A stretch of DNA of 62,148 nucleotides, the filler included. It is 7 parts of 7 records of this genome, joined end to end, with 100 filler letters (N's around TTAATTAATTAA, not from the genome) between each part and the next. Parts side by side here need not be neighbours in the genome. Positions count along the whole stretch, not along the records: positions 1 to 15,962 come from SRR31147125_9126; 6 more parts are not named here. One strand, given 5' to 3'. Numbering within the stretch: the first letter of the stretch is position 1; every line of letters begins with the position of its first letter. The translations under genes were made by a program, and so were the position numbers. Of this stretch, positions 1 to 62,148 are shown one piece after another. A model generated the notes under the pieces. That model was not told the DNA's origin and searched no databases. It saw nothing but the letters and a program-made list of their open reading frames with translations.

Positions 1-273
1 CGAGGAATAGAAATTGAAGCCGATATTGTACTTAAAGGAACACGTGTTGACGGCGTGTATACGGCCGATCCAGAGAAAGACCCAACAGCTGTAAAATATG
101 ATGAATTAACCTTTGATGAAGCACTAAATAAGGGGCTGAAAATCATGGATCAAACAGCGTTTGCCATGTGTAAAGAGAACAATTTACCAATCATCGTATT
201 CAACATGAATAAAAATGGGGAACTCAACCGATTGATTTCTTCTGAAAAAGTTGGGACATTAATTAAAAATTAA
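1..273 (+). CDS. pyrH: UMP kinase, 5' partial
   Basis: Frame from base 1 reads [24 protein letters not shown]...IMDQTAF...VGTLI; directly upstream of frr. Confidence 0.95.
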
Positions 274-317
274 ATATATTAGCGCAGTTTAAATTTAATA
301 TTAAATAATTCCAAAGC

Positions 318-881
318 ATGGAAGAAGAAGTTCAGTTAAATTTAGAAGACGCCAAGGAAAAAATGGATAAGGCTGTAAGCCACTTGGAGACTGAGCTAGT
401 AAAGGTAAGAGCTGGAAAAGCCTCGGTTCATATCCTTGACGGAATCTTCGTAGATTATTACGGAACAAATACTTCTCTTAATCAAGTTGCAAATATTAAT
501 ACTCCTGATGCAAAAACAATTGCGATACAACCTTGGGAGAAAAATATGATAGATCCTATTGAAAAGGCAATATTACAAGCTAATATTGGCATTACACCAG
601 CTAATAACGGTGAAATAATCCGTCTTGTATTTCCTCCTTTAACGGAAGAAAGAAGACGTGAACTCACAAAGCTGGTTAAATCAATGGGAGAGGAAGCAAA
701 AGTAAGTGTTAGAAACGCACGTCGTGATGCAAATGATGAAATAAAAAGAATGCAGAAAGACGGATTATCTGAAGATTTAGCGAAAGATGCAGAGGCAGAA
801 ATTCAAGAGATTACAGATGGTTTTGTAAAAAGCGTTGACAAGCATGTAGAAGAAAAAGAAAAAGATATTATGACAATATAA
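318..881 (+). CDS. frr: ribosome recycling factor
   Basis: [28 protein letters not shown] motifs; 187 aa. Confidence 0.97.
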
Positions 882-916
882 CACTCTGCTGACTACTAAC
901 TAAGGTCAATCGGGAG

Positions 917-945
917 GGTAGCCTTGCAAAGGCTACCTTTTTTTT
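917..945 (+). terminator. intrinsic terminator after frr
   Basis: GGTAGCCTT-GCA-AAGGCTACC stem followed by T8. Confidence 0.85.
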
Positions 946-980
946 GTCTAAAAATTCAGAAATGGTGAAATTAATAATAC

Positions 981-1017
981 AAAAAAACCTGCTTAAATCT
1001 TAAGCAGGTTTTTTTTT
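981..1017 (-). terminator. bidirectional intrinsic terminator ending the minus-strand cluster
   Basis: A7-CCTGCTTAA-ATC-TTAAGCAGG-T9. Confidence 0.85.
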
Positions 1018-1043
1018 GTATATAGTTATTATTTTTTAATTTC

Positions 1044-1484
1044 TTACATGGTCTCAACGAACGAGACAATGGATACTGCCAATCCCGGATCCCCATTCTG
1101 GAAGAATATCCAGAGGTGATAAACACCTGTCTTCTGGCATTTAAAATTAAAACCTCCAAAGTCTTTTCCTGTAGCTTCTATAAAAGAACTTCCTTGTAAT
1201 CTGTTTGTATCAAAAAGTTGAATAACACCTTTGCCAGGCTTTGTATCAGAATTACAAATGGTGAAGTTGTATACATTATTTTTCTGAAGTATCATTGAAT
1301 ATTTTGCCTGGGGAGGTCGGCCATCAGCTTCTGCAGGACCTAAGTCAACAACAAAGTCTTTTAAATAAGTTGCCTCGCCACCAGCACTTTTGGCACATTC
1401 TCTAATAAGAGCCTCTTCCATCTGAGCCTGGACTTTGATAAAAGAGAATGATGCCAATAAAACTATGAATATAATATTTTTCAT
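1044..1484 (-). CDS. secreted hypothetical protein (signal peptide, 3 Cys)
   Basis: N-terminal MKNIIF...VQAQ signal peptide; 1 bp from upstream lipoprotein gene. Confidence 0.8.
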   Translation of the reverse strand: MKNIIFIVLLASFSFIKVQAQMEEALIRECAKSAGGEATYLKDFVVDLGPAEADGRPPQAKYSMILQKNNVYNFTICNSDTKPGKGVIQLFDTNRLQGSSFIEATGKDFGGFNFKCQKTGVYHLWIFFQNGDPGLAVSIVSFVETM

Positions 1485-1485
1485 A

Positions 1486-2385
1486 TTATAAATTTATTAA
1501 CTTATTTCTAATTTCTTCTGTTTTTAGTGTAATTTCAGTTAAAGTTTCTTCGCTAATATGTACAATACTTTTTTCATTTTGTATTATAACTAGCTGTCCG
1601 TTTTCTTCGATTGCTTCTGGTTCACCTTTTTCAATGGTTATCTCAACATCGTCGAATAAAACTTTAACTTTTTGCAACTCTGTAATTAAGTCGGCAATAT
1701 ATTTATCTCTTTTGTAATTGTTAAGGATAATAAGCAATTGGGCAAGTATTTGTTTTTGCTCACCAATTCGTTCTGCTAATTGATCTGATTGACTCTCAAC
1801 AGCAACCTGTGTACCTAGATAAAGACCCTCTACCCATACACCAGCTATCATTAAAGAACTTAAATTTCCTCTTTTCCCTTCACGTAGATATTGATCCATT
1901 TGATTGAAACTATGCACAGAAATGTACATTAAAGAATCAATATTCTGACTGTTGGTGGCAAGTCTCTTTAGTGTTGAGAAATCAAAAAACTGACCTACAT
2001 TAATTCCGTCAGCCAGTGTTTTTATTGCAGATAGATAATCAACAACAGCAGCTGTTTTTTCATACATGTTTAAGTACCCCATATCAGCACCGAAAACGCC
2101 CAGGCAGAAAGCCCTTTTTGAGCCTGTAACATACTCATCAACGTATTCTGTAGTGGCAAGATATTTTTTCGAAAATGGTACTCCTAAGGCTTTAATTAAA
2201 GCGGCCATTTCAATAGGAGATGAAACATTCTCAACGATACTTTCCATTGTTTCATCAGATACCTCCAATTCTGCTTCAGAATCCGGAGCTGGTACATCTA
2301 ACCCACCTTTTAGGCTCTTATCATTAGACTTACAACTAGCCAGGATGAGTATTACTGAAAATATTAATAAGATTCTATTAACCAT
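1486..2385 (-). CDS. helical lipoprotein, unknown function
   Basis: Lipobox LILASC; 299 aa. Confidence 0.85.
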   Translation of the reverse strand: MVNRILLIFSVILILASCKSNDKSLKGGLDVPAPDSEAELEVSDETMESIVENVSSPIEMAALIKALGVPFSKKYLATTEYVDEYVTGSKRAFCLGVFGADMGYLNMYEKTAAVVDYLSAIKTLADGINVGQFFDFSTLKRLATNSQNIDSLMYISVHSFNQMDQYLREGKRGNLSSLMIAGVWVEGLYLGTQVAVESQSDQLAERIGEQKQILAQLLIILNNYKRDKYIADLITELQKVKVLFDDVEITIEKGEPEAIEENGQLVIIQNEKSIVHISEETLTEITLKTEEIRNKLINL

Positions 2386-2412
2386 TTACAAACTTGTTTA
2401 AAGTTGTTATAA

Positions 2413-2420
2413 CAAATTTA
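2413..2420 (-). promoter_or_regulatory. Bacteroidota-type -7 promoter element TAAATTTG
   Basis: Matches TAnnTTTG, ~28 nt upstream of lipoprotein start. Confidence 0.45.
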
Positions 2421-2464
2421 GTATTTATTTATAAATATAGTAATAACTAAGTATTTTCTTACAA

Positions 2465-5400
2465 TTACTGTTTAACCTTTATTTTCTCGAATAAACCGAG
2501 AAGCTTTTTAAGGTGTTCGTAATATAAAGTTATATAGAGTAAAATTGTAAGTAGCCAAATAAACGAAACGTTAAACCAATAGGTTTCAAAATACATTCCC
2601 AAAAAGTGTTTTCTGGGTGCAAGGAAATGCGATCTAAAGTCCAGGTTCCCTTTTACAACAGGATCTTGGTATACGGGATGAAATTGTTGGATATATTCGT
2701 TATTGTATTCAATTATTTTATTTTTTTCATATACTTTAAGTGCAATGTCGGCAACGCTTTCATTATGATAAGCATCTCTATATGCTCTATATCTTTCTGC
2801 GTCATTGTCTAACCAATAAGTTATAATGTCTTCTTTTTTCTGGTTAGCCAGTTCAAACATCTCTAGATACTCAGCTTCCAATTGCTGTAGGAAATCGAAT
2901 ATCAAATAATAGTATTCTGTGTTATACGTTTTAGGTTCCAGATTATCGATTCCTTCAATCGCAAGATTAGGATAATCTTTTTGTTCTTTTAAAATTTCGT
3001 TTTTCAACAGCTTTATGTTATCTGCTGTTTCTTCTATTTTACCTTTTTCGTTGAACTCGTCTTGGGCTTGTTCTAACTTATTGTTTAATCCGGGTATTAG
3101 GTGGACTGTTTTAAAATCTGCAATACTTTCAAATTTTTCTAAGTCGAATAATGTGAGGTTGTTCGCAGGATCGACCACACTTCCCTTATACCGGTTATCT
3201 TTAAATTGATGGACTAACAATGCCTCATAGGACCATTTTGTCACCATAAATTCTGCGATAATAGGAACTTTGCCAACGCTGCTAACTCTTTTGTTCAGCT
3301 TATCAAAACTAAACATGGCACCACTTAGAATCATCATAGGAATCATTAAAAGTGGAATTAAAATGTAGATAGTAACAGCCGAATTAAATGTTGCTGATAT
3401 GTTTAGTCCAAGCATGTTGGCAAATACAGCGGTGGAAAATAAAACAAACCAATAGTGAAAAAGCATTCCTTTAATACCAAGTATTGAGTTGGCAATTATT
3501 AGGAATGTAAAAGCTTGTATGGCAGATATTCCAACGAGGATAATAATTTTTGAGGCCAGGTAACTCGAACGGCTTAAGTTTAGAAAAGCTTCCCGTTTCA
3601 GTATTTTTCTATCCCTGAATATTTCTTCGGCACTTACCGTAAGTCCTAGGAAAAGTGCTACAATCAAGGCCATAAAAATGTAAATATGGATATTTTCATT
3701 TTCCCTGAATATGTAAATATTCGATTTTGGATCAGCTATATAGCGGATAATAAAAGAAAGAATAAAACCTAGTACAGGTGCTTCCAGCAAGTTTAAAGCA
3801 ATATATTGTTTGTTGCTAATTTTGGAAAATAAATCGCGTAGCGTATAAATTTTTAACTGGTTAAGCCAATTTGGAATATTTAGTCCCTTTGGTGGCTTCT
3901 CTTCAATTATCTTAGCTGGTTCAAGTTTAATTTCGCTTTGATAGTATTCTTCCCAATTAGTTGGAGCTACTTTTCGGCTATCGGTATAATTACCAAATTC
4001 ATCTACTATTTTAGCTTCAATAATATTGAATATCAATTCAGGGTTTACATTACCACAGGTGGGGCATTCACCAACATCACTGTTAATTTGTTGATCGATG
4101 CGCTTAAAGTACATAACAGCCTCAACTGGGTTGCCGTAATAAATCAGGTAGCCACCAGTATCGAGGATAACCATTTTGTCAAACATTTTATATATCTCTG
4201 ACGATGGTTGGTGAATCACAACAAATATGAGTTTACCTTTTAGTGCAAGCTCTCTAAGAAGGTCCATTACATTCTCAGAATCTCGTGATGAAAGTCCGGA
4301 TGTAGGTTCATCAACGAATAGAATTGAAGGCTCTCTAATTAATTCCAGTGCAATATTTAACCTTTTTCGTTGTCCACCGGAAATTGTTTTGTTGAGTGGT
4401 GAACCAACTTTTAAATCTTTTCTATCGAGCAGTCCGAGGTTAGAAAGTGTTTTTTCAACGAGCTGAACTATTTCTTCTTCAGATTTATCTTTAAAACAAA
4501 GTTTTGCGTTGTAATATAAGTTTTCAAAAACAGTTAATTCTTCAATTAGAAGGTCGTCTTGCGGTATTAAACCAATTACACCCTCCAGTTTATCTTTTTC
4601 ATTATGAAGATCTATACCGTTAATTAATACTGCGCCTTGAGAAGGTTTATTAATACCAGAAAGAACGTTGAGCAGAGTTGTTTTACCGGCACCACTTGCA
4701 CCCATAATTCCAATTAACTTTCCGTGATTCTCGGAGAAAGTTATATTGCGAAGCCCAATGTTTCCATTTGCAAACTTGTATTCAATATCTTTTATCTCAT
4801 AAGATAACTTGCTCGATGTGATGTCTTCCATAAAATGGGCAAGTACATCACTATAATAAATGGGTTTACCCTTAGGTAACTTAACAGTACTTCCATTTGC
4901 AAATAAGTAGATGCGTTTATTATTGATGGTTAACCCATTTAAGAACAAGTTTTCTTTACCGGTATACTTTAAAAAATAAAGATCGGCACTTACAATATGA
5001 AGAATAAAAATATTCTCGTCGAGCTTTTCTGTTTTTATATGCTTGAAACCATTTGCACCAAAACCTTCTTTATCGTTGATGATCATTAAATTATCATCAT
5101 GCATATCAATGGAGTCGTTTTTAACAACGAATGCTTCAATGCTTTGAAATTCTTCTGGTGAAATTGTAAATACCTCAGCAACGGTATTTATAATGGCCAT
5201 TCGTTGTTCAGAAAATTTGCGGTCTGCATTTATTAACTCGAAAAGGCGGACCAACACAACAACTTTCTGGCTTTGGGTAAGACTTTTGTTAATTTTTTTA
5301 CAAAGTCCTAAAATTCGAACAGAATCTTTTACTGATGTGAGTTTTCGTTTACGCTCCTTTTTTTCGTCATCTTTTAATAATCCTGCGTTTTTTTCGAATA

Positions 5401-5548
5401 GTGCAAAATATTCCTTAACCCCAGCTTCATTTAACTGCTGGGTAAGAAAGTTTTTAACATATTCGATCTCACTTTCTTCGACACCCTCATCTTGCTTTGC
5501 AATGATGGCAAAAAGTTGCATTAAGGCCCGTAAGATTTCTTCACTCAT
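2465..5548 (-). CDS. ABCG-type transporter (NBD-TMD) with N-terminal TerB-like helical domain and possible degenerate FHA-like segment
   Basis: Walker A GASGAGKT, signature ISGGQRKR, Walker B LFVDEPTSG, H-loop IHQPS, ABC2 membrane helices; ~245 aa N-terminal extension. Confidence 0.85.
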   Translation of the reverse strand: MSEEILRALMQLFAIIAKQDEGVEESEIEYVKNFLTQQLNEAGVKEYFALFEKNAGLLKDDEKKERKRKLTSVKDSVRILGLCKKINKSLTQSQKVVVLVRLFELINADRKFSEQRMAIINTVAEVFTISPEEFQSIEAFVVKNDSIDMHDDNLMIINDKEGFGANGFKHIKTEKLDENIFILHIVSADLYFLKYTGKENLFLNGLTINNKRIYLFANGSTVKLPKGKPIYYSDVLAHFMEDITSSKLSYEIKDIEYKFANGNIGLRNITFSENHGKLIGIMGASGAGKTTLLNVLSGINKPSQGAVLINGIDLHNEKDKLEGVIGLIPQDDLLIEELTVFENLYYNAKLCFKDKSEEEIVQLVEKTLSNLGLLDRKDLKVGSPLNKTISGGQRKRLNIALELIREPSILFVDEPTSGLSSRDSENVMDLLRELALKGKLIFVVIHQPSSEIYKMFDKMVILDTGGYLIYYGNPVEAVMYFKRIDQQINSDVGECPTCGNVNPELIFNIIEAKIVDEFGNYTDSRKVAPTNWEEYYQSEIKLEPAKIIEEKPPKGLNIPNWLNQLKIYTLRDLFSKISNKQYIALNLLEAPVLGFILSFIIRYIADPKSNIYIFRENENIHIYIFMALIVALFLGLTVSAEEIFRDRKILKREAFLNLSRSSYLASKIIILVGISAIQAFTFLIIANSILGIKGMLFHYWFVLFSTAVFANMLGLNISATFNSAVTIYILIPLLMIPMMILSGAMFSFDKLNKRVSSVGKVPIIAEFMVTKWSYEALLVHQFKDNRYKGSVVDPANNLTLFDLEKFESIADFKTVHLIPGLNNKLEQAQDEFNEKGKIEETADNIKLLKNEILKEQKDYPNLAIEGIDNLEPKTYNTEYYYLIFDFLQQLEAEYLEMFELANQKKEDIITYWLDNDAERYRAYRDAYHNESVADIALKVYEKNKIIEYNNEYIQQFHPVYQDPVVKGNLDFRSHFLAPRKHFLGMYFETYWFNVSFIWLLTILLYITLYYEHLKKLLGLFEKIKVKQ

Positions 5549-5598
5549 AAAATCAGATTATAAATGCTTGATTCTGTCTATAAATACTTTACAAATAA

Positions 5599-5973
5599 CT
5601 AGTAAGAAACTTGCTCAAATGGCACATCAACGATGTCTGCATATTCTTCGCCTGCTTCTTCCATATCTTCATCATCTTCAGGGAAATGCCATTTAATTAA
5701 TACCTCGTTGCCTTTTTCATGCAAGGTTTCAAGCTTCATTAAAATATCGAGTAATAATTTAGAAGATGCGGTATTAAAGTATACCAGCTTGAAATTAAAT
5801 ATGGTACTACTAAGAGGACTCTCCATATACTCATCAAGCCAATTCAAGACTGGGTCGTAGAATGAAGCAACATCTTCTGGTAATGATCTCCCTGATATTT
5901 CAAATATCTCGTTACTCGCGTCGAGAATAACTTTCGGCGTATCTTCTGTTCCTGCAATCTTAATTGTTTCCAT
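5599..5973 (-). CDS. siaC: SiaC-family (DUF1987) phosphoacceptor protein
   Basis: TPKV, GRSLPED, YFNTASSK (Thr at residue 68), W..DDEDMEEAGEEY. Confidence 0.9.
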   Translation of the reverse strand: METIKIAGTEDTPKVILDASNEIFEISGRSLPEDVASFYDPVLNWLDEYMESPLSSTIFNFKLVYFNTASSKLLLDILMKLETLHEKGNEVLIKWHFPEDDEDMEEAGEEYADIVDVPFEQVSY

Positions 5974-5983
5974 AATATATCTT

Positions 5984-6562
5984 TTAGCTTCTTTCTATTG
6001 TTGATGTTAATAAGAAGAACGATGTTTCGTCATTAATTGGTAAGAAATGGTATTCAAGTTCATGATCAGTTTTACGTTTGATATCAATAAAACCTAAACC
6101 AGCTCCACCTTTATCCGATAACCTTCCTTCTTTCATTTGTTTTTTGTAGAGTTCTTTCAATTCATCCTTGTCCAATTTATTGATTTTCTCAAGGATGGTT
6201 GATAACTCTTCAATTTTTTCGTTCTCTACGGCATTACCGGTTGTAACACTATACTCGTTTTCTCCTTTACTTACCAGGAAAATTCCTCTTCCTGAAAACA
6301 AGTAATCTTCAGATCCGAAATCTTCGGCATGTTTGCTAATGTTTTGTAAACATTCTACCATTACATGGAAGACTCTTCGTTGTACACTGCCGGATTCCTC
6401 ATCTTTAGCCATATTTGTTTCAGTTAAAGATGTGAAAGCCTTGGTAATTTGGTGTGTGATCTCACCTTCATAAACTAAGGTGATTTCGTGTGCCTTCATC
6501 GATTTGTAGAATTCATATACAAATTCAAGAAAGCCTTTTACGTCTTTTTTGTCGTTATCCAT
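5984..6562 (-). CDS. siaB: SiaB-family GHKL Ser/Thr kinase (DUF6272)
   Basis: VECLQNISKH, TTGN, GGAGLGFIDIKRK motifs; adjacent to siaC. Confidence 0.88.
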   Translation of the reverse strand: MDNDKKDVKGFLEFVYEFYKSMKAHEITLVYEGEITHQITKAFTSLTETNMAKDEESGSVQRRVFHVMVECLQNISKHAEDFGSEDYLFSGRGIFLVSKGENEYSVTTGNAVENEKIEELSTILEKINKLDKDELKELYKKQMKEGRLSDKGGAGLGFIDIKRKTDHELEYHFLPINDETSFFLLTSTIERS

Positions 6563-6586
6563 AGCTACCTAAATTTAGACTGTTTA

Positions 6587-9193
6587 TTAAAATTCAATTC
6601 CAATTAACAAAACGTCATCTATTTGTTTTATATCTTGTTTCCAGTTTAGGAAGTCTTGTTCAAAATATTTATTGAAGCCTTCCATGGAAATATCTTTATT
6701 TTCTACAATTGCTTCTCTAATTCTCCTGGCTGTATATTTTTTCTTTTCAGGACCACCAACCTGGTCAGGTAATCCGTCGGAGAAGAAGAAAAATTTATCG
6801 TTTTTCTGATAATTGATTACATGATTTGTGAAGTCCTTCTCTGGTTTTTTCCTGTGAGGGATTCCTCCAATAGCTTTTCTGTCTCCTTTAAATTCAGACA
6901 ATTCATCTCCTCTTAACATATAAAGTGGACGGTGAGCTCCAGAATATTGTAGTTCTTTCTTTTCGAAATTAATTTTACAAAGTGCTATATCCATCCCATC
7001 CCTGGCATTGGCACCTTCGCGGTCTTGTTTAAGGGTAGATCTTACTCCATAATGAAGTTGATCGCAAACCTGTGCCGCTGTAAGATCTACGTCTTTGTCT
7101 ACAACATTATTTAATATAAAATACCCAATAAATGATAACAGTGCTCCTGGCACACCATGCCCGGTACAATCTACTGCTGCGATATAAATGTCGTCTCCTT
7201 TTTTGAAAAACCAAGGGAAATCACCACTTACTACATCTCTTGGGACATAAAAAATAAATGATTTTGGCAGGTATTCCCGAATTATATTGTTATCTGGAAG
7301 AATCGAACCTTGAATACGTTCTGCATAGTTGATACTATCTTCAATTTTCTTGTTTTTCTCTTGTATCTCGCGCTCAATTCTTTTGGCTTCTGTAATATCG
7401 TGTCCAACAAAGAGAATTGTTTCCAGCTCGTTTTCGTTAAATTCCGGGATAGCACCAATACTTATTATCCTTTCTATTTCATGAACTCCTTGAATGGGTG
7501 GTATTGTAAGTTCCTTGTTTAGCTTTTTAGGTTCTTCTTTAATTTCTTTTGTTGTTTCACGAAAATAGTCTTGTAAAACTTCAACAATATCAATTTGTTT
7601 TAAGGTTTTATTAATTACATCTTTAGGTTTAAGGCCAACATAATCTTCAATAACAGGATTTGCATAAAAGAATTGACCTGCTGTACTCAAACGTACAATC
7701 ATGTCTAGGGAATTTTCAGAAAGGGCTTGCATTTTACTTTTTAGTCTTTCTTCTTTTTCTGCACGTTTCCTCTCGGTTATATCCTGAGAGTTAATTATAA
7801 TTCCGTTTATTGCAGGATCATTAAGTAAATTTCGGCCTATTGCTTCGATAAATATCTTCTCTCCATTCTTTTTCATGTATGTATATTGAATGGAGTATGA
7901 TTTGTCTGGGTTTTCTTTTAGGTAAGTAAACATTTCAGTCATTAATGCTTCGCCCCTTCTTGTAAGACGATCCATATCCTTACCACGCATCATTTCTTCA
8001 GGTGTAAACCCGAGGATTTTCGTTACTGATGGACTTACATAAGACATTTTTAAATTGATGTCATAGATAGATATAATCTCCGATGCATTTTCTAGTAGAG
8101 AGTAAAGTCTTTTCTGTGCATTTTCAACTTTTTGGATTTGAGCTTCGAGTTTTTCGTTCGATTTTTCAAGCTCTTCCTGGGTTGCACGCATTTCCTCAGC
8201 ATTTTGCCTAAGCTGTTCTTCGTTTTCACGAAGCTCTTCGGTCATTTTCTGAGATTCTTGTAAAAGCAGTTCTGTTCTTTGATTTACTTTGAGGTTGAAG
8301 ATTGTTCGTGATAAAATTTCGCCCAATTCTCGCAAGAATTGTATGGTAAGTTCTGAGAACGAATCTTCTAACGTTGCAAACTCAATAACACCTTGTAAAC
8401 TTTCATCTGAAATTAATGGAACTATGAGAATGCTTTTTGGTTTTTTATCTCCAAGAATTCCCGATGTAATGGTAACATAATCATCCGGGATCTCTGTTCG
8501 ATAAATAATGTCCATTTCATATGCACATTGACCAATTAAGCCATGGCCAATTTTGAATTCCTGATTAACATGTTTTTTGCGGTTATATGCATAGGTTGAC
8601 ATGTTTACAAGAACTTGTTTGTCCTCATCGTAAATATATAACGCACCCTGAATAACCTTGATATAGCGGATTAAATTTACGAGTACATCATATGATAATT
8701 CATCCATCTTGTTATGCATACGAAGGATATTCGATACAATATCTTTACCTTCTGCAATCCAGCTTTGGTCGGCTTCTTTTTTGCTGTTTTCAAGAAGGTT
8801 GTCGCGCATTAAAAGCAATGAGTCACCAAGAATATCGGATTCGCCAGTTACTTCAAATTTACTTTCGTAGTTTCCTTGACCAATCTCTTTTGCAAAGTCA
8901 GCAATTTTATTAATTCTTTGTTCTCTATCAGAAAGTTCTTTTTTAAACTTAATGCTAATCTTGCTAATGCTGCCCTGGTTATAATAAATACCTATTGCAG
9001 CTAGTATAGGGAATAAATATGTAAACCATATTAATGGATTTTCTGAATGCATCCTTCCTATCTCACTAAAAGAAAAGGAGTACTTCTGATCGATTATCAA
9101 AATAATCCAAGAAAGTAGAGGGATAATTAATCCAATAACGAATCCTCTAACAATAGTATTTTGTAGTGAATGATTTACTTTATTACCATCCAT
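6587..9193 (-). CDS. membrane GAF-coiled coil-PAS-PAS-PP2C (SpoIIE) phosphatase, SiaA-like
   Basis: 2 TM, GAF (GLIGQCA), PAS folds, PP2C motifs VSGDF, DCTGHGVPG, DGMD, SDGLPDQ, QIDDVL. Confidence 0.92.
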   Translation of the reverse strand: MDGNKVNHSLQNTIVRGFVIGLIIPLLSWIILIIDQKYSFSFSEIGRMHSENPLIWFTYLFPILAAIGIYYNQGSISKISIKFKKELSDREQRINKIADFAKEIGQGNYESKFEVTGESDILGDSLLLMRDNLLENSKKEADQSWIAEGKDIVSNILRMHNKMDELSYDVLVNLIRYIKVIQGALYIYDEDKQVLVNMSTYAYNRKKHVNQEFKIGHGLIGQCAYEMDIIYRTEIPDDYVTITSGILGDKKPKSILIVPLISDESLQGVIEFATLEDSFSELTIQFLRELGEILSRTIFNLKVNQRTELLLQESQKMTEELRENEEQLRQNAEEMRATQEELEKSNEKLEAQIQKVENAQKRLYSLLENASEIISIYDINLKMSYVSPSVTKILGFTPEEMMRGKDMDRLTRRGEALMTEMFTYLKENPDKSYSIQYTYMKKNGEKIFIEAIGRNLLNDPAINGIIINSQDITERKRAEKEERLKSKMQALSENSLDMIVRLSTAGQFFYANPVIEDYVGLKPKDVINKTLKQIDIVEVLQDYFRETTKEIKEEPKKLNKELTIPPIQGVHEIERIISIGAIPEFNENELETILFVGHDITEAKRIEREIQEKNKKIEDSINYAERIQGSILPDNNIIREYLPKSFIFYVPRDVVSGDFPWFFKKGDDIYIAAVDCTGHGVPGALLSFIGYFILNNVVDKDVDLTAAQVCDQLHYGVRSTLKQDREGANARDGMDIALCKINFEKKELQYSGAHRPLYMLRGDELSEFKGDRKAIGGIPHRKKPEKDFTNHVINYQKNDKFFFFSDGLPDQVGGPEKKKYTARRIREAIVENKDISMEGFNKYFEQDFLNWKQDIKQIDDVLLIGIEF

Positions 9194-9196
9194 ATT

Positions 9197-9976
9197 CTAT
9201 TCCTCTGATACTTTATTTGTTTTATCAACTAATTTATTGGCAATAACTTGCAATAAGTTTTCAAAATTCTTGTCCAATGTTTTAAATGAAGCTATTTCGA
9301 CTATTGCAACTGTTTTCTCATTTTGAATAGCTGGTACAATTAATAAGTGATTCGGACTTCCTGTTCCAAGACCTGAAATAACTTTCACATAACCTTCAGG
9401 AATATCCTCAATATTCACTAATTGTTTATTTTTAGCAACTTGTCCAGGAAGACTTTCTCCTTCTTTAAAATCTTGCGGTGGTTCATCTGAGAAGTAAGCA
9501 TATTTTCCTGAAACTTTGAAAATATCATCTGTATTATCCCTGAAGAAAATCACTCCTTGCGAGATTTCGTGCTTTTTAGAAATATTGGTTAATAATTTCT
9601 CTGTATAACCCTGTAAATCATCAACTCCGTCTTTAGGGAAGAATTCTTCGGCTTCTTTGTTTAATTCTTCATCCGAAAGTAATTTGAGTTCAGATTCAGT
9701 ATTAATTGTTTCCTTTTTATCGCTTGTGGAAACAGAAGTTTCATTCTTAATCAATTTCTCAATAACGACTTCCTTTTTAGGTCTGAAAAGATTTAGGATG
9801 AACAAAGAAAATCCTGCTAAGAATAAAATGATAAACTTGACTGTCAACGATTTTTCAGGCTCAGTCTCTAAATTAGCAAGAATATCTTGTGTATTAGATA
9901 AAAGGATAAATCCTGATAATAAAAAGACAATTACTAAAAAAATGGAAAGCGCCCTATGTAAAAAATTAAATTTCAT
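9197..9976 (-). CDS. 2-TM protein with C-terminal GAF domain
   Basis: FKEGESLPGQVA, IPEGY, SGLG, LLIVP, VEIAS motifs paralogous to the neighbouring GAFs. Confidence 0.85.
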   Translation of the reverse strand: MKFNFLHRALSIFLVIVFLLSGFILLSNTQDILANLETEPEKSLTVKFIILFLAGFSLFILNLFRPKKEVVIEKLIKNETSVSTSDKKETINTESELKLLSDEELNKEAEEFFPKDGVDDLQGYTEKLLTNISKKHEISQGVIFFRDNTDDIFKVSGKYAYFSDEPPQDFKEGESLPGQVAKNKQLVNIEDIPEGYVKVISGLGTGSPNHLLIVPAIQNEKTVAIVEIASFKTLDKNFENLLQVIANKLVDKTNKVSEE

Positions 9977-9983
9977 ACAGTTG

Positions 9984-10544
9984 CTATAAATTTATCTTTT
10001 GTAAAAAACGAATTATCTGGTCTGTTTTATAAATATGATCAACCTTAGTCACTTTAAGTGATGAGTCTGTCATGGTTCTTACTTCGCATTCTTCAGGATC
10101 TTGAACGATGGTAGTGCCACCTAAGTCATGAACTTTTTTAAGACCCAAAGCACCATCTTTATTTGCTCCTGATAAGATTATTCCTGCCAGACTTTTTCTA
10201 TAAGCATATGCAGCAGTAATAAAAGATAAATCAATAGCTGGCCTTGAATGATTAACAGGTTCTTCTGTTGAAAGAGCAACCCTGTTTGCCAATTCAAGAA
10301 ACATATGATAGTTTGCCGGAGCAAGATATGCTTTGCCTGGTTTTAATTGTTCTTTATCTATTGGTTCAATAACCGGAATGCTAGACTTCAATGATAAAGC
10401 CTCCACAAACCCTGAACGGACATGCTTTAATCTATGCAAACAAAGAAGCACAGGAATTGGAAAGTTTTTTGGTAATGCGTTGAGTATTTTTGTTACCACC
10501 TGAAAACTTCCTGCCGAACCACCTATTATAACAGCTTTATACAT
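9984..10544 (-). CDS. cheB: stand-alone CheB methylesterase (no receiver domain)
   Basis: GGSAGS (Ser), LHR (His), APANYH, SRPAID, GANKDGA (Asp), TIVQDP. Confidence 0.92.
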   Translation of the reverse strand: MYKAVIIGGSAGSFQVVTKILNALPKNFPIPVLLCLHRLKHVRSGFVEALSLKSSIPVIEPIDKEQLKPGKAYLAPANYHMFLELANRVALSTEEPVNHSRPAIDLSFITAAYAYRKSLAGIILSGANKDGALGLKKVHDLGGTTIVQDPEECEVRTMTDSSLKVTKVDHIYKTDQIIRFLQKINL

Positions 10545-10548
10545 CTAC

Positions 10549-11376
10549 TTAAGTTCGTTTTTTAAATATGTTTTCGTTTTTATTTACCAAAGTAAATTCA
10601 GTTTCTTTGGTAAAACCCTCAATATTTTCTTTAGCACCAGCAATAAGATGTCCGCCATATGAAAGACTCTGATGCAACTTGGTTAATACTTTTGTTTGTA
10701 ATGAAGGATTATAATTGATTAAATGATTTCTAAAAATAATAAGCTTAATATCTTTTAATGGGGGATCGTATGTTATGCTATGTTTTACAAAATCAATACG
10801 TTCAATCAAACTTTTATCCCTGTAGGCGATATTGTCATCCAGTGTAATATAATCAGCAAAATTTCTTAGACCGTTATATCGTTTGTAATTTTCGTTACTG
10901 ATATCTATTTTTTTCAATCTAAGTACACCTGTTTTAATTGTTTCTATCTGTTCTTCAACGACTGCAGATGCAATAATTGTTACCTTATCAAGCCATCCAT
11001 TTTCTAATAGTACTATGCAAAGTGTATATAATTCATCACCAGAAACACAATCGGGCAGCCAAATCTTATATCGTAGATTGGGCTTAATTTGTTTTGGGAA
11101 GAATTCGTCCCTGAGCCACCTCCAAAGAGAAGGATCTCTGAACATTTCAGTAGACTCAATGGCTATATCCTGCAAAAATTTATTAATGAATTTTTTATCA
11201 TCTGATAACCGAAGAATTAAATTATCTGCATTTTTCAGATTATTAACCAATATTGTTTTTTCTAATCTTCTTTTAAATGAAGTTAATGCATGATTCGAAA
11301 AATCAAGGTTATGGTATTCTTTCAATACCCGAACGATATTTCTTGTTTCTACTATGCCAATCTCAATAACATCCAT
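10549..11376 (-). CDS. cheR: CheR-family methyltransferase with degenerate motifs
   Basis: TEMFRDP retained; IWLPDCVSGDELY and IIFRNHLINY diverge from canonical IWSAGCSTGEE and CRNVLIYF. Confidence 0.8.
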   Translation of the reverse strand: MDVIEIGIVETRNIVRVLKEYHNLDFSNHALTSFKRRLEKTILVNNLKNADNLILRLSDDKKFINKFLQDIAIESTEMFRDPSLWRWLRDEFFPKQIKPNLRYKIWLPDCVSGDELYTLCIVLLENGWLDKVTIIASAVVEEQIETIKTGVLRLKKIDISNENYKRYNGLRNFADYITLDDNIAYRDKSLIERIDFVKHSITYDPPLKDIKLIIFRNHLINYNPSLQTKVLTKLHQSLSYGGHLIAGAKENIEGFTKETEFTLVNKNENIFKKRT

Positions 11377-11380
11377 TTAA

Positions 11381-14119
11381 TTACTTGCTATTATTTTTCT
11401 CAATAAGCTCTTTAAGTCGCTCAATTTCTTTATTCGCGTCTACCAGTAATTGGAATCTTTGCTTTTGTTCTGTAATATCTTGTCCCAAGTAGTAGATTTT
11501 GTATATTTTTTTCGTATCGTCTAATACCGGAGAGAAAGTTGAAACAATCCATCTTTCCTCGCCATCAGGGCGTATACGTTTAATATTCGCTTTTTGTGAC
11601 TCATTATTGGCTGTTTTTAACCATAAATCATTAAAAATTGTTAATTCTTCTGAATTAAAGAATTTGGTAATTTTGTTATTTAATAAGTCTTCCAGGGGCA
11701 ATCCCATTAAATCAGCAAAGTTTTCATTTGCTCTAAGTATCTCACCATCAGTAGATAATTCGCATTTAATTAATGCATGGTTGATAGCGTCATCTAAAAT
11801 GTCCATTTCGTTAGCTTTTCGCTTCATGTCCCGGACATTTTTCTCGTATTCTTGTTCTTTAATTTTAGATTCCGACATATCAATGGCAATATTCAGAACC
11901 TTATAAGCAACACCATCAGTGTTTAGAATAGGGTTATAAGTTTGGTTTAACCAAAGTTTCTTGCCATTCAGAAGTTTAATTACTTCCAGGTTATTGACTG
12001 CTTCGCCCGTTTTTAATGTATTCCAAAATTCAACATAAGAATTTTCTGTTCTTACTTTCGAAGTGAAATCACTATGGTGCATGCCAACAATATCGTTTTT
12101 GGGAGCTTCAAGTAACTCAAGGAATTTTTGATTGATATTGGTTATATGACCCGTCATATCATATTCAACAACAAGGGATGTGCTATTGATCGCATCGAAA
12201 ATGCTTGAAATTTCGGACTCACGTCTTGCAGCTTCTTCTTGCGTGGCTTGAAGTTCTTCCATGTTTTGCCTCATCTCTTCTTCCTGCTCAGCCATCTCCT
12301 GCGCTTGTCTTTGCGATTGTTCGAGCAATTCAGACGTGCGTTCGTTAATTTTTACAGTGGTTAATGTTGAAGCAATACTTTCTGCCAGCTTTTCAATAAA
12401 TTCTATTTCATGTTGTTCAAATTCTGTAAGTGCGGCGAGTTCGATAACACCCAGAATTTCATTTTCTAAGCTAAGTGGGACGATCAAAATACAACTTGGT
12501 TTTGCGTCACCAAGCCCACTGGTTATTTCCAGGTAATCTTCGGGAATTTCTGTTAGATAAGTTGATTTCTTTTCAACAGCGCAAGTCCCGATTAGACCTT
12601 CGCCCATTTCTATGGTTTTTGTAATAAATTTCTTTCTATTATAAGCTACAGCTGCTTTTAATTCAAGGAATATTTTGCTTTTGTCCTCATCGTTTATTAA
12701 GAAAAGGCCACCTTGTGTTGCATCAATATATTTAACAAGGTTCATTATTAATACAGATGAGAGTTCCTCTAAATTGTCGTTATTTTGTCTAAGAATATCG
12801 GCAAAGGTGGCAAGCCCCTCGTTAGTCCATCTTCTTTTTTCATTTTCAATCTTATGTTTTTCTTCTTCTTCCCTTGTTTTAATAAGGTTTTCTTTTAATA
12901 ACACAAGTGAATTGCCAAGATCATCATATTCACTTATAGGTTGAAAATCATTGTCAAGAGTGCCGGATGCCAAATTATTTGAGAAGTTAATTTTTTCTTT
13001 TTGTGTATCTGAGTAGATATTTAAATTAGTGGCAATTTCTTCGAATTCCCCGCCAGTTTTAATGCTAAGATTACCTATTGGCTTACCCACAGATAGATTT
13101 TTTATGGATGAATTAATTGTTAATAGGGGTTTGCTTAACAAAAAATACATTGCCAGAAAAATTCCAATTGAAACAAGGGTAAATAATATCCAAAAGATTA
13201 CCAGTACCTTTTGGTTTTTTGTTTTCGTTTTGTTGTAGTCAATAATTATTTCTTCAAGTATTGTATTAATTTTTCCATCAATACCCGATAATTCGTTAAT
13301 GATTGTATGTAAAGCTCCTGATTCGTTGCCAAGCCCAATAAGTATATCTTTTTCCAGTACTTGGTTAGCGGCAGAAGTATAGTCATCAAGCAGGGCATTA
13401 ATATCTGCTGAAGAGTTATCGCTCATTGCTGGCTCACTAAATGCTTCTCCAAAATCAAGGCTGGCCGTGTCTTGCAATGACTGTTCAAACTCTAATGTTT
13501 GTTTTGTTTGCTCGGCAAGATCTGTAATATTATTTATTATACTCGTTTCTCCCGATCTCAAGTATTGTTCTTTTAACTGAATAATCTGTTGTAAATTTGA
13601 TACAGCTTCCTGGTTTGATATAAAATATGTTTGGTCGTTTAATTGCTGACCTGCAGATTCCCAATTGGCAAGAAGACCCTCGTTAAATGTTCCCCGTTCT
13701 TCAACCAATTGTAAAAGTTTATTATAATCATCTTTTACTGCACTTAATGTTTTGTTTATTTCGATTAATACAGCCTCCTGGTTTGGATGAAAGAAAAAAT
13801 ACTGATTGTCGATAATTAGGTTGTATTGGTTGTTAAGAATAGAAAGGTTATCGGAGAATGTTGCAATGGCTTCGGATTTGTTCTTGCCCGACGTAACTAT
13901 TTCTCCACTTTTTACTTCTTTTTCCAGTGTATATACAGAAGATGTTAATGATGGTAGTAAGCCTACATATGTATTTAAGTTATTTTGTAACGATTGATAA
14001 TCGACTAATTTTTTGTTTGAATTAAGAGATAGAAGACCAAAAATTATCCAACTAACACCAATTATGATAATTAGAAATAATATTTTAGTATTAAATGACA
14101 GTTGACTGTTTTTCATCAT
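11381..14119 (-). CDS. TM-periplasmic sensor-TM-HAMP-GAF-coiled coil-PAS-PAS receptor lacking an output domain
   Basis: Two TM helices flanking ~270 aa; GAF (GEGLIGTCA); EEMRQNMEELQATQEE coil; two PAS domains; ends in short coil. Confidence 0.88.
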   Translation of the reverse strand: MMKNSQLSFNTKILFLIIIIGVSWIIFGLLSLNSNKKLVDYQSLQNNLNTYVGLLPSLTSSVYTLEKEVKSGEIVTSGKNKSEAIATFSDNLSILNNQYNLIIDNQYFFFHPNQEAVLIEINKTLSAVKDDYNKLLQLVEERGTFNEGLLANWESAGQQLNDQTYFISNQEAVSNLQQIIQLKEQYLRSGETSIINNITDLAEQTKQTLEFEQSLQDTASLDFGEAFSEPAMSDNSSADINALLDDYTSAANQVLEKDILIGLGNESGALHTIINELSGIDGKINTILEEIIIDYNKTKTKNQKVLVIFWILFTLVSIGIFLAMYFLLSKPLLTINSSIKNLSVGKPIGNLSIKTGGEFEEIATNLNIYSDTQKEKINFSNNLASGTLDNDFQPISEYDDLGNSLVLLKENLIKTREEEEKHKIENEKRRWTNEGLATFADILRQNNDNLEELSSVLIMNLVKYIDATQGGLFLINDEDKSKIFLELKAAVAYNRKKFITKTIEMGEGLIGTCAVEKKSTYLTEIPEDYLEITSGLGDAKPSCILIVPLSLENEILGVIELAALTEFEQHEIEFIEKLAESIASTLTTVKINERTSELLEQSQRQAQEMAEQEEEMRQNMEELQATQEEAARRESEISSIFDAINSTSLVVEYDMTGHITNINQKFLELLEAPKNDIVGMHHSDFTSKVRTENSYVEFWNTLKTGEAVNNLEVIKLLNGKKLWLNQTYNPILNTDGVAYKVLNIAIDMSESKIKEQEYEKNVRDMKRKANEMDILDDAINHALIKCELSTDGEILRANENFADLMGLPLEDLLNNKITKFFNSEELTIFNDLWLKTANNESQKANIKRIRPDGEERWIVSTFSPVLDDTKKIYKIYYLGQDITEQKQRFQLLVDANKEIERLKELIEKNNSK

Positions 14120-14151
14120 TTTGTGTCTATAATATTCAAGTATAGTTAAAG

Positions 14152-15003
14152 TTAATAATCGATATTAATTTTTAACATAGTATTGTCCTTTTTTTGAAAC
14201 CTGTTAGCGTATTCACCCAGAATTGTTTCGTGCATTCCTAAAATTAGAATTCCATTATCGTAAATGTTTTTATAGAACAGGTCAAATACTTGGTTCTGTA
14301 AATTATAATTGAAATAAATAATTACATTCCTGCAAAGGATAAGATCGAATTTAATATAGGCCGTGTTTTCTTCTCTTACTAAATCATGCTTTCTAAAAGA
14401 AGGTATATTCCTTAACCTTTCATCCATCCTTATGGTATCTGTTTCCTTATCAATTTGGAAATATTTATCATATGGGACTTCCTTATATTCTTCGTAGTTA
14501 TAAGGATTTTCTTTAATTACCTTATCAAAATTATCGAGGTAGCCAATATTGAATCGATATTTATATTCTCCTTTTTTAGCTATGTTTAACACATCACTAT
14601 TTAAATCGGTGGCTACAATTTTAGTTTTACCCAACAGATTAAGTTCACTTAGTAAAATCATCATCGAATATACTTCCTGGCCTGTTGAACATCCGGCATG
14701 CCATATATTAATCTGAGGCTGCGATGCCAGTGTTGGAAGTATTTTATACTTTAACACATGCCAAATAGGAGGATCCCTGAATAGCTCTGTTGTGTTTACA
14801 GTAATTTCTTTGATTATTTTTTCTAAGAAAACAGGTTCGTTTTTCAACCTACCGACCAATTGCGTGATATTAGTTTTATTATCGACTAAAACCTTAGCCA
14901 ACCTCCTTTTGAGAGATTTCTCCGAATATTCTGAAAAATCGTAATTCGAAGAGCTTTTTATAGCATACAGGAAAATCTGAAAATCTTGCTCCGTAATGGT
15001 CAT
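14152..15003 (-). CDS. cheR: CheR protein-glutamate methyltransferase
   Basis: TELFRDP, IWHAGCSTGQEVYS, ATDLN, DLILCRNVIIYF. Confidence 0.93.
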   Translation of the reverse strand: MTITEQDFQIFLYAIKSSSNYDFSEYSEKSLKRRLAKVLVDNKTNITQLVGRLKNEPVFLEKIIKEITVNTTELFRDPPIWHVLKYKILPTLASQPQINIWHAGCSTGQEVYSMMILLSELNLLGKTKIVATDLNSDVLNIAKKGEYKYRFNIGYLDNFDKVIKENPYNYEEYKEVPYDKYFQIDKETDTIRMDERLRNIPSFRKHDLVREENTAYIKFDLILCRNVIIYFNYNLQNQVFDLFYKNIYDNGILILGMHETILGEYANRFQKKDNTMLKINIDY

Positions 15004-15120
15004 AAAAAATTAAATATTCAAGACATCATACCCAATAAAACGCTTACACTTAAGCGAAACTTTTATCTAATATAATAAATTTAGATAAATTAATTTAATT
15101 TCTTTGCGAATTTCATTCAA

Positions 15121-15962
15121 ATGGAATTGACTGAAATAAATTACACAATTGGCATTTACGGAATTCAGGACATAAGGTTATCTGAATACCCCGAATTTAT
15201 TCATGATCATTCAATATCAGTGTTTTACAAAGGTGAATGTTTGGAGCATTTGCACCTCGAACGATTTACAAGGATAAAATACGATAACCGGATACAAAAT
15301 TACCTGTATGAAATTCTAAAAAAAGTGGGTCTTTCGGGTAAAAAAAATGTGGATGTTATCTTCTCAGATAACATAATCGGAAGGTCAATGATTTCATCAA
15401 AAGGAGATATCCGATTCGAATCTCCTATATCAAAATTGCTACAGGCTGATTGTGAAGAAGGATTATTAAGATGGTACGGGATAGAAAAAACGGGTTATAT
15501 TCTAAATCATGAATTAGCGCATATATATAGCACAATTCCATTTTATGGGAACTTCAATGAAAATAGCCTTCTTGTACATTTTGATGGTGGTGCCAGCAAA
15601 GGAAATTTTTCGGCTTGGTTATGGAAAGATGGAAAACTAAAGCTGATTGAATATGGTTGGGAACTTGAATATTTATCATCATTCTATAATTCGAATGCTT
15701 TAATGTTTTCCATAATTGGGGCAAAGCGGCAAGAGCAAAATAGTGTGCCAGGTAAATTAATGGGATTGGCCGGATTTGGCAAGTACGATCCAAAAATTGA
15801 AAAGTGGTTAAAACAAAATCAATATTTCAAAGATATCTGGGGGAATAAGTCAAAGTTTTTCAATGCAGTATATAACGATTGGGGCATAAATCTTAACTCT
15901 TTCGACACAAGAAATGAGTTTCTCCAAAATATAGTTGCAACAGTACAAGTAATATTTGAGCG
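15121..15962 (+). CDS. carbamoyltransferase (NodU/CmcH family) N-terminal part, 3' truncated by contig end
   Basis: HDHS, ERFTRIK, HELAH, FDGG, PGKLMGLAGFG. Confidence 0.8.
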
Positions 15963-16062
15963 NNNNNNNNNNNNNNNNNNNNNNNNNNNNNNNNNNNNNN
16001 NNNNNNTTAATTAATTAANNNNNNNNNNNNNNNNNNNNNNNNNNNNNNNNNNNNNNNNNNNN
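15963..16062. other. artificial contig spacer
   Basis: N-run with TTAATTAATTAA. Confidence 0.99.
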
Positions 16063-16339
16063 AAAAAGGGGGAGGTTTGCCGAAGATCCACCCCCACATC
16101 AAAGACTTTTCCCCGGGTCACCCGGACCAGCTTGCCCTGGGGCTGCTCTATCTGATAGTGCAGCCCCTCAGGGTCCCCATGCAGGAGCCGCTGGTATTTT
16201 CCTGGACAAAGGCCACATCCGCCACAGTCTCCCGGAACTCATTGTCCCGGAAGGTCTCCATAAAATATCCCCGGTCATCCCCGAACACCTTGGGAATGAG
16301 CACCCTCATATCGTCAATTGCCGCAGGCACAAATTTCAT
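16063..16339 (-). CDS. rfbC: dTDP-4-dehydrorhamnose 3,5-epimerase, 3' partial, apparent frameshift near 16167
   Basis: VFGDDRGYFME, FVQEN; shifted frame continues LHYQIEQPQGKLVR. Confidence 0.9.
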
Positions 16340-17265
16340 CAGATATCCCCCCGCTCCAGCAATTGAAGAAGATACTGGCCGTAGCCGTTCTTTTCAAAGA
16401 GATGGGCCCGCGCCTCCACCTGGTCCGCCGTGATCCATCCCATCTGGTAGGCAGCCTCTTCCAGGCAGGCGATTTTCAAGCCCTGGCGATCCTCCACCAC
16501 CTTAATAAAGGTACCGGCATCCAAAAGGGACTCATGGGTTCCGGTATCCAACCAGGCCGTGCCCCGGTTTAAAAGCTCCACCTTGAGCCGCCCCTGTTTA
16601 AGGTAGGCATTGTTCACATCGGTAATTTCAAGCTCACCCCGGGCCGAGGGCCGGATCTCCCCGGCAATATCCACCACGGCATTGTCGTAGAAGTATAGCC
16701 CTGTGACCGCATAATTTGACGGAGGCTCCACAGGCTTTTCCACAATGGCCGAGACCTTCCCGTCCCGGTCAAAATCCACCACACCGTACCGCCCCGGATC
16801 CTTGACATAATAGCCGAATACAAAGGCCCCCTGTTCAACCTTGCTGATCTGCTGGAGCCGGCCTGACAGCCCCTCCCCGAAAAAGATATTGTCCCCGAGA
16901 ATCAAGGAGACCAAATCCTTTCCAATAAACTCTTTTCCAATGATAAAGGCCTGGGCCAATCCTTCAGGCTTTTCCTGGACCGCATAGGACAGGGAAATCC
17001 CCCATTGGGAACCGTCCTGGAGCAGGTGCTGAAATAAACTCTGGTCCTGGGGGGTGGTAATGATCAAAATATCCCTGATCCCGGCCAGCATCAGGGTGGA
17101 CAAGGGATAATAGATCATGGGCTTGTCATAGACCGGCATGAGCTGCTTGCTCACGGAACAGGTCAAAGGATACAGCCGGGTGCCGCTGCCCCCGGCCAGG
17201 ATGATGCCTTTTCTTGTCTGCTGCAATTTTTTGGTTCCTTGATTTGTGAGGGTTATAACTGCCAT
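16339..17265 (-). CDS. rfbA: glucose-1-phosphate thymidylyltransferase
   Basis: [43 protein letters not shown]. Confidence 0.97.
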
Positions 17266-17353
17266 TGGCTGTCCGGCCTTAGAAAAATTGCGTCATCATA
17301 GTATGCAGCCCCATTATTTCTGTCAAGTTCAGGCCGGGGCTTGAAGCAAGGCC

Positions 17354-17386
17354 TTGACATCTAATCCCATCATGCGCACAATGGGA
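17354..17386 (+). promoter_or_regulatory. sigma70-type promoter of TA operon with inverted repeat
   Basis: TTGACA-17 bp-CACAAT; TCCCAT/ATGGGA inverted repeat overlapping the -10. Confidence 0.55.
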
Positions 17387-17413
17387 ACAAAATACAAAAG
17401 AAAGGAGGCGATC

Positions 17414-17671
17414 ATGCCTAAAACCAGAATCAACGTAAGTCTTGATCAGGATCTGGCCGAGTTTGCCAGGATCTTTGCTGCGGAAAACAGAACAACGGTT
17501 GCCGATATGGTCACCCAATACCTGCTGACTCTCCAACGGCGCATTGAGGGGGAGTCTCTTGACACTATCTTTGCCCACCCGGCCTTTGATCAGGCCATGG
17601 AAGAGGTCCAGACCAAACTCTGCCAAGGATCGGCACAATGGCATTCATACGATGAGGTATTTGGGGAATAA
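17414..17671 (+). CDS. putative antitoxin (RHH / DUF6364-like)
   Basis: RBS AAGGAGG; KTRINVSLD beta-ribbon start; C-terminal WHSYDEVF; overlaps toxin start. Confidence 0.7.
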   Translation: MPKTRINVSLDQDLAEFARIFAAENRTTVADMVTQYLLTLQRRIEGESLDTIFAHPAFDQAMEEVQTKLCQGSAQWHSYDEVFGE

Positions 17672-17964
17672 TGGAAACCCGGTTTGAAACCGCTTTTCTC
17701 AAGGCCATAAAAAAGCACGCCGCTATAAGAAAACTGGTCAAAAAAGTAGACATGATCATTGAAAACCCCATTGCCATGGGAGAACCCTTAAAAGGCAACT
17801 GGCAGGGATTTTATTCCTGCCCGGTGAAGCGCAATTTCATCATCATTTATCTGTATTGCTCTGTGTGCAGGAAAAAAGGCGACCATGCTGTGGTGGCCTG
17901 TCACGATTGCCCGAAAACCCCGGATGATACCTTGAAATTCGTCTTGCTTGGTCCCCATGAATGA
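17671..17964 (+). CDS. RelE/ParE/YafQ-like toxin with CxxC...CxxC insert
   Basis: F.KAIKK, ENP..GEPLKGNWQGFYS, IIY, GPH; translational coupling (TAATG) with upstream gene. Confidence 0.7.
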   Translation: METRFETAFLKAIKKHAAIRKLVKKVDMIIENPIAMGEPLKGNWQGFYSCPVKRNFIIIYLYCSVCRKKGDHAVVACHDCPKTPDDTLKFVLLGPHE

Positions 17965-17983
17965 ATAAATCATAGTCTATATC

Positions 17984-19086
17984 CTAGCTTGAATCCAATG
18001 CAGCTTCCGGGGAAGACTTCCGCCCCAGGCAACAGGCCAGGCCAAGGCCTGCAATCCCCCCTGCCGCATCCACCAGAAAATCCGGAACCCCGGCGCTCCT
18101 GCCCTCAATATAGTGCTGGGCCATTTCCGTTCCCCCGGCCAGAATCAGGATATTCAGGCCGATCTGAAGCACCGGGGTCTTTGGCATGAGCCGGCCGGAT
18201 ACCAGGCCGAAACAGAGGAAAAACAAAAAATGCCCCAGCCTCCCCATGATCGCCTCTGCCTGATATTTATTATCCCCCCCGGTCAGTCTGACAATACATT
18301 CCCCAAGCACATTGTAAATCTGCGCCTTTAAATCCCCCGGAATCAGGGTGGCGAACAATATGGCCCCGGCAAAGGCCAGGACCAGGGAAAACCGGCCCGG
18401 CGTCATCTCCCCGGCCATACCGGCCAGCAGGGCCAGCAAAAACATTGCCCATGCCCCCAGAACAGCATATTGAAAATAAGTGTAAACCTGGGCCTGCCGG
18501 ACGGGATAAAGCCTGACATCCCTGGCCTCAAGAATGCCCTGGCATCGTGGAAGCTGCACCATCCCCCGAATCCTTACCGCATCCGGATGAATGGTAAAGG
18601 CCTTTTGATACTCCCCCCAGTCATGGGTGCCAATCAGGCCGATCACCTCACCAGGGGTCCGGATCCATTTGCCTTTTTGATCATACTGGACCAGAATAAG
18701 CTTGGCCCTTTCCCATGGTTTTCCCCCGGAACCACACCGCTGGTTCGTATCCTGCCGGATAACAGCACCTTGCCCCCGGGCGTTTGTATCTTTATATCCT
18801 GATAAACCAAGGCATATTGCTCCCCTCCCCCGGCAGTCAGCAAAAAGCCGTTGTCTTTTACATGGGCCCGGCCCCCATGCTTTACCCGGGTCTGCCACCC
18901 CTCCTTGGCAAGCATGGTCCCGCCAACAGGAATATATTGCTCCACCAGGACAATGGCGGCCATTGTCCCTAAAACCAGAATCCCGAAACAGATTAATTTT
19001 AGTCTGATTCCCACGAATTTCCCTTCCCTGAAACCAATTGCGGCCCTTACCCCCAAACGGGTAAAGGCCGTAATATCATCCTGCAT
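17984..19086 (-). CDS. VanZ-family membrane protein with periplasmic domain, split by apparent frameshift(s)
   Basis: GHFLFF, TEMAQHYIEGRSAGVPDFLVDAAG; ORFs 18643-19086 and 17984-18898 overlap in different frames. Confidence 0.7.
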
Positions 19087-19099
19087 CCCATCCTATTGG

Positions 19100-20462
19100 T
19101 CAATAGGCATTTTCATTGGTCTTACTGCCAAACAAAGTCTTCCAGATGATCACCAGATCCCACCAGAAACTCCAATTTTCAATATAGAAAAGATCATGCT
19201 CGATCCTTTTTTTAATGGAGGTATCCCCGCGCAGGCCGTTGACCTGGGCCCAGCCAGTAATCCCGGACTTCACCTGATGCCTGACCTTATACCTTGGCAC
19301 CTCCTCTTTAAACTGCTCCACAAAGAATTTTCGCTCAGGCCGTGGCCCCACCACACTCATATTGCCGGTAAAGACATTCCAGAACTGGGGAAGCTCATCC
19401 AGATTATGGCTGCGCAAAAATTTTCCCACCTTGGTAACCCGGTCATCATTGGCCGTGGTCCAGGTTGTGTCTGAGGCCTTTTCCTCCTGAACCTTCATGG
19501 TTCTGAATTTAAACATGGAAAATTCCCGGTTATTGGCCCCCACCCTTTTTTGCCTGAAAAACAGGGGCCCAGGAGATGTCATGGCAATGATCATGGCCAG
19601 CACGGCTGTGGCCGGCATGAGCGCTGTAAGGACGAAAAGGGAAAAGGCCATATCAAAAACCCGCTTGAGCACCCGGTTTTTCATCTGCTGCAGGGGCTCG
19701 GTTCGGATGGAGATCAAGGGAATATCCCCCATATAATCCAGGACCGCCCGGTTCTCAATGATCCTGAAGAAATCCGGGACCACCCTGAATCTAATGCCTT
19801 CAAATTCGCAGATATCCACGACCTTTAAAATTTCTTTCTCCCGTCTCAAAGGCATGGCAATAAGAACCTCATCCACCACATGGGAGGCCAGGACCTCATT
19901 GATCCGCTCCAGCTTGCCCATATACAAGCCCTGTTGCATGGTTTCATGATAGTAATCTGCAATTACCCCATGAACCTTATATCCCAGTTCCGGCTCATTC
20001 TGAATTTTATCTATGACCCGCTCGGCAATCCTGTCCCCCCCACCACAAGCAGGGATTTTTGCATATATCCATGGATGACAAAATGCCGGCGAATGGCAAA
20101 GGCAAAGCCCCGGATAAAAATGGAAATAAAAAACGAAATCAGCAGGGGATATAAAATCAAATGAGTATTAGGTTTAAAATTTCCCCAAGGACAACCAGGG
20201 CGATGAGCAGGGCCGACAAAAAGGAATACGCCTTAACCGTGGTCAGCAGCAGATCAAACAGCTTGGTCCCTGAGGAAAGATTGCACAGACGGGAATTGAT
20301 GGTGATCAGCATCCAGGTCAAAAGGATCAGCCCCATTAAAAAAACGCCTTTTGAGGGGATCATCATACTGCCGTTGTAGTACCTGTAAAACAAATAATAA
20401 AAGGTAAACATGGCTATCATATCAACGATAAATAGCAACCATACTCTGCCGTTTTCACGCAT
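19100..20462 (-). CDS. wcaJ: undecaprenyl-phosphate glucose phosphotransferase (WcaJ-like), apparent frameshifts
   Basis: KRVFD, FKFRTM, LDELPQFWNV, MSVVGPRPE, GITGWAQVNGLRGDT; TM N-terminus in 20157-20462. Confidence 0.85.
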
Positions 20463-20545
20463 ATGAACTATCCTAAAATCCTATTGTCACATCCAGTTGC
20501 CGAAAACACAGAAAGACACCTGCATTTCCGGCAACGATAAATAAT

Positions 20546-21511
20546 TTATTTTTTAGAATTTTTGACCTGCTCCTCAATCCACTGGTAGGTTTTTGCCATG
20601 CCTTCTTTCAGAGGCTGGCTGGGTCGCCACCCCAGTTCCTCATGGATTAAACGATTATCCGAATTTCTTCCCCTAACCCCTAATGGACCGTCAATATGGA
20701 CTTTGCTCAGTTTTTTTCCAGCAGCGTCCATGGCCATATCAGCAAGCTGATTAATTGTAACCATCTCGTCAGATCCGATATTCACAGGCCCGGCCCAGTC
20801 GGACCGGGTCAAGCGTATGGTGCCTTCCAAGCATTCATCGACATATAAAAAAGACCGGGTTTGCTTACCGTCGCCCCAAATTTCAATCTCCCCGCCGTCT
20901 CTGGCCAAGGCAACCTTGCGGCACATGGCAGCAGGCGCTTTTTCGCGTCCCCCTTCCCAGGTACCCTCAATACCGAAAATATTGTGATACCGGGCAATCC
21001 TGACCTCCATGCCGTAATTTCTGTGGTAGGCCAGGTACAGTCGTTCGGAAAAAAGCTTTTCCCATCCATAGTCACTGTCCGGATTCGCCGGATAGGCAGA
21101 GGATTCTTCGCAGTTGGGATTGTCCGGATCCAATTGATTGTGCTCCGGGTATATGCAGGCAGAAGATGAATAAAAGACCCGCTTCACATTCCGCTTATGG
21201 CAAGCGTCCAGTACATTTAGATTCACAAGGCCGGAATTATGCATAATGGCCGCATCATTCTCTCCTGAAAAAACAAAGCCAGCCCCCATATCAGCCGCAA
21301 ACTGATAGACTTCGTCAAATTTTCTATCAATTGCCTCACGGCAGATATAGGGATCACGAAGATCCCCAATCATAAAATCATCGGCCTCGGTTTCTCCGAA
21401 TTCAGGGAATTTCAAATCAATTCCCCGGACCCAAAAACCTTCTTTTCTCAATCTTTTAACCATATGACTTCCGATGAAACCGCCTGCGCCACATACCAAT
21501 GCACTTTTCAT
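20546..21511 (-). CDS. NAD-dependent epimerase (GDP-mannose 3',5'-epimerase-like)
   Basis: GAGGFIGSH, YSSSACIYP, YGWEK, GGREKAPAA, GVRGRNSDN; RBS before 21511. Confidence 0.9.
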   Translation of the reverse strand: MKSALVCGAGGFIGSHMVKRLRKEGFWVRGIDLKFPEFGETEADDFMIGDLRDPYICREAIDRKFDEVYQFAADMGAGFVFSGENDAAIMHNSGLVNLNVLDACHKRNVKRVFYSSSACIYPEHNQLDPDNPNCEESSAYPANPDSDYGWEKLFSERLYLAYHRNYGMEVRIARYHNIFGIEGTWEGGREKAPAAMCRKVALARDGGEIEIWGDGKQTRSFLYVDECLEGTIRLTRSDWAGPVNIGSDEMVTINQLADMAMDAAGKKLSKVHIDGPLGVRGRNSDNRLIHEELGWRPSQPLKEGMAKTYQWIEEQVKNSKK

Positions 21512-21557
21512 AACAAACGCTCCTTTTGGCATTCTTCTATACCGAAATAAATAATTA

Positions 21558-21863
21558 TCAGATCTGAATCGCCTGTATTCTCAAGGCTGTGCGTCTCTTT
21601 AGGAAACACAGCCATGCAGCATCCCTCATAAAACTCCCAGTTCCTGTCATCCACCGTAAACCGCCCCGCCCCGACAAGACGAAAAAAATTTCATACATAT
21701 CGTCATGGTAATGCTCCGTTGTTTTTTGACTGGATTTTATGACAGATGTTGAAAAATTCGTAAGAAGGGGAATTAGCTTATTGTGAAGAACAACTTTTTT
21801 TAAAATCTGGGAGTCATGAGAAACGCCTTGCTCTTTAATTTCTTTTAAATCTACAAACTTCAT
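21558..21863 (-). CDS. cupin domain protein (C-terminus probably frameshifted)
   Basis: EHYHDDMYEIFFVLSGRG cupin motif 1. Confidence 0.7.
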   Translation of the reverse strand: MKFVDLKEIKEQGVSHDSQILKKVVLHNKLIPLLTNFSTSVIKSSQKTTEHYHDDMYEIFFVLSGRGGLRWMTGTGSFMRDAAWLCFLKRRTALRIQAIQI

Positions 21864-23055
21864 CTGGTATTCACAAGAATCTCCTCAAACTGATCGGTTA
21901 TTGTTTTTATATCAAAAGTCTTCTCCGCGTACTGTCTACCGCTTCCTGCCAGCCTTTCCCTCAGAGCTGAATCTCGGTATAGTTTTAGAGCCGCGTCAAT
22001 AAACCCTTGGGTATCTGAAGGCAGACAAGTCAGCCCCGTCTGGTTGCGGCTTACAATACGGGAAGCCAGATTTTCTTCAGGCACAGCCAGTAGCAGGGGC
22101 CGCCTTGTACAAAGACTGGTCAAAACCTTTGAAGGAACGGCAAACACACCTGCATCAGGCTCGAGTAGGGTAATAAGAACATCAGAAGCGGCCAGCACAT
22201 CCGGTAAAGATTCAAAAGACTGAAACGGGAGGAGGGTCAAATTATCTAAATCCTGCTCCTTTTTTTGCTTTTCAAGATACTCGGCACCAAGCCCTTCTGA
22301 GATCACAACTATCCTGACGCAGGCCTCGTTTTTAAATGCCTTTGCCAGCAGGACAAGAAGCTCTGGATTATGCTTCATGCCCAAGGTGCCCGAATAGATA
22401 AAATTAAAATTTGTATCTAAATCATGCTCAATGGCCCATGTGTTTCGTTTTTCCCGGACCGGCATTTCCTCCAATGGTGCCCAGTTATGAATGACATGAA
22501 TATTTTTTTCACAAACACCGGCATTACGAAGAACCGGTGAAAAATCCTCTGTAATGGCGATGACGCCATTGCTATTTCTTAGTATCTTGTTTTCCAGACG
22601 AATATAGTGGTTGCCGATCAGAGAGCCTGCAAAGGGTAGCTTTTTACTCACATTATTTTTTATGCCGACCCCTAACACATCCTGAAGCCAAAAATAGAAA
22701 TCTGCATTTATATTTTTACAGGCTTTTAACAGTATTTTTTGCGCCCCAATGGGGGTGTTGGCTGAAATGACAACATCAGGTTTAATGCGTTGGACAATTG
22801 ACTGCAAATGCCTGCCAAGTTCTTTTTCCTGCATAAAGCGACGGACCATTCCATAGCGCTCAAACGGCCGGGCCAAATAAACAGGCTCTATTTGAAAATG
22901 CGGGGGTCTTCCACCCTTCTCTGCAACGCTCCTCTGGGGGTCTGAAGATCCCCTGTGAAGGTATGAAGTACCTGATGCCCGCGTAAAGCCAAACTTCGAC
23001 TTAGTTGAACCTGGAATGGATGCCCGGCGTGATCATTGATAAGTATCCGCATCAT
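21860..23055 (-). CDS. glycosyltransferase family 4 (WcaI-like), apparent frameshift near 22890
   Basis: MRILINDHAGHPFQVQLSR in one frame; YSGTLGMKH, VPSKV in another. Confidence 0.85.
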
Positions 23056-23309
23056 CATAGTCTTTGCTCCATTTGGTTGATCCATTTATCCAAATCAAAC
23101 CTTTTACGGTCACATAGTTGCTCTAAATAAGAGTTTCAAATAGGCCCTTTTGATCAGAGCCTGATAAAAATTAATTTCAGAATTTCATTATTTTACTACC
23201 GTTTCAATGTCCCTTTCATGTCAAAATTTGGATTTCTATGAGTAATTCTCTTCTCGAATATTTTTTGATTGCCCGCATTTATCCCTGAAAAATCTCTTCC
23301 TACTGCTTC

Positions 23310-23560
23310 TTTTTCGAACCTTGATTCCTTTCAGGATATTGTAGGCGACCTGCCGAATCCAAATAGCGCGATTTTTTTTCGCTATGCTTTTAAATCAGGC
23401 TCTTTTACAACTATCGTACAGAGACTGTTTCTAAAATATTGCTCCACAATATAATGAACTTTGGAAATCCTTTTATTGCGATCCGTCCCAAGCTCGGTTA
23501 ATTTGGCTGTGGTTGTATCCTTTCTCATAATGCCGTCACCGAATTTATTCAAATTTAATA
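23310..23560 (-). pseudogene. IS5-family transposase 3' relic
   Basis: GIMRKDTTTAKLTE..RNKRISKVHYIVEQYF then, frameshifted with a stop, KRA*F...RQVAYNILKGIK. Confidence 0.6.
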
Positions 23561-23645
23561 ATTCTGTGTTCTCCTGTGTCAAACAGTGTCCCCAATTGCC
23601 CCCATCAGCGTCCAATTTTGCCCCCCCTAAAATTAAAAAAAATAT

Positions 23646-23860
23646 GTAAGCGTTCACGGGAGGAGGCCTTCTATACTAAATCCAACTTAAATCGGGTTGG
23701 GACTTTTGAAAGAAAGATTTTATACAGTTGACCAAAACAGGAAGAAACGTTTCTGTGGCATTCAGGCGGCAGGTCTCCCGCAATGAAAGAATTCTCTTTA
23801 CCCATCGATTGCTTATACCCTGTGAATGCTTACTAATTTGCTATCAGTTTTTTAGTTCCG
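23646..23860 (-). mobile_element. IS66-family (ISBst12-like) right-end relic
   Basis: Terminal GTAAGCGTTCACGG at 23646; degraded NRWV.RILSLRETCRL...PVLV...QPDLSWI* transposase C-terminus. Confidence 0.65.
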
Positions 23861-23970
23861 TGAGTCTTAAAAGTTTTGTTCATAAAACCTTATAGGTAAT
23901 TTCAGTTGGGTACAACAACACTGCCGTCCTGTGAATGGATACGCCATATTGGTCCCGACATTCGCTAGTA

Positions 23971-25035
23971 TCAAACGACCCTCTTAAGCCAATTTATTAG
24001 ATTATTCTGCAAGTTATTCAAATATTCGATATCTAAAGTCACTAATTCTTTTTTTATTTGGGAAATACCGACAGCCTCAAAAAGATGAGAACGAGGACTT
24101 GGTGTAAAAAGCATTGCAGGTTTTCCGAATGCGAGAGATGCTACACAGGCATGTACTCTATCTGAAAGAGTAAAATCGGTATTCGCATATATATGTAAGT
24201 AGGTCCACGGTTCATCAGAAGCCATTGCATTTGGGTGACGATATATTTTATAAGTCATATGGGGAAAATAACGGTGTTCAGTTCTTACTATGAACCAGTC
24301 CCTAAATTTTGCATCTAATTTCCTATTATCAAGAAGATCTCCTATATAAGACCAAATTTTCGACCGATGGGAAGCCCAATTTTGGAACCTAGGAATTCCA
24401 AGATACACATCCTGACCTTTTACCGAAATATGCTTTTCCAAAAAATATTTTTTATTTATGGGGTCTTCTGATATTTTTGGCTCAGGGAATCTGTCAAAAT
24501 TAGAAACAAGATATTGTTTTCCTTTTAATTTTGCAGGATCGAACAAGCGGTTAACGAAAAAACCACTATCGATACCACTATATTTGGGTACTGTTGGAAG
24601 CCAGTCCCTTAAAATCTCAAAAGTTATAGAGTCTCTTGTGGCAATTAAGTGAGGAGGATATTCTTCCAAAAAGCTTCTAACTGATTTAATTTCTGCATCC
24701 GAAAATTTAAAAAAGGCACAACTCAATAAAATGACTTTTGTTTTATTTCTTTTAAATTTCGAGAAAGTTTTTTCCCAATTAGCCCTCATCCAACTATTCA
24801 AAACAGGCCCCTGTAAAACAATATAATCTAAATCAAGCCATGTCGCAAAATCTATATAATTTTTTGGATTTCCATTGAGTTTGTTATGAAGTGTCCTGTA
24901 GCCTGGTTGGTCCTGTAATAAATAAATTCTTTCCCCGAAAACGGACTTTAAAATATATTCCCCGCCAATATTAAAAAATGCGTTCCCTACATTTTGGGCC
25001 CATTGTCCGTTCACTAATGCAATTGAGGTTGGCAT
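23971..25035 (-). CDS. polysaccharide pyruvyl transferase family protein
   Basis: NVGN, IATRDSIT, SDRVHACVASLAFGKP. Confidence 0.8.
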   Translation of the reverse strand: MPTSIALVNGQWAQNVGNAFFNIGGEYILKSVFGERIYLLQDQPGYRTLHNKLNGNPKNYIDFATWLDLDYIVLQGPVLNSWMRANWEKTFSKFKRNKTKVILLSCAFFKFSDAEIKSVRSFLEEYPPHLIATRDSITFEILRDWLPTVPKYSGIDSGFFVNRLFDPAKLKGKQYLVSNFDRFPEPKISEDPINKKYFLEKHISVKGQDVYLGIPRFQNWASHRSKIWSYIGDLLDNRKLDAKFRDWFIVRTEHRYFPHMTYKIYRHPNAMASDEPWTYLHIYANTDFTLSDRVHACVASLAFGKPAMLFTPSPRSHLFEAVGISQIKKELVTLDIEYLNNLQNNLINWLKRVV

Positions 25036-25089
25036 AAAAATTCCTTTATAATATTGTATGGTTTCTATTACTATAGAAGATTAAAAAAA

Positions 25090-26238
25090 TTATTCTGTTT
25101 TCGTGTTCACTTCACTATGAGTTTTATGGTTTAAAAAAGTTTTAAACATATTATTTTGAGTTTCGACCACTTTATTTTTTAAATTTTGAATTATAGCCTG
25201 CCGCGTCAATCTTAATTCTGGGAAAAGAATATAATTTTCTATTTTTGCAACAAACTCTTCAATTTGACACGAAGCACCAATCCCTGCAACTTGTGTAGAA
25301 ATTGTTCCTAATTGAGATCCTAAGGAGAACACACCCCTCGCTGCAGCCTCATAAATAACAAGAGGCTGTGCTTCATTTGGATATTCAGAAGGAAAAATAA
25401 AAAGGTCAAGGTTATCAAAAAAATCCCACTTCTTTGCACCATACAATGCGCCTACTAAATGGAAATTATCGTTAACAGTATCCAATTTTTTAAGCTCAGA
25501 CAGCAAAAGATCATCATTACATGGCCCAGCGCAAATCATATTAAAGTCTAAACCAAGTTTCTTAAGACCTTGAAATATGGTAATTATATTATAACCTCCC
25601 TTACTTTCAGTAATATTCGAAAGATAACCAATCCTAATCGTAGAATTTTTATTTTCAACTAAGTTGGTTGAAATTTTATTTTTATAAATTATTGAATTAT
25701 CAAAATATATTGAGTTGCTTTTCTTAGGATACTTTACATAGAAATCGTTCGCCATTTTCTTACTTAAAAAAATGTGTTTCACCTCTAAATTGTTAATCTT
25801 CGCCATCAAAGGAGAAAAATTATTAATATATGAATATACATGGTGATGCAAAAAAACTTCAAATCCTAAGTGAACAGCCAAAAATGCAATGAAAAAAGTA
25901 AAAAATAATCCTATAGAAGATTCCGATACTATATATAAGGCTTTATATCCCTTAAACCTACTGACTATTAAAAACAAACTGCCGAGTACCAATAATTTGA
26001 AATATTTCTCTAATCGCCAAAATTTAGTTTGCTTTGATATGCTACAATCCTTGACTTTCAAAAAAGTTTTAAAATATTTGAGGTAATGAATAGTTACATT
26101 AGTCATTCCTGTAATAGGTGGAGGAACTACAGCCAAAAAAAGAATTTTTGTAGACTGGCTCATTGTTTGGCAATACTCTCTTGTAGATAAACGGCGGTGA
26201 ACTCCGACATTATTTGCTGTTTTCATTTTTTTGTACAT
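25090..26238 (-). CDS. glycosyltransferase family 4 (start possibly 26163)
   Basis: PPPITG, GYLSNITESKG, FIFPSEYPNEAQPLVIYEA. Confidence 0.85.
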   Translation of the reverse strand: MYKKMKTANNVGVHRRLSTREYCQTMSQSTKILFLAVVPPPITGMTNVTIHYLKYFKTFLKVKDCSISKQTKFWRLEKYFKLLVLGSLFLIVSRFKGYKALYIVSESSIGLFFTFFIAFLAVHLGFEVFLHHHVYSYINNFSPLMAKINNLEVKHIFLSKKMANDFYVKYPKKSNSIYFDNSIIYKNKISTNLVENKNSTIRIGYLSNITESKGGYNIITIFQGLKKLGLDFNMICAGPCNDDLLLSELKKLDTVNDNFHLVGALYGAKKWDFFDNLDLFIFPSEYPNEAQPLVIYEAAARGVFSLGSQLGTISTQVAGIGASCQIEEFVAKIENYILFPELRLTRQAIIQNLKNKVVETQNNMFKTFLNHKTHSEVNTKTE

Positions 26239-26544
26239 CGATTATCCTCTTTTATAAATGAGAGCTTTTAATAACACTCATTTAAGACTGCTATAGTTTT
26301 CGATCCCGCCGATCCTTTTCAAGGATAGTTAAAAAAATGGGCTCGATAAGCGTCCGAGACCTAAGATTTTTGCACGAAAGCTATACTCATTAGAGACCTT
26401 ATAATCTGAGGACTGTTCCGGTTTTTTTGCCACTTTCCTCTATAACTCGAGGATAAACCACTCATAGTTGAGAAGCTTTACCCTTGTACCGAATTTAATT
26501 AACCTGGAACAGCCATAATGGACCCCAGAATTTGAACCAGTTGC

Positions 26545-26644
26545 NNNNNNNNNNNNNNNNNNNNNNNNNNNNNNNNNNNNNNNNNNNNTTAATTAATTAA
26601 NNNNNNNNNNNNNNNNNNNNNNNNNNNNNNNNNNNNNNNNNNNN
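26545..26644. other. artificial contig spacer
   Basis: N-run with TTAATTAATTAA. Confidence 0.99.
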
Positions 26645-29600
26645 TCTTATCTCGTGACTCATATTAGCTAAGAACTCACCTTTAGCCTTTGTTGAAGCTT
26701 CGGCAATCTCTTTTTCTATTTTATATTTGTCTGCCAACTTTTTCTTGGTGATATCTTTGACAGTTCCTTCGATATATTGGACTTCACCAGCTTGATTAGT
26801 TACAAGTCTTGCATTCATCGAAACATTGATAATAGTCTTATTTTTGCAGTAGCAAGCAAATTCGAAATTTTTAACATTATTTTTAGCGTTTAGTTGTGTT
26901 AAAAATTCATCTCTTTTGATAGAATCTACATAGATCTCTTCTTTTAAATTTTTAATGTTTTCTATAGCATCTTCGGGAGAATCATATTTGAAAATAGAGG
27001 CGCAGGCTTGATTTGTAATCAAGATCTGTCCATTAATATCCGAACGAAATATACCTATTCCTGTATTTTCAAAAATGTTTCTATATTGTCTTTCAGACTC
27101 TGCGAGCTCATCATAGAGTTTTGCATTTTCGATAGAGATAGCTGCTTGTACAGATAGCATTTTTAATGTTTCTATTTTTTCAGCATTAAAAACATTTGTA
27201 GTTAGATTATTTTCTAAATAGAGAATTCCGATTATTCTTCCTTGATTTAGCAGAGGCAGGCAGAGTATAGATTTACAGTTATTATCTTTAATATATTTGT
27301 CACTTTCAACTTCCTTTGTATGAATGGCATTATCAATTGTAACTAGTTCCTTTGTGTTTAAGACATATCTGATTATAGATAGTGGCAGTATAAAGGTAGA
27401 ATCTTCTGAAAACAGAAAAGTTTTATTATTAACTATTTCCACTTTCCTATTTTTTACTTTAGCTATATTTTCAATTATCCAAGTGTTTTTTTTAGGAAGA
27501 ATCAAACAGCCCTTTCTAGCTCCTGCATTTTCTATAACAAGGGTCATAATATTATTTATTAGAGTTTTTAGACTTGTTTCCCCCGTTATAGTTTGAAAAG
27601 CCTTCTGTTTAGAGATAAAATCTAAAATGTTAGCAGATTTAGAAGTAGTACTGACATCACTAAGTGTAGTGGCTTGGATAGTTCTGTTGTTTATTGATAT
27701 TTTACTAGAAAAAAATTGTGGGTATTTATTTTCTAACTGTCTAAGTTTTTGAATGGCTCCCCATTCAGAAAATGTGTCATAAGCTTTATTGAGATACATT
27801 TGGGCTATATCTTCATTTTTATGTTCAAGCCAAAATTTACCATATAGTTCATAAGATTGTGCTATTTCAATGTATGAATTAAGTTCTATGGATTTTTCAA
27901 TAGCTTTTTTATAATGATAGTTAGCTTGTTCAAATTTATTATTTAGTTTATTTAATTCAGCTTCTACTAAATGCCATTTATTTATGAAGTTGTCAGGGTA
28001 GCTGTTTACCCACACTTTCATTTGAGTTTGATTTTTTTCAACTACTTTTAAATACTTATCTATATCTGTAGCGGAACAGTTTGGACAAACTACCAGTCTA
28101 CTTAATGAAGAATATAGATTATGAGTAATGAGATAAATAGGTTCAATAAACGAGATATCGTATTTTTCTAATGTAATATCATTTTCTACAGCTTCTTCAT
28201 ATTGTTCATATAAATAACAAATATACATTTTTATCATATGGAAATTAATTATTCCAGCTGTATTATCTTTTATTATTTGAAGAAATATTTCTTCATTCAT
28301 TTCTTTAAATATTAACTTCCAAGGCTCAAATTCTTTATAACATAAAGAATTTATAAATGCTGATAAACCCACAAATGAATTTAGAACTGTTTCATTATTT
28401 AATTGAATTAAGTGTTTTTTCTTAATTTTTACTTGTGTCTCTATTTTTGAAAGCATAACACCCGTATAAAGGGAATAAACCGTTTGACTAAGAAGATTCC
28501 AACCAGCAAACTCATAGTTACCATTTTCTAAACCAGCTTTATAACCGTTTTTTAATCCTGTAATATAATTACTAAGAGGTTCTTTCCAAAGGTAATTAAA
28601 AGAGTAGAACAGAAAATAATTTTGCGATTTACCATCCTTAAATTCAATTTTTTCTGATAATCTGATTCCCAATTTACCAAATTCATAACATTTCGAATAA
28701 TCTTTTTTAATTATACTATGAAGCACACCGTAGATAAAATAAGTATTTGAGTTTTTATAATTTCCATACTGTGCTGAGATTTGTACTAACTTCATTGCAA
28801 GAAAATACATTAAATATGGACTTGTAAGATAGCAGGAGGTCATTACATGATAAAAAATAGTTCCCATTGCTAAATATTTTTTATTTGTTGTAATTGGAAG
28901 ATTATATAAATCTTCAATAGTTTTATTTTTCAATAGTTCTTCTGTTTTATAGAACTCTTCAATAAGAATTTTTTTATTAATATCTTCTGGAATTTCCATT
29001 CCTAACTCTTTTAAAATTTTTATTGAATTTTTCACAGATTCTAGTAGTTGATAATGAGCAATCTGTTTCTTGATAATTATTTCATATACGGGAATAATGT
29101 CATAAATACTTCTATTGTTATCCATAATTATTTCTGATAGTTCGTCAATTCTATCGTAATTTAAGGTATAATGTGCGGATTTTAGTGCTAGTATATACAG
29201 CTCCAAAGTTACTTCATAATTATTTTCCCATGAATTCTCAGGAGTTACAGTTAGAGCTGTTTCAAAATATCTGCTGGCAGGTTCATAGGCACTTGAATCA
29301 ATAGCTTTTTTTCCTGCTTGAATATTTAGCTCAAATATAGTTCTATTTTCTTTAACAGAGATTAGTTCATCTTTTCCTCGATTATAGTGATTAACTATTC
29401 TGAAAATATCCTTATTATTTTTATATTCTTTCCTGTTTGCTAATAGGAGTCTCGCAATAGTGAGGTGAAGTTTTTTCTTGTCCTTTTCATTTATCAGTGA
29501 ATATGAAGCCTGCTGAACCTTATCATGAATAAAAGCATAATTTGGATTTACAGTAAAGTACTTGAAATCAGTTTCACTTCTTGCGTATTTGTATTCTTCA

Positions 29601-31639
29601 TCTTTTGGTTCAATTAGTCCCTCTTTTAGAAGAGTCCATACTTCATCTGAAGTTTCTTTCAAAGATTTTTCATACACTAGGGATAAAGTATTTAGGTCAA
29701 ATGTATTTCCGATACAAGAGGCTAGTTGAATAACTTTCTGGTTTTCACTTGATAGCTTTTCAATTTTTTGAAACATTATGTCTACGACGTTTTCAGTAAC
29801 TTTATATACTTTCAAAAGTTCTTTGTTGAACTCCCAAACTCCCAAATCAAAATTTAATGAAATAACAGAATCATTATACAAAGAGAGAAGTAACTGCTTG
29901 AGAAAAAAAGGATTTCCATTAGTTTTTTTCACACAAACCTCTGCAAAATTTCTAATATTTTCGTTTTTACTTAGGAAAGTATCATTTATTAAATTGAGTG
30001 TGTTGTCAAAGTTCAAAGGATTTAAATGAATGGTATCGATAATTTCATATTGATGATCTTCTTTCAAAAAGTTTAATTGCGCATTCATCTTTTTAATTTC
30101 ATTGATAGTTAGTGTTAATGGATGAATTTCATTTACTTCATTATCTCTGTATGCACCGATAAGCAGTAAACCTTTTGTTGCTTGGTCACTTATAATATGT
30201 TCGATTAGTTTTAATGAAGCAAAGTCTGCCCATTGCAAATCATCGAGGAAAATTACAAGAGGTGATTCAGTATTCCCCAGTGCCCGAATAAAGCTTTGTA
30301 TAGCCATAGTAAATCTATTTTTAGTTTCATCCAATCCTAACTTAGATAATTCAGGCTGTTTACCTATTAATAACTCCAATTCAGGGATAAGTTTTATAAT
30401 AATCTGCCCATTGTTTCCTAGTTCGTTGATTAATCTATTTTTCCAATTTTCGCTAAGCTTTTTATCCTCCGATAAGATTTGTTTAATCAATTTTGAGATA
30501 GCATTTATAAATGCTGAGTATGGAATATCCCTTTTAAATTGGTCAAATTTTCCCTGTACAAAATATCCATTGTTTTTAACAATAGGTTTGTAGATTTCAT
30601 TAACCAGTGCCGATTTACCAATTCCAGAATATCCGCTTACAAGTAGAAGTTTCTTTTCTTCCTCTTTTGTCTTGTTGAATGCTCTAATTAGAGATTCAAT
30701 CTCTTTTTCTCGGCCATAAAGTTTTTCTGGAATGTGAAATTGTTGAGGGACATCTTTTTGAGCTAAAACAAAGCTTTCCGCGCTCTTTCCATTTAGAATT
30801 TTAAAACATTCAAGTAAATCATGATTAATACCAAAAGAGCTTTGATATCTATCTTCTGGTGATTTAGCCATTAATTTAGTTATAATATCAGACAGCATAT
30901 TATAAACTTTTATTTCTATTTCACTTTTCCAATTATTGTTGTGAGAATTGGAAATAGAAGAAGCTTCAAGAGCCACATGACTGTGAACTAGCTCGATAAC
31001 ACCTTCTTTTTCAAAAGGAAAATGACCGCTTAGAAGCCTGTAGAAAGTAACGCCTAATGAATAAAAATCACTTCTATAATCCAAACTTCTATTCATTCTA
31101 CCAGTCTGTTCAGGTGAAATATACTTCAGAGTTCCCTCTAAAGTATGCATGTTTTCAACTTCTAAATTCTCATGAGAAAGTTCACTTGAAATTCCGAAAT
31201 CTATAATTTTTATTTCGTTACTTTCTTGATTCCAGACTATATTTGATAAATTAATATCTTTATGAACAATCTGTTTTTCATGGATTTTTGAAATACCATC
31301 AATAACAGATAATGCTATTTTGAAAAACTGCTTAGGAGTAGCTGATTTATCTTTAAAAATAATATCAAGTGACTTAGCATTAAAATCCTCCATAACTATA
31401 GCCAAAGTGTCTTTTATTTGTTTTAGCTCATAAACTGTAATAATTCCGTGATGTTCAAAAGAGTTTGTTATAAAAAATTCATGTTGAAAACGTCCTCTTT
31501 CTTTTTCTTTTAATAAGCTTCTGTTCAATATTTTTAGAATGATATTTTCGGAATCTCTTTTACGAATACCTTTATAAATCAAAGAATTACTGCTTTCATA
31601 AATCGTTTCCCTTAACTCATATCCCTTAATGTTATACAT
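26645..31639 (-). CDS. hybrid Ser/Thr kinase-AAA ATPase-TPR-like-GAF-PAS-histidine kinase, 3' truncated
   Basis: HKDINLSN, IDFG, YISPEQTGR; GYSGIGKS; FLDDLQWAD; GAF YLENN; PAS; FLANMSHEIR H-box at contig end. Confidence 0.93.
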
Positions 31640-31908
31640 ATTCCCTCCAATCGCAGCAATATTTAAAAATCCCTCTATTATAATGATATCTCATAAATAA
31701 AATATTCTCAAAAAATTTATTTTTGAGTTATAATTGTAAAGAGAAGATTGATTGTTAATAGCTCGATATTTATAGTATTGAAAGGGGAAACGATGCACAA
31801 TAATAAAGAGATAGAATTTTGTGTTGATAAAATTTGCCTATTTACAAAGCTGGCTAAATCATTATCAGTAGTGGATAATCGAAGATGCCTTGAAAATATA
31901 GAATTTTT

Positions 31909-32008
31909 NNNNNNNNNNNNNNNNNNNNNNNNNNNNNNNNNNNNNNNNNNNNTTAATTAATTAANNNNNNNNNNNNNNNNNNNNNNNNNNNNNNNNNNNN
32001 NNNNNNNN
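31909..32008. other. artificial contig spacer
   Basis: N-run with TTAATTAATTAA. Confidence 0.99.
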
Positions 32009-33718
32009 AAAAAGATAAAGGCAGTCAATGAGAAACATCTGGGCTTTTTAAAAGAAAGAAAAGTCGATATCGTTTTTTCTTTACAGCCAATTAAGGACAT
32101 TCATCTCAAATCAAGTTTAAATGGAGAAATCTCCCAAAATGGAAATATCCTCAACATTTATTTTATGCTGATCATAGCAATCGCCATTCTGGTTATGGCC
32201 TGGATCAATTTTATAAATCTCACAATGGCCAAATCAATTGAACGAGGTAAAGAGGTTGGCGTTTATAAAGTTTTTGGTGTTTTTCGATGGCAAATTATGA
32301 GTCAATTTCTGTTCGAATCTCTTGTTACAAATTTAATGGCCCTTGGTGGAGCAATATTAATTATTTCATTTATTCTTCCTGTGCTTAATTTAAGTCAGGA
32401 TCAGTATTTTAATGGAATATCCTTGTCCAACTTTTACTTTTGGATAACTGTTTTACCTATCATTTTGGTCTGCAACCTGATCGCCGGTTTGTTGCCTGCG
32501 TTTTTCCTGTCTTCATTTTCACCTGCTACAATTTTAAAGGGAAGGTATCATCATTCAAAAGGTGGGACGATAACCCGTAAATGGCTTGTTGCAATTCAGT
32601 TTACGGCAGCAATTGTATTGTTGTTTGGAACCTTTACAATTTACAGGCAAATCAGCTTTGTTAACGAGCAAAACCTGGGTTTTAATGAAGATCAGCTAAT
32701 TATTCTCAATTCTCCTCGATCCATGATCAAAAAGCCAAATCGGATCGATGTTTTTAATCGATATAAACAAATGTGTTTAAATAATGCTGCTATTCACCAG
32801 GTCTCAGCATCAAATGTGGTTCCTGGGAGTGAATTCTCGACTCGACCTGCGACATATAACCTTTTGGGATCTGGCGAGTCCGGCAAACCGTTTATATCTG
32901 CCAGAATTGACAGGGACTTTTTTAAAACCCTTAATGTGGAATTGGCTGCCGGTAGAATATTTTCCGATAATATTGATAACAATCGCAATGATATTATTAT
33001 CAACCAGACAGCAGCAAAAATGCTGGGCTTTCGCAAAGCGAATGATGCGGTAAATCAAACGCTCATTCGAACTTTTAATGAAAATCAATATCGTATTATT
33101 GGGATTGTTAATGATTATCATCAGTTTAGCTTGAAAAGAACCATAGAACCAATGGTCTATTTTAATTCATTCGGCTACGAGTTTGGCTACTATATTGTCA
33201 AATTTGATCCGACACAAACTGCAAACGTTGTTTCGTTTTTGGCCGAATATTGGAAATGCATCTATCCCGAAGATATTTGTGATTACTATTTTATGAACGA
33301 CTTTTTTGGGCAACAATATAACGCTGATAGGAATTTTGCGCAGGTATGGAATGCTTTTGCACTTATCGCTGTGGTAATAAGTTGCCTGGGTATAGGTGGA
33401 CTGGCACTTCAGAACGCAGTAAACAGAACCAAAGAAATAGGAATTCGCAAAGTGTGTGGAGCAAGTCTATTCCACATTATTTGGGTATTAATATTTGATT
33501 TTGTGACACTTGTTGCGGCAGCTGTATTTATTTCTTTGCCAATTTCGTGGTACGCCATGAACAAATGGCTGCAAAATTTCGCCTATCGTATTGATATTAC
33601 AATATGGCATTTCATTATTGCTGGACTAGCTGCATTGATTATTGCCCTGTTAACAGTCAGTTCACAAGCTATTCGGGCAGCAATGGCAAATCCGGTGGAG
33701 GCGTTGCGATACGAATAA
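32009..33718 (+). CDS. ABC transporter permease (MacB/FtsX family), 5' partial
   Basis: INFINL, KEVGVYK, RTKEIGIRKV, ANPVEALRYE*. Confidence 0.9.
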   Translation, partial: KKIKAVNEKHLGFLKERKVDIVFSLQPIKDIHLKSSLNGEISQNGNILNIYFMLIIAIAILVMAWINFINLTMAKSIERGKEVGVYKVFGVFRWQIMSQFLFESLVTNLMALGGAILIISFILPVLNLSQDQYFNGISLSNFYFWITVLPIILVCNLIAGLLPAFFLSSFSPATILKGRYHHSKGGTITRKWLVAIQFTAAIVLLFGTFTIYRQISFVNEQNLGFNEDQLIILNSPRSMIKKPNRIDVFNRYKQMCLNNAAIHQVSASNVVPGSEFSTRPATYNLLGSGESGKPFISARIDRDFFKTLNVELAAGRIFSDNIDNNRNDIIINQTAAKMLGFRKANDAVNQTLIRTFNENQYRIIGIVNDYHQFSLKRTIEPMVYFNSFGYEFGYYIVKFDPTQTANVVSFLAEYWKCIYPEDICDYYFMNDFFGQQYNADRNFAQVWNAFALIAVVISCLGIGGLALQNAVNRTKEIGIRKVCGASLFHIIWVLIFDFVTLVAAAVFISLPISWYAMNKWLQNFAYRIDITIWHFIIAGLAALIIALLTVSSQAIRAAMANPVEALRYE

Positions 33719-33730
33719 AAGGAAAGTATC

Positions 33731-36103
33731 ATGTTTAAAAACTATTTAAAAATGGCATTCCGAAATTTATATAAAAACAAAGTATCTTCATTTATTAATA
33801 TATTTGGATTATCAACAGCAATTGGCCTCAGTATCGTCTCGTTCCTTTTTGTCGATTTTTATTATAACCGTGATACATTCCATGAATATGCCGAAAACAT
33901 ATATCTGGTTCAAAATACTGTTGTCAGCGACGAGTCCGAGCAAATCTGGGGAAATTCACCTGTGCCGCTGGGACCTGCATTAAAAGCTGATTTTTCTCAA
34001 ATTGAACGAGTTGTTCGACTGAATTACAGTACATGTACCATGCGTCACCAGGACAAAATATTTAAAGAACGACTGTTGTTTGCGGATAACGAATTCCTGG
34101 ACATTTTCACCTTCCCTTTAAAATACGGGGGCAAAAATGCTTTTTCTAACAACAATTCCATAATTCTAAGTGAAGATATTTCAAAAAAATACTTTGGGGA
34201 AATTAATCCAATAGGAGAAAACCTTACTCTTACTTTTCAAGGAGGGCGAAAGCAATTATTTGTAGTTAAAGGTGTAGCGCACGACTTGCCTAAAAACGCA
34301 AGTTTTACTTTTAATGTTCTTGTCCCTTACCAAAATCCAAACAATGTTGCGATTGATGATTTGCACGACTGGAGTCTTTTAACCGATGCTACTTTTATTC
34401 AATTGGCTAATCCTGGGGATATTCAGACTATAAAGCAACAGGCCGACAAATATATTAAATTACAAAATGCTTCAAACATTGATCGGCAAATGACTCATCT
34501 ATTGTTTGAACCACTGCTTACAATGGCTCAGAATGATTACAGGTACAGGGGGAGTATAATTAGGATTAAATTATATCCTGCGCAGATTTTTAGTATGTTG
34601 TTTCTCGGGCTCTTTCTATTATCGCTGGCGTGTTTTAATTATATGAATATTTCCATAATTGCTGCAACACGCAGGTTTAAAGAGATTGGCATCCGCAAAG
34701 TTGTTGGAGGGGACCGTTTGCACATCATTTTTCAATTTCTTGGGGAAAACACTTTATCATGTTTAATTGCTTTAACTATTGGAATCGCTTTGGCCCATTT
34801 CTTCTTTGTCCCTGGTTTTAACAATCTTTTCGGCATTTTAAATTTTGATGTGGATCTTTTCAGCAACGGTAAACTTTGGGTATTTTTAATATCCGTATTA
34901 TTATTATCCGCCTTGGGAGCGGGAGCATACCCGGCATTTTATATGTCTTCCTATAAACCAGCAGGCATCTTTAGGGGAAAACAAAAATTTGTCGGCAATA
35001 ATCTATTGACAAAAATTATACTGGGAGCGCAACTAGTTCTTTCGTTTACCTTTCTGGTGTTCGGGGTACTTTTTATTCAGGATAATGAATATCAAAGAAA
35101 TAGAGACTGGGGCTTTAAAGGACAACATGTTATCTATATTCCTGTTAATGATAAAAGTCAGTTTGTCAAGCTCAAAAATACAATTGAATCAAATCCCAAT
35201 GTCTTGAGTGTGGCGGGTTCGGTACATCATATCCTAAGAGATTATGGAAGAGATGGGATTCAAATAAAAAATAATTGGTATGATGTAGCAAAATTGGACG
35301 TTGGTTTTAATTATCTCGAAACTATGGGGATACGATTAAAACAAGGGCGCTTATTTAAAAAGCAGATGGGAACAGATAGTGACCAGTCTGTCATTGTAAA
35401 TGAAGCATTTGTAAAGAATATGAATTGGCAAAACGCCATTGGAAAAGAGATTGTTTCGAAAAACAAGAGATATAATATTATTGGCGTTGTTGAGGATTTT
35501 CACTATGGAAATCTGATAAAAGCAGTTGAACCTGCAATTTTAAGAGTGGTTCCGGAAAATGAATATCGTTATCTCGTTGCATTAACAAAACCCGGAACAA
35601 TGCTTGAGATAATGAAGGATTTGAAAAACAGGTGGCGCTCTCTAATGCCGGATACTCCCTTTGCGGGATTCTTTCAGGACGATATTTTAGTGTTGCATTT
35701 CCACGGAATGGCCGGCGTGGCAAAAACTTCCTCTTTTACAGCGTTGATAGCTCTCATTATTACCTGTATGGGAATTTACGCAATGATTTCCATGAATGTT
35801 ATGAAAAAAATGAAAGAGATCAGCATTCACAAGGTGATGGGAGCTTCTGTTCGTGATATTGTCGGTCTTGTGAATAAAGGATTTTTAAGGATTTTTTCGA
35901 GTGCTATAATTATTTCAATCCCGATAAGCTATTTTATGGTGAAAATGTTATTGGATTCAATTTGGGAACACCACAGGGCATTGGATGCAACTCCGTTTGT
36001 TTTGGCATTTGGGATAATTACAATCTCGATTGCTTTGACTATATTTTCGCAAATTTATAAAGCAGCGGTAGCAAATCCGATTGATGCACTGAGGGACGAA
36101 TAG
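33731..36103 (+). CDS. ABC transporter permease (MacB/FtsX family)
   Basis: MFKNYLKMAFRNL, KEIGIRKVVG, ANPIDALRDE*. Confidence 0.93.
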   Translation: MFKNYLKMAFRNLYKNKVSSFINIFGLSTAIGLSIVSFLFVDFYYNRDTFHEYAENIYLVQNTVVSDESEQIWGNSPVPLGPALKADFSQIERVVRLNYSTCTMRHQDKIFKERLLFADNEFLDIFTFPLKYGGKNAFSNNNSIILSEDISKKYFGEINPIGENLTLTFQGGRKQLFVVKGVAHDLPKNASFTFNVLVPYQNPNNVAIDDLHDWSLLTDATFIQLANPGDIQTIKQQADKYIKLQNASNIDRQMTHLLFEPLLTMAQNDYRYRGSIIRIKLYPAQIFSMLFLGLFLLSLACFNYMNISIIAATRRFKEIGIRKVVGGDRLHIIFQFLGENTLSCLIALTIGIALAHFFFVPGFNNLFGILNFDVDLFSNGKLWVFLISVLLLSALGAGAYPAFYMSSYKPAGIFRGKQKFVGNNLLTKIILGAQLVLSFTFLVFGVLFIQDNEYQRNRDWGFKGQHVIYIPVNDKSQFVKLKNTIESNPNVLSVAGSVHHILRDYGRDGIQIKNNWYDVAKLDVGFNYLETMGIRLKQGRLFKKQMGTDSDQSVIVNEAFVKNMNWQNAIGKEIVSKNKRYNIIGVVEDFHYGNLIKAVEPAILRVVPENEYRYLVALTKPGTMLEIMKDLKNRWRSLMPDTPFAGFFQDDILVLHFHGMAGVAKTSSFTALIALIITCMGIYAMISMNVMKKMKEISIHKVMGASVRDIVGLVNKGFLRIFSSAIIISIPISYFMVKMLLDSIWEHHRALDATPFVLAFGIITISIALTIFSQIYKAAVANPIDALRDE

Positions 36104-36152
36104 TGGAAAAATTGGTTTGGAAAAATACCTGGAGATTGTGAGGCTGGAATCC

Positions 36153-36223
36153 TTGTTAACCGTTCTATGGCAAGCAATTAGGGCAGCGACGGCCATTCAG
36201 TTGAATCGTTGCGGTATGAATAA
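36153..36223 (+). pseudogene. relic 3' end of a deleted permease paralogue
   Basis: Reads LLTVLWQAIRAATA..VESLRYE*, similar to the end of the first permease. Confidence 0.65.
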
Positions 36224-36237
36224 ACGGGAAAATCATT

Positions 36238-37451
36238 ATGATTAAACACATTGTGCTCATTGTTTTTAGAAACTTTAAAAGAAATAAAAGTTCATTCTTT
36301 ATTAATCTGGTTGGTCTTTCCACAGGATTGGCCTGTGCATTTCTAATTTATTTATGGGTAAATGACGAGTTACATGTTGACAAATTTCATGAAAAGGACA
36401 ACCGGCTTTATCAGGTAATGATGAATATGCCAAGACCGAGCGGCATTGTTACCGGGCCAGACACACCGGGATTGTTAGCTCAGGCTATGGCTGAGGAATT
36501 GCCCGAAATTGAGCATGCTGTGGCGGTAATTCCTGCTGGTTGGTTTCGTAGTGATGGAATAATTTCTTTTGATAACGTGGAATTAAAGGCAAATGAGAAA
36601 TTCGTAGGCAAGGATTACTTTCATCTATTCTCATATGAACTGCTTCAAGGGGACGTCGATCAGGTTTTAGTGGACAAGAATTCAGTATTAATTTCCGACG
36701 AACTTGCCAGGAATTTATTTGGATCATCAGAGAATGCATTTGGGAAAACAATAGAATGGAAACGAGGTGGCAATTTTGTATTTAAAACACATTATTCAGG
36801 AATGTACACAATTTCAGGTATTTTTAAAAGCCTGCAAATTCAACAGATCAATTTGACATGCTTTTCAGCTATGATCTGTTTTTCGAAAAGATGGGAAAAA
36901 ATCTTGTTAAATGGACCAATTCAAATCCCCACACCTATTTAACATTAAAACCCGGCACCAACGTTGAAAACTTTAATGCAAAAATTAAAGATTTTATACA
37001 ATCAAAAGACGCAGGCACTGTATCCTCCATATTTATTCAACAATATTCAAAACGTTATCTGTACGGTCGTTATGAAAATAGTGTACAATCAGGCGGCCGG
37101 ATTGTTTATGTAAGATTATTTTCAATAATAGCTTTATTTATTCTGATAATTGCATGCATTAATTTCATGAACCTGTCTACAGCAAAAGCATCCGTGCGAA
37201 TGAAGGAAATTGGGGTAAAAAAGACAATTGGCGCCAACCGCAAGGCCCTTATCGCCCAATATCTGGGTGAATCCATGTTTATGGCGCTCCTCTCGTTGAT
37301 ATTTGCTATACTGATAATTAAGCTATTGCTTTCCCAATTTAATGCCATCACAGGCAAAAATCTTGGCTTAAATATCGATCCAAATCTTTTATTAGGTATT
37401 GGTTGTATAACACTTTTTACCGGGCTTGTTTCGGGTAGTTATCCCGCATTT
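36238..37451 (+). CDS. ABC transporter permease (MacB/FtsX family), frameshift near 36830, 3' partial
   Basis: FINLVGLSTG, DKFHEK; second frame ACINFMNLSTA, KEIGVKK, SGSYPAF. Confidence 0.88.
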
Positions 37452-37551
37452 NNNNNNNNNNNNNNNNNNNNNNNNNNNNNNNNNNNNNNNNNNNNTTAAT
37501 TAATTAANNNNNNNNNNNNNNNNNNNNNNNNNNNNNNNNNNNNNNNNNNNN
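37452..37551. other. artificial contig spacer
   Basis: N-run with TTAATTAATTAA. Confidence 0.99.
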
Positions 37552-37698
37552 AAAATTTCTATTTTTCAACAGTCCCCATGTATAAACAATTGCCAGTAAA
37601 AAATATAGGTAATCATAATTTTTGTGATAATGTCACAGTAAGTTTTTCTGGCATGTGTTAATTTATTATCAATAAACCAATGGAAAGGAAAAACTTAA

Positions 37699-38073
37699 AT
37701 GAATGATACTATGATCTACATAGCCATCGGAATTGCAGTTTTTATAGTGTTTAGAATATTAGGGAATATAGGTTCCAACAAAATATCTAAATCAAAAGCA
37801 AAAGAAATGATGAAAGATGATGTAATTATTCTGGATGTAAGAGAAAGATACGAATTTGCTTCTGGGCATATTAAAAACGCAGTAAATCTTCCTTTAGGAA
37901 ATGTGGAGAAGGGTATAAATAAAATAGTTAAAGACAAAAATAAGATATTATTAGTGTATTGCCAAAGCGGAGCAAGGAGTAGTTCGGCAACACGTACACT
38001 GTTATCTTTAGGGTATAAAAATGCTTACAATTTCGGTGGAATAGCATCATGGAGATATGGAGTAGTTAGATAG
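37699..38073 (+). CDS. membrane-anchored rhodanese-like protein
   Basis: ILDVRE..EF..GHIKNA, VYCQSGARS, GGIASW. Confidence 0.92.
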   Translation: MNDTMIYIAIGIAVFIVFRILGNIGSNKISKSKAKEMMKDDVIILDVRERYEFASGHIKNAVNLPLGNVEKGINKIVKDKNKILLVYCQSGARSSSATRTLLSLGYKNAYNFGGIASWRYGVVR

Positions 38074-38105
38074 ATATATAAGATATGTAATTGTTTATCT
38101 TTTCA

Positions 38106-38148
38106 GAGGGTGTCCAAGAACGTTTATAGAATAGTCTTGGACATCCTC
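38106..38148. terminator. hairpin between convergent genes
   Basis: GAGGGTGTCCAAGA ... TCTTGGACATCCTC inverted repeat. Confidence 0.55.
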
Positions 38149-38254
38149 CCTTATTTATTTGAGCATTGCTGATTGGGTGTGCATTGGATTGAATTAATAA
38201 GTAAAAATCCACTAAATATGTAGAAGGAAAGGTGAACTTAAAGAACATAAAGTG

Positions 38255-39331
38255 TTACTTTCGTTCAACTACTTCAATATACCCTTTTCCAATGGAAGAT
38301 AAATATTCAATAGCTTGACGCTTAAGTTCCTCTTCAAACGAAGAGGTGTCTTTTAAATCTTCTAGAGCATCTTGTGTATCCTGAAAAGGGAGTACTTTCC
38401 TTATTTTGTCTTCGGATAATTTATTATAAGTATTGTATTCAGCAAATTTCATATCTGATAATGCCCATATGCTTCCTTCGACCCATGAATAGATTAACTG
38501 AACAGGAATAACATCATCGTATCTTGGCCAGAATGTAATTTTCTCGTCTTCTTCTGTATAGTCATATCCTTGATAGGAAAGAAGCATATATACTTTGTAT
38601 TGCTGATCTAAGTCAAGAGTCGAATAAATTTTATAGTTTACAAATACAGCATCCGAATATCCATACATAATATACAGCATTGTTTTTATATCGTGATCAA
38701 GTCTAAGTTCAATTAAAGCATCTCCCATTGAAGGCGACCAGTTAGTTAGGGGATATATTAATGAATTGCACGTTTCTGTATAGTTAGTACCTTCTTTATC
38801 AACTTCCTCATCTTCAGTATCTTCATCTCCTATTTGCCATAATGCACCTTCTATAGCATAGTAAACATACTCTGGGAAACGGAAAACAGGGCTATCTTTG
38901 TCTAGGCGAGCATACAGCGTTCCATCAGATGCCAGCTCTAACTCTAGCTCTTTTTCATTCGAATCATTATAGACTCTAATTTTATTTTCAAATTTTTGTT
39001 TAAAATCATATTCAACTATGTTATCCTGATCCTTATATGCTTCCATAATAAGTTGTGGAAGTATTGGTAATTGAGATATTCTTATTCTTTCACCATATGC
39101 AGGACTAACATCAACATAATATTCTGCATAGTCACTTACAAGCTCGGGTTCTTCTCCTCGAAAACGATCCTCAACACTTTTGACTACAGGCATATTATAA
39201 TCTAGTGGCTGTTCCATTAATCTAGATACGTCAAGCTCACCATCTATACAGCTTGAAAGTGTAACTGCTAATATAATAATTAATGAAATTGTTATTACTT
39301 TTCTTTTTATTTGTGTTTGTTTGTTTACCAT
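38255..39331 (-). CDS. acidic lipoprotein, unknown function
   Basis: Lipobox VTLSSC; long ORF. Confidence 0.75.
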   Translation of the reverse strand: MVNKQTQIKRKVITISLIIILAVTLSSCIDGELDVSRLMEQPLDYNMPVVKSVEDRFRGEEPELVSDYAEYYVDVSPAYGERIRISQLPILPQLIMEAYKDQDNIVEYDFKQKFENKIRVYNDSNEKELELELASDGTLYARLDKDSPVFRFPEYVYYAIEGALWQIGDEDTEDEEVDKEGTNYTETCNSLIYPLTNWSPSMGDALIELRLDHDIKTMLYIMYGYSDAVFVNYKIYSTLDLDQQYKVYMLLSYQGYDYTEEDEKITFWPRYDDVIPVQLIYSWVEGSIWALSDMKFAEYNTYNKLSEDKIRKVLPFQDTQDALEDLKDTSSFEEELKRQAIEYLSSIGKGYIEVVERK

Positions 39332-39418
39332 ACTTGTAATTTTATATTGTATTGAATTATGTGTCAAGCATAGTATATGTTATGATACTAACAAAATAGA
39401 TACAAATTGTTAATAGAT

Positions 39419-39448
39419 TGATGATAAATACTATGATGATAAATACTA
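39419..39448. repeat. perfect 15-bp tandem direct repeat (TGATGATAAATACTA)x2
   Basis: Seen directly, in a divergent intergenic region. Confidence 0.85.
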
Positions 39449-39532
39449 ATGCCTTGAAAAAAAACAAAAATGTAATACAATATATTTTGCGTATACGGAG
39501 TATTTACTCTGTAGATGTTTTAGGAGAGAGTT

Positions 39533-39730
39533 ATGCCAGTATTAAAGTATAAATGTAATGACTGTGATAATGTATTTGAAGAATTAGTTTCTAATACAAA
39601 TGACATTGTAATATGCAGTAAATGTAAAAGCAAAAATATAGTTAGACATTATCAGGGGAAATGCTATTCATCGCCAAATTCTGCAGGCAGATGCAATGGA
39701 AGCTGCTCAGGCTGTTCAGGCTGTAAATAG
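39533..39730 (+). CDS. FmdB-family zinc ribbon protein
   Basis: MP..YKCNDCDNVFE...CSKCKS, C-terminal CSGCSGC. Confidence 0.88.
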   Translation: MPVLKYKCNDCDNVFEELVSNTNDIVICSKCKSKNIVRHYQGKCYSSPNSAGRCNGSCSGCSGCK

Positions 39731-39764
39731 TATTAAATAAAATAAAAAGGAGCATCAATTTCTT

Positions 39765-41015
39765 TTGAAAAGCAAAATTGTAATAAATGGCGGTAAACCC
39801 TTAAATGGAAAAGTAACAGTAAGCGGAGGTAAAAACTCTGCAGTAGCAATTATTCCAGCAGCTTTAATGTCTGATGAAATATGTTATATAGAAAACATCC
39901 CCGTAATTGAGGACGTTATTGTTCTTAAAAAGATGATGGAAAAACTAGGTGCTAAAGTTGAAATAGATGGTAATACCATGAAAGTTGATCCCAGAGGTGT
40001 TTCAAAATGGATTGTTCCTGATGATTTAGCAAGAGAAATGCGTGCTAGTTATTATTTGATGGGTACTATGCTTGCAAAATTCGGTAAGGCACAGGTGGTA
40101 TTTCCAGGAGGTTGCAATATTGGGTCAAGACCTATGGATCAGCATTTAAAAGGATTAACTTCACTGGGAGCTAAAATAGACTTGAAGGGCGGCGTTTTTG
40201 TCTGTGATGCAGATAAATTAAAAGGCTGCGAGATATATATGGACGTATCCAGTGTTGGTGCGACTATTAATGTTATGCTTGCTGCTGCTAAAGCTGAGGG
40301 CATAACAACAATCGTTAATGCAGCAAGGGAACCTCACATAGTAGATCTAGCTAATTTTTTATCGGCTATGGGTGCAACTGTAAAGGGGGCAGGAACACCA
40401 ACAATAAGAATAAAAGGAGCTGCAAAGCTAAAAGGCTGTAGGTATTCTATCCTGCCAGATCAAATAGAAACTGGAACTTGGATGGCAATAGCTGCTGCTA
40501 CTCGAGGTGATATTACAATTAAGGGATGTATTCCTTATCATATGGAGTCAGCATCTGTAAAACTTGCAGAAATGGGTGTAGAAGTAACAGAGGGAGAAGA
40601 TTATATAAGGGTTAATGCCAAGAGAAGACCTAATGCCGTACATATTCAAACATTACCATACCCTGGTTTTCCCACTGATTTACAACAACCATTTACGGCA
40701 ATACTATCTACCGCTAAAGGTACATCAATGGTAATTGAAACCATATATGAATCCAGATTCAGGCATGTGGATGAGTTAAGAAGAATGGGAGCCAATATAC
40801 AAATAAGTGGGGATGTGGCTGTAATAACAGGTGTTGAGTATTTGTCTGGTGCTGAGGTAGAGGCCTCCGATTTGCGTGCTGGAGCTGCACTAATAGTAGC
40901 TGGAGTTATGTCACAAGGAACGACTGTAATATCTAATACAAAATATATTGATAGAGGGTATGAAGATATTGTAGAGAAATTAATAAGTGTAGGTGCTGAC
41001 GTTAGTCGTATATAA
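39765..41015 (+). CDS. murA: UDP-N-acetylglucosamine 1-carboxyvinyltransferase
   Basis: GGKNS, MRASY, PGGCNIGSRP, PYPGFPTDLQ, DLRAGA, IDRGYE. Confidence 0.97.
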   Translation: MKSKIVINGGKPLNGKVTVSGGKNSAVAIIPAALMSDEICYIENIPVIEDVIVLKKMMEKLGAKVEIDGNTMKVDPRGVSKWIVPDDLAREMRASYYLMGTMLAKFGKAQVVFPGGCNIGSRPMDQHLKGLTSLGAKIDLKGGVFVCDADKLKGCEIYMDVSSVGATINVMLAAAKAEGITTIVNAAREPHIVDLANFLSAMGATVKGAGTPTIRIKGAAKLKGCRYSILPDQIETGTWMAIAAATRGDITIKGCIPYHMESASVKLAEMGVEVTEGEDYIRVNAKRRPNAVHIQTLPYPGFPTDLQQPFTAILSTAKGTSMVIETIYESRFRHVDELRRMGANIQISGDVAVITGVEYLSGAEVEASDLRAGAALIVAGVMSQGTTVISNTKYIDRGYEDIVEKLISVGADVSRI

Positions 41016-41039
41016 ATAGTAATTATTATTTATATGATG

Positions 41040-41067
41040 TTGAAAATTATCTAATTAATGGTATAAT
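41040..41067 (+). promoter_or_regulatory. sigmaA-type promoter
   Basis: TTGAAA ... TG-G-TATAAT (extended -10) upstream of the pilin-like gene. Confidence 0.5.
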
Positions 41068-41076
41068 ATATATAGA

Positions 41077-41469
41077 ATGGTTAAAGGGGTGGTGTGTGTG
41101 AATAATAAAGGATTTACCGTTGTTGAACTCATAGTAACGATTGCCGTTATTGCCATATTTGCCACTGTTGGAATAATAAATCTTACTGGTAGCATGACTA
41201 AAAAACAGTTGGAAGCGGATGAAATGTCGATTTTTCAGTTAGATGATGCTACTGAATCTTATGCATTGGTTAGCGGTACAAGTCTCGATTCTAATAGTAG
41301 TGATTTTGTATTTAGTGACTGTTATTTAAATGGAGCATTGGATTATGATTTAATGTCCACAAAATTAATGGATAATGGTTATTTGCTTTTCCGCCCCCAA
41401 GTTGAAAGTAAAAATGCGGAATTCCAATGGGATACTGCTGCACAGGAATGGAAACTCGTATTTAATTAA
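41077..41469 (+). CDS. prepilin-type N-terminal cleavage/methylation protein
   Basis: KGFTVVELIVTIAVIAI class III signal peptide. Confidence 0.88.
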   Translation: MVKGVVCVNNKGFTVVELIVTIAVIAIFATVGIINLTGSMTKKQLEADEMSIFQLDDATESYALVSGTSLDSNSSDFVFSDCYLNGALDYDLMSTKLMDNGYLLFRPQVESKNAEFQWDTAAQEWKLVFN

Positions 41470-41517
41470 TTCCCTAAACAATTTATTTATTCAATTCAAT
41501 ATTTTTTATCACCAATA

Positions 41518-41599
41518 TGTGTATATCTTATCTTTTTTGATAGGATTTTTTTATGTTATTCACATTTCAAGCTCAGTTATCCACAATTATTGTTGATAA
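41518..41599. promoter_or_regulatory. cluster of DnaA boxes
   Basis: TTATCCACA 41577-41585 (perfect), TTATTCACA 41556-41564, TGTTGATAA 41591-41599, TGTGTATAT 41518-41526. Confidence 0.6.
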
Positions 41600-41644
41600 C
41601 CTGGTGTAAAACTTGTTCAAAACAGTTAAGTAGGCTGTTATTAA

Positions 41645-42358
41645 TTATTTCTTACTTTTTTTAGTCAATATTTTCTTGATTTTATTATATGCAAATATTA
41701 CTAATAATATTATAATGAAAATAGCTATCCATGCCCAAATAGGCAACTCTAAACCCATTGAACCAATTAAAGCTGAAATTATAAGTCCTGGAGGTCGTGC
41801 AATTAGCATACTTATAATAAAGAATCCCCAAGTCATCCCTGATATGCCTGCAATAAAACAGATTATATCATCTGGAAAGAACGGAAGAAGAATAACTAAA
41901 ACAAAAATAATCTTTTTATTTTTACTTATAGTATCCAAGTGCTCAGATACTTTTTCTTTTCCTATAATCCATTCAACAAATGGTCTTCCAAAAGCTCTTG
42001 CAATCCCAAATGCTGCTATTGATCCTAGAATAATTGCGGCTGAAGAAATTATTAAACTCTGCCAAAAGCCGAAAAGCACACCACCAACAGCAGTTGTTAT
42101 ATTTCCTGGTATAGGAGAGATAACCACCTGCAAAAATTGGATAATACCAAATATTACAGGAGCAAGACTGCCAAAGCTTAATATATACTCTTTTAATTTT
42201 TCAATATTACGGAATAGGTGTATAAAGCGATATTCCTTTCTAAGAACTAAGATGGACGCTACTAATATTAATATAATTAATGCAAATAATATTTTTTTTA
42301 TATTATTGTTATGTTTTGTTAGATTCTTCATATATATATTGTACATAAAAAAATCCAT
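41645..42358 (-). CDS. TVP38/TMEM64 (VTT/DedA) family membrane protein
   Basis: QVVISPIPG, GGVLFG, LLPFFPDD. Confidence 0.9.
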   Translation of the reverse strand: MDFFMYNIYMKNLTKHNNNIKKILFALIILILVASILVLRKEYRFIHLFRNIEKLKEYILSFGSLAPVIFGIIQFLQVVISPIPGNITTAVGGVLFGFWQSLIISSAAIILGSIAAFGIARAFGRPFVEWIIGKEKVSEHLDTISKNKKIIFVLVILLPFFPDDIICFIAGISGMTWGFFIISMLIARPPGLIISALIGSMGLELPIWAWIAIFIIILLVIFAYNKIKKILTKKSKK

Positions 42359-42471
42359 ATTAAAACAAAAACTTTTTTTGCACCATTAGTTTTTCTGTAG
42401 TATAATTACCTTTGATAAAAATATGTGATGTTTTTTATGAAAAAGTGACTAGATTATAAGGAGAGGAATAG

Positions 42472-43575
42472 TTGCGATATACTACAAAGAAAAGAATAAG
42501 AAAGTATTTATTGTGGCTGCTGGCAGCTGCAGTAATTATTTTTGTTAATATTTGGCTGATTTTTGTTGTACAGCCTATTACACGATTGGAGAAGAATTTA
42601 ATTAAATTAGATGTTTCTCCTTACTCAAGGGTATACCCATATGATGAGGGATTAATTGTTATTGATCAAAAAAACTTGATTTGCTTTGATTTAAAAGGAA
42701 AAGAGCAATTCAATGTTGAGTTGGCTGAGTTTGACATGCAAGCATCAAGAAATGGAAATGTTACTGTTGTTTGGGATGATAACAATGCAATAATATATAA
42801 TGAACTGGGAGATAAAATTCTTGGAAAAGAATTAACTGGGATCAGTAATAGAATTTTATTCGGAAGAACAGGTGACAGCTATTTTGTTCTTGCAACTATC
42901 GAGGAAGGTCAGTATAGAGCGAGAATATATGATTATGAAGCAAATGACATCGATACTATGTTATTCCCATATCAGAGTATGCTGGATTTAGGATTCTTTG
43001 GAGATTCTGGAGATCAACTATGGGCATTGCTTTTGGATTCTCATGGTACAGTTCCTATCAGTAAGGTAAGAACTGATCATCCTGGTAAATCTATGACGGG
43101 TTCTATAACAATACTAAATCAGGTGTGTTACGATGTTATTCCTCTTGATAGTGTTGTATATGTTGTCGGTTCACATCATATAGAATCCTATAGCTACACC
43201 AGTGTAGAGAAAAGTGAAGTGTTAGTTTATGGATGGACTATGCAGGATTATTTAGTTAATGATCAAAAGGTATCATTTTTGATGGGATCTAATCAGAATG
43301 ATGAATTTGAATCTCCTATTTCTGCTCTATGGTATATAGGAGATGAAGATAAGCAGTTTCGTCTTTCTATGCCTACTGGAATAATTAAAGCTACTATGTC
43401 TGATGATTATATATATGCTTTTTCAGATCAAGGTATATATGTATATGAAATAGGGAAGACAAATAAGAGCTTTCAAAAATTATCTTTTGAAATAAAAGAT
43501 ATACCAGCGGTTGTAAGGGGCGAAGTAATTGTGATTCAAAGCGAAGATGCATTCTATTTGCTGCCAATGCAATAG
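42472..43575 (+). CDS. membrane-anchored beta-propeller-like hypothetical protein (DUF5711-like)
   Basis: Single N-terminal TM, beta-rich; upstream of CvpA-like gene. Confidence 0.6.
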   Translation: MRYTTKKRIRKYLLWLLAAAVIIFVNIWLIFVVQPITRLEKNLIKLDVSPYSRVYPYDEGLIVIDQKNLICFDLKGKEQFNVELAEFDMQASRNGNVTVVWDDNNAIIYNELGDKILGKELTGISNRILFGRTGDSYFVLATIEEGQYRARIYDYEANDIDTMLFPYQSMLDLGFFGDSGDQLWALLLDSHGTVPISKVRTDHPGKSMTGSITILNQVCYDVIPLDSVVYVVGSHHIESYSYTSVEKSEVLVYGWTMQDYLVNDQKVSFLMGSNQNDEFESPISALWYIGDEDKQFRLSMPTGIIKATMSDDYIYAFSDQGIYVYEIGKTNKSFQKLSFEIKDIPAVVRGEVIVIQSEDAFYLLPMQ

Positions 43576-43595
43576 ACCAAGAAAGGATTTATTCT

Positions 43596-44303
43596 ATGAG
43601 TTATATAGATTTATTTGGGATACTGATAATTATACTTAGTATTTTAATAGGTTACAATCAGGGTTTTTTGAAAAGTATATTTAGTATTATAAATATTATT
43701 TTGTCTATAATTATTGGATTAGTTTTTTATGGATTAGTTGTAAAAGATATCACAAACAATCAACAGATACTACCTACAGTTATACATTTTAGTGAATCCT
43801 CTGAGTTTTTAGGGGGAATAGAAAATGAAAGAATATCTGTATATGAAAAGTCGTTTGAAGAAATTAAAACGGTAGTAGACAGCTTAGAACTGCCATATCC
43901 CATTACAACACTGTTAGAAAAAAATATTCAAAATCAGGCATTTGCTAGTAAAGGCATTGAAACCTTAGGTGATTATTTAGGGCTGACACTTGGAAGTATG
44001 ACAATAAACTATATTAGCTTTACAATTGTATTTGCTATTTCGTTTGTAATTATATTTGTTCTTATTAATATTGGTGATTATGTATTTGAATTTCCCGTTC
44101 TGCGTAGTATGGATGCAATTGCGGGAGGTATAGGTGGATTTATCCAAGGACTATTACTTCTTAATGTAATATTTTTAATAATACCTTTAGTATTAGCATT
44201 TTTACCATTTGATGAACTAGTGCAATTTGTTGACAGTTCTTCATTTTCCAAAATGTATTACTATCAAAATATTTTAATTAAAATAATTAGTGGGGTGATT
44301 TAA
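43596..44303 (+). CDS. CvpA (colicin V production) family protein
   Basis: GYNQGF N-terminus; D.IAGGIGG.I.G motif. Confidence 0.8.
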   Translation: MSYIDLFGILIIILSILIGYNQGFLKSIFSIINIILSIIIGLVFYGLVVKDITNNQQILPTVIHFSESSEFLGGIENERISVYEKSFEEIKTVVDSLELPYPITTLLEKNIQNQAFASKGIETLGDYLGLTLGSMTINYISFTIVFAISFVIIFVLINIGDYVFEFPVLRSMDAIAGGIGGFIQGLLLLNVIFLIIPLVLAFLPFDELVQFVDSSSFSKMYYYQNILIKIISGVI

Positions 44304-45343
44304 TTATCCCACATCAACTACATTATGATTAGCAGCCTTGAGAAGTCGATTCATAATAGCAATGTTAATACCGCCAGTTTCATAGAATTGAACGTAAGCT
44401 TTATCATAATTACATCTATCAATTTCTCTTAAGACATTAAACAGATTTTCTGCAATAGTTTCAGGATGATGAATTGAACCTAATATTATTTTATCAAAGG
44501 GATAGTTTTTTGCATGCTCTTTGCAACATAATACAACAGATTTTTTCCCATAGGTATTGTCTTTTAATATTTCTCTATTAACATATCTGCATATAGAAAC
44601 TTCAAGACCTTTTACTATTTCAATCTCTGCATTAGGAGCATAATGCTTGTGCTTAACTCCAGGTGATTTTGCCATAACTCCCTCTTTTAGAGGGGCAAGA
44701 ATAGCATCGTCAATATTGACATTGCCAATAACAGCTTCCAACATTTCTTTTGTAATTGCACCAGGGCGAAGTATACATGGAGGATCTACGCTTACATCAA
44801 CTACAGTTGATTCAAGCCCAATCTCACATGTACCACCATCAACTATGACAGGTATTTTACCATTCATATCATCAAAAACCTGCTCTGCACTTGTAGGTGA
44901 AGGTTTGCCTGAAATGTTTGCGCTTGGCGCAGCCAAAGGTAATTGGCTTTGCTCTAAAATGCTAAAGGCAACAGGGTGCTGGGGCATACGTACAGCAACT
45001 GTATCTAGGCCTGCTGTTACAACATCAGATACCGCTTTTTTCTTTTTTATTACCAACGTTAGCCGCCAGGCCAAAATTCATCCATTAAGATTTTAGCTTT
45101 TTTCTTTATATATTTTCCTAATAGGGCAACTTGATTAGTGTTATAAATATGTACAATCAAAGGGTTATCGCTAGGACGACCCTTTGCAGTAAAAATCTTT
45201 TTTATGGCTTCATCATCTAAAGCATTAGCAGCTAAACCATATACTGTCTCTGTTGGAATCGCTACTACTTCACCTTTTCTTAAAAGGTCAGAGGCTTCTA
45301 AGATTGCGTCATATCCAATTGTTAAAATACGTGTTTCATACAT
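44304..45343 (-). CDS. sua5: L-threonylcarbamoyladenylate synthase (Sua5), apparent frameshift near 45063
   Basis: PTETVYGL, AKGRPSDNPLIVH, FWPG / LTLV, AAPSANISGKPSPT, KHYAP. Confidence 0.93.
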
Positions 45344-45352
45344 TGTATAGAC

Positions 45353-46655
45353 CTAGAAATCTGCGCTATGTACAGTTCTTGGGAAGGAGATAACGTCTCT
45401 TATGTTGCTCATGCCTGTTAAGTACATTATTGCTCGCTCAAAACCTAAGCCATAGCCGGCGTGGCGAGCAGTACCGAATTTTCTTAAATCCATATACCAC
45501 CAGTATGGAGCCTCATCCAACCCTAGTTCATCCATTCGCTTTTCTAATATATCTAATCTTTCCTCGCGCTGTGAACCGCCTATTATTTCGCCTACACCAG
45601 GAACCAGCAAGTCCATTGCGGCAACAGTTTTTCCATCATCATTTATGCGCATGTAAAATGCTTTAATCTCCTTTGGATAATCTGTTACAAATACTGGGCA
45701 TTTATATACCTGCTCTGTAATGTATCTTTCGTGCTCTGTTTGCAAATCATTACCCCACTTAACAGGATATTTAAACTCTACATCAGCTTTTTCTAATATT
45801 TCAATTGCTTTAGTGTAAGTAATACGTACAAAATCAGAGTTTGCAACGTTCTTTAATCTATCCATCAACCCTTTATCTACAAATTTATTAAAGAAATTAA
45901 TTTCTGCTGGTGCGTGCTCCAATACGTAATTGATGATGTATTTCATCATTTCTTCAGCTAATTGCATATCATCATCTAAATCTGCAAATGCAATTTCAGG
46001 CTCTATCATCCAAAATTCTGCAACGTGACGAGGAGTGTTTGAATTTTCTGCCCTAAATGTAGGGCCAAACGTGTAAACGTCGCCAAATGCCATAGCATAA
46101 GTTTCAACATTTAATTGCCCACTAACAGTAAGATTGGTTTCCTTGCAAAAAAAGTCCTGTGAATAGTCAATTTCACCTTCAGCTTTAGGAACGTTATCTA
46201 AATCCAATGTAGTTACTTTAAACATTTCGCCGGCACCTTCGCAGTCGCTGCCAGTTATTATTGGTGTGTGAACATAAACAAACCCTTTTTGCTGGAAAAA
46301 TTGATGAATTGCAAAGGCAGTTAAAGAACGAATTCTGAAAACTGCATTAAATGTATTGGTTCTAGGACGCAAGTGAGATATTGTGCGTAGATATTCAAAA
46401 GTGTGCCTTTTCTTTTGGAGAGGATATGAAGGATCGCTTATACCTTCTATATCAACTTTACGTGCCTTTATTTCAAAGTCTTGCTTTGCATTAGGTGTTA
46501 ATACCAGTTCACCCTCTGCTATTACGGCAGAACCGATGCCGAGTTTTACAACTGTATCGTAATTATCAACAAAAGATGGTTCTAATACTATTTGAACACC
46601 GTCAAACATAGAACCATCACTTATAACCATAAAGGAAAAGTTTTTTGATTGGCGT
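45353..46655 (-). CDS. asnS: asparagine--tRNA ligase, 5' partial
   Basis: [47 protein letters not shown]. Confidence 0.96.
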
Positions 46656-46755
46656 NNNNNNNNNNNNNNNNNNNNNNNNNNNNNNNNNNNNNNNNNNNNT
46701 TAATTAATTAANNNNNNNNNNNNNNNNNNNNNNNNNNNNNNNNNNNNNNNNNNNN
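46656..46755. other. artificial contig spacer
   Basis: N-run with TTAATTAATTAA. Confidence 0.99.
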
Positions 46756-47094
46756 CAGCTTTTCTTGCTGTAATGACACGTTTTGCCTTGGTTTTGCGTG
46801 AACCGCCTCTGGTATTTCTCTTAGGGGCTTCTTTTTTGCCGCTGTCAGCTTTTTCAAGCTCTGCTATTTCTTTCTTCAGGTTTTTGCCGTCAAGCTTCGG
46901 GATAACAATTTCTTCTTCACTATCCTCAGTAGGAGCTTCGACTTCTTCAGGTTTTTCAGCATCCTCAATTTTTGCATTTACCTTTTTGCTGACCTTCTTC
47001 TTTTTAGCTGTTTTTTGGGCAGTTACCTTTTTTTGCTGACCTTCTTTGCAGCCTTTTTGGCAACCTTCTTTTTAGTTGTCTTTTTATCACTCAT
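46756..47094 (-). CDS. protein with Lys/Ala-rich histone-like N-terminus, 3' partial, frameshift in A7 run at 47028-47034
   Basis: RBS GAGGAG then MSDKKTTKKKVAKKAAKKVS..., continuing KVTAQKTAKKKKVSKK...EEVEAPTEDSEEE in the shifted frame; absent from the ORF track. Confidence 0.6.
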
Positions 47095-47529
47095 TTTGGC
47101 TCCTCTCTGTCTGTGTCTATTTTTAACAGATATGGGTTAAATGTTTGCAAAGCTATCTAGTTAAAATTATACAAAAGATTATTATTGTAAAATAATTACA
47201 AAAGAGTCAGAGTATTTAAAACTCAAATAAATTTAGCACAACTCTTTTTCTGTAAAAGCTTTCTGATTTTATTACTAAAAATAGGATAGTAATATTATGT
47301 AAAAACGCATAATAAGTATGTTGTTTATTGTGGCGATTGCAAGGATAAAATGAGTTTTTTTCAGTTATATTAGTATATGTCATGTTCTTCATAGATTACC
47401 TTTTTTATATTTGGTTGATATCAAAGGTGATAGAGTGAAATACATTAATCAAGTAAGATTTTTGAAAATTTTTTTTTTGCGCCTCTTGTTTTGGGGTGTG
47501 ATTATATTATAATAGTTTGTCTAAACTAT

Positions 47530-49068
47530 TTAGAATACTAACTGGGCGAGTGGCGGAATCGGCAGACGCAAGGGATTTAAAATCCCTTGAGATAATATCT
47601 CGTACGGGTTCAAGTCCCGTCTTGCCCACCAATTTGTATCACTTGGGTCAATGGCATTTAATGTGTCGTTGACCCTTGTTTTTATAGGGTTTACGCTGTT
47701 TGACACTGGGTTTGCTAGTGTGTTCTGGGTTGGCTCTTCTTCTTGTCTCTGTCTAAAACTCGCCTGTGGGGTATCAGTGGAATCCGCACCGTTAGGCAAG
47801 AAATAGGCAACATTTGGGATACTTTTTGATGTCTGAAAGTCTCCTAAATTTGCAGCGTCTTCAGTTCCGGTAGCTTCTGCTACTCCACTTTCAATATTAA
47901 TCTCTGGTAATGCTGATACCGCCATCCTCTTGTCATCTAAGAGGATATGAGTGTAGTGCTTCATTGTTAGGTTGATGTCACTGTGCCTCATGAGACGTTG
48001 AGCGGTCTGCGGTTGGACACCACTACGGGATAGTAATGAGCAAAAGGTATGACGTAATGCGTGAAAGTCGGCTTTCCCGTACTCGTTTTCATATTCTATT
48101 TCTGATACCTCAAGGTCTCGTTTGAGCATCGGTGCGCCAGACTTTGCTTGCATGTTTATGAATGCATGTGCGCGTGGTAGAGCAGGGTGGTCAGTAAAGT
48201 ACTCATGCAGGGCTGCTGTAAGCTCTGAGCGTAACGGGAGAGTATCGGTCTTGCTGTTCTTTGCGTTGACGTCTCTGACTGTTACGGACATGTTTATTAA
48301 ATCGAGGTCACCACGTTTGAGGGTGCGTATCTCGTTATGTCTAAGACCTGTCTCTAGGGCTAGGTGGTAGACAAGTGCTCTTTCTCTTCCGGTCAATTTG
48401 TGGTGTTTCTTTTCTGACTGCATGGTGGTTGTGATAAGTCTTGCCACTTCGTCTTCAGTGAGTGCTCTTCGTTGCTCTGTGTTTTCAGAATTCAACCTGA
48501 TTGGCTTGAGTGTAGCGACTGGGTTGTCTTGTAGTCTGTTGTTATCACAAAGCCACTTGCAGAATTGTTTCATTGCTTGTAAGTAGTGATTGCAGGATTT
48601 GGCTGAGAGTTTGGTCTGGTACATCTTGGTCATCCAAGAGTCAGTCTTGTTTCCAGAGATATCACGAGCGTAGGTAAAATTACAATCCTCAATCATTCTG
48701 CTAAGTCTTGAGTTTAAAAGTTGCACCTGACTTGATTGTAGCTTGCCTTTGCTTGCTTGATCAGTTTGGTACTGTATGAAGTCTGCAAGGTGCATCTGGA
48801 TAGTTTTTGATTTCTCAAGCTGTGACTGTGAAAGTAGTCCGTACTTGACAAGTTTCTCTTTCATGTAGTTTGGTAGATTTTCAAGCCAGATAGTAAGCTC
48901 TCTATCAGGTCGCTCTCCTGCAACCAGACACGCATCAAGTGCAGAAATGTTTTCCTCTAGCTTCATAGCAGCTCGTTTGTCTGTATATGTTGACATGCGG
49001 ATACGACCGCCTGACTTGAGGTATAGGCTTAGTTGATATTTGCCGTTTTTTAGTTTGTGTATGCTCAT
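47530..49068 (-). CDS. tyrosine integrase; ORF continues antisense through tRNA-Leu
   Basis: TGLRHNE (R), AKNSK (K), FHALRHTF (HxxR), MRHSD (H), KHYTH (Y). Confidence 0.93.
   Translation of the reverse strand: MSIHKLKNGKYQLSLYLKSGGRIRMSTYTDKRAAMKLEENISALDACLVAGERPDRELTIWLENLPNYMKEKLVKYGLLSQSQLEKSKTIQMHLADFIQYQTDQASKGKLQSSQVQLLNSRLSRMIEDCNFTYARDISGNKTDSWMTKMYQTKLSAKSCNHYLQAMKQFCKWLCDNNRLQDNPVATLKPIRLNSENTEQRRALTEDEVARLITTTMQSEKKHHKLTGRERALVYHLALETGLRHNEIRTLKRGDLDLINMSVTVRDVNAKNSKTDTLPLRSELTAALHEYFTDHPALPRAHAFINMQAKSGAPMLKRDLEVSEIEYENEYGKADFHALRHTFCSLLSRSGVQPQTAQRLMRHSDINLTMKHYTHILLDDKRMAVSALPEINIESGVAEATGTEDAANLGDFQTSKSIPNVAYFLPNGADSTDTPQASFRQRQEEEPTQNTLANPVSNSVNPIKTRVNDTLNAIDPSDTNWWARRDLNPYEILSQGILNPLRLPIPPLAQLVF
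47544..47631 (+). tRNA. tRNA-Leu(TAA)
   Basis: Acceptor GGGCGAG/CTTGCCC-A-CCA, D-loop TGGCGGAATCGGCAGACGC, anticodon stem AGGGA-TT-TAA-AA-TCCCT, long variable arm, T-loop GGTTCAAGTCCC. Confidence 0.97.
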
Positions 49069-49137
49069 AGAAAATTGCCTTTATGGTGATATGCAAGTAA
49101 ATGTAATGTGTTTCTTTGGAATAAGAAATAGCTTGTG

Positions 49138-49971
49138 TTATTCTATAGCTAGCAGTAATTCATTAAGATCTAAATAATTAATGAATTTTTGGTTATCAAA
49201 ATTTAAGTAATGATTTATGATTGGAGTGCTTATATTCATAGTCGTTTGAGGTATGCGGTTTAACCAAAATATGAAGTTTGCAAAGGTATCGCATCCAAAT
49301 TCACAGTAGAATAGCCCTTCACTTTCGTTATGAATGTCAATGTACGACCCTTTTTTAGAGTTAAATACAATCCCCAAGTTGTTAATAATGATAGCATCAA
49401 ACTGATGAATTCTTGAAATCTTATTATCGCAGTAATAAGAAACGATCTTAGCTACCAATTCTCTGGTATCATTAAAAGCATTATCACAAAATATAAATGA
49501 GGGTATAGTTAAGGATGTTTTTGTTTGATCTTTAGTGATATTGCCATAGGTTTGCATAAAGTTTCCTTGCATATAGTGCTTTTTTCGGGTTAGTTTTTTT
49601 ACAGACTCAATTTGTTTTAATGCTCTGTTGAGTTCGGAAGTTGTTGATAAATCAGGTTTTAGCTCGATTGCAAAGTCTACACCTTCTGCAAAAATAAACG
49701 AATATTTATTATCTTTATCAATAGTATAAGGATGGTTCGGGTTGATTACCAAACAGTCAATCGAAGCACTTCTAGCTCCAAAAGAGTCATTTATATTTCC
49801 TTTGGTAATGCGATATGGGAAAGGGAAATATTTTTCTAAAAATGATTTAAGTGCTGCTTCGCGACGGTCAGAAACCTCTTGTGGTGTTCCGAGACCTTCA
49901 AGGCTTGCTTTACTAAAAGCTAGAGAGAGTTCGTTTGCTTCAATTTTTAATAATTCTAATATATCAGCCAT
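49138..49971 (-). CDS. DUF6602-like PD-(D/E)xK nuclease-fold protein
   Basis: RE..L.SFL.KYFP..Y.I.KG.I.DS.G..S..ID...AIELK pattern. Confidence 0.65.
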   Translation of the reverse strand: MADILELLKIEANELSLAFSKASLEGLGTPQEVSDRREAALKSFLEKYFPFPYRITKGNINDSFGARSASIDCLVINPNHPYTIDKDNKYSFIFAEGVDFAIELKPDLSTTSELNRALKQIESVKKLTRKKHYMQGNFMQTYGNITKDQTKTSLTIPSFIFCDNAFNDTRELVAKIVSYYCDNKISRIHQFDAIIINNLGIVFNSKKGSYIDIHNESEGLFYCEFGCDTFANFIFWLNRIPQTTMNISTPIINHYLNFDNQKFINYLDLNELLLAIE

Positions 49972-50063
49972 ATTGCAATGCTCCAGTGTTTTTCTGCTAA
50001 AGTTGTGGATAGGTGGCAGTTTTTTATTAAGTATAGGATTAGTTTGTATGTGTCATTTTTTAT

Positions 50064-50498
50064 TTATGAACTAACAGTTTTTTTAACAGATACTATTTTG
50101 CCAGTTTTTGCAGATCTACGTTGGATTTTTGGTTTATATGAGTCTTCATTGACTGTAAGTTGTGAGGCCTTTATATTAAGTGGATTTTTGGCGATTTTCT
50201 CAGATAATTGTATGACACCTGCGAGTTCTCTTTTTCCTTCTTTACTAAGTAAGTACTTGCTTGAATCGTACCCAGATTGTAATCCTTGCCAGAACTCTAT
50301 GGTAGTGTTGGTCGCTTTTGCTACGATTGCGCATACACGTGGAGACATGTCACGTCTGCCGTGGCAGGTGTCTGATAGTATTACTCTGTGTATGCCCATT
50401 GCAGCAGCAGCTTTGGTAATGCTTATTCCCATTGGCTTGAGGAATTCTTCAAGAAGAATCTCGCCGGGGTGTGTTGATACTCTATTCTTTGGTAACAT
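50064..50498 (-). CDS. higA: HigA antitoxin (HTH) with C-terminal extension
   Basis: THPGEILLEEFLKPMGIS, FWQGLQSGYD. Confidence 0.9.
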   Translation of the reverse strand: MLPKNRVSTHPGEILLEEFLKPMGISITKAAAAMGIHRVILSDTCHGRRDMSPRVCAIVAKATNTTIEFWQGLQSGYDSSKYLLSKEGKRELAGVIQLSEKIAKNPLNIKASQLTVNEDSYKPKIQRRSAKTGKIVSVKKTVSS

Positions 50499-50525
50499 AT
50501 CGAAACTCCTTAGTTACAATTAGTA

Positions 50526-50807
50526 TTAATGATAATCTATGATCTGAACATCAATCGCATCTTTGCCTTGCCACTTGAATATGATGCGCCACTGGTTGTT
50601 GATTCTGATGCTGTAATAACCTTTGTAATTTCCCTTTAATGCTTCAAGTTTATTGCCGGGAGGTACACGTAGATTCTCAAGGACATCAGCATAGTTTATC
50701 ATATCAAGTTTACGGCATGCTTGCTTTTGAAGCTCACCGGAGAAGCCTTTGACTCTATTGCCATCAAAGACATTCTCTGTTCGTTTATCCTTAAAATTTA
50801 AGATCAT
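50526..50807 (-). CDS. higB: HigB toxin
   Basis: MILNFKDKRTE, LRVPPGNKLEALKG, YSIRINNQWRIIF, IIDYH. Confidence 0.93.
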   Translation of the reverse strand: MILNFKDKRTENVFDGNRVKGFSGELQKQACRKLDMINYADVLENLRVPPGNKLEALKGNYKGYYSIRINNQWRIIFKWQGKDAIDVQIIDYH

Positions 50808-50880
50808 TGTAAATCCTTATATTCATCGATACTGTTATTGTAACTCAAGGAGTTTCGATTTGCAAGTTTAATTAACTACT

Positions 50881-51195
50881 TTATGCAGTTAAATTTTCCC
50901 ACTCTGACCTATTTGGACATCCTGCATCAGTCCAAGCGATAAGTTCTTCACGTCTCCAGCGGACTCGGCTGTTAAGCCGGACAGGAGAAGGGGTTTTTCC
51001 TTCCGAGTTCAGAGTGTACCACATTGATTTACTAACTCCTACGAAGGTCGCTGATTCGCCAGCATCAAGAAGAAGATTATCCCGCTTCCCCAGTGCCGAT
51101 TTTACAGCTTCAGCGACTGCTGTTGCAAAGTCAACGGGGTTCGTATTGATTGTTACTTGTTCGCTATCCTGTGCGTTATCTGTAATGCTATTCAT
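50881..51195 (-). CDS. AlpA-family excisionase/regulator
   Basis: GVSKSMWY...GKTPSPVRL..RVRWRREEL..W; RBS AGGAGG. Confidence 0.85.
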   Translation of the reverse strand: MNSITDNAQDSEQVTINTNPVDFATAVAEAVKSALGKRDNLLLDAGESATFVGVSKSMWYTLNSEGKTPSPVRLNSRVRWRREELIAWTDAGCPNRSEWENLTA

Positions 51196-52495
51196 TGTTA
51201 TTGTCCTCCTTAGGGTCATAAATGCTTCCAGTAATTAGATCAAAAATAAAGTTAAGTCTTCCGGTCTGCCCGTGTCTGTTCTTACAGATATCGAGCTCCA
51301 GTGTTTCAGAGTCCGCATTCTTAGCTCTGTCACGATATAGCAGTATCACATGGTCTGCATCCTGTTCAATCGAACTCGATTCTTTCAAGTGCCAGAGCTT
51401 TGGTCTATCACTATCTTTGGCTCTTCCTGCCTTTGCACCATCTCGTGAAAGTTGGGCTAGGGCAATTATTGCAACGTTGTACTTGGTGGCTAAGTGCTTG
51501 CATGTACGAGATATTTCGTCGATTCGCTCTCTTGAATCCTGACCGGAATAGCTAGCTCTGCATTGCTGGATGTAGTCCAATACAACCAAATCAACATCCT
51601 TGTGGTGCTTCGCTACCATGTAGGTGAAGTCATTGGCTGTTATCGTACCGTTTGCATGAATTCGTAGAGGAAGCTTTGAAAACTCGTCAACAGCCAAGTT
51701 ATGCCTCTCTGAATAGTTTTCCTTCGTTGATTCCTTAGCTTTCCCTGCTCTGAGCATCCTGCACGCTCCTTGTGGGACGCCTGAGAGAGTAGAGACTATC
51801 CTATCTTCAATAGACTGCAAATTCATCTCCTGAACTACATACATACATCTAACTGGTTCTTCTGCTTTGCAAGCTCTGCTGATAATATTTAGAGCAAGCT
51901 GAGATTTGCCGATAGAAGTAGAACCACCGATTACTGTTACACTACCACGATCAAAACCACTACCAAAGAATGCATTTAGTGCTTCATACCCAGTATTTAC
52001 AGGTGAAATAGTGACACCATTTCGGTTAAGCTCGACGACTCTATCTGCTGTTGGAGTCATTGTAGTGTATCTCGTGGATATCTCATCGATTCGATCTGAC
52101 AAGTTCTTACAGACATCACTGATTCTGACGTGTCTATGTAGCTTGTCAATTGATAAGAAACATGCATCCTCTAGCTCTCGATTTTTCCACTGTTCAGCCA
52201 ATCGCTCAGCGTGAATAGCAGTCTGACTCGCAGACACAGCAATTGTCGTCCAATCGGATATCGCTTTTCCTCCACCTGCATCAATTTTGCGATTCTCAAG
52301 CTCATGCCGCAGAATAACAGGGTCTAATCCATCCCCTTCGCAAAGCTCAAGCATTACCTTGTAAACCTCTCCAAATTCTGAGACTGAAAAGTATTCAGGC
52401 TTGATAACCCTGCTAACATCAGATATTACCTCAGGATCAAGCAGTATCCCACCAAGAATACAGATCTCCGTCTCGTGATTATTACTTAAAACCAT
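51188..52495 (-). CDS. DnaB-like replicative helicase
   Basis: E..ILGGILLDP, GGSTSIGKS, VLDYIQ, ALAQLSR, LKESSSIEQDAD, KNRHG. Confidence 0.9.
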   Translation of the reverse strand: MVLSNNHETEICILGGILLDPEVISDVSRVIKPEYFSVSEFGEVYKVMLELCEGDGLDPVILRHELENRKIDAGGGKAISDWTTIAVSASQTAIHAERLAEQWKNRELEDACFLSIDKLHRHVRISDVCKNLSDRIDEISTRYTTMTPTADRVVELNRNGVTISPVNTGYEALNAFFGSGFDRGSVTVIGGSTSIGKSQLALNIISRACKAEEPVRCMYVVQEMNLQSIEDRIVSTLSGVPQGACRMLRAGKAKESTKENYSERHNLAVDEFSKLPLRIHANGTITANDFTYMVAKHHKDVDLVVLDYIQQCRASYSGQDSRERIDEISRTCKHLATKYNVAIIALAQLSRDGAKAGRAKDSDRPKLWHLKESSSIEQDADHVILLYRDRAKNADSETLELDICKNRHGQTGRLNFIFDLITGSIYDPKEDNNNE

Positions 52496-52593
52496 TTTTA
52501 CTTCCTTTCATAAAATGTGAAGCCAAAATTAAAATGAAAGTCGCGACTTATAAACATATTAGTTTCCTAGGATAAAATTTATAAAATTTGTAA

Positions 52594-53016
52594 TTAGTAC
52601 GTGATAGCTCTAGTTTCACCCAAATCATCATTTCTGCTTTCAGAAATACTATTGTTTATTGAATAGGGACTATTTTTGAGGGCAATATCCCCGTCATTTT
52701 GTGGGTCACTTTTTGAACAGTTGTCATTATCTTTGAGTGAATTGAGTTTATAGATATTACTTCTCGCATATCTTCTTGAAGTCGTAAGGATGCCAACTTT
52801 CTCAAGTATTCTTAGTTGCCTCCTAAGAGTCTCTAATGAGACACCAGCACGCCTAGCAAGACTAGCCTGATCAATACCCGTGGTCATGGTTGAACCATCA
52901 ACATAAGATGCTAGAGCAATCAGAACCGCAAGAGCGGTTGCTTTCAGTTTCTTTTGTTCGACTAGCTCTAATCCATTGCATCCAATTGCAGTATTTATAT
53001 ACTTGATCTTGTTCAT
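52594..53016 (-). CDS. winged-HTH protein (replication initiator-like)
   Basis: SLARRAGVSLETLRRQLRILEKVGIL...SNIYKL. Confidence 0.7.
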   Translation of the reverse strand: MNKIKYINTAIGCNGLELVEQKKLKATALAVLIALASYVDGSTMTTGIDQASLARRAGVSLETLRRQLRILEKVGILTTSRRYARSNIYKLNSLKDNDNCSKSDPQNDGDIALKNSPYSINNSISESRNDDLGETRAITY

Positions 53017-53188
53017 GTTCTAATCCCTTCGTAATTTTTAATCAATCATTTCTTCTTGTTTCTTTTGCCCGCTATACTTTCAGAATACACTAAATCTAAA
53101 GCCGTACAAGCTCCGTATATACAATTCACAATATACAATCAAAAACTTTGTAACAACCTATAGCTATATATGTTATATCTATGTAATC

Positions 53189-53227
53189 AATAAGCTCCGC
53201 ATCAAAATCATTGATACGGAGCTTATT
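53189..53227. repeat. 17-bp-arm inverted repeat (terminator or origin hairpin)
   Basis: AATAAGCTCCGCATCAA / TTGATACGGAGCTTATT, one mismatch. Confidence 0.75.
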
Positions 53228-53251
53228 AAAGGGCAATACGGTGAATGAGTT

Positions 53252-54270
53252 TTATTTGGTTAGGTAATATTCGTGCTCTTGCTTTGATAAAGCATTAAAT
53301 ATTTCTTTTTCTGAATTAAAATCTTTCAAACATACCCTACGATCTGTTTTATCTACATCTTTAAAAAATACTTCATATGTAAGGTTCGCAAGACAACGTT
53401 TTTCATATATCATCAATTCAGATTTCGGATTTGACAAATATCCTTTCATCTCATTTAACTCATGTTCATTTATAAGAATCATTAACATATCTCTAGTAGA
53501 ACTTGAATTAGAGTTATCTCCGGTAACTGCTATTGTATAATCTTTTCGAGAAAGAGCCTTGATTTTTTGAACATCAGTGCCACCTTCTGATTTATTGAGT
53601 ATCTTGGACTGAGAGTGCAATGAGTATTTATTTACGATTTCATTTTTAATGTTAGAAGAATTTGATGACCTGTTATCGTTGTATATTGTTGAATCATTGG
53701 AGTTGTCTGACATATCGACAAGTGTTTTATGGATACTATTGTCTGAAAATTCGGCATTAATGCTCTTCTCAGAGTAATCAAAATTATTATTGTTTGTTGT
53801 TTCTGATTGAGAGATATTAATAAAATTGATAACAGAAGTAGGTTTGTCATCATTACCCTTATTAGGTATTTCACAGTATTTAAATTTTTTAGCTTTTCGC
53901 AATAATCGTGAAGAGAGGTTTTTCTAGATTTTTTCAAGAATTTAATAAGTGGACTAACACAAATTCTCAGATATTGTAAATAGTATAGAAAAACACCTAC
54001 AGAAATTAATAACATTATAGTAATGTTCACAGCCGATAACTCTAAACTATTAAACACCTCGTTTACTAACACCATAAATATGGATATGCCAATAATTCTG
54101 TAAATGGTAGGGAGATATAGTACTGTCCAGTTGTTATATTTCTTCTCTAATCGCTTGGTATATAGTATTAGCCATGACAAGAAAATTAAGAATGGTATAA
54201 AAGGAATCTGCATTATGCCAAAAATGAAATATATAAAAAGAATCATTAATATTGGTATTGACGAATTCAA
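53252..54270 (-). CDS. membrane hypothetical protein, apparently split by a frameshift
   Basis: Overlapping ORFs 53632-54270 (TM-rich) and 53252-53902 (Asn/Ser-rich). Confidence 0.5.
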
Positions 54271-54469
54271 ACTTACTGCAATACGATCAAATAGAGCTGA
54301 TTTTCGATATGTTGAGATATTATCTCAATCGTATACGAACAAAACAGCGAAGTACCCAAGGGTTGGGTGCTGGCTGTTTCGTATACGGGCGCTTGGCGGC
54401 GCTGATGTGATGAACGGTTCGGCGCCCTTTTTTACTTGGCTCTCGAACCATCATTATTCGAGGACTGCC

Positions 54470-54958
54470 ATGAAAAATAAAAATATATTAACACCCAATA
54501 AATTACTGCTTGCCCTATTCTGGGCGTTCGTGATCATTTTAAGTATTCAACTCTATTCTCATGCAGCGCAACATGATAGATATGTTGTTGGGACTGTCAT
54601 AAAAGTACGTGACGGTGATACCATCACAGTCAGAGTTGCCAACACTGATGAGATACTTGAGGTGCATCTATACGGCATAAATGCGCCTGAGAATAACAAA
54701 CCTTATTACACAGAAGCATCCCAATTCCTCAGCTATCAAGTACTTGGTAAGCTGGTAGAATTGTATATTACTGGTAAGGGTAAATACAATCGTTATATTG
54801 CCAAAGTGTATTGCAATTCAAAATACATCAATCTAATGCTAGTCTCAACTGGACTGGCGGTTCATTATAAACAATTCTCAAAAGATAAAGACCTTGCTCT
54901 GGCTGAAACTGAAGCAAGGCGGTGTCGTATTGGAATATGGGAAAAGAAATCTAAATGA
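54470..54958 (+). CDS. thermonuclease (SNase) family protein with signal/TM segment
   Basis: VRDGDTI, LYGINAPE, KYNRYIA, INLMLV..GLA, EAR..RIGIW; GAGG RBS before ATG 54470. Confidence 0.88.
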   Translation: MKNKNILTPNKLLLALFWAFVIILSIQLYSHAAQHDRYVVGTVIKVRDGDTITVRVANTDEILEVHLYGINAPENNKPYYTEASQFLSYQVLGKLVELYITGKGKYNRYIAKVYCNSKYINLMLVSTGLAVHYKQFSKDKDLALAETEARRCRIGIWEKKSK

Positions 54959-55020
54959 TTCTGCATAAGAAGAAGTGAATCCACCAATGATATATAAGTA
55001 GGTTATAAGAAAGGATTATT

Positions 55021-55221
55021 ATGGGTGCTAATGGTGACAATACAGCTAATGTGATTGCTGGTCTAGCGAGTTCCTTCATTCCTGGGTTGAGGTAGCTACT
55101 TCAGCAGAGGTATTTTGCAGCGGTTATATATTTTGGTTTTTCTGTGTTCTTTTGGTTCTTCTTTATGGGGTAGATAGTAAGCATTGTTTCTTGTATTAGT
55201 GCTTTAAGATATAGGAACTAG
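55021..55221 (+). pseudogene. small membrane protein pseudogene
   Basis: MGANGDNTANVIAGLASSFIPGLR*LLQQR... resembles NVIA.LASFFIPGLGQL.QGR small proteins; internal TAG stops and a frameshift. Confidence 0.55.
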
Positions 55222-55275
55222 TCTGGGGTCTGTAATAAATCTTTTGTGTGTGATTAATAGTGATAAGGGGTAATA

Positions 55276-56753
55276 ATGAATAAAAGCAACATTGTTAGTG
55301 CAGCAATTATTATAGTGCTGTTGTTTGTGGTAGGCTGTGGGAGCGATTCGGATAAAGCCCAAGGGGTTTGGAAAGATACTAGGGGTAAAGATTTAATTCA
55401 TACCCATTTTGTAGAGATTGGCAAAGATTATGTTGTTATTGATGGGAAGCGAGAAGATGGTCTCGTTCTTGTCGATATTGATGATGCTGTAATGGTGCAG
55501 ACGGCTGGGTCAAGGAAAGATGTCATGCGCCTTGTTTTACACGATGATGATACCCTGACAATTGAAATTCCGTTACTAGGTAAGCAGAAACTTGTTAGGT
55601 CTTCAAAAGAGGAAATTGCAGCAAAAGAGAAGTTGGTTGCAGAAGCAAGAGAGGTTGCATTCAAAAAAGCTGAGTCTGAGCGCATAGCTAAAGAGAAAAA
55701 AGCTGAAGAAGAGCGTATTATCAAAGAGAAGAAGATAGCAGATCTTTGTGGTATTTGGAAAGAATCCGGTAGTGATAATTTATTAAGTACTAAGTTCTTT
55801 GAAATTGGAAAAGACTTTCTTGTTATAGAAGATACCCGTATTGATGGCATTGAGTTGGTAGTAAATGCTGATGATAATGAGGTTTTTATTAAGCAGCTCG
55901 GGAGGGAAATGTACATAGGTGACAAAGGTTTTTATGCACAGCTTGAAGGCTCAAATACATTAATACTTGATCTTCCAAGACATGGTAAGGTCAAACTGAT
56001 TAAAACCTCATACAGTGAAAAAGAAGATAGAGATAGAGCTTTAAGTGAAAGATACAATACTCTAATAGGAAAATCGTACGGTACATGGGTAAGAGATATT
56101 GATGAGAACAAATACAGAAGTCCTATGGATTATCAATACAACCCTATCGTGATTACAAAGGATTCATTGACTTATGATAATAAAAGTAAATCAATCCTTT
56201 TCTCTAGGTATTCAGAGGTCGCAGGTAAATCTATGCCGTACTTACCAGCGATTGGCTATGCGGATAACTCTAAAGAATACACCTTTTGTATTACATCCTT
56301 TGATGATAACAATAATACAATGAATACTGTTACAACGAATTGGAAGAAACGTAAAGCAAAGTATGCTAGAATCGATCCAGCAAATATTCGCTTACACGAC
56401 AACCCAAGTATTGATTATATTAAAGGTGGTTGGGCTAAAGAGGGTGATTCAAAAGACGGGTATAATGTTATCGCCTTTTCAAAGGAATTGCTCTATTGTG
56501 ATGGGCATAGCATGAAGGTAATTGATAAGGCTGATAACAAATCTCCACAACTCTCAATTAGAAGGGCGGGCGATAAGGATGAGTGTCTTATGGATATTGT
56601 TCAGTTTGACCCTGATACCATTAAGGTCATGTATAATGAAGGTAATATATGGCATACATATAAAAGGATGAGTAGTTCTGATGCTAAAAAGGCTATGTCT
56701 AATTACTCTGATAAAATCAAGTTGCTTCAAGGATACTGGAAGTCCGAAAGTCC
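55276..56753 (+). CDS. lipoprotein with repeated G.W-initiated beta domains, 3' partial
   Basis: Lipobox FVVGC; QGVWKD, CGIWKE, YGTWVR, KGGWAK, QGYWKS repeats. Confidence 0.8.
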
Positions 56754-56853
56754 NNNNNNNNNNNNNNNNNNNNNNNNNNNNNNNNNNNNNNNNNNNNTTA
56801 ATTAATTAANNNNNNNNNNNNNNNNNNNNNNNNNNNNNNNNNNNNNNNNNNNN
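56754..56853. other. artificial contig spacer
   Basis: N-run with TTAATTAATTAA. Confidence 0.99.
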
Positions 56854-56857
56854 CCCT

Positions 56858-56884
56858 GCCGGCTGTCCCGCAGCCGGCTTTTTT
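56858..56884 (+). terminator. intrinsic terminator
   Basis: GCCGGCTG-TCCCG-CAGCCGGC followed by T6. Confidence 0.8.
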
Positions 56885-56891
56885 ACCCGAA

Positions 56892-57920
56892 TTAAAACTG
56901 TTCAAATAATCTTGTCTGTATCAGTAGATCAACCAGTGCGGGATCAAACTGTTTACCACTGTTATCTGTAAGTTCCAGCAGGGTCTCTTCAAGTGAAAGG
57001 CATGTACGGTATGAACGGTCGCTGGTCATAGCATCAAATGCATCTGCAAGTGTCACTATGCGTACGAGTAAAGGTATTTGTTCACCCTTTAATCCATCGG
57101 GGTATCCATTTCCATCGTAGCGTTCATGGTGGCTTCTGACGATAGGGATATAGGGGGTGAACATATCTATATGTTTTAGAATTTTCTCTCCGGCTTCCGG
57201 ATGCGTTTTAATCATATTGTATTCATTACCGGTGAGTCGTCCCTTTTTATTGAGAATACTTTCCGGTATACCGATTTTTCCTATATCATGCATCAGAGCA
57301 CCGCCTTCCAATATGGTGAAGTCTGATTCTGATATTCTGAGTTCGCGGCCAATCTTAATGGAAATTTCTTTTACTCGGTTGCAGTGACCTTTAGTATAGG
57401 GATCCTTCTGTTCTATTGTTTCAGAAAAAGCCTTAATTGTGGCCATCGTGGTGCGCATGATTGTATGATGCGCGTCTGTTAGCTGATCTTCCAGAATACG
57501 CTGCTGCTGATTGCTGGTCTGGTATTGTTCATGCTGTTTATAGCGTTGCTTTGATTTACTGATAGCATCAGTTACTCTGCGGATCAGTTCACTGCGTCTG
57601 ACTGGTTTAGATAGATAATCTTCAGCACCTTTTCTTATGGCATTCATGCCGGTATCCAAATCGGTAAAAGCAGTCAGCATGATAATCGGAATATAGGGAT
57701 ATTCTTTCTTTAAAATACCCAGCAGATCCAATCCGGAAATGCCCGGCATTTTAATATCCAGGACAATGCAGTCTACCGGTTTTTCATTGTATTGAAGAAA
57801 TTCCAATAGGTTAGTGCCGCTTTCACATATAGAAACATCAAAGCCTTCTTTCTTCAAAATTATCTGGAGAATTTTTCTGATTGCCGCATCATCATCGGTT
57901 GCAACAATATGGTAGGGCAT
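56892..57920 (-). CDS. REC-HD-GYP response regulator (cyclic dinucleotide phosphodiesterase family)
   Basis: TDDD, LDIKMPG, YLSKP; TKGHCNRV, HDIGKIG, HHERYDGNGYP. Confidence 0.95.
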   Translation of the reverse strand: MPYHIVATDDDAAIRKILQIILKKEGFDVSICESGTNLLEFLQYNEKPVDCIVLDIKMPGISGLDLLGILKKEYPYIPIIMLTAFTDLDTGMNAIRKGAEDYLSKPVRRSELIRRVTDAISKSKQRYKQHEQYQTSNQQQRILEDQLTDAHHTIMRTTMATIKAFSETIEQKDPYTKGHCNRVKEISIKIGRELRISESDFTILEGGALMHDIGKIGIPESILNKKGRLTGNEYNMIKTHPEAGEKILKHIDMFTPYIPIVRSHHERYDGNGYPDGLKGEQIPLLVRIVTLADAFDAMTSDRSYRTCLSLEETLLELTDNSGKQFDPALVDLLIQTRLFEQF

Positions 57921-57940
57921 GTTGGTTACTCCTGGGTAAA

Positions 57941-58540
57941 TCAGCGTTTAGTCCAAAAAGGTCGCATAAACAACTGTTTATACGGCAGTAGAAACGGTAC
58001 ATTCTGTTTGTACTTTATATAATTTTGAAATAGTTTGGGAAAAATGTATATATCCTCGAAAAGAATAAGAATAAGATTGAAAATGGTCAATAGAGCAAAT
58101 AGTAAAACAATACCCCAATTTAGATAGAGGCCGGAAAAGAGTATGTTTATAGCGGTCAGCCACAGAAAACCCGGATGTCTGGAAAAACTATATGTTCCTT
58201 CTGTATATACTTTACGGATGCCATCTGGAAGCTGTACACTTTGTTTTGCGTTTTCCTTGCTCTTTCTGTGCAACATTATGGGAATTTCTATGAAAACAGA
58301 GTAGACAAGCAGCAGAAAAAATAGGAGTATAAAGAAAGCTATAACTATTTTCAGAAAGTCCGGCAATGCATTCGAAGGATTATACCCGATTACTATAATA
58401 ATATATGGTATAAAAATAATTCCATAGCCGATATAAGTAATAAAAGTAATTATTTTCATACTCTTGATTTGTGAAAAATCGTGCATGCATAAGAGGAAAT
58501 AACCTGCTGCAGAAAGTAAAATTAAATTGCCTAAATTCAT
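57941..58540 (-). CDS. isoprenylcysteine carboxyl / phospholipid methyltransferase family membrane protein
   Basis: EGTYSFSRHPG, FED, YIKYKQNVPFLLP. Confidence 0.8.
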   Translation of the reverse strand: MNLGNLILLSAAGYFLLCMHDFSQIKSMKIITFITYIGYGIIFIPYIIIVIGYNPSNALPDFLKIVIAFFILLFFLLLVYSVFIEIPIMLHRKSKENAKQSVQLPDGIRKVYTEGTYSFSRHPGFLWLTAINILFSGLYLNWGIVLLFALLTIFNLILILFEDIYIFPKLFQNYIKYKQNVPFLLPYKQLFMRPFWTKR

Positions 58541-58596
58541 GTTTTTCCTGTACTATAATGTATTGCGGTGATAGAAACTAATATAAAGGATATACT

Positions 58597-61500
58597 ATGA
58601 TTTTTGATATTTCTACTATTATTCCTGCTATGGCTTTCATAATATATGTATTCTTTGTTATTTTTGGTTTCTTTCAGTACCGCAGAGTAGGTTTCTACTG
58701 GTCTTTTCAATTTTATGTCGTGGGTGTAGCCGTTTGGAGTTTCGGATCATTCATGATGCATCTCAACAGCCATATATTGACACCGCTGATTTGGAACAAG
58801 TTCATGCTTGTCGGTTTGCTTTCGGTTCCTTTTACCCTTATCCATGCCGTTGTTGATATCATGGAATTGAGCAACAGACGCTACAGAGTATTTGTAAAAT
58901 TCAGCTATTCGCTGATTGCGTTGCTGATGTATTTCAATTTCAGCGGATCCATTGTTACAGATGCGGGTTTTACACCGGAAGGTATTTTCTTTTACGACCT
59001 GGGTCAGGGAGCCATAGTTGCGTATTCAATAAGTTATGCGTACTTGATCATAACATTAAGTATAATGGTTTTCGAGAGCCGCAAGAACAGCAATCCGAAT
59101 ATACGGAGGAAGTTGGTTCTTCCGCTGATTGGTACGGTTATCATGCTGGTTGGAATTCTCTTCAACCTGATACCTGTGCTTGGTAAGTACCCGTTTGATA
59201 TTCTTGCAGCCGCAATTCATGCGTTTATTCTTTTTTATACCATTAACAGATTCAGTCTGCTGAACTATTCCCGTATAGCTCTGCAGGTAATGCTGGTAGT
59301 TATTCTTTCTGTTTCAGCGACGGTTATCTATCTGCTGCTGATATTACTCATACGCCAATTTAATCCCGGGTTTGCGCCGTATGATATTTTACCGATTGCG
59401 ACCATTCTCGGGTTTACCACAGCATTGGTAATATCACCTCTGAGAAGCTTCATGGCCTACATAGTTGATAAGATTATCATTCCTCGCCGTCATCCCTATC
59501 AAAGTGTGATTCGTCAGCTCAGCCAGAGGCTCACCACTGTTATAGATTTGGATGAATTGGGGGATGAAGTTATTTCCAGCCTGATAACAGGTCTAAAGGT
59601 GAATTGGGCAATATTTATTGTTGAGAACATTAAAGAGAAGAATAATGAGTTTATTCTGCTGTCAAGCCGCAGCTGCCCGACAAATCTTACAGTTGGAGAT
59701 GTGGTTGAACTGAATTTCTCGGATTCACTTCAGAAAAAGATTTACTTTCTACAGTCACAGGATACAAACTCATTGATATATTCTGAAAGACATGACGAGG
59801 CGTTTAAGGTAAGTGAGAGTTTACCTTACGCGGATATCATCATACCGCTTATATACCGTAAGCAGGTATCAGGTTATATCATGGCTGGTTTTCCTGAAGC
59901 AAAAAAGGTCATATCCAACTATGAAACAGAGGCATTGGAAATTCTGTCAACGCAGTGTTCGCTATCATTAAAAAATGCTTTGTCGTTTGAACATATCAAA
60001 GCACAGGGTGATGAACTGACTTTAAGCAATAACAAACTGGAAGCAATATTTAACGGTATTGCTTCCCCAGTTGCCATGACCGATGTAGATTATTCCATTA
60101 TGGAAGTAAATAACGCTGCGACGATTTTCTTTGGTAAAGAACGCGAAAAGATGATTGGCGGTAAATGCTATCGTGAATTTTTTGGCCGATCACGCCCCTG
60201 TGAATTCTGCAAATCTCTGGACTGTATTCATGGCGGAGTCATGATTGAGACTGAAGCTGAAGTCAACAACGGAACATATTCATTTCAGTTCAATAATGTG
60301 CCGGTACCGCAGAAAAAGAAATTGGTATTTATAGAGCTTATCAAAGACATTACCGAACAGAAACGGTTGCAGAACGATTTAATCAGGACCGAAAAGATGG
60401 CTGGGATTGGTGAAATGGCAGCCGGAATTGCACATGAGTTGAATAATCCACTAGCTGGTATTGCCGGAACTGCGGAAATAATACTTTCCGAAGTAGACGA
60501 CAGTTCAACGGTCAAAGAGTATGCCGAGGATATTCTGAATTATTCGATGAACGCGGCTGAGGTAATTAAAGAGCTATCGGTTTATACAAGAAAAGAGGAA
60601 AAACAGCAGCAGGATGTTGATTTAATTCGTATCCTGGAATTCGCGCTGCGGCTGGCAACCCGTGGTATTGATTCACATGAAATAAATATAACCCGAAATT
60701 ATCATGCTCTGCCGCAGATTAAAGCCAATGAAAGTGAACTGCAGCAGCTGTTTCTGAATTTGATAGTGAATGCTATTCAGGCCATGGAAGGGAAGGGCGA
60801 TTTAACACTTTCCTGTTATGAAGAAAATGGATCGGTTTACATCAAAGTGACGGATACCGGATGTGGTATACCACAGGAAAATTTGAACCAGATATTTATG
60901 CCTTTTTTTACTACGAAACCTCCCGGAACCGGTACAGGCTTAGGACTTTCCAACTGTTTCAGCGTAGTGGAGAACATGTCAGGCAGACTCAGAGTGGAAA
61001 GTAAGGTAGATGTTGGTTCAACTTTTACCGTTATCTTCCCATTTACCGAAGCTGGTAAAAAGGCTGTTAAGTTCTATCTGGTACGCAATGAACCGTCCGC
61101 TCTTAATGATGTATTTTATCTGCAGCGTAAGGTACTCATCGGTGAGAAAGGATATATAGAAGAATCTATTCATCGAACTTTGGATGAAGATGCACTGCAC
61201 ATTATTGCCTATAAAGGCATACATCCGGTAGGTACGGTTTCTCTTCTTCCATCAAACAAGTTCTGGCCGCTGCCGGTCTCGGAATACTTTGACCTGAATA
61301 GCATGATTCAGCGAGAAAACAGCGCCGAAATTATTCGTCTGGCAGTATTGCCTGATATGCGTAATACAACGGTTTCTATTGGTCTTATCATGCTTGTTTT
61401 TCTGCTTGCGCGCACTATCGGAGTTAAAGACCTGGTTATTGATGTTTTTAAGGATGATGAGAAAACCATTAACTTGTATAAGAAATTCGGCTTTTTTGAG

Positions 61501-61746
61501 GTTGGGGAATATTACTCTCCTGAAGCAGTAACTGTTCTCATGCTTAACGGCAAATCATCTCTGGAGATGGATGAGAATCGCTTGAAACGATTTATTAAAC
61601 CGTTGTATATGAAACTTATCGATTTATTTGATTTCGGTGATCTCAATGATGCTATCATAGCTGAAATGGAAAAAATAATACCATTGGAGCGTAATAGAAA
61701 GAGAGCAAAAGTCATCGCAATAGAAGAGGGGAAGAAAAAAGAATAA
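58597..61746 (+). CDS. HisKA_7TM-like-GAF-PAS histidine kinase fused to a C-terminal GNAT (LuxI/FeeM-like) acyltransferase domain
   Basis: Multi-TM N-terminus; GIAHELNNPL, LIVNAIQA, DTGCGI, FFTTK, GTGLGLS; then VGTVSL, LPVSEYF, AEIIRLAVLPDMR, LYKKFGF. Confidence 0.88.
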   Translation: MIFDISTIIPAMAFIIYVFFVIFGFFQYRRVGFYWSFQFYVVGVAVWSFGSFMMHLNSHILTPLIWNKFMLVGLLSVPFTLIHAVVDIMELSNRRYRVFVKFSYSLIALLMYFNFSGSIVTDAGFTPEGIFFYDLGQGAIVAYSISYAYLIITLSIMVFESRKNSNPNIRRKLVLPLIGTVIMLVGILFNLIPVLGKYPFDILAAAIHAFILFYTINRFSLLNYSRIALQVMLVVILSVSATVIYLLLILLIRQFNPGFAPYDILPIATILGFTTALVISPLRSFMAYIVDKIIIPRRHPYQSVIRQLSQRLTTVIDLDELGDEVISSLITGLKVNWAIFIVENIKEKNNEFILLSSRSCPTNLTVGDVVELNFSDSLQKKIYFLQSQDTNSLIYSERHDEAFKVSESLPYADIIIPLIYRKQVSGYIMAGFPEAKKVISNYETEALEILSTQCSLSLKNALSFEHIKAQGDELTLSNNKLEAIFNGIASPVAMTDVDYSIMEVNNAATIFFGKEREKMIGGKCYREFFGRSRPCEFCKSLDCIHGGVMIETEAEVNNGTYSFQFNNVPVPQKKKLVFIELIKDITEQKRLQNDLIRTEKMAGIGEMAAGIAHELNNPLAGIAGTAEIILSEVDDSSTVKEYAEDILNYSMNAAEVIKELSVYTRKEEKQQQDVDLIRILEFALRLATRGIDSHEINITRNYHALPQIKANESELQQLFLNLIVNAIQAMEGKGDLTLSCYEENGSVYIKVTDTGCGIPQENLNQIFMPFFTTKPPGTGTGLGLSNCFSVVENMSGRLRVESKVDVGSTFTVIFPFTEAGKKAVKFYLVRNEPSALNDVFYLQRKVLIGEKGYIEESIHRTLDEDALHIIAYKGIHPVGTVSLLPSNKFWPLPVSEYFDLNSMIQRENSAEIIRLAVLPDMRNTTVSIGLIMLVFLLARTIGVKDLVIDVFKDDEKTINLYKKFGFFEVGEYYSPEAVTVLMLNGKSSLEMDENRLKRFIKPLYMKLIDLFDFGDLNDAIIAEMEKIIPLERNRKRAKVIAIEEGKKKE

Positions 61747-61766
61747 AGCGAAGAAGGCATAGCTAA

Positions 61767-62148
61767 TTATTCAAATTTTCGTCTAATTGCTTTTAAGACA
61801 GTTCTGTACGGCAGTACAGCAGCTAAAAAAGAACGTAATTTTGCCGATGTGCCAATCCCTGTTCGGATTGGCATTTTTTTCTTTCTGCAATAATGCGGTA
61901 TATTCCAGAAGCGACATAATCGGGATTCATACCGTTTTCAATGAGGTTGTCACGCATAGTTTTATATGCTGTTTCTCTTTTATGATATAAGCTGCTGTTT
62001 GAGGAAGTGTATTCCTGCGGCAGGCCGGTACGCACATAGTCGAAATAAATTATACCTGTTTCAATTCCAAATGGGATAATTTCTCCGTGTAATGCTAATG
62101 AATAAGCTTCCAATGCAGCCTTAGAGGCGGCGTACATCCCGGAAAAAG
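61767..62148 (-). CDS. SDR family oxidoreductase, 5' partial, apparent frameshift at the T7 run near 61877
   Basis: YAASK catalytic motif; shifted frame gives typical C-terminus PIRTGIG...LP...RRKFE*. Confidence 0.8.

Follow-up and report, generated by a model that had tools for sequence, protein, structure and literature searches.

Eleven co-directional genes in the window, by which we mean the whole 62,148-nucleotide stretch of DNA that was analysed, link the chemotaxis methylation enzymes CheR and CheB to a PP2C–SiaB–SiaC partner switch and an ABC exporter. These genes form a separate unit that is strictly conserved, and their content suggests that the operon represents a type of adaptive signalling pathway that has not been described before. 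Methylation by CheR and CheB is the classic means by which chemotaxis systems keep a memory, and to our knowledge experiments have demonstrated it only for MCP-type receptors that govern CheA. Here, CheR and CheB are tied to a Ser/Thr phosphatase partner switch in every relative examined, with no CheA, chemoreceptor or second-messenger enzyme nearby.

We tentatively propose, with slightly less than even confidence, that this single operon encodes a pathway free of both the CheA kinase and chemoreceptors, in which CheR and CheB tune the PP2C–SiaB/SiaC switch and the exporter provides the output. We infer every mechanistic step from protein families, residues and conserved gene linkage. If methylation does set the phosphatase, then the logic of adaptation has been carried over to a signalling chemistry of another kind. 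The proposal would, in addition, supply a role for three groups of proteins: the orphan SiaB/SiaC pairs that abound in Bacteroidota, the very numerous GAF-PAS sensors that have no output domain, and an exporter, so far uncharacterised, together with its two partners. The system is compact, with ten genes, one candidate substrate helix and one predicted phosphosite, and is open to direct in vitro testing.

A discrete and conserved operon

All eleven open reading frames (g01 to g11, positions 1044–15003) lie at the coordinates given below on the minus strand and are separated by gaps of only 1–79 bp. The initial annotation had described eleven tightly packed, co-directional genes with the domains reported here, and our profile searches of Pfam and NCBIfam, from which the domain calls for g01–g11 are taken, agree with it. 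A strong terminator lies directly past g11, where a bidirectional terminator-like hairpin (positions 981–1015, assigned to neither strand) with a 16-bp stem and T-runs on both strands marks the operon end. A scan for sigma-70 promoters returned 52 sites versus 59.4 expected from shuffled sequences and is uninformative, such a scan being ill-suited to Bacteroidota.

Over the length that each contig covers, all 80 of the 80 Bacteroidota loci show one and the same gene order. Genes cheR1, cheR2, cheB, g05, the PP2C gene g06 and siaB are present in all 55 loci with at least 9.1 kb of upstream sequence, siaB adjoins siaC in 80/80 loci, and the ABCG gene g09 is followed by g10 and g11 in all 63 loci whose sequence continues downstream for at least 5.3 kb. 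The ten-gene core is complete in each of the 50 loci that are long enough on both sides. The sole optional gene is g02, which encodes an output-less receptor and was found in 34 of these 50 full-length loci. Genes outside the operon are not conserved, the most widespread neighbour being common to 30 of the 80 loci. Because the order is the same at every locus and conservation does not extend to the flanking genes, the arrangement is beyond chance. The initial annotation had called for such a neighbourhood survey, and the order it described is kept rather than lost in relatives. Carriers of the operon are Bacteroidales from gut, rumen and sediment, and we know of no behavioural signalling that has been described for these bacteria.

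The 62-kb window contains no MCP, CheA, CheW, CheY or GGDEF protein, and none was found among the 80 representatives of flank families from the 80 loci, in which the flank survey for MCP, CheA, CheW and GGDEF covered 10 kb. The absence of MCP, CheA, CheW and GGDEF proteins that had been noted for the cluster thus extends to its surroundings. The accompanying statement that there is no histidine kinase holds for the cluster, but a histidine kinase and an HD-GYP response regulator are encoded approximately 42 kb away in the same window, outside the operon.

Sensors and a shared coiled-coil motif

The membrane-anchored GAF proteins g06 and g05, together with g02 where it is present, would sense the signals that enter the pathway. 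The output-less receptor g02 (912 aa; 11381–14119, minus strand) contains one GAF and two PAS domains by Pfam and no output domain. Its first transmembrane segment (residues 13–31) is followed by a periplasmic domain of about 270 residues, a second transmembrane segment (residues 305–323), a HAMP-like segment, GAF, a coiled coil and the two PAS domains. The HAMP domain called in the initial annotation is supported through homologues only, and Pfam finds none in the window's own g02 or g06. The g06 protein (868 aa; 6587–9193, minus strand) is a membrane-anchored phosphatase with a TM-GAF-coiled coil-PAS-PAS-PP2C layout (Pfam GAF, PAS and SpoIIE/PP2C), and it is a paralogue of g02 (30% identity, 2e-59). 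The small membrane protein g05 (9197–9976, minus strand) has two transmembrane segments (residues 9–27 and 46–64) and a cytoplasmic GAF domain (Pfam GAF_2), with no coiled coil. Its GAF domain belongs to the same subfamily as those of g02 and g06 and is 32% identical to that of g06.

The best-conserved element of g02 is a motif in its coiled coil (residues 612–629, QEEEMRQNMEELQATQEE; 12233–12286, minus strand), identified by alignment as a candidate methyl-accepting helix. All 40 aligned sequences share the same residue at 16 of its 18 columns, and the whole protein is only about 39% identical. The corresponding motif of g06 (residues 320–342, ELRENEEQLRQNAEEMRATQEEL; 8168–8236, minus strand, from alignment) is near-invariant in 70 orthologues and carries three Glu-Glu/Glu-Gln pairs at heptad spacing, with 326/327, 333/334 and 340/341 seven residues apart. 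Throughout 1.5 Mb of loci, the motif is confined to the g02 and g06 gene families. The distribution of g02 can be explained by one gain or loss on the tree, and in the 21 of 61 loci that lack it, g06 is the sole motif-bearing protein.

We searched for the motif beyond the operon. Among the best 149 motif-bearing proteins from a library of 1.84 billion, the sole catalytic output was PP2C (seven proteins), and the remainder were sensors that lack an output and have MCP-like inputs of the Cache, PilJ or HAMP type. HisKA and HATPase_c domains were absent from g02, from g06, from 8/8 scanned g02 orthologues and from the families listed for the 149 motif-bearers. A SiaA-like PP2C protein of Persicobacter plasmid pPP7, which is not beside cheR or cheB, lacks the motif. 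Searching a word index with the coiled coil of g06 retrieved orthologues only, and a tblastn search of plasmids with the 53-residue motif gave no match.

These sensors allow a broader reading, which we regard as possible though rather unlikely, in which MCP-like receptors with Cache, PilJ or HAMP inputs and a GAF-[coiled coil-PAS]n arrangement are methylated by CheR/CheB and assemble with a paralogous receptor-PP2C protein, which would signal, bypassing CheA, through SiaB/SiaC to the exporter and so change the cell surface. Such a system would be a second, kinase-free kind of adaptive chemosensory pathway in Bacteroidales and perhaps in many other Bacteroidota. The receptor family in question numbers thousands of representatives, most of them without an enzymatic output. 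The surface change could be in adhesion, gliding or matrix.

The partner switch and the exporter

The central genes of the operon resemble those of the Pseudomonas aeruginosa SiaABCD pathway, which according to PMC7647112 and PMC8457831 consists of the PP2C phosphatase SiaA, the kinase SiaB, the phosphoprotein SiaC and the diguanylate cyclase SiaD. The phosphatase domain of g06 keeps the PP2C motifs SGDF, DCTGHG, SDG and DD. The match of g06 to the NCBIfam SiaA profile NF038263 (1e-48; 166 bits, cut-off 700) is confined to the PP2C part, and the architecture of the sensor part is unlike that of SiaA, so g06 is SiaA-like in its catalytic domain alone. The g07 product (192 aa; 5984–6562, minus strand) is a SiaB-family protein kinase that scores 175 bits with NF038262 (cut-off 85), matches Pfam DUF6272 and keeps the N-box and G-box. 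It also matches the P. aeruginosa SiaB chain 6KKO_A at 1e-12, and it scores 83.7 bits with the equivalog NF038264, below the cut-off of 225. The g08 product (124 aa; 5599–5973, minus strand) is a SiaC-family (DUF1987) phosphoprotein (PF09345, 8.4e-42, 142 bits versus a cut-off of 24.5) that matches 6KKO_C at 1.9e-15 and reaches 87.8 bits with the NCBIfam SiaC equivalog, below its cut-off of 150. The initial annotation had pointed out that this SiaC keeps Thr68, and alignment with the P. aeruginosa phosphosite region bears this out. In the T68-containing peptide of P. aeruginosa SiaC, the residue aligned to Thr68 of g08 (codon at 5770–5772) is the Thr of an NT pair, and Thr68 is invariant in 81/81 sequences. 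As in Pseudomonas SiaABC, the PP2C protein g06 and the kinase g07 would together set the phosphorylation of SiaC Thr68.

The operon therefore shares with SiaABCD the order of PP2C, kinase, SiaC and effector slot, a membrane-anchored PP2C protein and Thr68 at the same aligned position. It differs in that a TerB-ABCG exporter fills the slot of Pseudomonas siaD, with no SiaD or GGDEF protein here, and in that g06, g07 and g08 all fall below the NCBIfam equivalog cut-offs, with g07 above the subfamily cut-off. The operon also adds CheR, a pseudo-CheR, CheB and two further GAF proteins.

The exporter g09 (2465–5548, minus strand; Pfam TerB, ABC_tran and ABC2_membrane) begins with a TerB domain (residues 8–138) and a beta-rich region (approximately residues 150–250), followed by ABC_tran (266–417), ABC2_membrane (564–753) and a C-terminal extension of 240 residues that carries the last transmembrane segment. 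It matches TIGR00955 at 2.7e-79 (267 bits, below the cut-off of 736), and the nearest solved ATPase domains are those of CDR1, Pdr5 and ABCG1. Like ABCG/ABC-2 half-transporters of the eye-pigment-precursor/White type, g09 has its ATPase N-terminal to the ABC-2 membrane domain in one chain. Unlike them, it has the N-terminal TerB domain, an extra region of 100 residues and the long C-terminal extension with its extra transmembrane segment. We considered an FHA-like reader of phospho-Thr at residues ~150–250 and rejected it, as this region had no Pfam match at E ≤ 5 and a best E-value of 0.37 against the PDB with a 75-sequence profile.

The last two genes encode a lipoprotein (g10, 299 aa; 1486–2385, minus strand) with the lipobox LASC and a small secreted protein (g11, 146 aa; 1044–1484, minus strand) with a signal peptide and conserved Cys residues, and neither has a match in Pfam, NCBIfam or the PDB. 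The g10 protein belongs to an uncharacterised Bacteroidota family with 3414 homologues; those with a source name among 120 listed are annotated as hypothetical. A query of the ESM Atlas with one g10 homologue recovered the family's own unnamed Bacteroidota clusters, with no named family and no structure.

In our proposal, SiaC would act on the product of the next gene, the exporter g09, in place of SiaD. The exporter would work together with the lipoprotein g10 and the secreted protein g11, and the output would be export of an envelope or surface component rather than c-di-GMP synthesis. We assign g09 this role because it holds the siaD slot and because the eLife SiaC–SiaD paper proposes that DUF1987 proteins modulate adjacent proteins. 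The tie between SiaC and g09 is one of adjacency alone. It is conceivable, if unlikely, that the signalling half works as proposed and that the exporter is not its output. SiaC would then have a target that is not linked to the operon, for instance a diguanylate cyclase, an anti-sigma factor or some other enzyme, and g09, g10 and g11 would supply input, as a sensor of transport or envelope state, or merely be co-transcribed. Other Bacteroidota do carry SiaB–SiaC or PP2C–SiaB–SiaC sets without an adjoining exporter, and in two of two plasmid loci inspected the SiaB–SiaC pair has no exporter, cheR or cheB beside it. Pfam and PDB profile searches found no sequence feature that ties SiaC to g09, and the regulatory-looking N-terminal TerB domain could itself sense something. 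The exporter nonetheless stands, with g10 and g11, behind siaC in all of the 63 loci, at a median gap of 39 bp between siaC and g09. Its TerB region is as well conserved as its ATPase domain, and its position in the Pseudomonas siaD effector slot is where the SiaC literature would place a target by adjacency.

Methylation enzymes and the candidate methyl-accepting site

The first gene of the operon, g01 (cheR1, 283 aa; 14152–15003, minus strand), encodes an intact CheR methyltransferase (Pfam CheR_N and CheR, 1.9e-37) that matches Bacillus subtilis CheR (5FTW) at 2.3e-27. It retains AGCS(T/S)G, A(T/S)D and CRNVIIYF as motifs, and 62/62 orthologues have Asp133; we take the Gly-rich motif I and the acidic residue after strand 2 to be SAM-binding features of the class I fold. 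Its paralogue g03 (cheR2, 275 aa; 10549–11376, minus strand; Pfam CheR, 1e-20) is 30% identical to g01. The initial annotation had called this second cheR degenerate, and we concur: motif I is degenerate, and none of the 63 sequences has an Asp where the SAM-binding Asp would stand. Judged by these residues, g03 is probably a pseudo-enzyme or adaptor, and in the proposed pathway it would act as a non-catalytic adaptor.

The CheB protein g04 (186 aa; 9984–10544, minus strand) consists of the methylesterase/deamidase domain only (Pfam CheB_methylest, 1.3e-46, residues 5–179) and is without the N-terminal receiver domain (REC) of canonical CheB. The columns for GGSAGS (Ser10), H37 and D130 are kept in 65–67 of 67 sequences, and Ser10, His37 and Asp130 presumably form the catalytic triad. 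In the proposed pathway, g01 would methylate Glu residues and g04 would demethylate or deamidate the same residues. Because g04 has no receiver domain, its activity would be constitutive.

The most likely site of modification is the set of heptad-spaced Glu-Glu pairs in the GAF-PAS coiled coil of g06 and g02. CheR substrates typically show Glu-Glu pairs at heptad spacing, and one of the pairs in the motif fits what we take to be the Glu-Glu-x-x-Ala-Thr pattern of MCP sites. Position 327 of g06 is only ever Glu (41 sequences) or Gln (29 sequences), with at least eight switches on the tree. From this switching and the spacing of the pairs, we take the coiled-coil pairs of g06 and g02, between GAF and PAS, as the likely methyl-accepting site. 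The initial annotation had read the cluster as a circuit in which methylation tunes a phosphatase, and that reading gains a plausible CheR/CheB substrate helix in both the PP2C protein and its output-less paralogue. The level of methylation would then set the gain of the phosphatase.

It is also quite unlikely, in our estimation, that CheR and CheB act within the operon but away from the motif, on other Glu/Gln residues of g02, g06 or g05 or on another operon protein, with the motif serving as a structural signalling helix. The motif is indeed present in thousands of sensors (an exhaustive profile census gave 3657 representatives at E ≤ 1e-3), and a copy often precedes every PAS domain. It also occurs (30 bits) N-terminal to PAS in a genuine Persicobacter MCP that has its own MCP signalling domain, and there it lies outside the methylation region. 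The motif is thus no proof of a methylation site and may be a signalling helix of GAF/PAS proteins in general, and conservative exchanges between Glu and Gln are common. Set against this are the pairs at the spacing typical of CheR substrates, the restriction of position 327 to two residues, and the conservation of the motif in g02 far above that of the protein around it. In a separate search for a CheR-tethering pentapeptide, whose pattern is x-W-x-x-F, neither g02 nor g06 proved to end in such a sequence.

Finally, it is very unlikely that the substrates of CheR and CheB are chemoreceptors from other parts of the genome and that the two enzymes are merely co-regulated with PP2C–SiaB–SiaC; another Bacteroidota, Persicobacter, does have a canonical Che cluster with an MCP, but here CheB lacks a receiver, the window and the 80 flank-family representatives contain no CheA, CheW, CheY or MCP, cheR1-cheR2-cheB is joined to the PP2C genes in 55/55 loci, and a dedicated pseudo-CheR is conserved within the operon.

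Methyl-accepting coiled-coil (MAC) systems, which reportedly were defined by Wuichet and Zhulin (2010), offer a close precedent for CheR/CheB with non-MCP receptors, and here cheR1, cheR2 and cheB adjoin g02, g05 and g06 in the same 55 loci. Both also have heptad-spaced acidic pairs directly before PAS, in the same register as in the CheB-CheR-PAS-kinase fusion of Salinibacter ruber pSR84, although the coiled coil of this MAC1-type Salinibacter kinase matches our motif only weakly (4.9 bits, high bias). In bioRxiv 10.1101/2022.05.07.491037, MAC proteins are described as combining receptor and kinase functions and MAC systems are reported as never characterised; they are also described in PMC6943060. 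In contrast, there is no histidine kinase domain here, and the fused output is PP2C or nothing. The published description of MAC proteins, which assigns them a kinase domain, sets the operon apart from MAC systems. No description of this wiring was found in the literature searched, which left out most subscription journals, and a search of similar coverage found no paper that brings together CheR, CheB, SpoIIE and GAF.

The Persicobacter psychrovividus plasmid pPP4 carries the annotated cluster MCP, CheW, CheY, CheA, REC-SpoIIE (a REC-PP2C protein), CheB and CheR. Like the operon described here, it comes from Bacteroidota and places CheR (34% identical to g01) and CheB beside a SpoIIE/PP2C protein, and its MCP is the one that bears the coiled-coil motif before its first PAS domain. 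The MCP signalling domain, CheA, CheW, CheY, the receiver-bearing CheB and the receiver-driven PP2C are pPP4's own, and it has no adjacent SiaB, SiaC or exporter. The g01–g11 operon, by comparison, contains no phosphorelay parts and has its sensor fused directly to PP2C.

Gene content and conservation of the operon

Eleven open reading frames occupy the minus strand of window 1044-15003, with intergenic gaps of 1-79 bp. Pfam and NCBIfam searches support the domains assigned in the initial annotation, and its gene list is therefore correct. The first gene, cheR1 (g01, 14152-15003), encodes CheR_N and CheR domains (Pfam, 1.9e-37) and is followed by g02 (11381-14119), whose 912-residue product has GAF and two PAS domains and no output domain (Pfam), and by a second cheR gene, cheR2 (g03, 10549-11376; Pfam CheR, 1e-20). 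The cheB gene (g04, 9984-10544) encodes a CheB methylesterase domain alone (186 residues, Pfam), and g05 (9197-9976) encodes two transmembrane segments and then a GAF domain. The 868-residue phosphatase PP2C (g06, 6587-9193) has the arrangement GAF, PAS, PAS, SpoIIE/PP2C, and the NCBIfam SiaA model covers only its PP2C part, at 166 bits against a cut-off of 700. Next come a SiaB-family kinase gene, siaB (g07, 5984-6562; NF038262, 175 bits against a cut-off of 85), siaC (g08, 5599-5973; PF09345, 8.4e-42) and g09 (2465-5548), which encodes a 1027-residue protein with TerB, ABC_tran and ABC2_membrane domains. The last two genes, g10 (1486-2385, with a lipobox) and g11 (1044-1484, with a signal peptide), match no Pfam or NCBIfam family, and a 16-bp bidirectional hairpin with T-runs lies downstream of g11 at 981-1015.

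Hydropathy analysis places a periplasmic domain of approximately 270 residues between two transmembrane segments of g02, and gives g05 and g06 short membrane anchors only. The HAMP domain first ascribed to the receptor fared less clearly: Pfam detected none in g02 or g06 of the window itself, and the support comes from homologues. In g02, the segment that follows the membrane region aligns (9e-10) with a relative that has a Pfam HAMP domain, and HAMP or HAMP_2 was found in four of eight g02 orthologues scanned, above the cut-off in one.

Searches with SiaC returned 5508 homologues at E<=1e-3. Among the best 120 homologue clusters, identity is 82-91%, and the few with source names belong to Bacteroidales or Bacteroidota. 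Scanning a single genome for each species confirmed at least 543 SiaC relatives, from which the best 80 loci were kept; all are from Bacteroidota, 71 of them Bacteroidales. We mapped the eleven window proteins by blastp onto every open reading frame of these loci. A gene order that varied among relatives had been named in the initial annotation as grounds for rejecting its own reading; the order is the same in all 80 loci over the extent of each contig. The genes cheR1, cheR2, cheB, g05, PP2C and siaB are present in all 55 loci whose contigs extend 9.1 kb or more upstream of siaC, the g09 gene, g10 and g11 in all 63 with at least 5.3 kb downstream, and the ten-gene core in 50 of 50 loci of sufficient length on both sides. 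The sole optional gene is g02 (34 of 50 loci), the presence of which requires one change on the PP2C tree; where it is missing, cheR1 directly abuts cheR2. The flanks are not conserved, with the most widespread neighbour family common to 30 of the 80 loci. Among the 80 flank-family representatives, all of them housekeeping or unrelated genes, we found no MCP, CheA, CheW, GGDEF or HisKA protein. Because the order is fixed in 80 of 80 loci while the flanks vary, the conserved unit is exactly g01-g11. Median identity to the window is highest for siaC (79%), siaB (79%) and cheB (77%), followed by the g09 gene (66%), PP2C (64%) and cheR1 (64%), and is lower for g10 (52%), g11 (44%), cheR2 (44%), g02 (39%) and g05 (36%). 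We consider it very probable that g01-g11 work as one functional unit.

The reported absence of MCP, CheA, CheW and GGDEF proteins also extends to the other 37 window open reading frames scanned. Approximately 42 kb from the cluster, and not part of it, are genes for a 7TM-PAS histidine kinase and an HD-GYP response regulator. The kinase (58597-61746, plus strand) has the arrangement 7TM-PAS-HisKA-HATPase and carries, fused at its C-terminus, a GNAT/FeeM-type N-acyl amino acid synthase domain, an output that is unusual among kinases, and is adjoined by the REC-HD-GYP regulator (56892-57920, minus strand).

Enzymes and a candidate methylation substrate

CheR1 aligns with Bacillus subtilis CheR (5FTW, 2.3e-27) and keeps the Gly-rich motif; Asp133, the acidic residue after strand 2, and the segment CRNVIIYF are each present in 62 of 62 orthologues. 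CheR2 is a paralogue, 30% identical to CheR1. The description of the second cheR as degenerate holds, with Asp at the SAM-site position of CheR1 Asp133 in none of 63 sequences and motif I decayed, and CheR2 is predicted to be a conserved pseudo-enzyme. In CheB, the GGSAGS, His37 and Asp130 columns are kept in 65-67 of 67 sequences; the protein has no receiver domain, which fits the absence of CheA. The phosphatase retains SGDF, DCTGHG, SDG and DD, and SiaB retains N-box-like and Gly-rich ATP-lid segments, to all of which we presume a functional role. SiaC matches its Pseudomonas aeruginosa namesake (6KKO_C, 1.9e-15), and the retention of Thr68 noted initially is confirmed: this residue aligns with the Thr of the mapped P. 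aeruginosa phosphopeptide and shows no variation across 81 sequences. We hold a partner switch at Thr68 to be likely, with good confidence.

The paralogy of g02 and g06 spans the region HAMP-like-GAF-coiled coil-PAS-PAS (30% identity, 2e-59), and the GAF domain of g05 is of the same subtype as theirs. By far the best conserved element of both proteins is the coiled coil directly after GAF. This motif is near-invariant among 70 orthologues in g06 (residues 320-342), and in g02 (residues 612-629) 16 of 18 columns are invariant across 40 aligned sequences, although the whole proteins are only about 39% identical. Hydrophobic residues stand at intervals of seven, and before each comes a Glu-Glu or Glu-Gln pair (326/327, 333/334 and 340/341 in g06). 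One pair fits Glu-Glu-x-x-Ala-Thr, which we take to be the pattern of MCP methylation sites. Position 327 of g06 is Glu (41 sequences) or Gln (29) and nothing else, with at least eight switches on a tree built without the motif columns, in loci with and without g02. Such alternation would be expected where CheB deamidates Gln, and Glu/Gln is also an ordinary conservative exchange. When the window was searched in all six frames with a regular expression for the motif, g02 and g06 were the only matches; across every open reading frame of the 80 loci, the matches were confined to orthologues of these two.

A 53-position motif profile (A3), searched against 1.84 billion representatives, matched 3657 proteins at E<=1e-3 and 1422 at E<=1e-10, with two to nine copies per protein in the best matches. 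In many of the proteins P0241-P0390 of this family, the motif recurs two to nine times, and the repeats are spaced by approximately 165 residues, one before each PAS domain, or by 63-70 residues as pure coiled coil. Pfam scans of 149 of the best 150 motif-bearing proteins found GAF with PAS domains that number from one to many, and in front of these there is often a Cache, PilJ or HAMP input, a module of MCP type. The sole catalytic domain seen is SpoIIE/PP2C, in seven proteins, and HisKA, HATPase_c, GGDEF, CheR, CheB and the MCP signalling domain are absent from the families listed, where two of the three scans give the 25 commonest families and may hide singletons, and metagenomic representatives may be fragmentary. 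Because these proteins are GAF/PAS sensors with PP2C as the only catalytic domain, g02 is assigned by sequence to a large family of output-less, receptor-like proteins whose only known fused output is PP2C.

Among Bacteroidota plasmids, CheR1 finds its best match (34% identity) in the annotated chemosensory cluster of Persicobacter psychrovividus pPP4. This cluster (locus L081, 4958-14804) encodes a PAS-rich MCP, CheW, CheY, CheA, a REC-SpoIIE phosphatase, CheB with REC, and CheR. In the MCP, the motif (30 bits) lies ahead of the first PAS domain, which ties it again to CheR/CheB and PP2C. This MCP also possesses methylation helices of the ordinary MCP kind, so the motif may be a signalling helix of general use. 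A CheB-CheR-PAS-kinase fusion on Salinibacter ruber pSR84 has Glu-Glu-hydrophobic triplets in the same heptad register directly before PAS, but its coiled coil matches the motif profile weakly (4.9 bits, high bias). It seems fairly likely that CheR/CheB act on g06 and g02, and our tentative proposal is that they would do so at the motif.

The exporter, a proposed circuit and known systems

Because its ATPase is nearest to those of CDR1, Pdr5 and ABCG1 among solved structures and is joined to an ABC-2 membrane domain, g09 is classed as an ABCG-type half-transporter; it falls below the TIGR00955 cut-off. The TerB region is about as conserved as the ATPase (column identity 0.8 versus 0.85-0.97), the C-terminal extension is less conserved than either, and profile searches with residues 150-250 matched neither Pfam nor solved structures. 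For g10, 3414 homologues were found, of which the source-named ones among 120 listed are called hypothetical; its relatives in the Atlas are in unnamed Bacteroidota clusters only. Profile searches with g10 and g11 found no solved-structure match. DUF1987 proteins have been suggested to modulate adjacent proteins, according to the SiaC-SiaD paper (eLife). Because of this proposal, and because g09 sits in the siaD slot next to siaC in 63 of 63 loci, g09 has an even chance of being the target of SiaC.

We propose that signals would enter through the GAF/PAS sensors of the membrane-bound phosphatase and, where g02 is present, also through its variable periplasmic domain. Methylation of the coiled coil would be set by CheR1, with the pseudo-CheR as adaptor, against constitutive CheB, and would tune the level of phosphatase output. 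PP2C and SiaB would in turn oppose each other in setting phosphorylation of SiaC Thr68, and SiaC would gate the TerB-ABCG exporter, partnered by g10 and g11.

The switch resembles that of SiaABCD, but the window system lacks SiaD and scores below the equivalog cut-offs. On Persicobacter pPP7, a SiaA-like PP2C gene is followed by siaB and siaC without adjoining cheR or cheB and without the motif (one case), and a Bernardetia plasmid carries siaB-siaC alone. Because of these cases, SiaBC modules that lack SiaD are regarded as common in Bacteroidota, where they are annotated already; what is new is the joining of SiaBC to CheR/CheB and to an exporter. No description of the CheR/CheB-PP2C-SiaB/SiaC-exporter wiring was found in the literature searched, which covers few subscription journals. 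MAC systems likewise pair CheR/CheB with a non-MCP receptor, but the kinase function described for them (bioRxiv 10.1101/2022.05.07.491037) has no counterpart here. The window system may represent a reduced relative of the Che pathways that have a REC-PP2C output.

Other features of the window and flanks

A carbamoyltransferase-like gene (15121-16014, plus strand) is the divergent upstream neighbour of the operon, and its 3' end runs into a masked stretch; this family lies upstream of the operon in 16 loci. Some operon flanks encode type IX secretion/gliding proteins, namely PorP/SprF and an SprB-repeat protein with a Por secretion tail (L006, 30-929; L072, 14439-17447), and at least some carriers are therefore likely to be gliding bacteria.

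Elsewhere in the window, 16077-24000 has a G+C content of 42-53%, versus 28-35% on either side, and carries minus-strand polysaccharide-synthesis genes for an RmlA-like nucleotidyltransferase, a VanZ-like protein, an initiating sugar transferase, an epimerase and glycosyltransferases, with a pyruvyl transferase gene just outside the block. This region looks like a horizontally acquired capsule/EPS island. At 47530-56000, a tyrosine integrase gene abuts a tRNA-Leu(TAA) gene (47544-47631), overlapping it at the 3' end of the open reading frame, and after it come genes encoding DUF6602, DnaB-like helicase, HTH and SNase-domain proteins; the segment is probably a mobile element that has integrated. 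A tandem of three MacB/FtsX-type permease genes occupies 32165-37499 (plus strand); the last consists of two overlapping open reading frames (36238-36942 and 36858-37499), a split that may reflect either a frameshift or an artefact close to masked sequence. Finally, a 1680-residue protein (26597-31639, minus strand) combines a Ser/Thr protein kinase domain, an AAA_16 (STAND-like) ATPase, GAF and PAS, and lacks the coiled-coil motif.

Follow-up and report, generated by a model that had tools for sequence, protein, structure and literature searches.

What does a membrane histidine kinase gain from an acyltransferase-like domain at its C-terminus, at the place where a receiver would usually stand? 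A gene of this kind lies in the window (the whole stretch of DNA that was analysed, 62,148 nucleotides with filler). The reading that we favour is a sensor kinase with a putative FeeM/LuxI-clade N-acyltransferase output, belonging to a three-gene unit with an ICMT-like methyltransferase and a REC-HD-GYP regulator; judged from sequence, we put its probability at roughly 0.5.

The kinase gene and its domains

Translation of 58597..61746 on the plus strand gave 1049 amino acids from an ATG start with zero internal stops, as expected from the uninterrupted frame reported in the initial annotation. Each motif string that had been read from it (VFYLQRKVL..EKGY, LDEDALHI, VGTVSL, LPVSEYFDL, AEIIRLAVLPDMR and LYKKFGF) was found in the translation. 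The domain order was 7TM sensor, GAF-like, PAS, HisKA, HATPase, FeeM-like GNAT and helical tail. The features of the gene and its two neighbours were as follows.

58597..61746, plus strand: whole kinase gene, 1049 aa plus stop; start Met invariant in 42 aligned homologues
58633..59265, plus strand: HisKA_7TM membrane sensor, residues 13-223 (Pfam PF16927, E 4.4e-10)
59548..60006, plus strand: divergent GAF-like alpha/beta domain, residues ~318-470 (GAF matches of relatives; secondary structure of the model)
60031..60366, plus strand: PAS domain, residues ~479-590 (PAS_9, PAS and PAS_8 matches)
60409..60600, plus strand: HisKA dimerisation/phospho-acceptor domain, residues 605-668 (Pfam, E 1.8e-10)
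60727..61047, plus strand: HATPase_c catalytic ATP-binding domain, residues 711-817 (Pfam, E 7.6e-25)
61066..61551, plus strand: FeeM-family GNAT acyltransferase core, residues ~824-985 (Pfam FeeM, 41.8 bits against a cut-off of 27)
61552..61743, plus strand: C-terminal helical extension, residues ~986-1049 (helices of the domain model)
57941..58540, minus strand: ICMT/PEMT-like methyltransferase, 199-aa membrane protein (family profile, PDB profile and Atlas matches)
56892..57920, minus strand: REC-HD-GYP response regulator, 342 aa (Pfam Response_reg 6-116, HD_5 164-329)

Pfam recovered HisKA_7TM, PAS, HisKA and HATPase_c from the multi-TM, GAF, PAS, HisKA and HATPase series that had been proposed, whereas the GAF domain was significant in relatives and not in the protein's own sequence. 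No Pfam GAF family matched the window's kinase at E<=1; relatives of 31-35% identity showed a significant GAF match at the equivalent position (e.g., residues 316-454 of P0184), and the AlphaFold model contained an alpha/beta unit at residues 318-470 with block pLDDT values mostly of 73-88. The predicted helices beyond HisKA_7TM continued to about residue 298 in the structure model. The PAS_9 match spanned residues 491-587, a region of low confidence in the full-length model, and three cysteines of the PAS domain (C524, C535 and C538) were invariant in the 42 aligned homologues.

The histidine kinase boxes were intact. The phospho-acceptor H613 (codon 60433-60435), N721/N725, D753-G755-G757, F767/F770 and the G777-G783 box (G777, G779, G781 and G783) were invariant in the 42 sequences. 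Pfam found no Response_reg match of the hybrid-kinase type in the kinase protein; the C-terminus matched FeeM and Acetyltransf_1, in agreement with the claim of a GNAT-type domain and no receiver. This domain starts only about six residues after HATPase_c, and its placement relative to the kinase was too uncertain to read in the full-length model (pTM 0.42). The GNAT fold had been put at ~230 aa; the core accounts for residues ~824-985 and the remainder is a helical tail of ~65 residues, so that the figure covers both. Helices of the tail occupied residues 174-229 of the domain model, and the tail was conserved to about residue 1027 (E990, P1002 and F1011-G1014 among the conserved positions) and of low complexity beyond.

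Identity of the C-terminal GNAT domain

The best GNAT-type Pfam model was FeeM (PF21926, residues 850-971, 41.8 bits, E 1.2e-10), which outscored Acetyltransf_1 (residues 857-966, 30.3 bits against a cut-off of 20.7). PF21926 was also pre-annotated on all 90 fused homologues. A scan of 28 other proteins taken from the representative search gave 24 FeeM matches (23 at or above 27 bits and 1 below), including a REC-FeeM fusion (P0112) and a PilZ-FeeM fusion (P0121). The domain was modelled with a pLDDT of 91.8, and 49 positions between residues 826 and 1002 were invariant in the 42 sequences, including the motifs QRK-L-GEKGY, PVGTVS, E911-x-x-RLAV, R922 and Y961-x-x-x-GF.

The suggested profile and fold comparison of the C-terminal domain recovered a GNAT fold by both PDB profile search and Foldseek. 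With the single sequence, the PDB search returned SACOL1063 and YjcF only, along the N-terminal 60 residues. With the profile, these two were again the best solved relatives (E 7e-18 and 7e-15), and the search also reached FeeM 2g0b (E 2.8e-6, ranked eighth) and BjaI (E 7e-6). Among the best 50 Foldseek matches listed, which did not include FeeM 2g0b, the widest coverage was that of the CoA-dependent AHL synthases BjaI, RpaI and MesI (TMq 0.59-0.62, up to 225 columns, 15-16% identity, rmsd 4.1-4.8 Å). The FeeM-like identity was upheld by Pfam, while the nearest solved relatives by profile and fold were the small GNATs SACOL1063 and YjcF.

Two further kinships that had been proposed did not hold at the family level. 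The LuxI family (Autoind_synth, PF00765) gave no match to the window protein at E<=1 and matched one distant relative only (P0134). The exosortase-associated acyltransferase model of NCBIfam was absent among the 10 NCBIfam families that matched the 230-aa domain at E<=1; the NCBIfam matches were weak, sub-threshold generic acetyltransferases, the best being rimI (23.3 bits against a cut-off of 86.4).

The E-x-x-R motif claim fared better, since the Glu of the LuxI/NAS motif is kept as E911 in alignment register with ELSRFA. This putative general base (codon 61327-61329) lies within SAEIIRLAV; E911, R914, L915, A916 and V917 were invariant in the 42 sequences, and Glu occupied the E911 column in 44 of 45 alignment rows, stand-alone enzymes included. 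In the PDB search, the relative P0123 aligned to the AHL synthase TofI (laEacRFAi with vwELSRFAa), and in the 45-row alignment it was in register with SAEIIRLAV of the window. Through this P0123-TofI register, E911 was matched to the active-site Glu class represented by Glu95 of FeeM and Glu103 of Nas354. One report (PMC4897644) describes a PilZ-fused NAS in which haemolysis and surface activity, the phenotypes linked to its N-acyltyrosine product, depend on Glu103, and gives a Nas354 mutagenic primer encoding I-A-(E>A)-V-S-A-L.

The domain could instead be an ordinary acetyl-CoA-dependent N-acetyltransferase that modifies a small amine or a protein lysine, for example of the REC-HD-GYP partner or of the kinase, in which case acetylation would form a second control layer beside phosphorylation. 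We consider this rather unlikely. The Tyr of 'lYkkfGF', presumably the usual GNAT general acid, aligned in the profile with 'FYESLNF' of SACOL1063, and SACOL1063 (TM on target 0.77-0.89) and YjcF headed the solved relatives in the profile search and among the best 50 Foldseek matches listed. However, SACOL1063 carries Lys in the column of E911, its loop is the canonical RGQGMG in contrast to RNTTVS of the kinase fusion, and it does not contain the conserved ~25-residue WPLP..YF segment (~885-910) that is common to the stand-alone FeeM-family relatives. The Acetyltransf_1 match is above its cut-off but is exceeded by the FeeM score, and the NCBI family name is 'GNAT family N-acetyltransferase'. 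SACOL1063 is itself of unknown function according to PMC8666670.

It is quite improbable that the GNAT domain is a non-catalytic sensor of acyl-CoA or acyl-ACP, reporting lipid or energy status and tuning the kinase from its C-terminal side. A bound ligand could influence the kinase because the domain begins about six residues past the ATP-binding domain; its pyrophosphate-binding loop is non-canonical, and, the methyltransferase aside, no substrate or downstream-pathway gene was conserved around it. Such a sensor would nevertheless have kept the catalytic-type residues E911 and Y961 invariant, and the Glu is shared with stand-alone enzymes. The REC- or PilZ-fused relatives are laid out like regulated enzymes, and the characterised PilZ-fused NAS is catalytically active (PMC4897644). 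We therefore retain a putative N-acyltransferase output as the preferred reading.

Conservation of the fusion and of its neighbourhood

The architecture search that had been suggested revealed the same kinase-GNAT architecture in 90 protein clusters, with the GNAT part 43-78% identical and complete chromosomes of 2.8-4.4 Mb represented. Confirmed stretches in species-representative genomes numbered 236, almost all from Spirochaetota. Of 76 sources (the window and 75 loci), 73 had the fused kinase. Among the 101 relatives of the sensor half (residues 1-480), 93 carried the FeeM domain, 1 more had it below threshold and 2 were truncated. Sensor and GNAT halves travel as a pair. In P0186 and P0187, the most remote of the 7TM-GAF relatives, HATPase_c was followed by a REC domain or by no further domain.

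Unfused close GNAT homologues were limited to seven entries (P0092-P0098). Five of these are probably fragments because they lie on contigs of ~1.1-1.6 kb, and the short entries do not argue for a split version of the fused gene.

An assembly or frameshift artefact that had merged two separate genes, one for a kinase and one for a GNAT protein, might be suggested by the few short GNAT-only or kinase-only entries (P0092-P0098; P0169 and P0170), but it is excluded for practical purposes, since the same junction occurs in the 90 clusters, from many independent assemblies with complete chromosomes among them, and in 73 of the 76 sources. The fusion is real, and the gene is genuine and conserved across Spirochaetota.

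Synteny was surveyed in species-representative genomes, with 55 informative loci. Only three gene families were conserved around the kinase (73, 55 and 55 of 76 sources; the next best reached 22). The REC-HD-GYP regulator was present in 53 of the 55 informative loci, the ICMT-like gene in 52 and both in 50; three loci had the regulator with no detectable ICMT-like gene, and two had the reverse. No ACP, fatty-acid or amino-acid genes were conserved near the kinase in the 76 sources. A scan of positions 56700-62148 gave 14 promoter-like matches (16.2 expected) and 5 terminator-like matches (3.8 expected), which is chance level, and a search for direct repeats that might be attachment sites of the integrase element next door (47300-57100) found none.

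The ICMT-like gene lies between the kinase and the regulator, is transcribed divergently from the kinase, and had been overlooked in the initial annotation.

The HD-GYP regulator named there is real, with its receiver and HD_5 domains at the positions listed above. Its motifs VLDIKMPG, MHDIGK and HHERYDGNGYP (receiver Asp, HD and GYP) were intact, and its best NCBIfam match was the response regulator c-di-GMP phosphodiesterase model (216 bits, below that model's cut-off). It is thus a putative c-di-GMP phosphodiesterase and putative cognate partner of the kinase.

The methyltransferase carries the motifs GTYxxSRHPGF and IEDxxxFPxxFxxY, to be compared with the reference ICMT/PEMT C-terminal motif RHPxY...EE...Y..Y. 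The copy in the window scored below the Pfam threshold (15.2 bits against a cut-off of 24); across the family, ICMT matched 26 of 30 members at E<=0.1 (best 1.9e-5) and PEMT matched 17 of 30. The family profile had a single PDB match, the isoprenylcysteine carboxyl methyltransferase 4a2n (E 0.0025), with RHP and E-E/E-D aligned. R121, H122, P123, G124 and D163 were invariant in the family, and the top Atlas cluster was the Ste14 family (score 0.95).

Architecture, conservation and synteny were observed directly, as were the intact kinase, REC, HD-GYP and GNAT motifs. Because the kinase stands beside a putatively c-di-GMP-degrading regulator and a methyltransferase, the conserved trio suggests an unstudied lipid-linked signalling circuit.

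Proposed mechanism and comparison with known systems

We infer the acyl donor and acceptor, the coupling of the two halves, the methylation and the signalling role of the product as follows. The 7TM/GAF-like/PAS input would set the state of the kinase dimer, and H613 would be autophosphorylated and pass its phosphate to the REC-HD-GYP protein, altering c-di-GMP breakdown. The GNAT domain is likely to be gated by a conformational change shared with the kinase, because only about six residues join it to the ATP-binding domain. With E911 as general base, it would acylate an amine, most probably an amino acid, using acyl-ACP or acyl-CoA as donor, and the neighbouring methyltransferase may methyl-esterify the carboxylate of the product. 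Such a system would work like Rpf/DSF, with a lipid signal, a kinase controlling the synthase and a REC-HD-GYP output, the synthase here being covalently attached.

A bolder version, which we regard as highly doubtful, is that the three genes together make up a self-sufficient circuit for a lipid autoinducer, with the enzyme that makes the signal joined covalently to the kinase that receives it. An N-acyl amino acid would be made by the FeeM-like domain on the inner side of the membrane, and the ICMT-like protein would methylate its carboxylate, so that the resulting methyl ester would be neutral and membrane-permeant. The kinase fusion would itself sense the product through its 7TM/GAF-like/PAS input, and the output would be c-di-GMP breakdown through the REC-HD-GYP regulator. 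Methyl esters of N-acyl amino acids (NAMEs) are described in PMC11580390 as AHL analogues without a known synthase gene. If true, the circuit would be a spirochaete counterpart of Rpf/DSF with different chemistry.

According to PMC4897644, most known N-acyl amino acid synthases come from metagenomic clones, and what they do physiologically is still unclear. In the preferred reading, a kinase with a putative N-acyltransferase output, a putative NAS is firmly coupled to a sensor kinase and a putative c-di-GMP phosphodiesterase throughout a lineage that includes cultured, non-pathogenic strains of Sphaerochaeta, with S. pleomorpha and S. halotolerans as examples of cultured carriers. Three questions thereby become directly accessible to experiment: what purpose such enzymes serve, how a kinase can bring about an enzymatic output beyond phosphotransfer, and how HD-GYP signalling is controlled in spirochaetes. 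We found no description of a kinase fused to a FeeM-type GNAT domain in the full-text literature outside subscription journals.

The domain shares with FeeM and synthases of N-acyl amino acids the GNAT fold, a Pfam FeeM score above cut-off and the conserved Glu in A-E-x-x-(R/A)-L. The coupling to signalling modules also has precedent, since NAS domains fused to PilZ, or controlled by a module as in the cAMP-activated NasP, are mentioned in PMC4897644 (NasP as cited there). Unlike these enzymes, it is joined to an entire membrane histidine kinase, which lies N-terminal to it, the sequence similarity to FeeM is weak (profile E 2.8e-6), and the fused domain has the extra ~65-residue helical tail. 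BjaI, RpaI and MesI (PDB 5W8A, 6WN0 and 6WNS), which gave the widest structural coverage among the best 50 matches listed, and TofI (3P2F) share an R..VF..E.GW-type N-terminal motif and the E-x-x-R-(F/L)-A strand. In contrast to LuxI-type AHL synthases, there was no Autoind_synth match and no sign of SAM use or lactone formation in the domain. SACOL1063 and YjcF (PDB 5JPH/5JQ4 and 1Q2Y) had the best profile and Foldseek E-values among the matches listed and a very similar N-terminal half (51 bits, profile positions 13-71), but they are proteins of 140-146 aa with neither the WPLP..YF insert nor the helical tail.

The Rpf/DSF system of Xanthomonas likewise pairs a membrane kinase (RpfC) with a REC-HD-GYP c-di-GMP phosphodiesterase (RpfG). 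Its kinase is also physically linked to the lipid-signal synthase, since the REC domain of RpfC binds RpfF (PMC4504480); the synthase role in the fused protein is putative. RpfF, however, is a separate enzyme of the crotonase family and not a GNAT, and RpfC is a hybrid with REC and HPt domains, both of which Pfam found to be absent from the fused kinase. A diffusible signal is, moreover, hypothetical for the fused kinase. With hybrid histidine kinases (HK-REC) the protein shares the kinase core, but its C-terminus carries an enzyme-type GNAT domain instead of a receiver, and no phosphorelay is implied.

The kinase-GNAT gene and its sensor half

Bases 58597-61746 of the plus strand were translated as one frame of 1049 codons, with an ATG start and no internal stop, and all of the peptide strings quoted in the initial annotation were found in this frame. 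The Pfam scan placed the following domains along the protein:

residues 13-223, HisKA_7TM (E 4.4e-10)
residues about 479-590, PAS_9 / PAS / PAS_8
residues 605-668, HisKA (E 1.8e-10)
residues 711-817, HATPase_c (E 7.6e-25)
residues 850-971, FeeM, PF21926 (41.8 bits, cut-off 27, E 1.2e-10)
residues 857-966, Acetyltransf_1 (30.3 bits, cut-off 20.7)

The same scan showed no receiver domain, as had been read initially, and a stretch of about six residues linked the ATP-binding and GNAT domains. The previously named GAF domain stood only in part. No GAF model matched the protein at E≤1 in Pfam, but relatives of 31-35% identity had significant GAF matches at the equivalent position (e.g. residues 316-454 of the homologue P0184), and the full-length AlphaFold model contained an alpha/beta unit at residues 318-470; residues ~318-470 are therefore named GAF-like rather than GAF. 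Alignment A1, of 42 full-length homologues, showed no variation at H613, the phospho-acceptor, or at N721, N725, D753, G755, G757, G777, G779, G781 and G783 of the ATP lid; the kinase part is complete.

Three cysteines inside the PAS domain, C524 (within K523-C524-Y525), C535 and C538 (window 60166-60210), were also invariant in A1 and could bind a metal or redox cofactor; the AlphaFold model has low confidence in this region. The full-length model was weak overall (pLDDT 70.7, pTM 0.42, with the PAS domain and the start of HisKA below 50) and is no reliable guide to the packing of the GNAT domain on the kinase.

Identity of the C-terminal domain

By the Pfam definition the C-terminal domain belongs to FeeM, in line with the FeeM-type GNAT fold proposed initially. 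Two further affiliations suggested at that time were not supported, namely membership of the LuxI family (Pfam scan of the kinase-GNAT protein) and of the exosortase-linked NCBIfam family (NCBIfam scan of the domain). The domain is under strong constraint, with 49 invariant positions at residues 826-1002 in A1, including Q843-R-K, G849-E-K-G-Y853, P877-x-G-T-V-S882, P893, E911, R914-L-A-V917, R922, Y961 and G965-F966. A domain-only AlphaFold model built on a 45-sequence alignment (A3) reached a pLDDT of 91.8 and a pTM of 0.87; in it, domain residues 5-165 form the GNAT beta-sheet core, and three helices extend from there to residue 229.

A PDB profile search with the GNAT family matched SACOL1063 (E 7e-18), YjcF (E 7e-15), BjaI (E 7e-6) and FeeM 2g0b (E 2.8e-6). 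Foldseek gave its best E-value with SACOL1063 (TM-score on target 0.77-0.89), and the query was mostly covered by the CoA-dependent AHL synthases BjaI, RpaI and MesI (TMq 0.59-0.62, 209-225 columns); 2g0b was not among the Foldseek matches listed for the domain model. ESM Atlas look-alikes, taken as a lead only, were generic GNAT clusters; in some of these, part of the members carried Acetyltransf_5 or FeeM. The best PDB matches favor an acetyltransferase that uses acetyl-CoA to modify a protein or a small amine. SACOL1063 itself has no assigned function (PMC8666670). However, three differences from SACOL1063 make this reading doubtful, though still worth weighing. The kinase-GNAT protein has Glu911 three residues ahead of Arg914, whereas in SACOL1063 this column holds Lys and a Glu adjoins the Arg; it has a conserved ~25-residue segment with W-P-L-P-x-x-x-Y-F, common to stand-alone FeeM-family relatives, for which SACOL1063 (144-146 aa) has no room; and its loop reads R-N-T-T-V-S instead of the canonical R-G-Q-G-M-G of SACOL1063. 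These features distinguish the domain from SACOL1063 and connect it with the LuxI/NAS group; overall it is intermediate between the YjcF/SACOL1063 and FeeM/LuxI types.

The motif 'laEacRFAi' of P0123, a homologue that aligned here with 'vwELSRFAa' of the AHL synthase TofI, was in register with 'SAEIIRLAV' of the window in A3, and all but one of the 45 rows of A3 had the Glu. The usual GNAT general acid is presumably the Tyr of 'YkkfGF'. According to PMC4897644, LuxI and FeeM enzymes use the corresponding Glu as their general base, and in Nas354, a PilZ-fused synthase (motif I-A-E-V-S-A-L in the mutagenic primer), changing the matching Glu103 to Ala abolished the haemolytic and surface-active phenotypes. 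Judged by its residues, the domain is a putative, catalytically equipped GNAT enzyme of Pfam FeeM.

A phmmer search against 1.84 billion representatives returned 69 proteins at E≤1e-3, of which 32 were scanned with Pfam. Four (P0100, P0102, P0104 and P0105) represented the fused kinase form itself, as fragments or variants; FeeM was at or above the 27-bit cut-off in 23 of the 28 others and below it in P0126. These others were mostly about 180-250 aa long, with 25-35% identity. Other fusions occurred among the distant relatives, namely REC-FeeM (P0112, 316 aa), PilZ-FeeM (P0121, 335 aa) and FeeM-HMG-CoA-reductase (P0139, 340 aa); P0121 carries PilZ at its N-terminus, the opposite order to the published Nas354. 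This FeeM subfamily seems to have been repeatedly recruited by signaling domains. A non-catalytic sensor of acyl-CoA or acyl-ACP is improbable in view of the invariant catalytic-type residues; the REC- and PilZ-fused relatives fit a regulated enzyme rather than a sensor, as do the PilZ-NAS enzymes published in PMC4897644 and NasP, an enzyme activated by cAMP that is cited there.

Conservation of the fusion

Residues 825-1049 returned 90 clusters among proteins of 576-1836 aa. All 90 carried PF21926, HATPase_c and HisKA, and most also HisKA_7TM, with 43-78% identity in the GNAT part. Many independent assemblies contributed, chromosomes of 2.8-4.4 Mb among them, and the named sources included Sphaerochaeta pleomorpha str. 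Grapes and Sphaerochaeta sp. PS. The fusion is genuine, and the assembly or frameshift artefact raised initially is excluded by this conservation to near certainty. A one-genome-per-species scan gave 281 pattern matches, 236 of them encoding a relative, and 75 loci were kept; the records are labelled Sphaerochaeta, Pleomorphochaeta, Spirochaetales, Treponemataceae and Rectinemataceae. Some bins bore other labels, Cloacimonadota (species scan) or Bacteroidetes and Brocadiales (cluster search), which we infer to be binning errors. Seven short GNAT-only matches probably represent pieces of the fused gene; the contigs of five of them measured about 1.1-1.6 kb.

In the reverse search, sensor residues 1-480 gave 101 matches at E≤1e-10, 93 with PF21926. 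Among the other eight, P0184 had a sub-threshold FeeM match (23.8 bits); P0169 (883 aa) and P0170 (614 aa), with 49-52% identity in the sensor half, were truncated and lacked the GNAT domain; P0186 and P0190 (21-25% identity) ended after HATPase_c; P0187 (23% identity) had a REC domain at the GNAT position; and P0188 and P0189 were GAF-GGDEF-HD-GYP proteins. P0169 ended about 65 residues past HATPase_c, and both it and P0170 may be natural truncations, frameshifts or products of contig ends. The closest GNAT-less relatives had nothing or a receiver where the GNAT domain would be. The 93 of 101 and the status of the other eight show that sensor and GNAT domain are co-inherited within the family.

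The three-gene unit and its proposed working

Two divergent genes precede the kinase:

56892-57920, minus strand, REC-HD-GYP regulator (VLDIKMPG, MHDIGK, HHERYDGNGYP)
57941-58540, minus strand, 199-aa hydrophobic protein (GTYSFSRHPGF and IFEDIYIFPKLFQNY)

The HD-GYP regulator named initially was present with its receiver Asp context, HD and GYP motifs, and is complete; its top NCBIfam model was a response-regulator c-di-GMP phosphodiesterase, with a score under the model's cut-off. The window copy of the 199-aa protein alone scored 15.2 bits for ICMT, sub-threshold in Pfam. Across its family, ICMT matched 26 of 30 members and PEMT 17 of 30 at E≤0.1, and the family profile had exactly one PDB match, isoprenylcysteine carboxyl methyltransferase 4a2n (E 0.0025), in an alignment that matches both RHP and the acidic pair. 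The top Atlas cluster was 'Protein-S-isoprenylcysteine O-methyltransferase Ste14 family' (score 0.95). The protein is probably a membrane methyltransferase of the ICMT/PEMT superfamily.

Tblastn of the window's neighbors against the 75 loci and ORF clustering of these loci plus the window (76 sources) agreed that only three gene families were conserved around the kinase. By clustering, the kinase-GNAT family was found in 73 sources, the regulator and membrane protein families in 55 each, and the next commonest family in 22. Among 55 informative loci (kinase N-terminus present and at least 1700 bases upstream), the regulator was found in 53 (missing in L064 and L075), the membrane protein in 52 and both in 50, always in divergent transcription. 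The ICMT-like gene was not detected between regulator and kinase in L066, L070 and L073, which are among the Treponemataceae-like loci (kinases 38-40% identical; in L070 regulator and kinase lie no more than about 240 bases apart). That branch therefore either can do without the methyltransferase or has it elsewhere.

Beyond the kinase lies the 3' part of a gene (61823-62146, minus strand) that runs off the window end, with a weak short-chain dehydrogenase match (adh_short, E 0.0019). Most loci lack this gene downstream of the kinase: tblastn found it in 5 loci and clustering in 8 sources, and it is outside the conserved unit. Just upstream of the unit, an integrative-element-like block occupies 47530-56805; no direct repeats flanking it were found.

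47530-49068, minus strand, tyrosine integrase (512-aa ORF)
47544-47631, plus strand, tRNA-Leu(taa), overlapping the 3' end of the integrase ORF
49138-49971, minus strand, DUF6602
51188-52495, minus strand, DnaB-like helicase
52594-53016, minus strand, HTH protein
54104-54958, plus strand, SNase-domain protein
55276-56805, plus strand, 509-aa ORF of no family

In the proposed working, 7TM, GAF-like and PAS input would set the kinase state, which would control c-di-GMP via the HD-GYP regulator and also gate the N-acyltransferase of the same chain, whose product would probably be an N-acyl amine, either an N-acyl amino acid or a different one. The carboxylate that ICMT enzymes methylate belongs to a lipidated amino acid. 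An N-acyl amino acid chemically resembles such a substrate, and speculatively the ICMT-like partner points to a further step.

The kinase-GNAT architecture is already in databases under names that say little about it, 'GNAT family N-acetyltransferase' or 'PAS domain S-box protein', and the gene by itself is not strange. No paper on a kinase-FeeM fusion was found in a full-text library with few subscription journals. The conserved three-gene unit makes the host role of N-acyl amino acid synthases directly testable in cultured Sphaerochaeta. For a NAS domain joined to a signaling module there is one published precedent, PilZ, and for a kinase with HD-GYP and a lipid signal the precedent is Rpf. 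According to PMC4504480, the membrane kinase RpfC signals to RpfG, a REC-HD-GYP protein, and in addition binds RpfF, the lipid-signal synthase, through protein-protein contact. Rpf/DSF is the closest functional analogy to the three-gene unit, with the difference that RpfF is held by contact, whereas the putative synthase of the unit is fused to its kinase.
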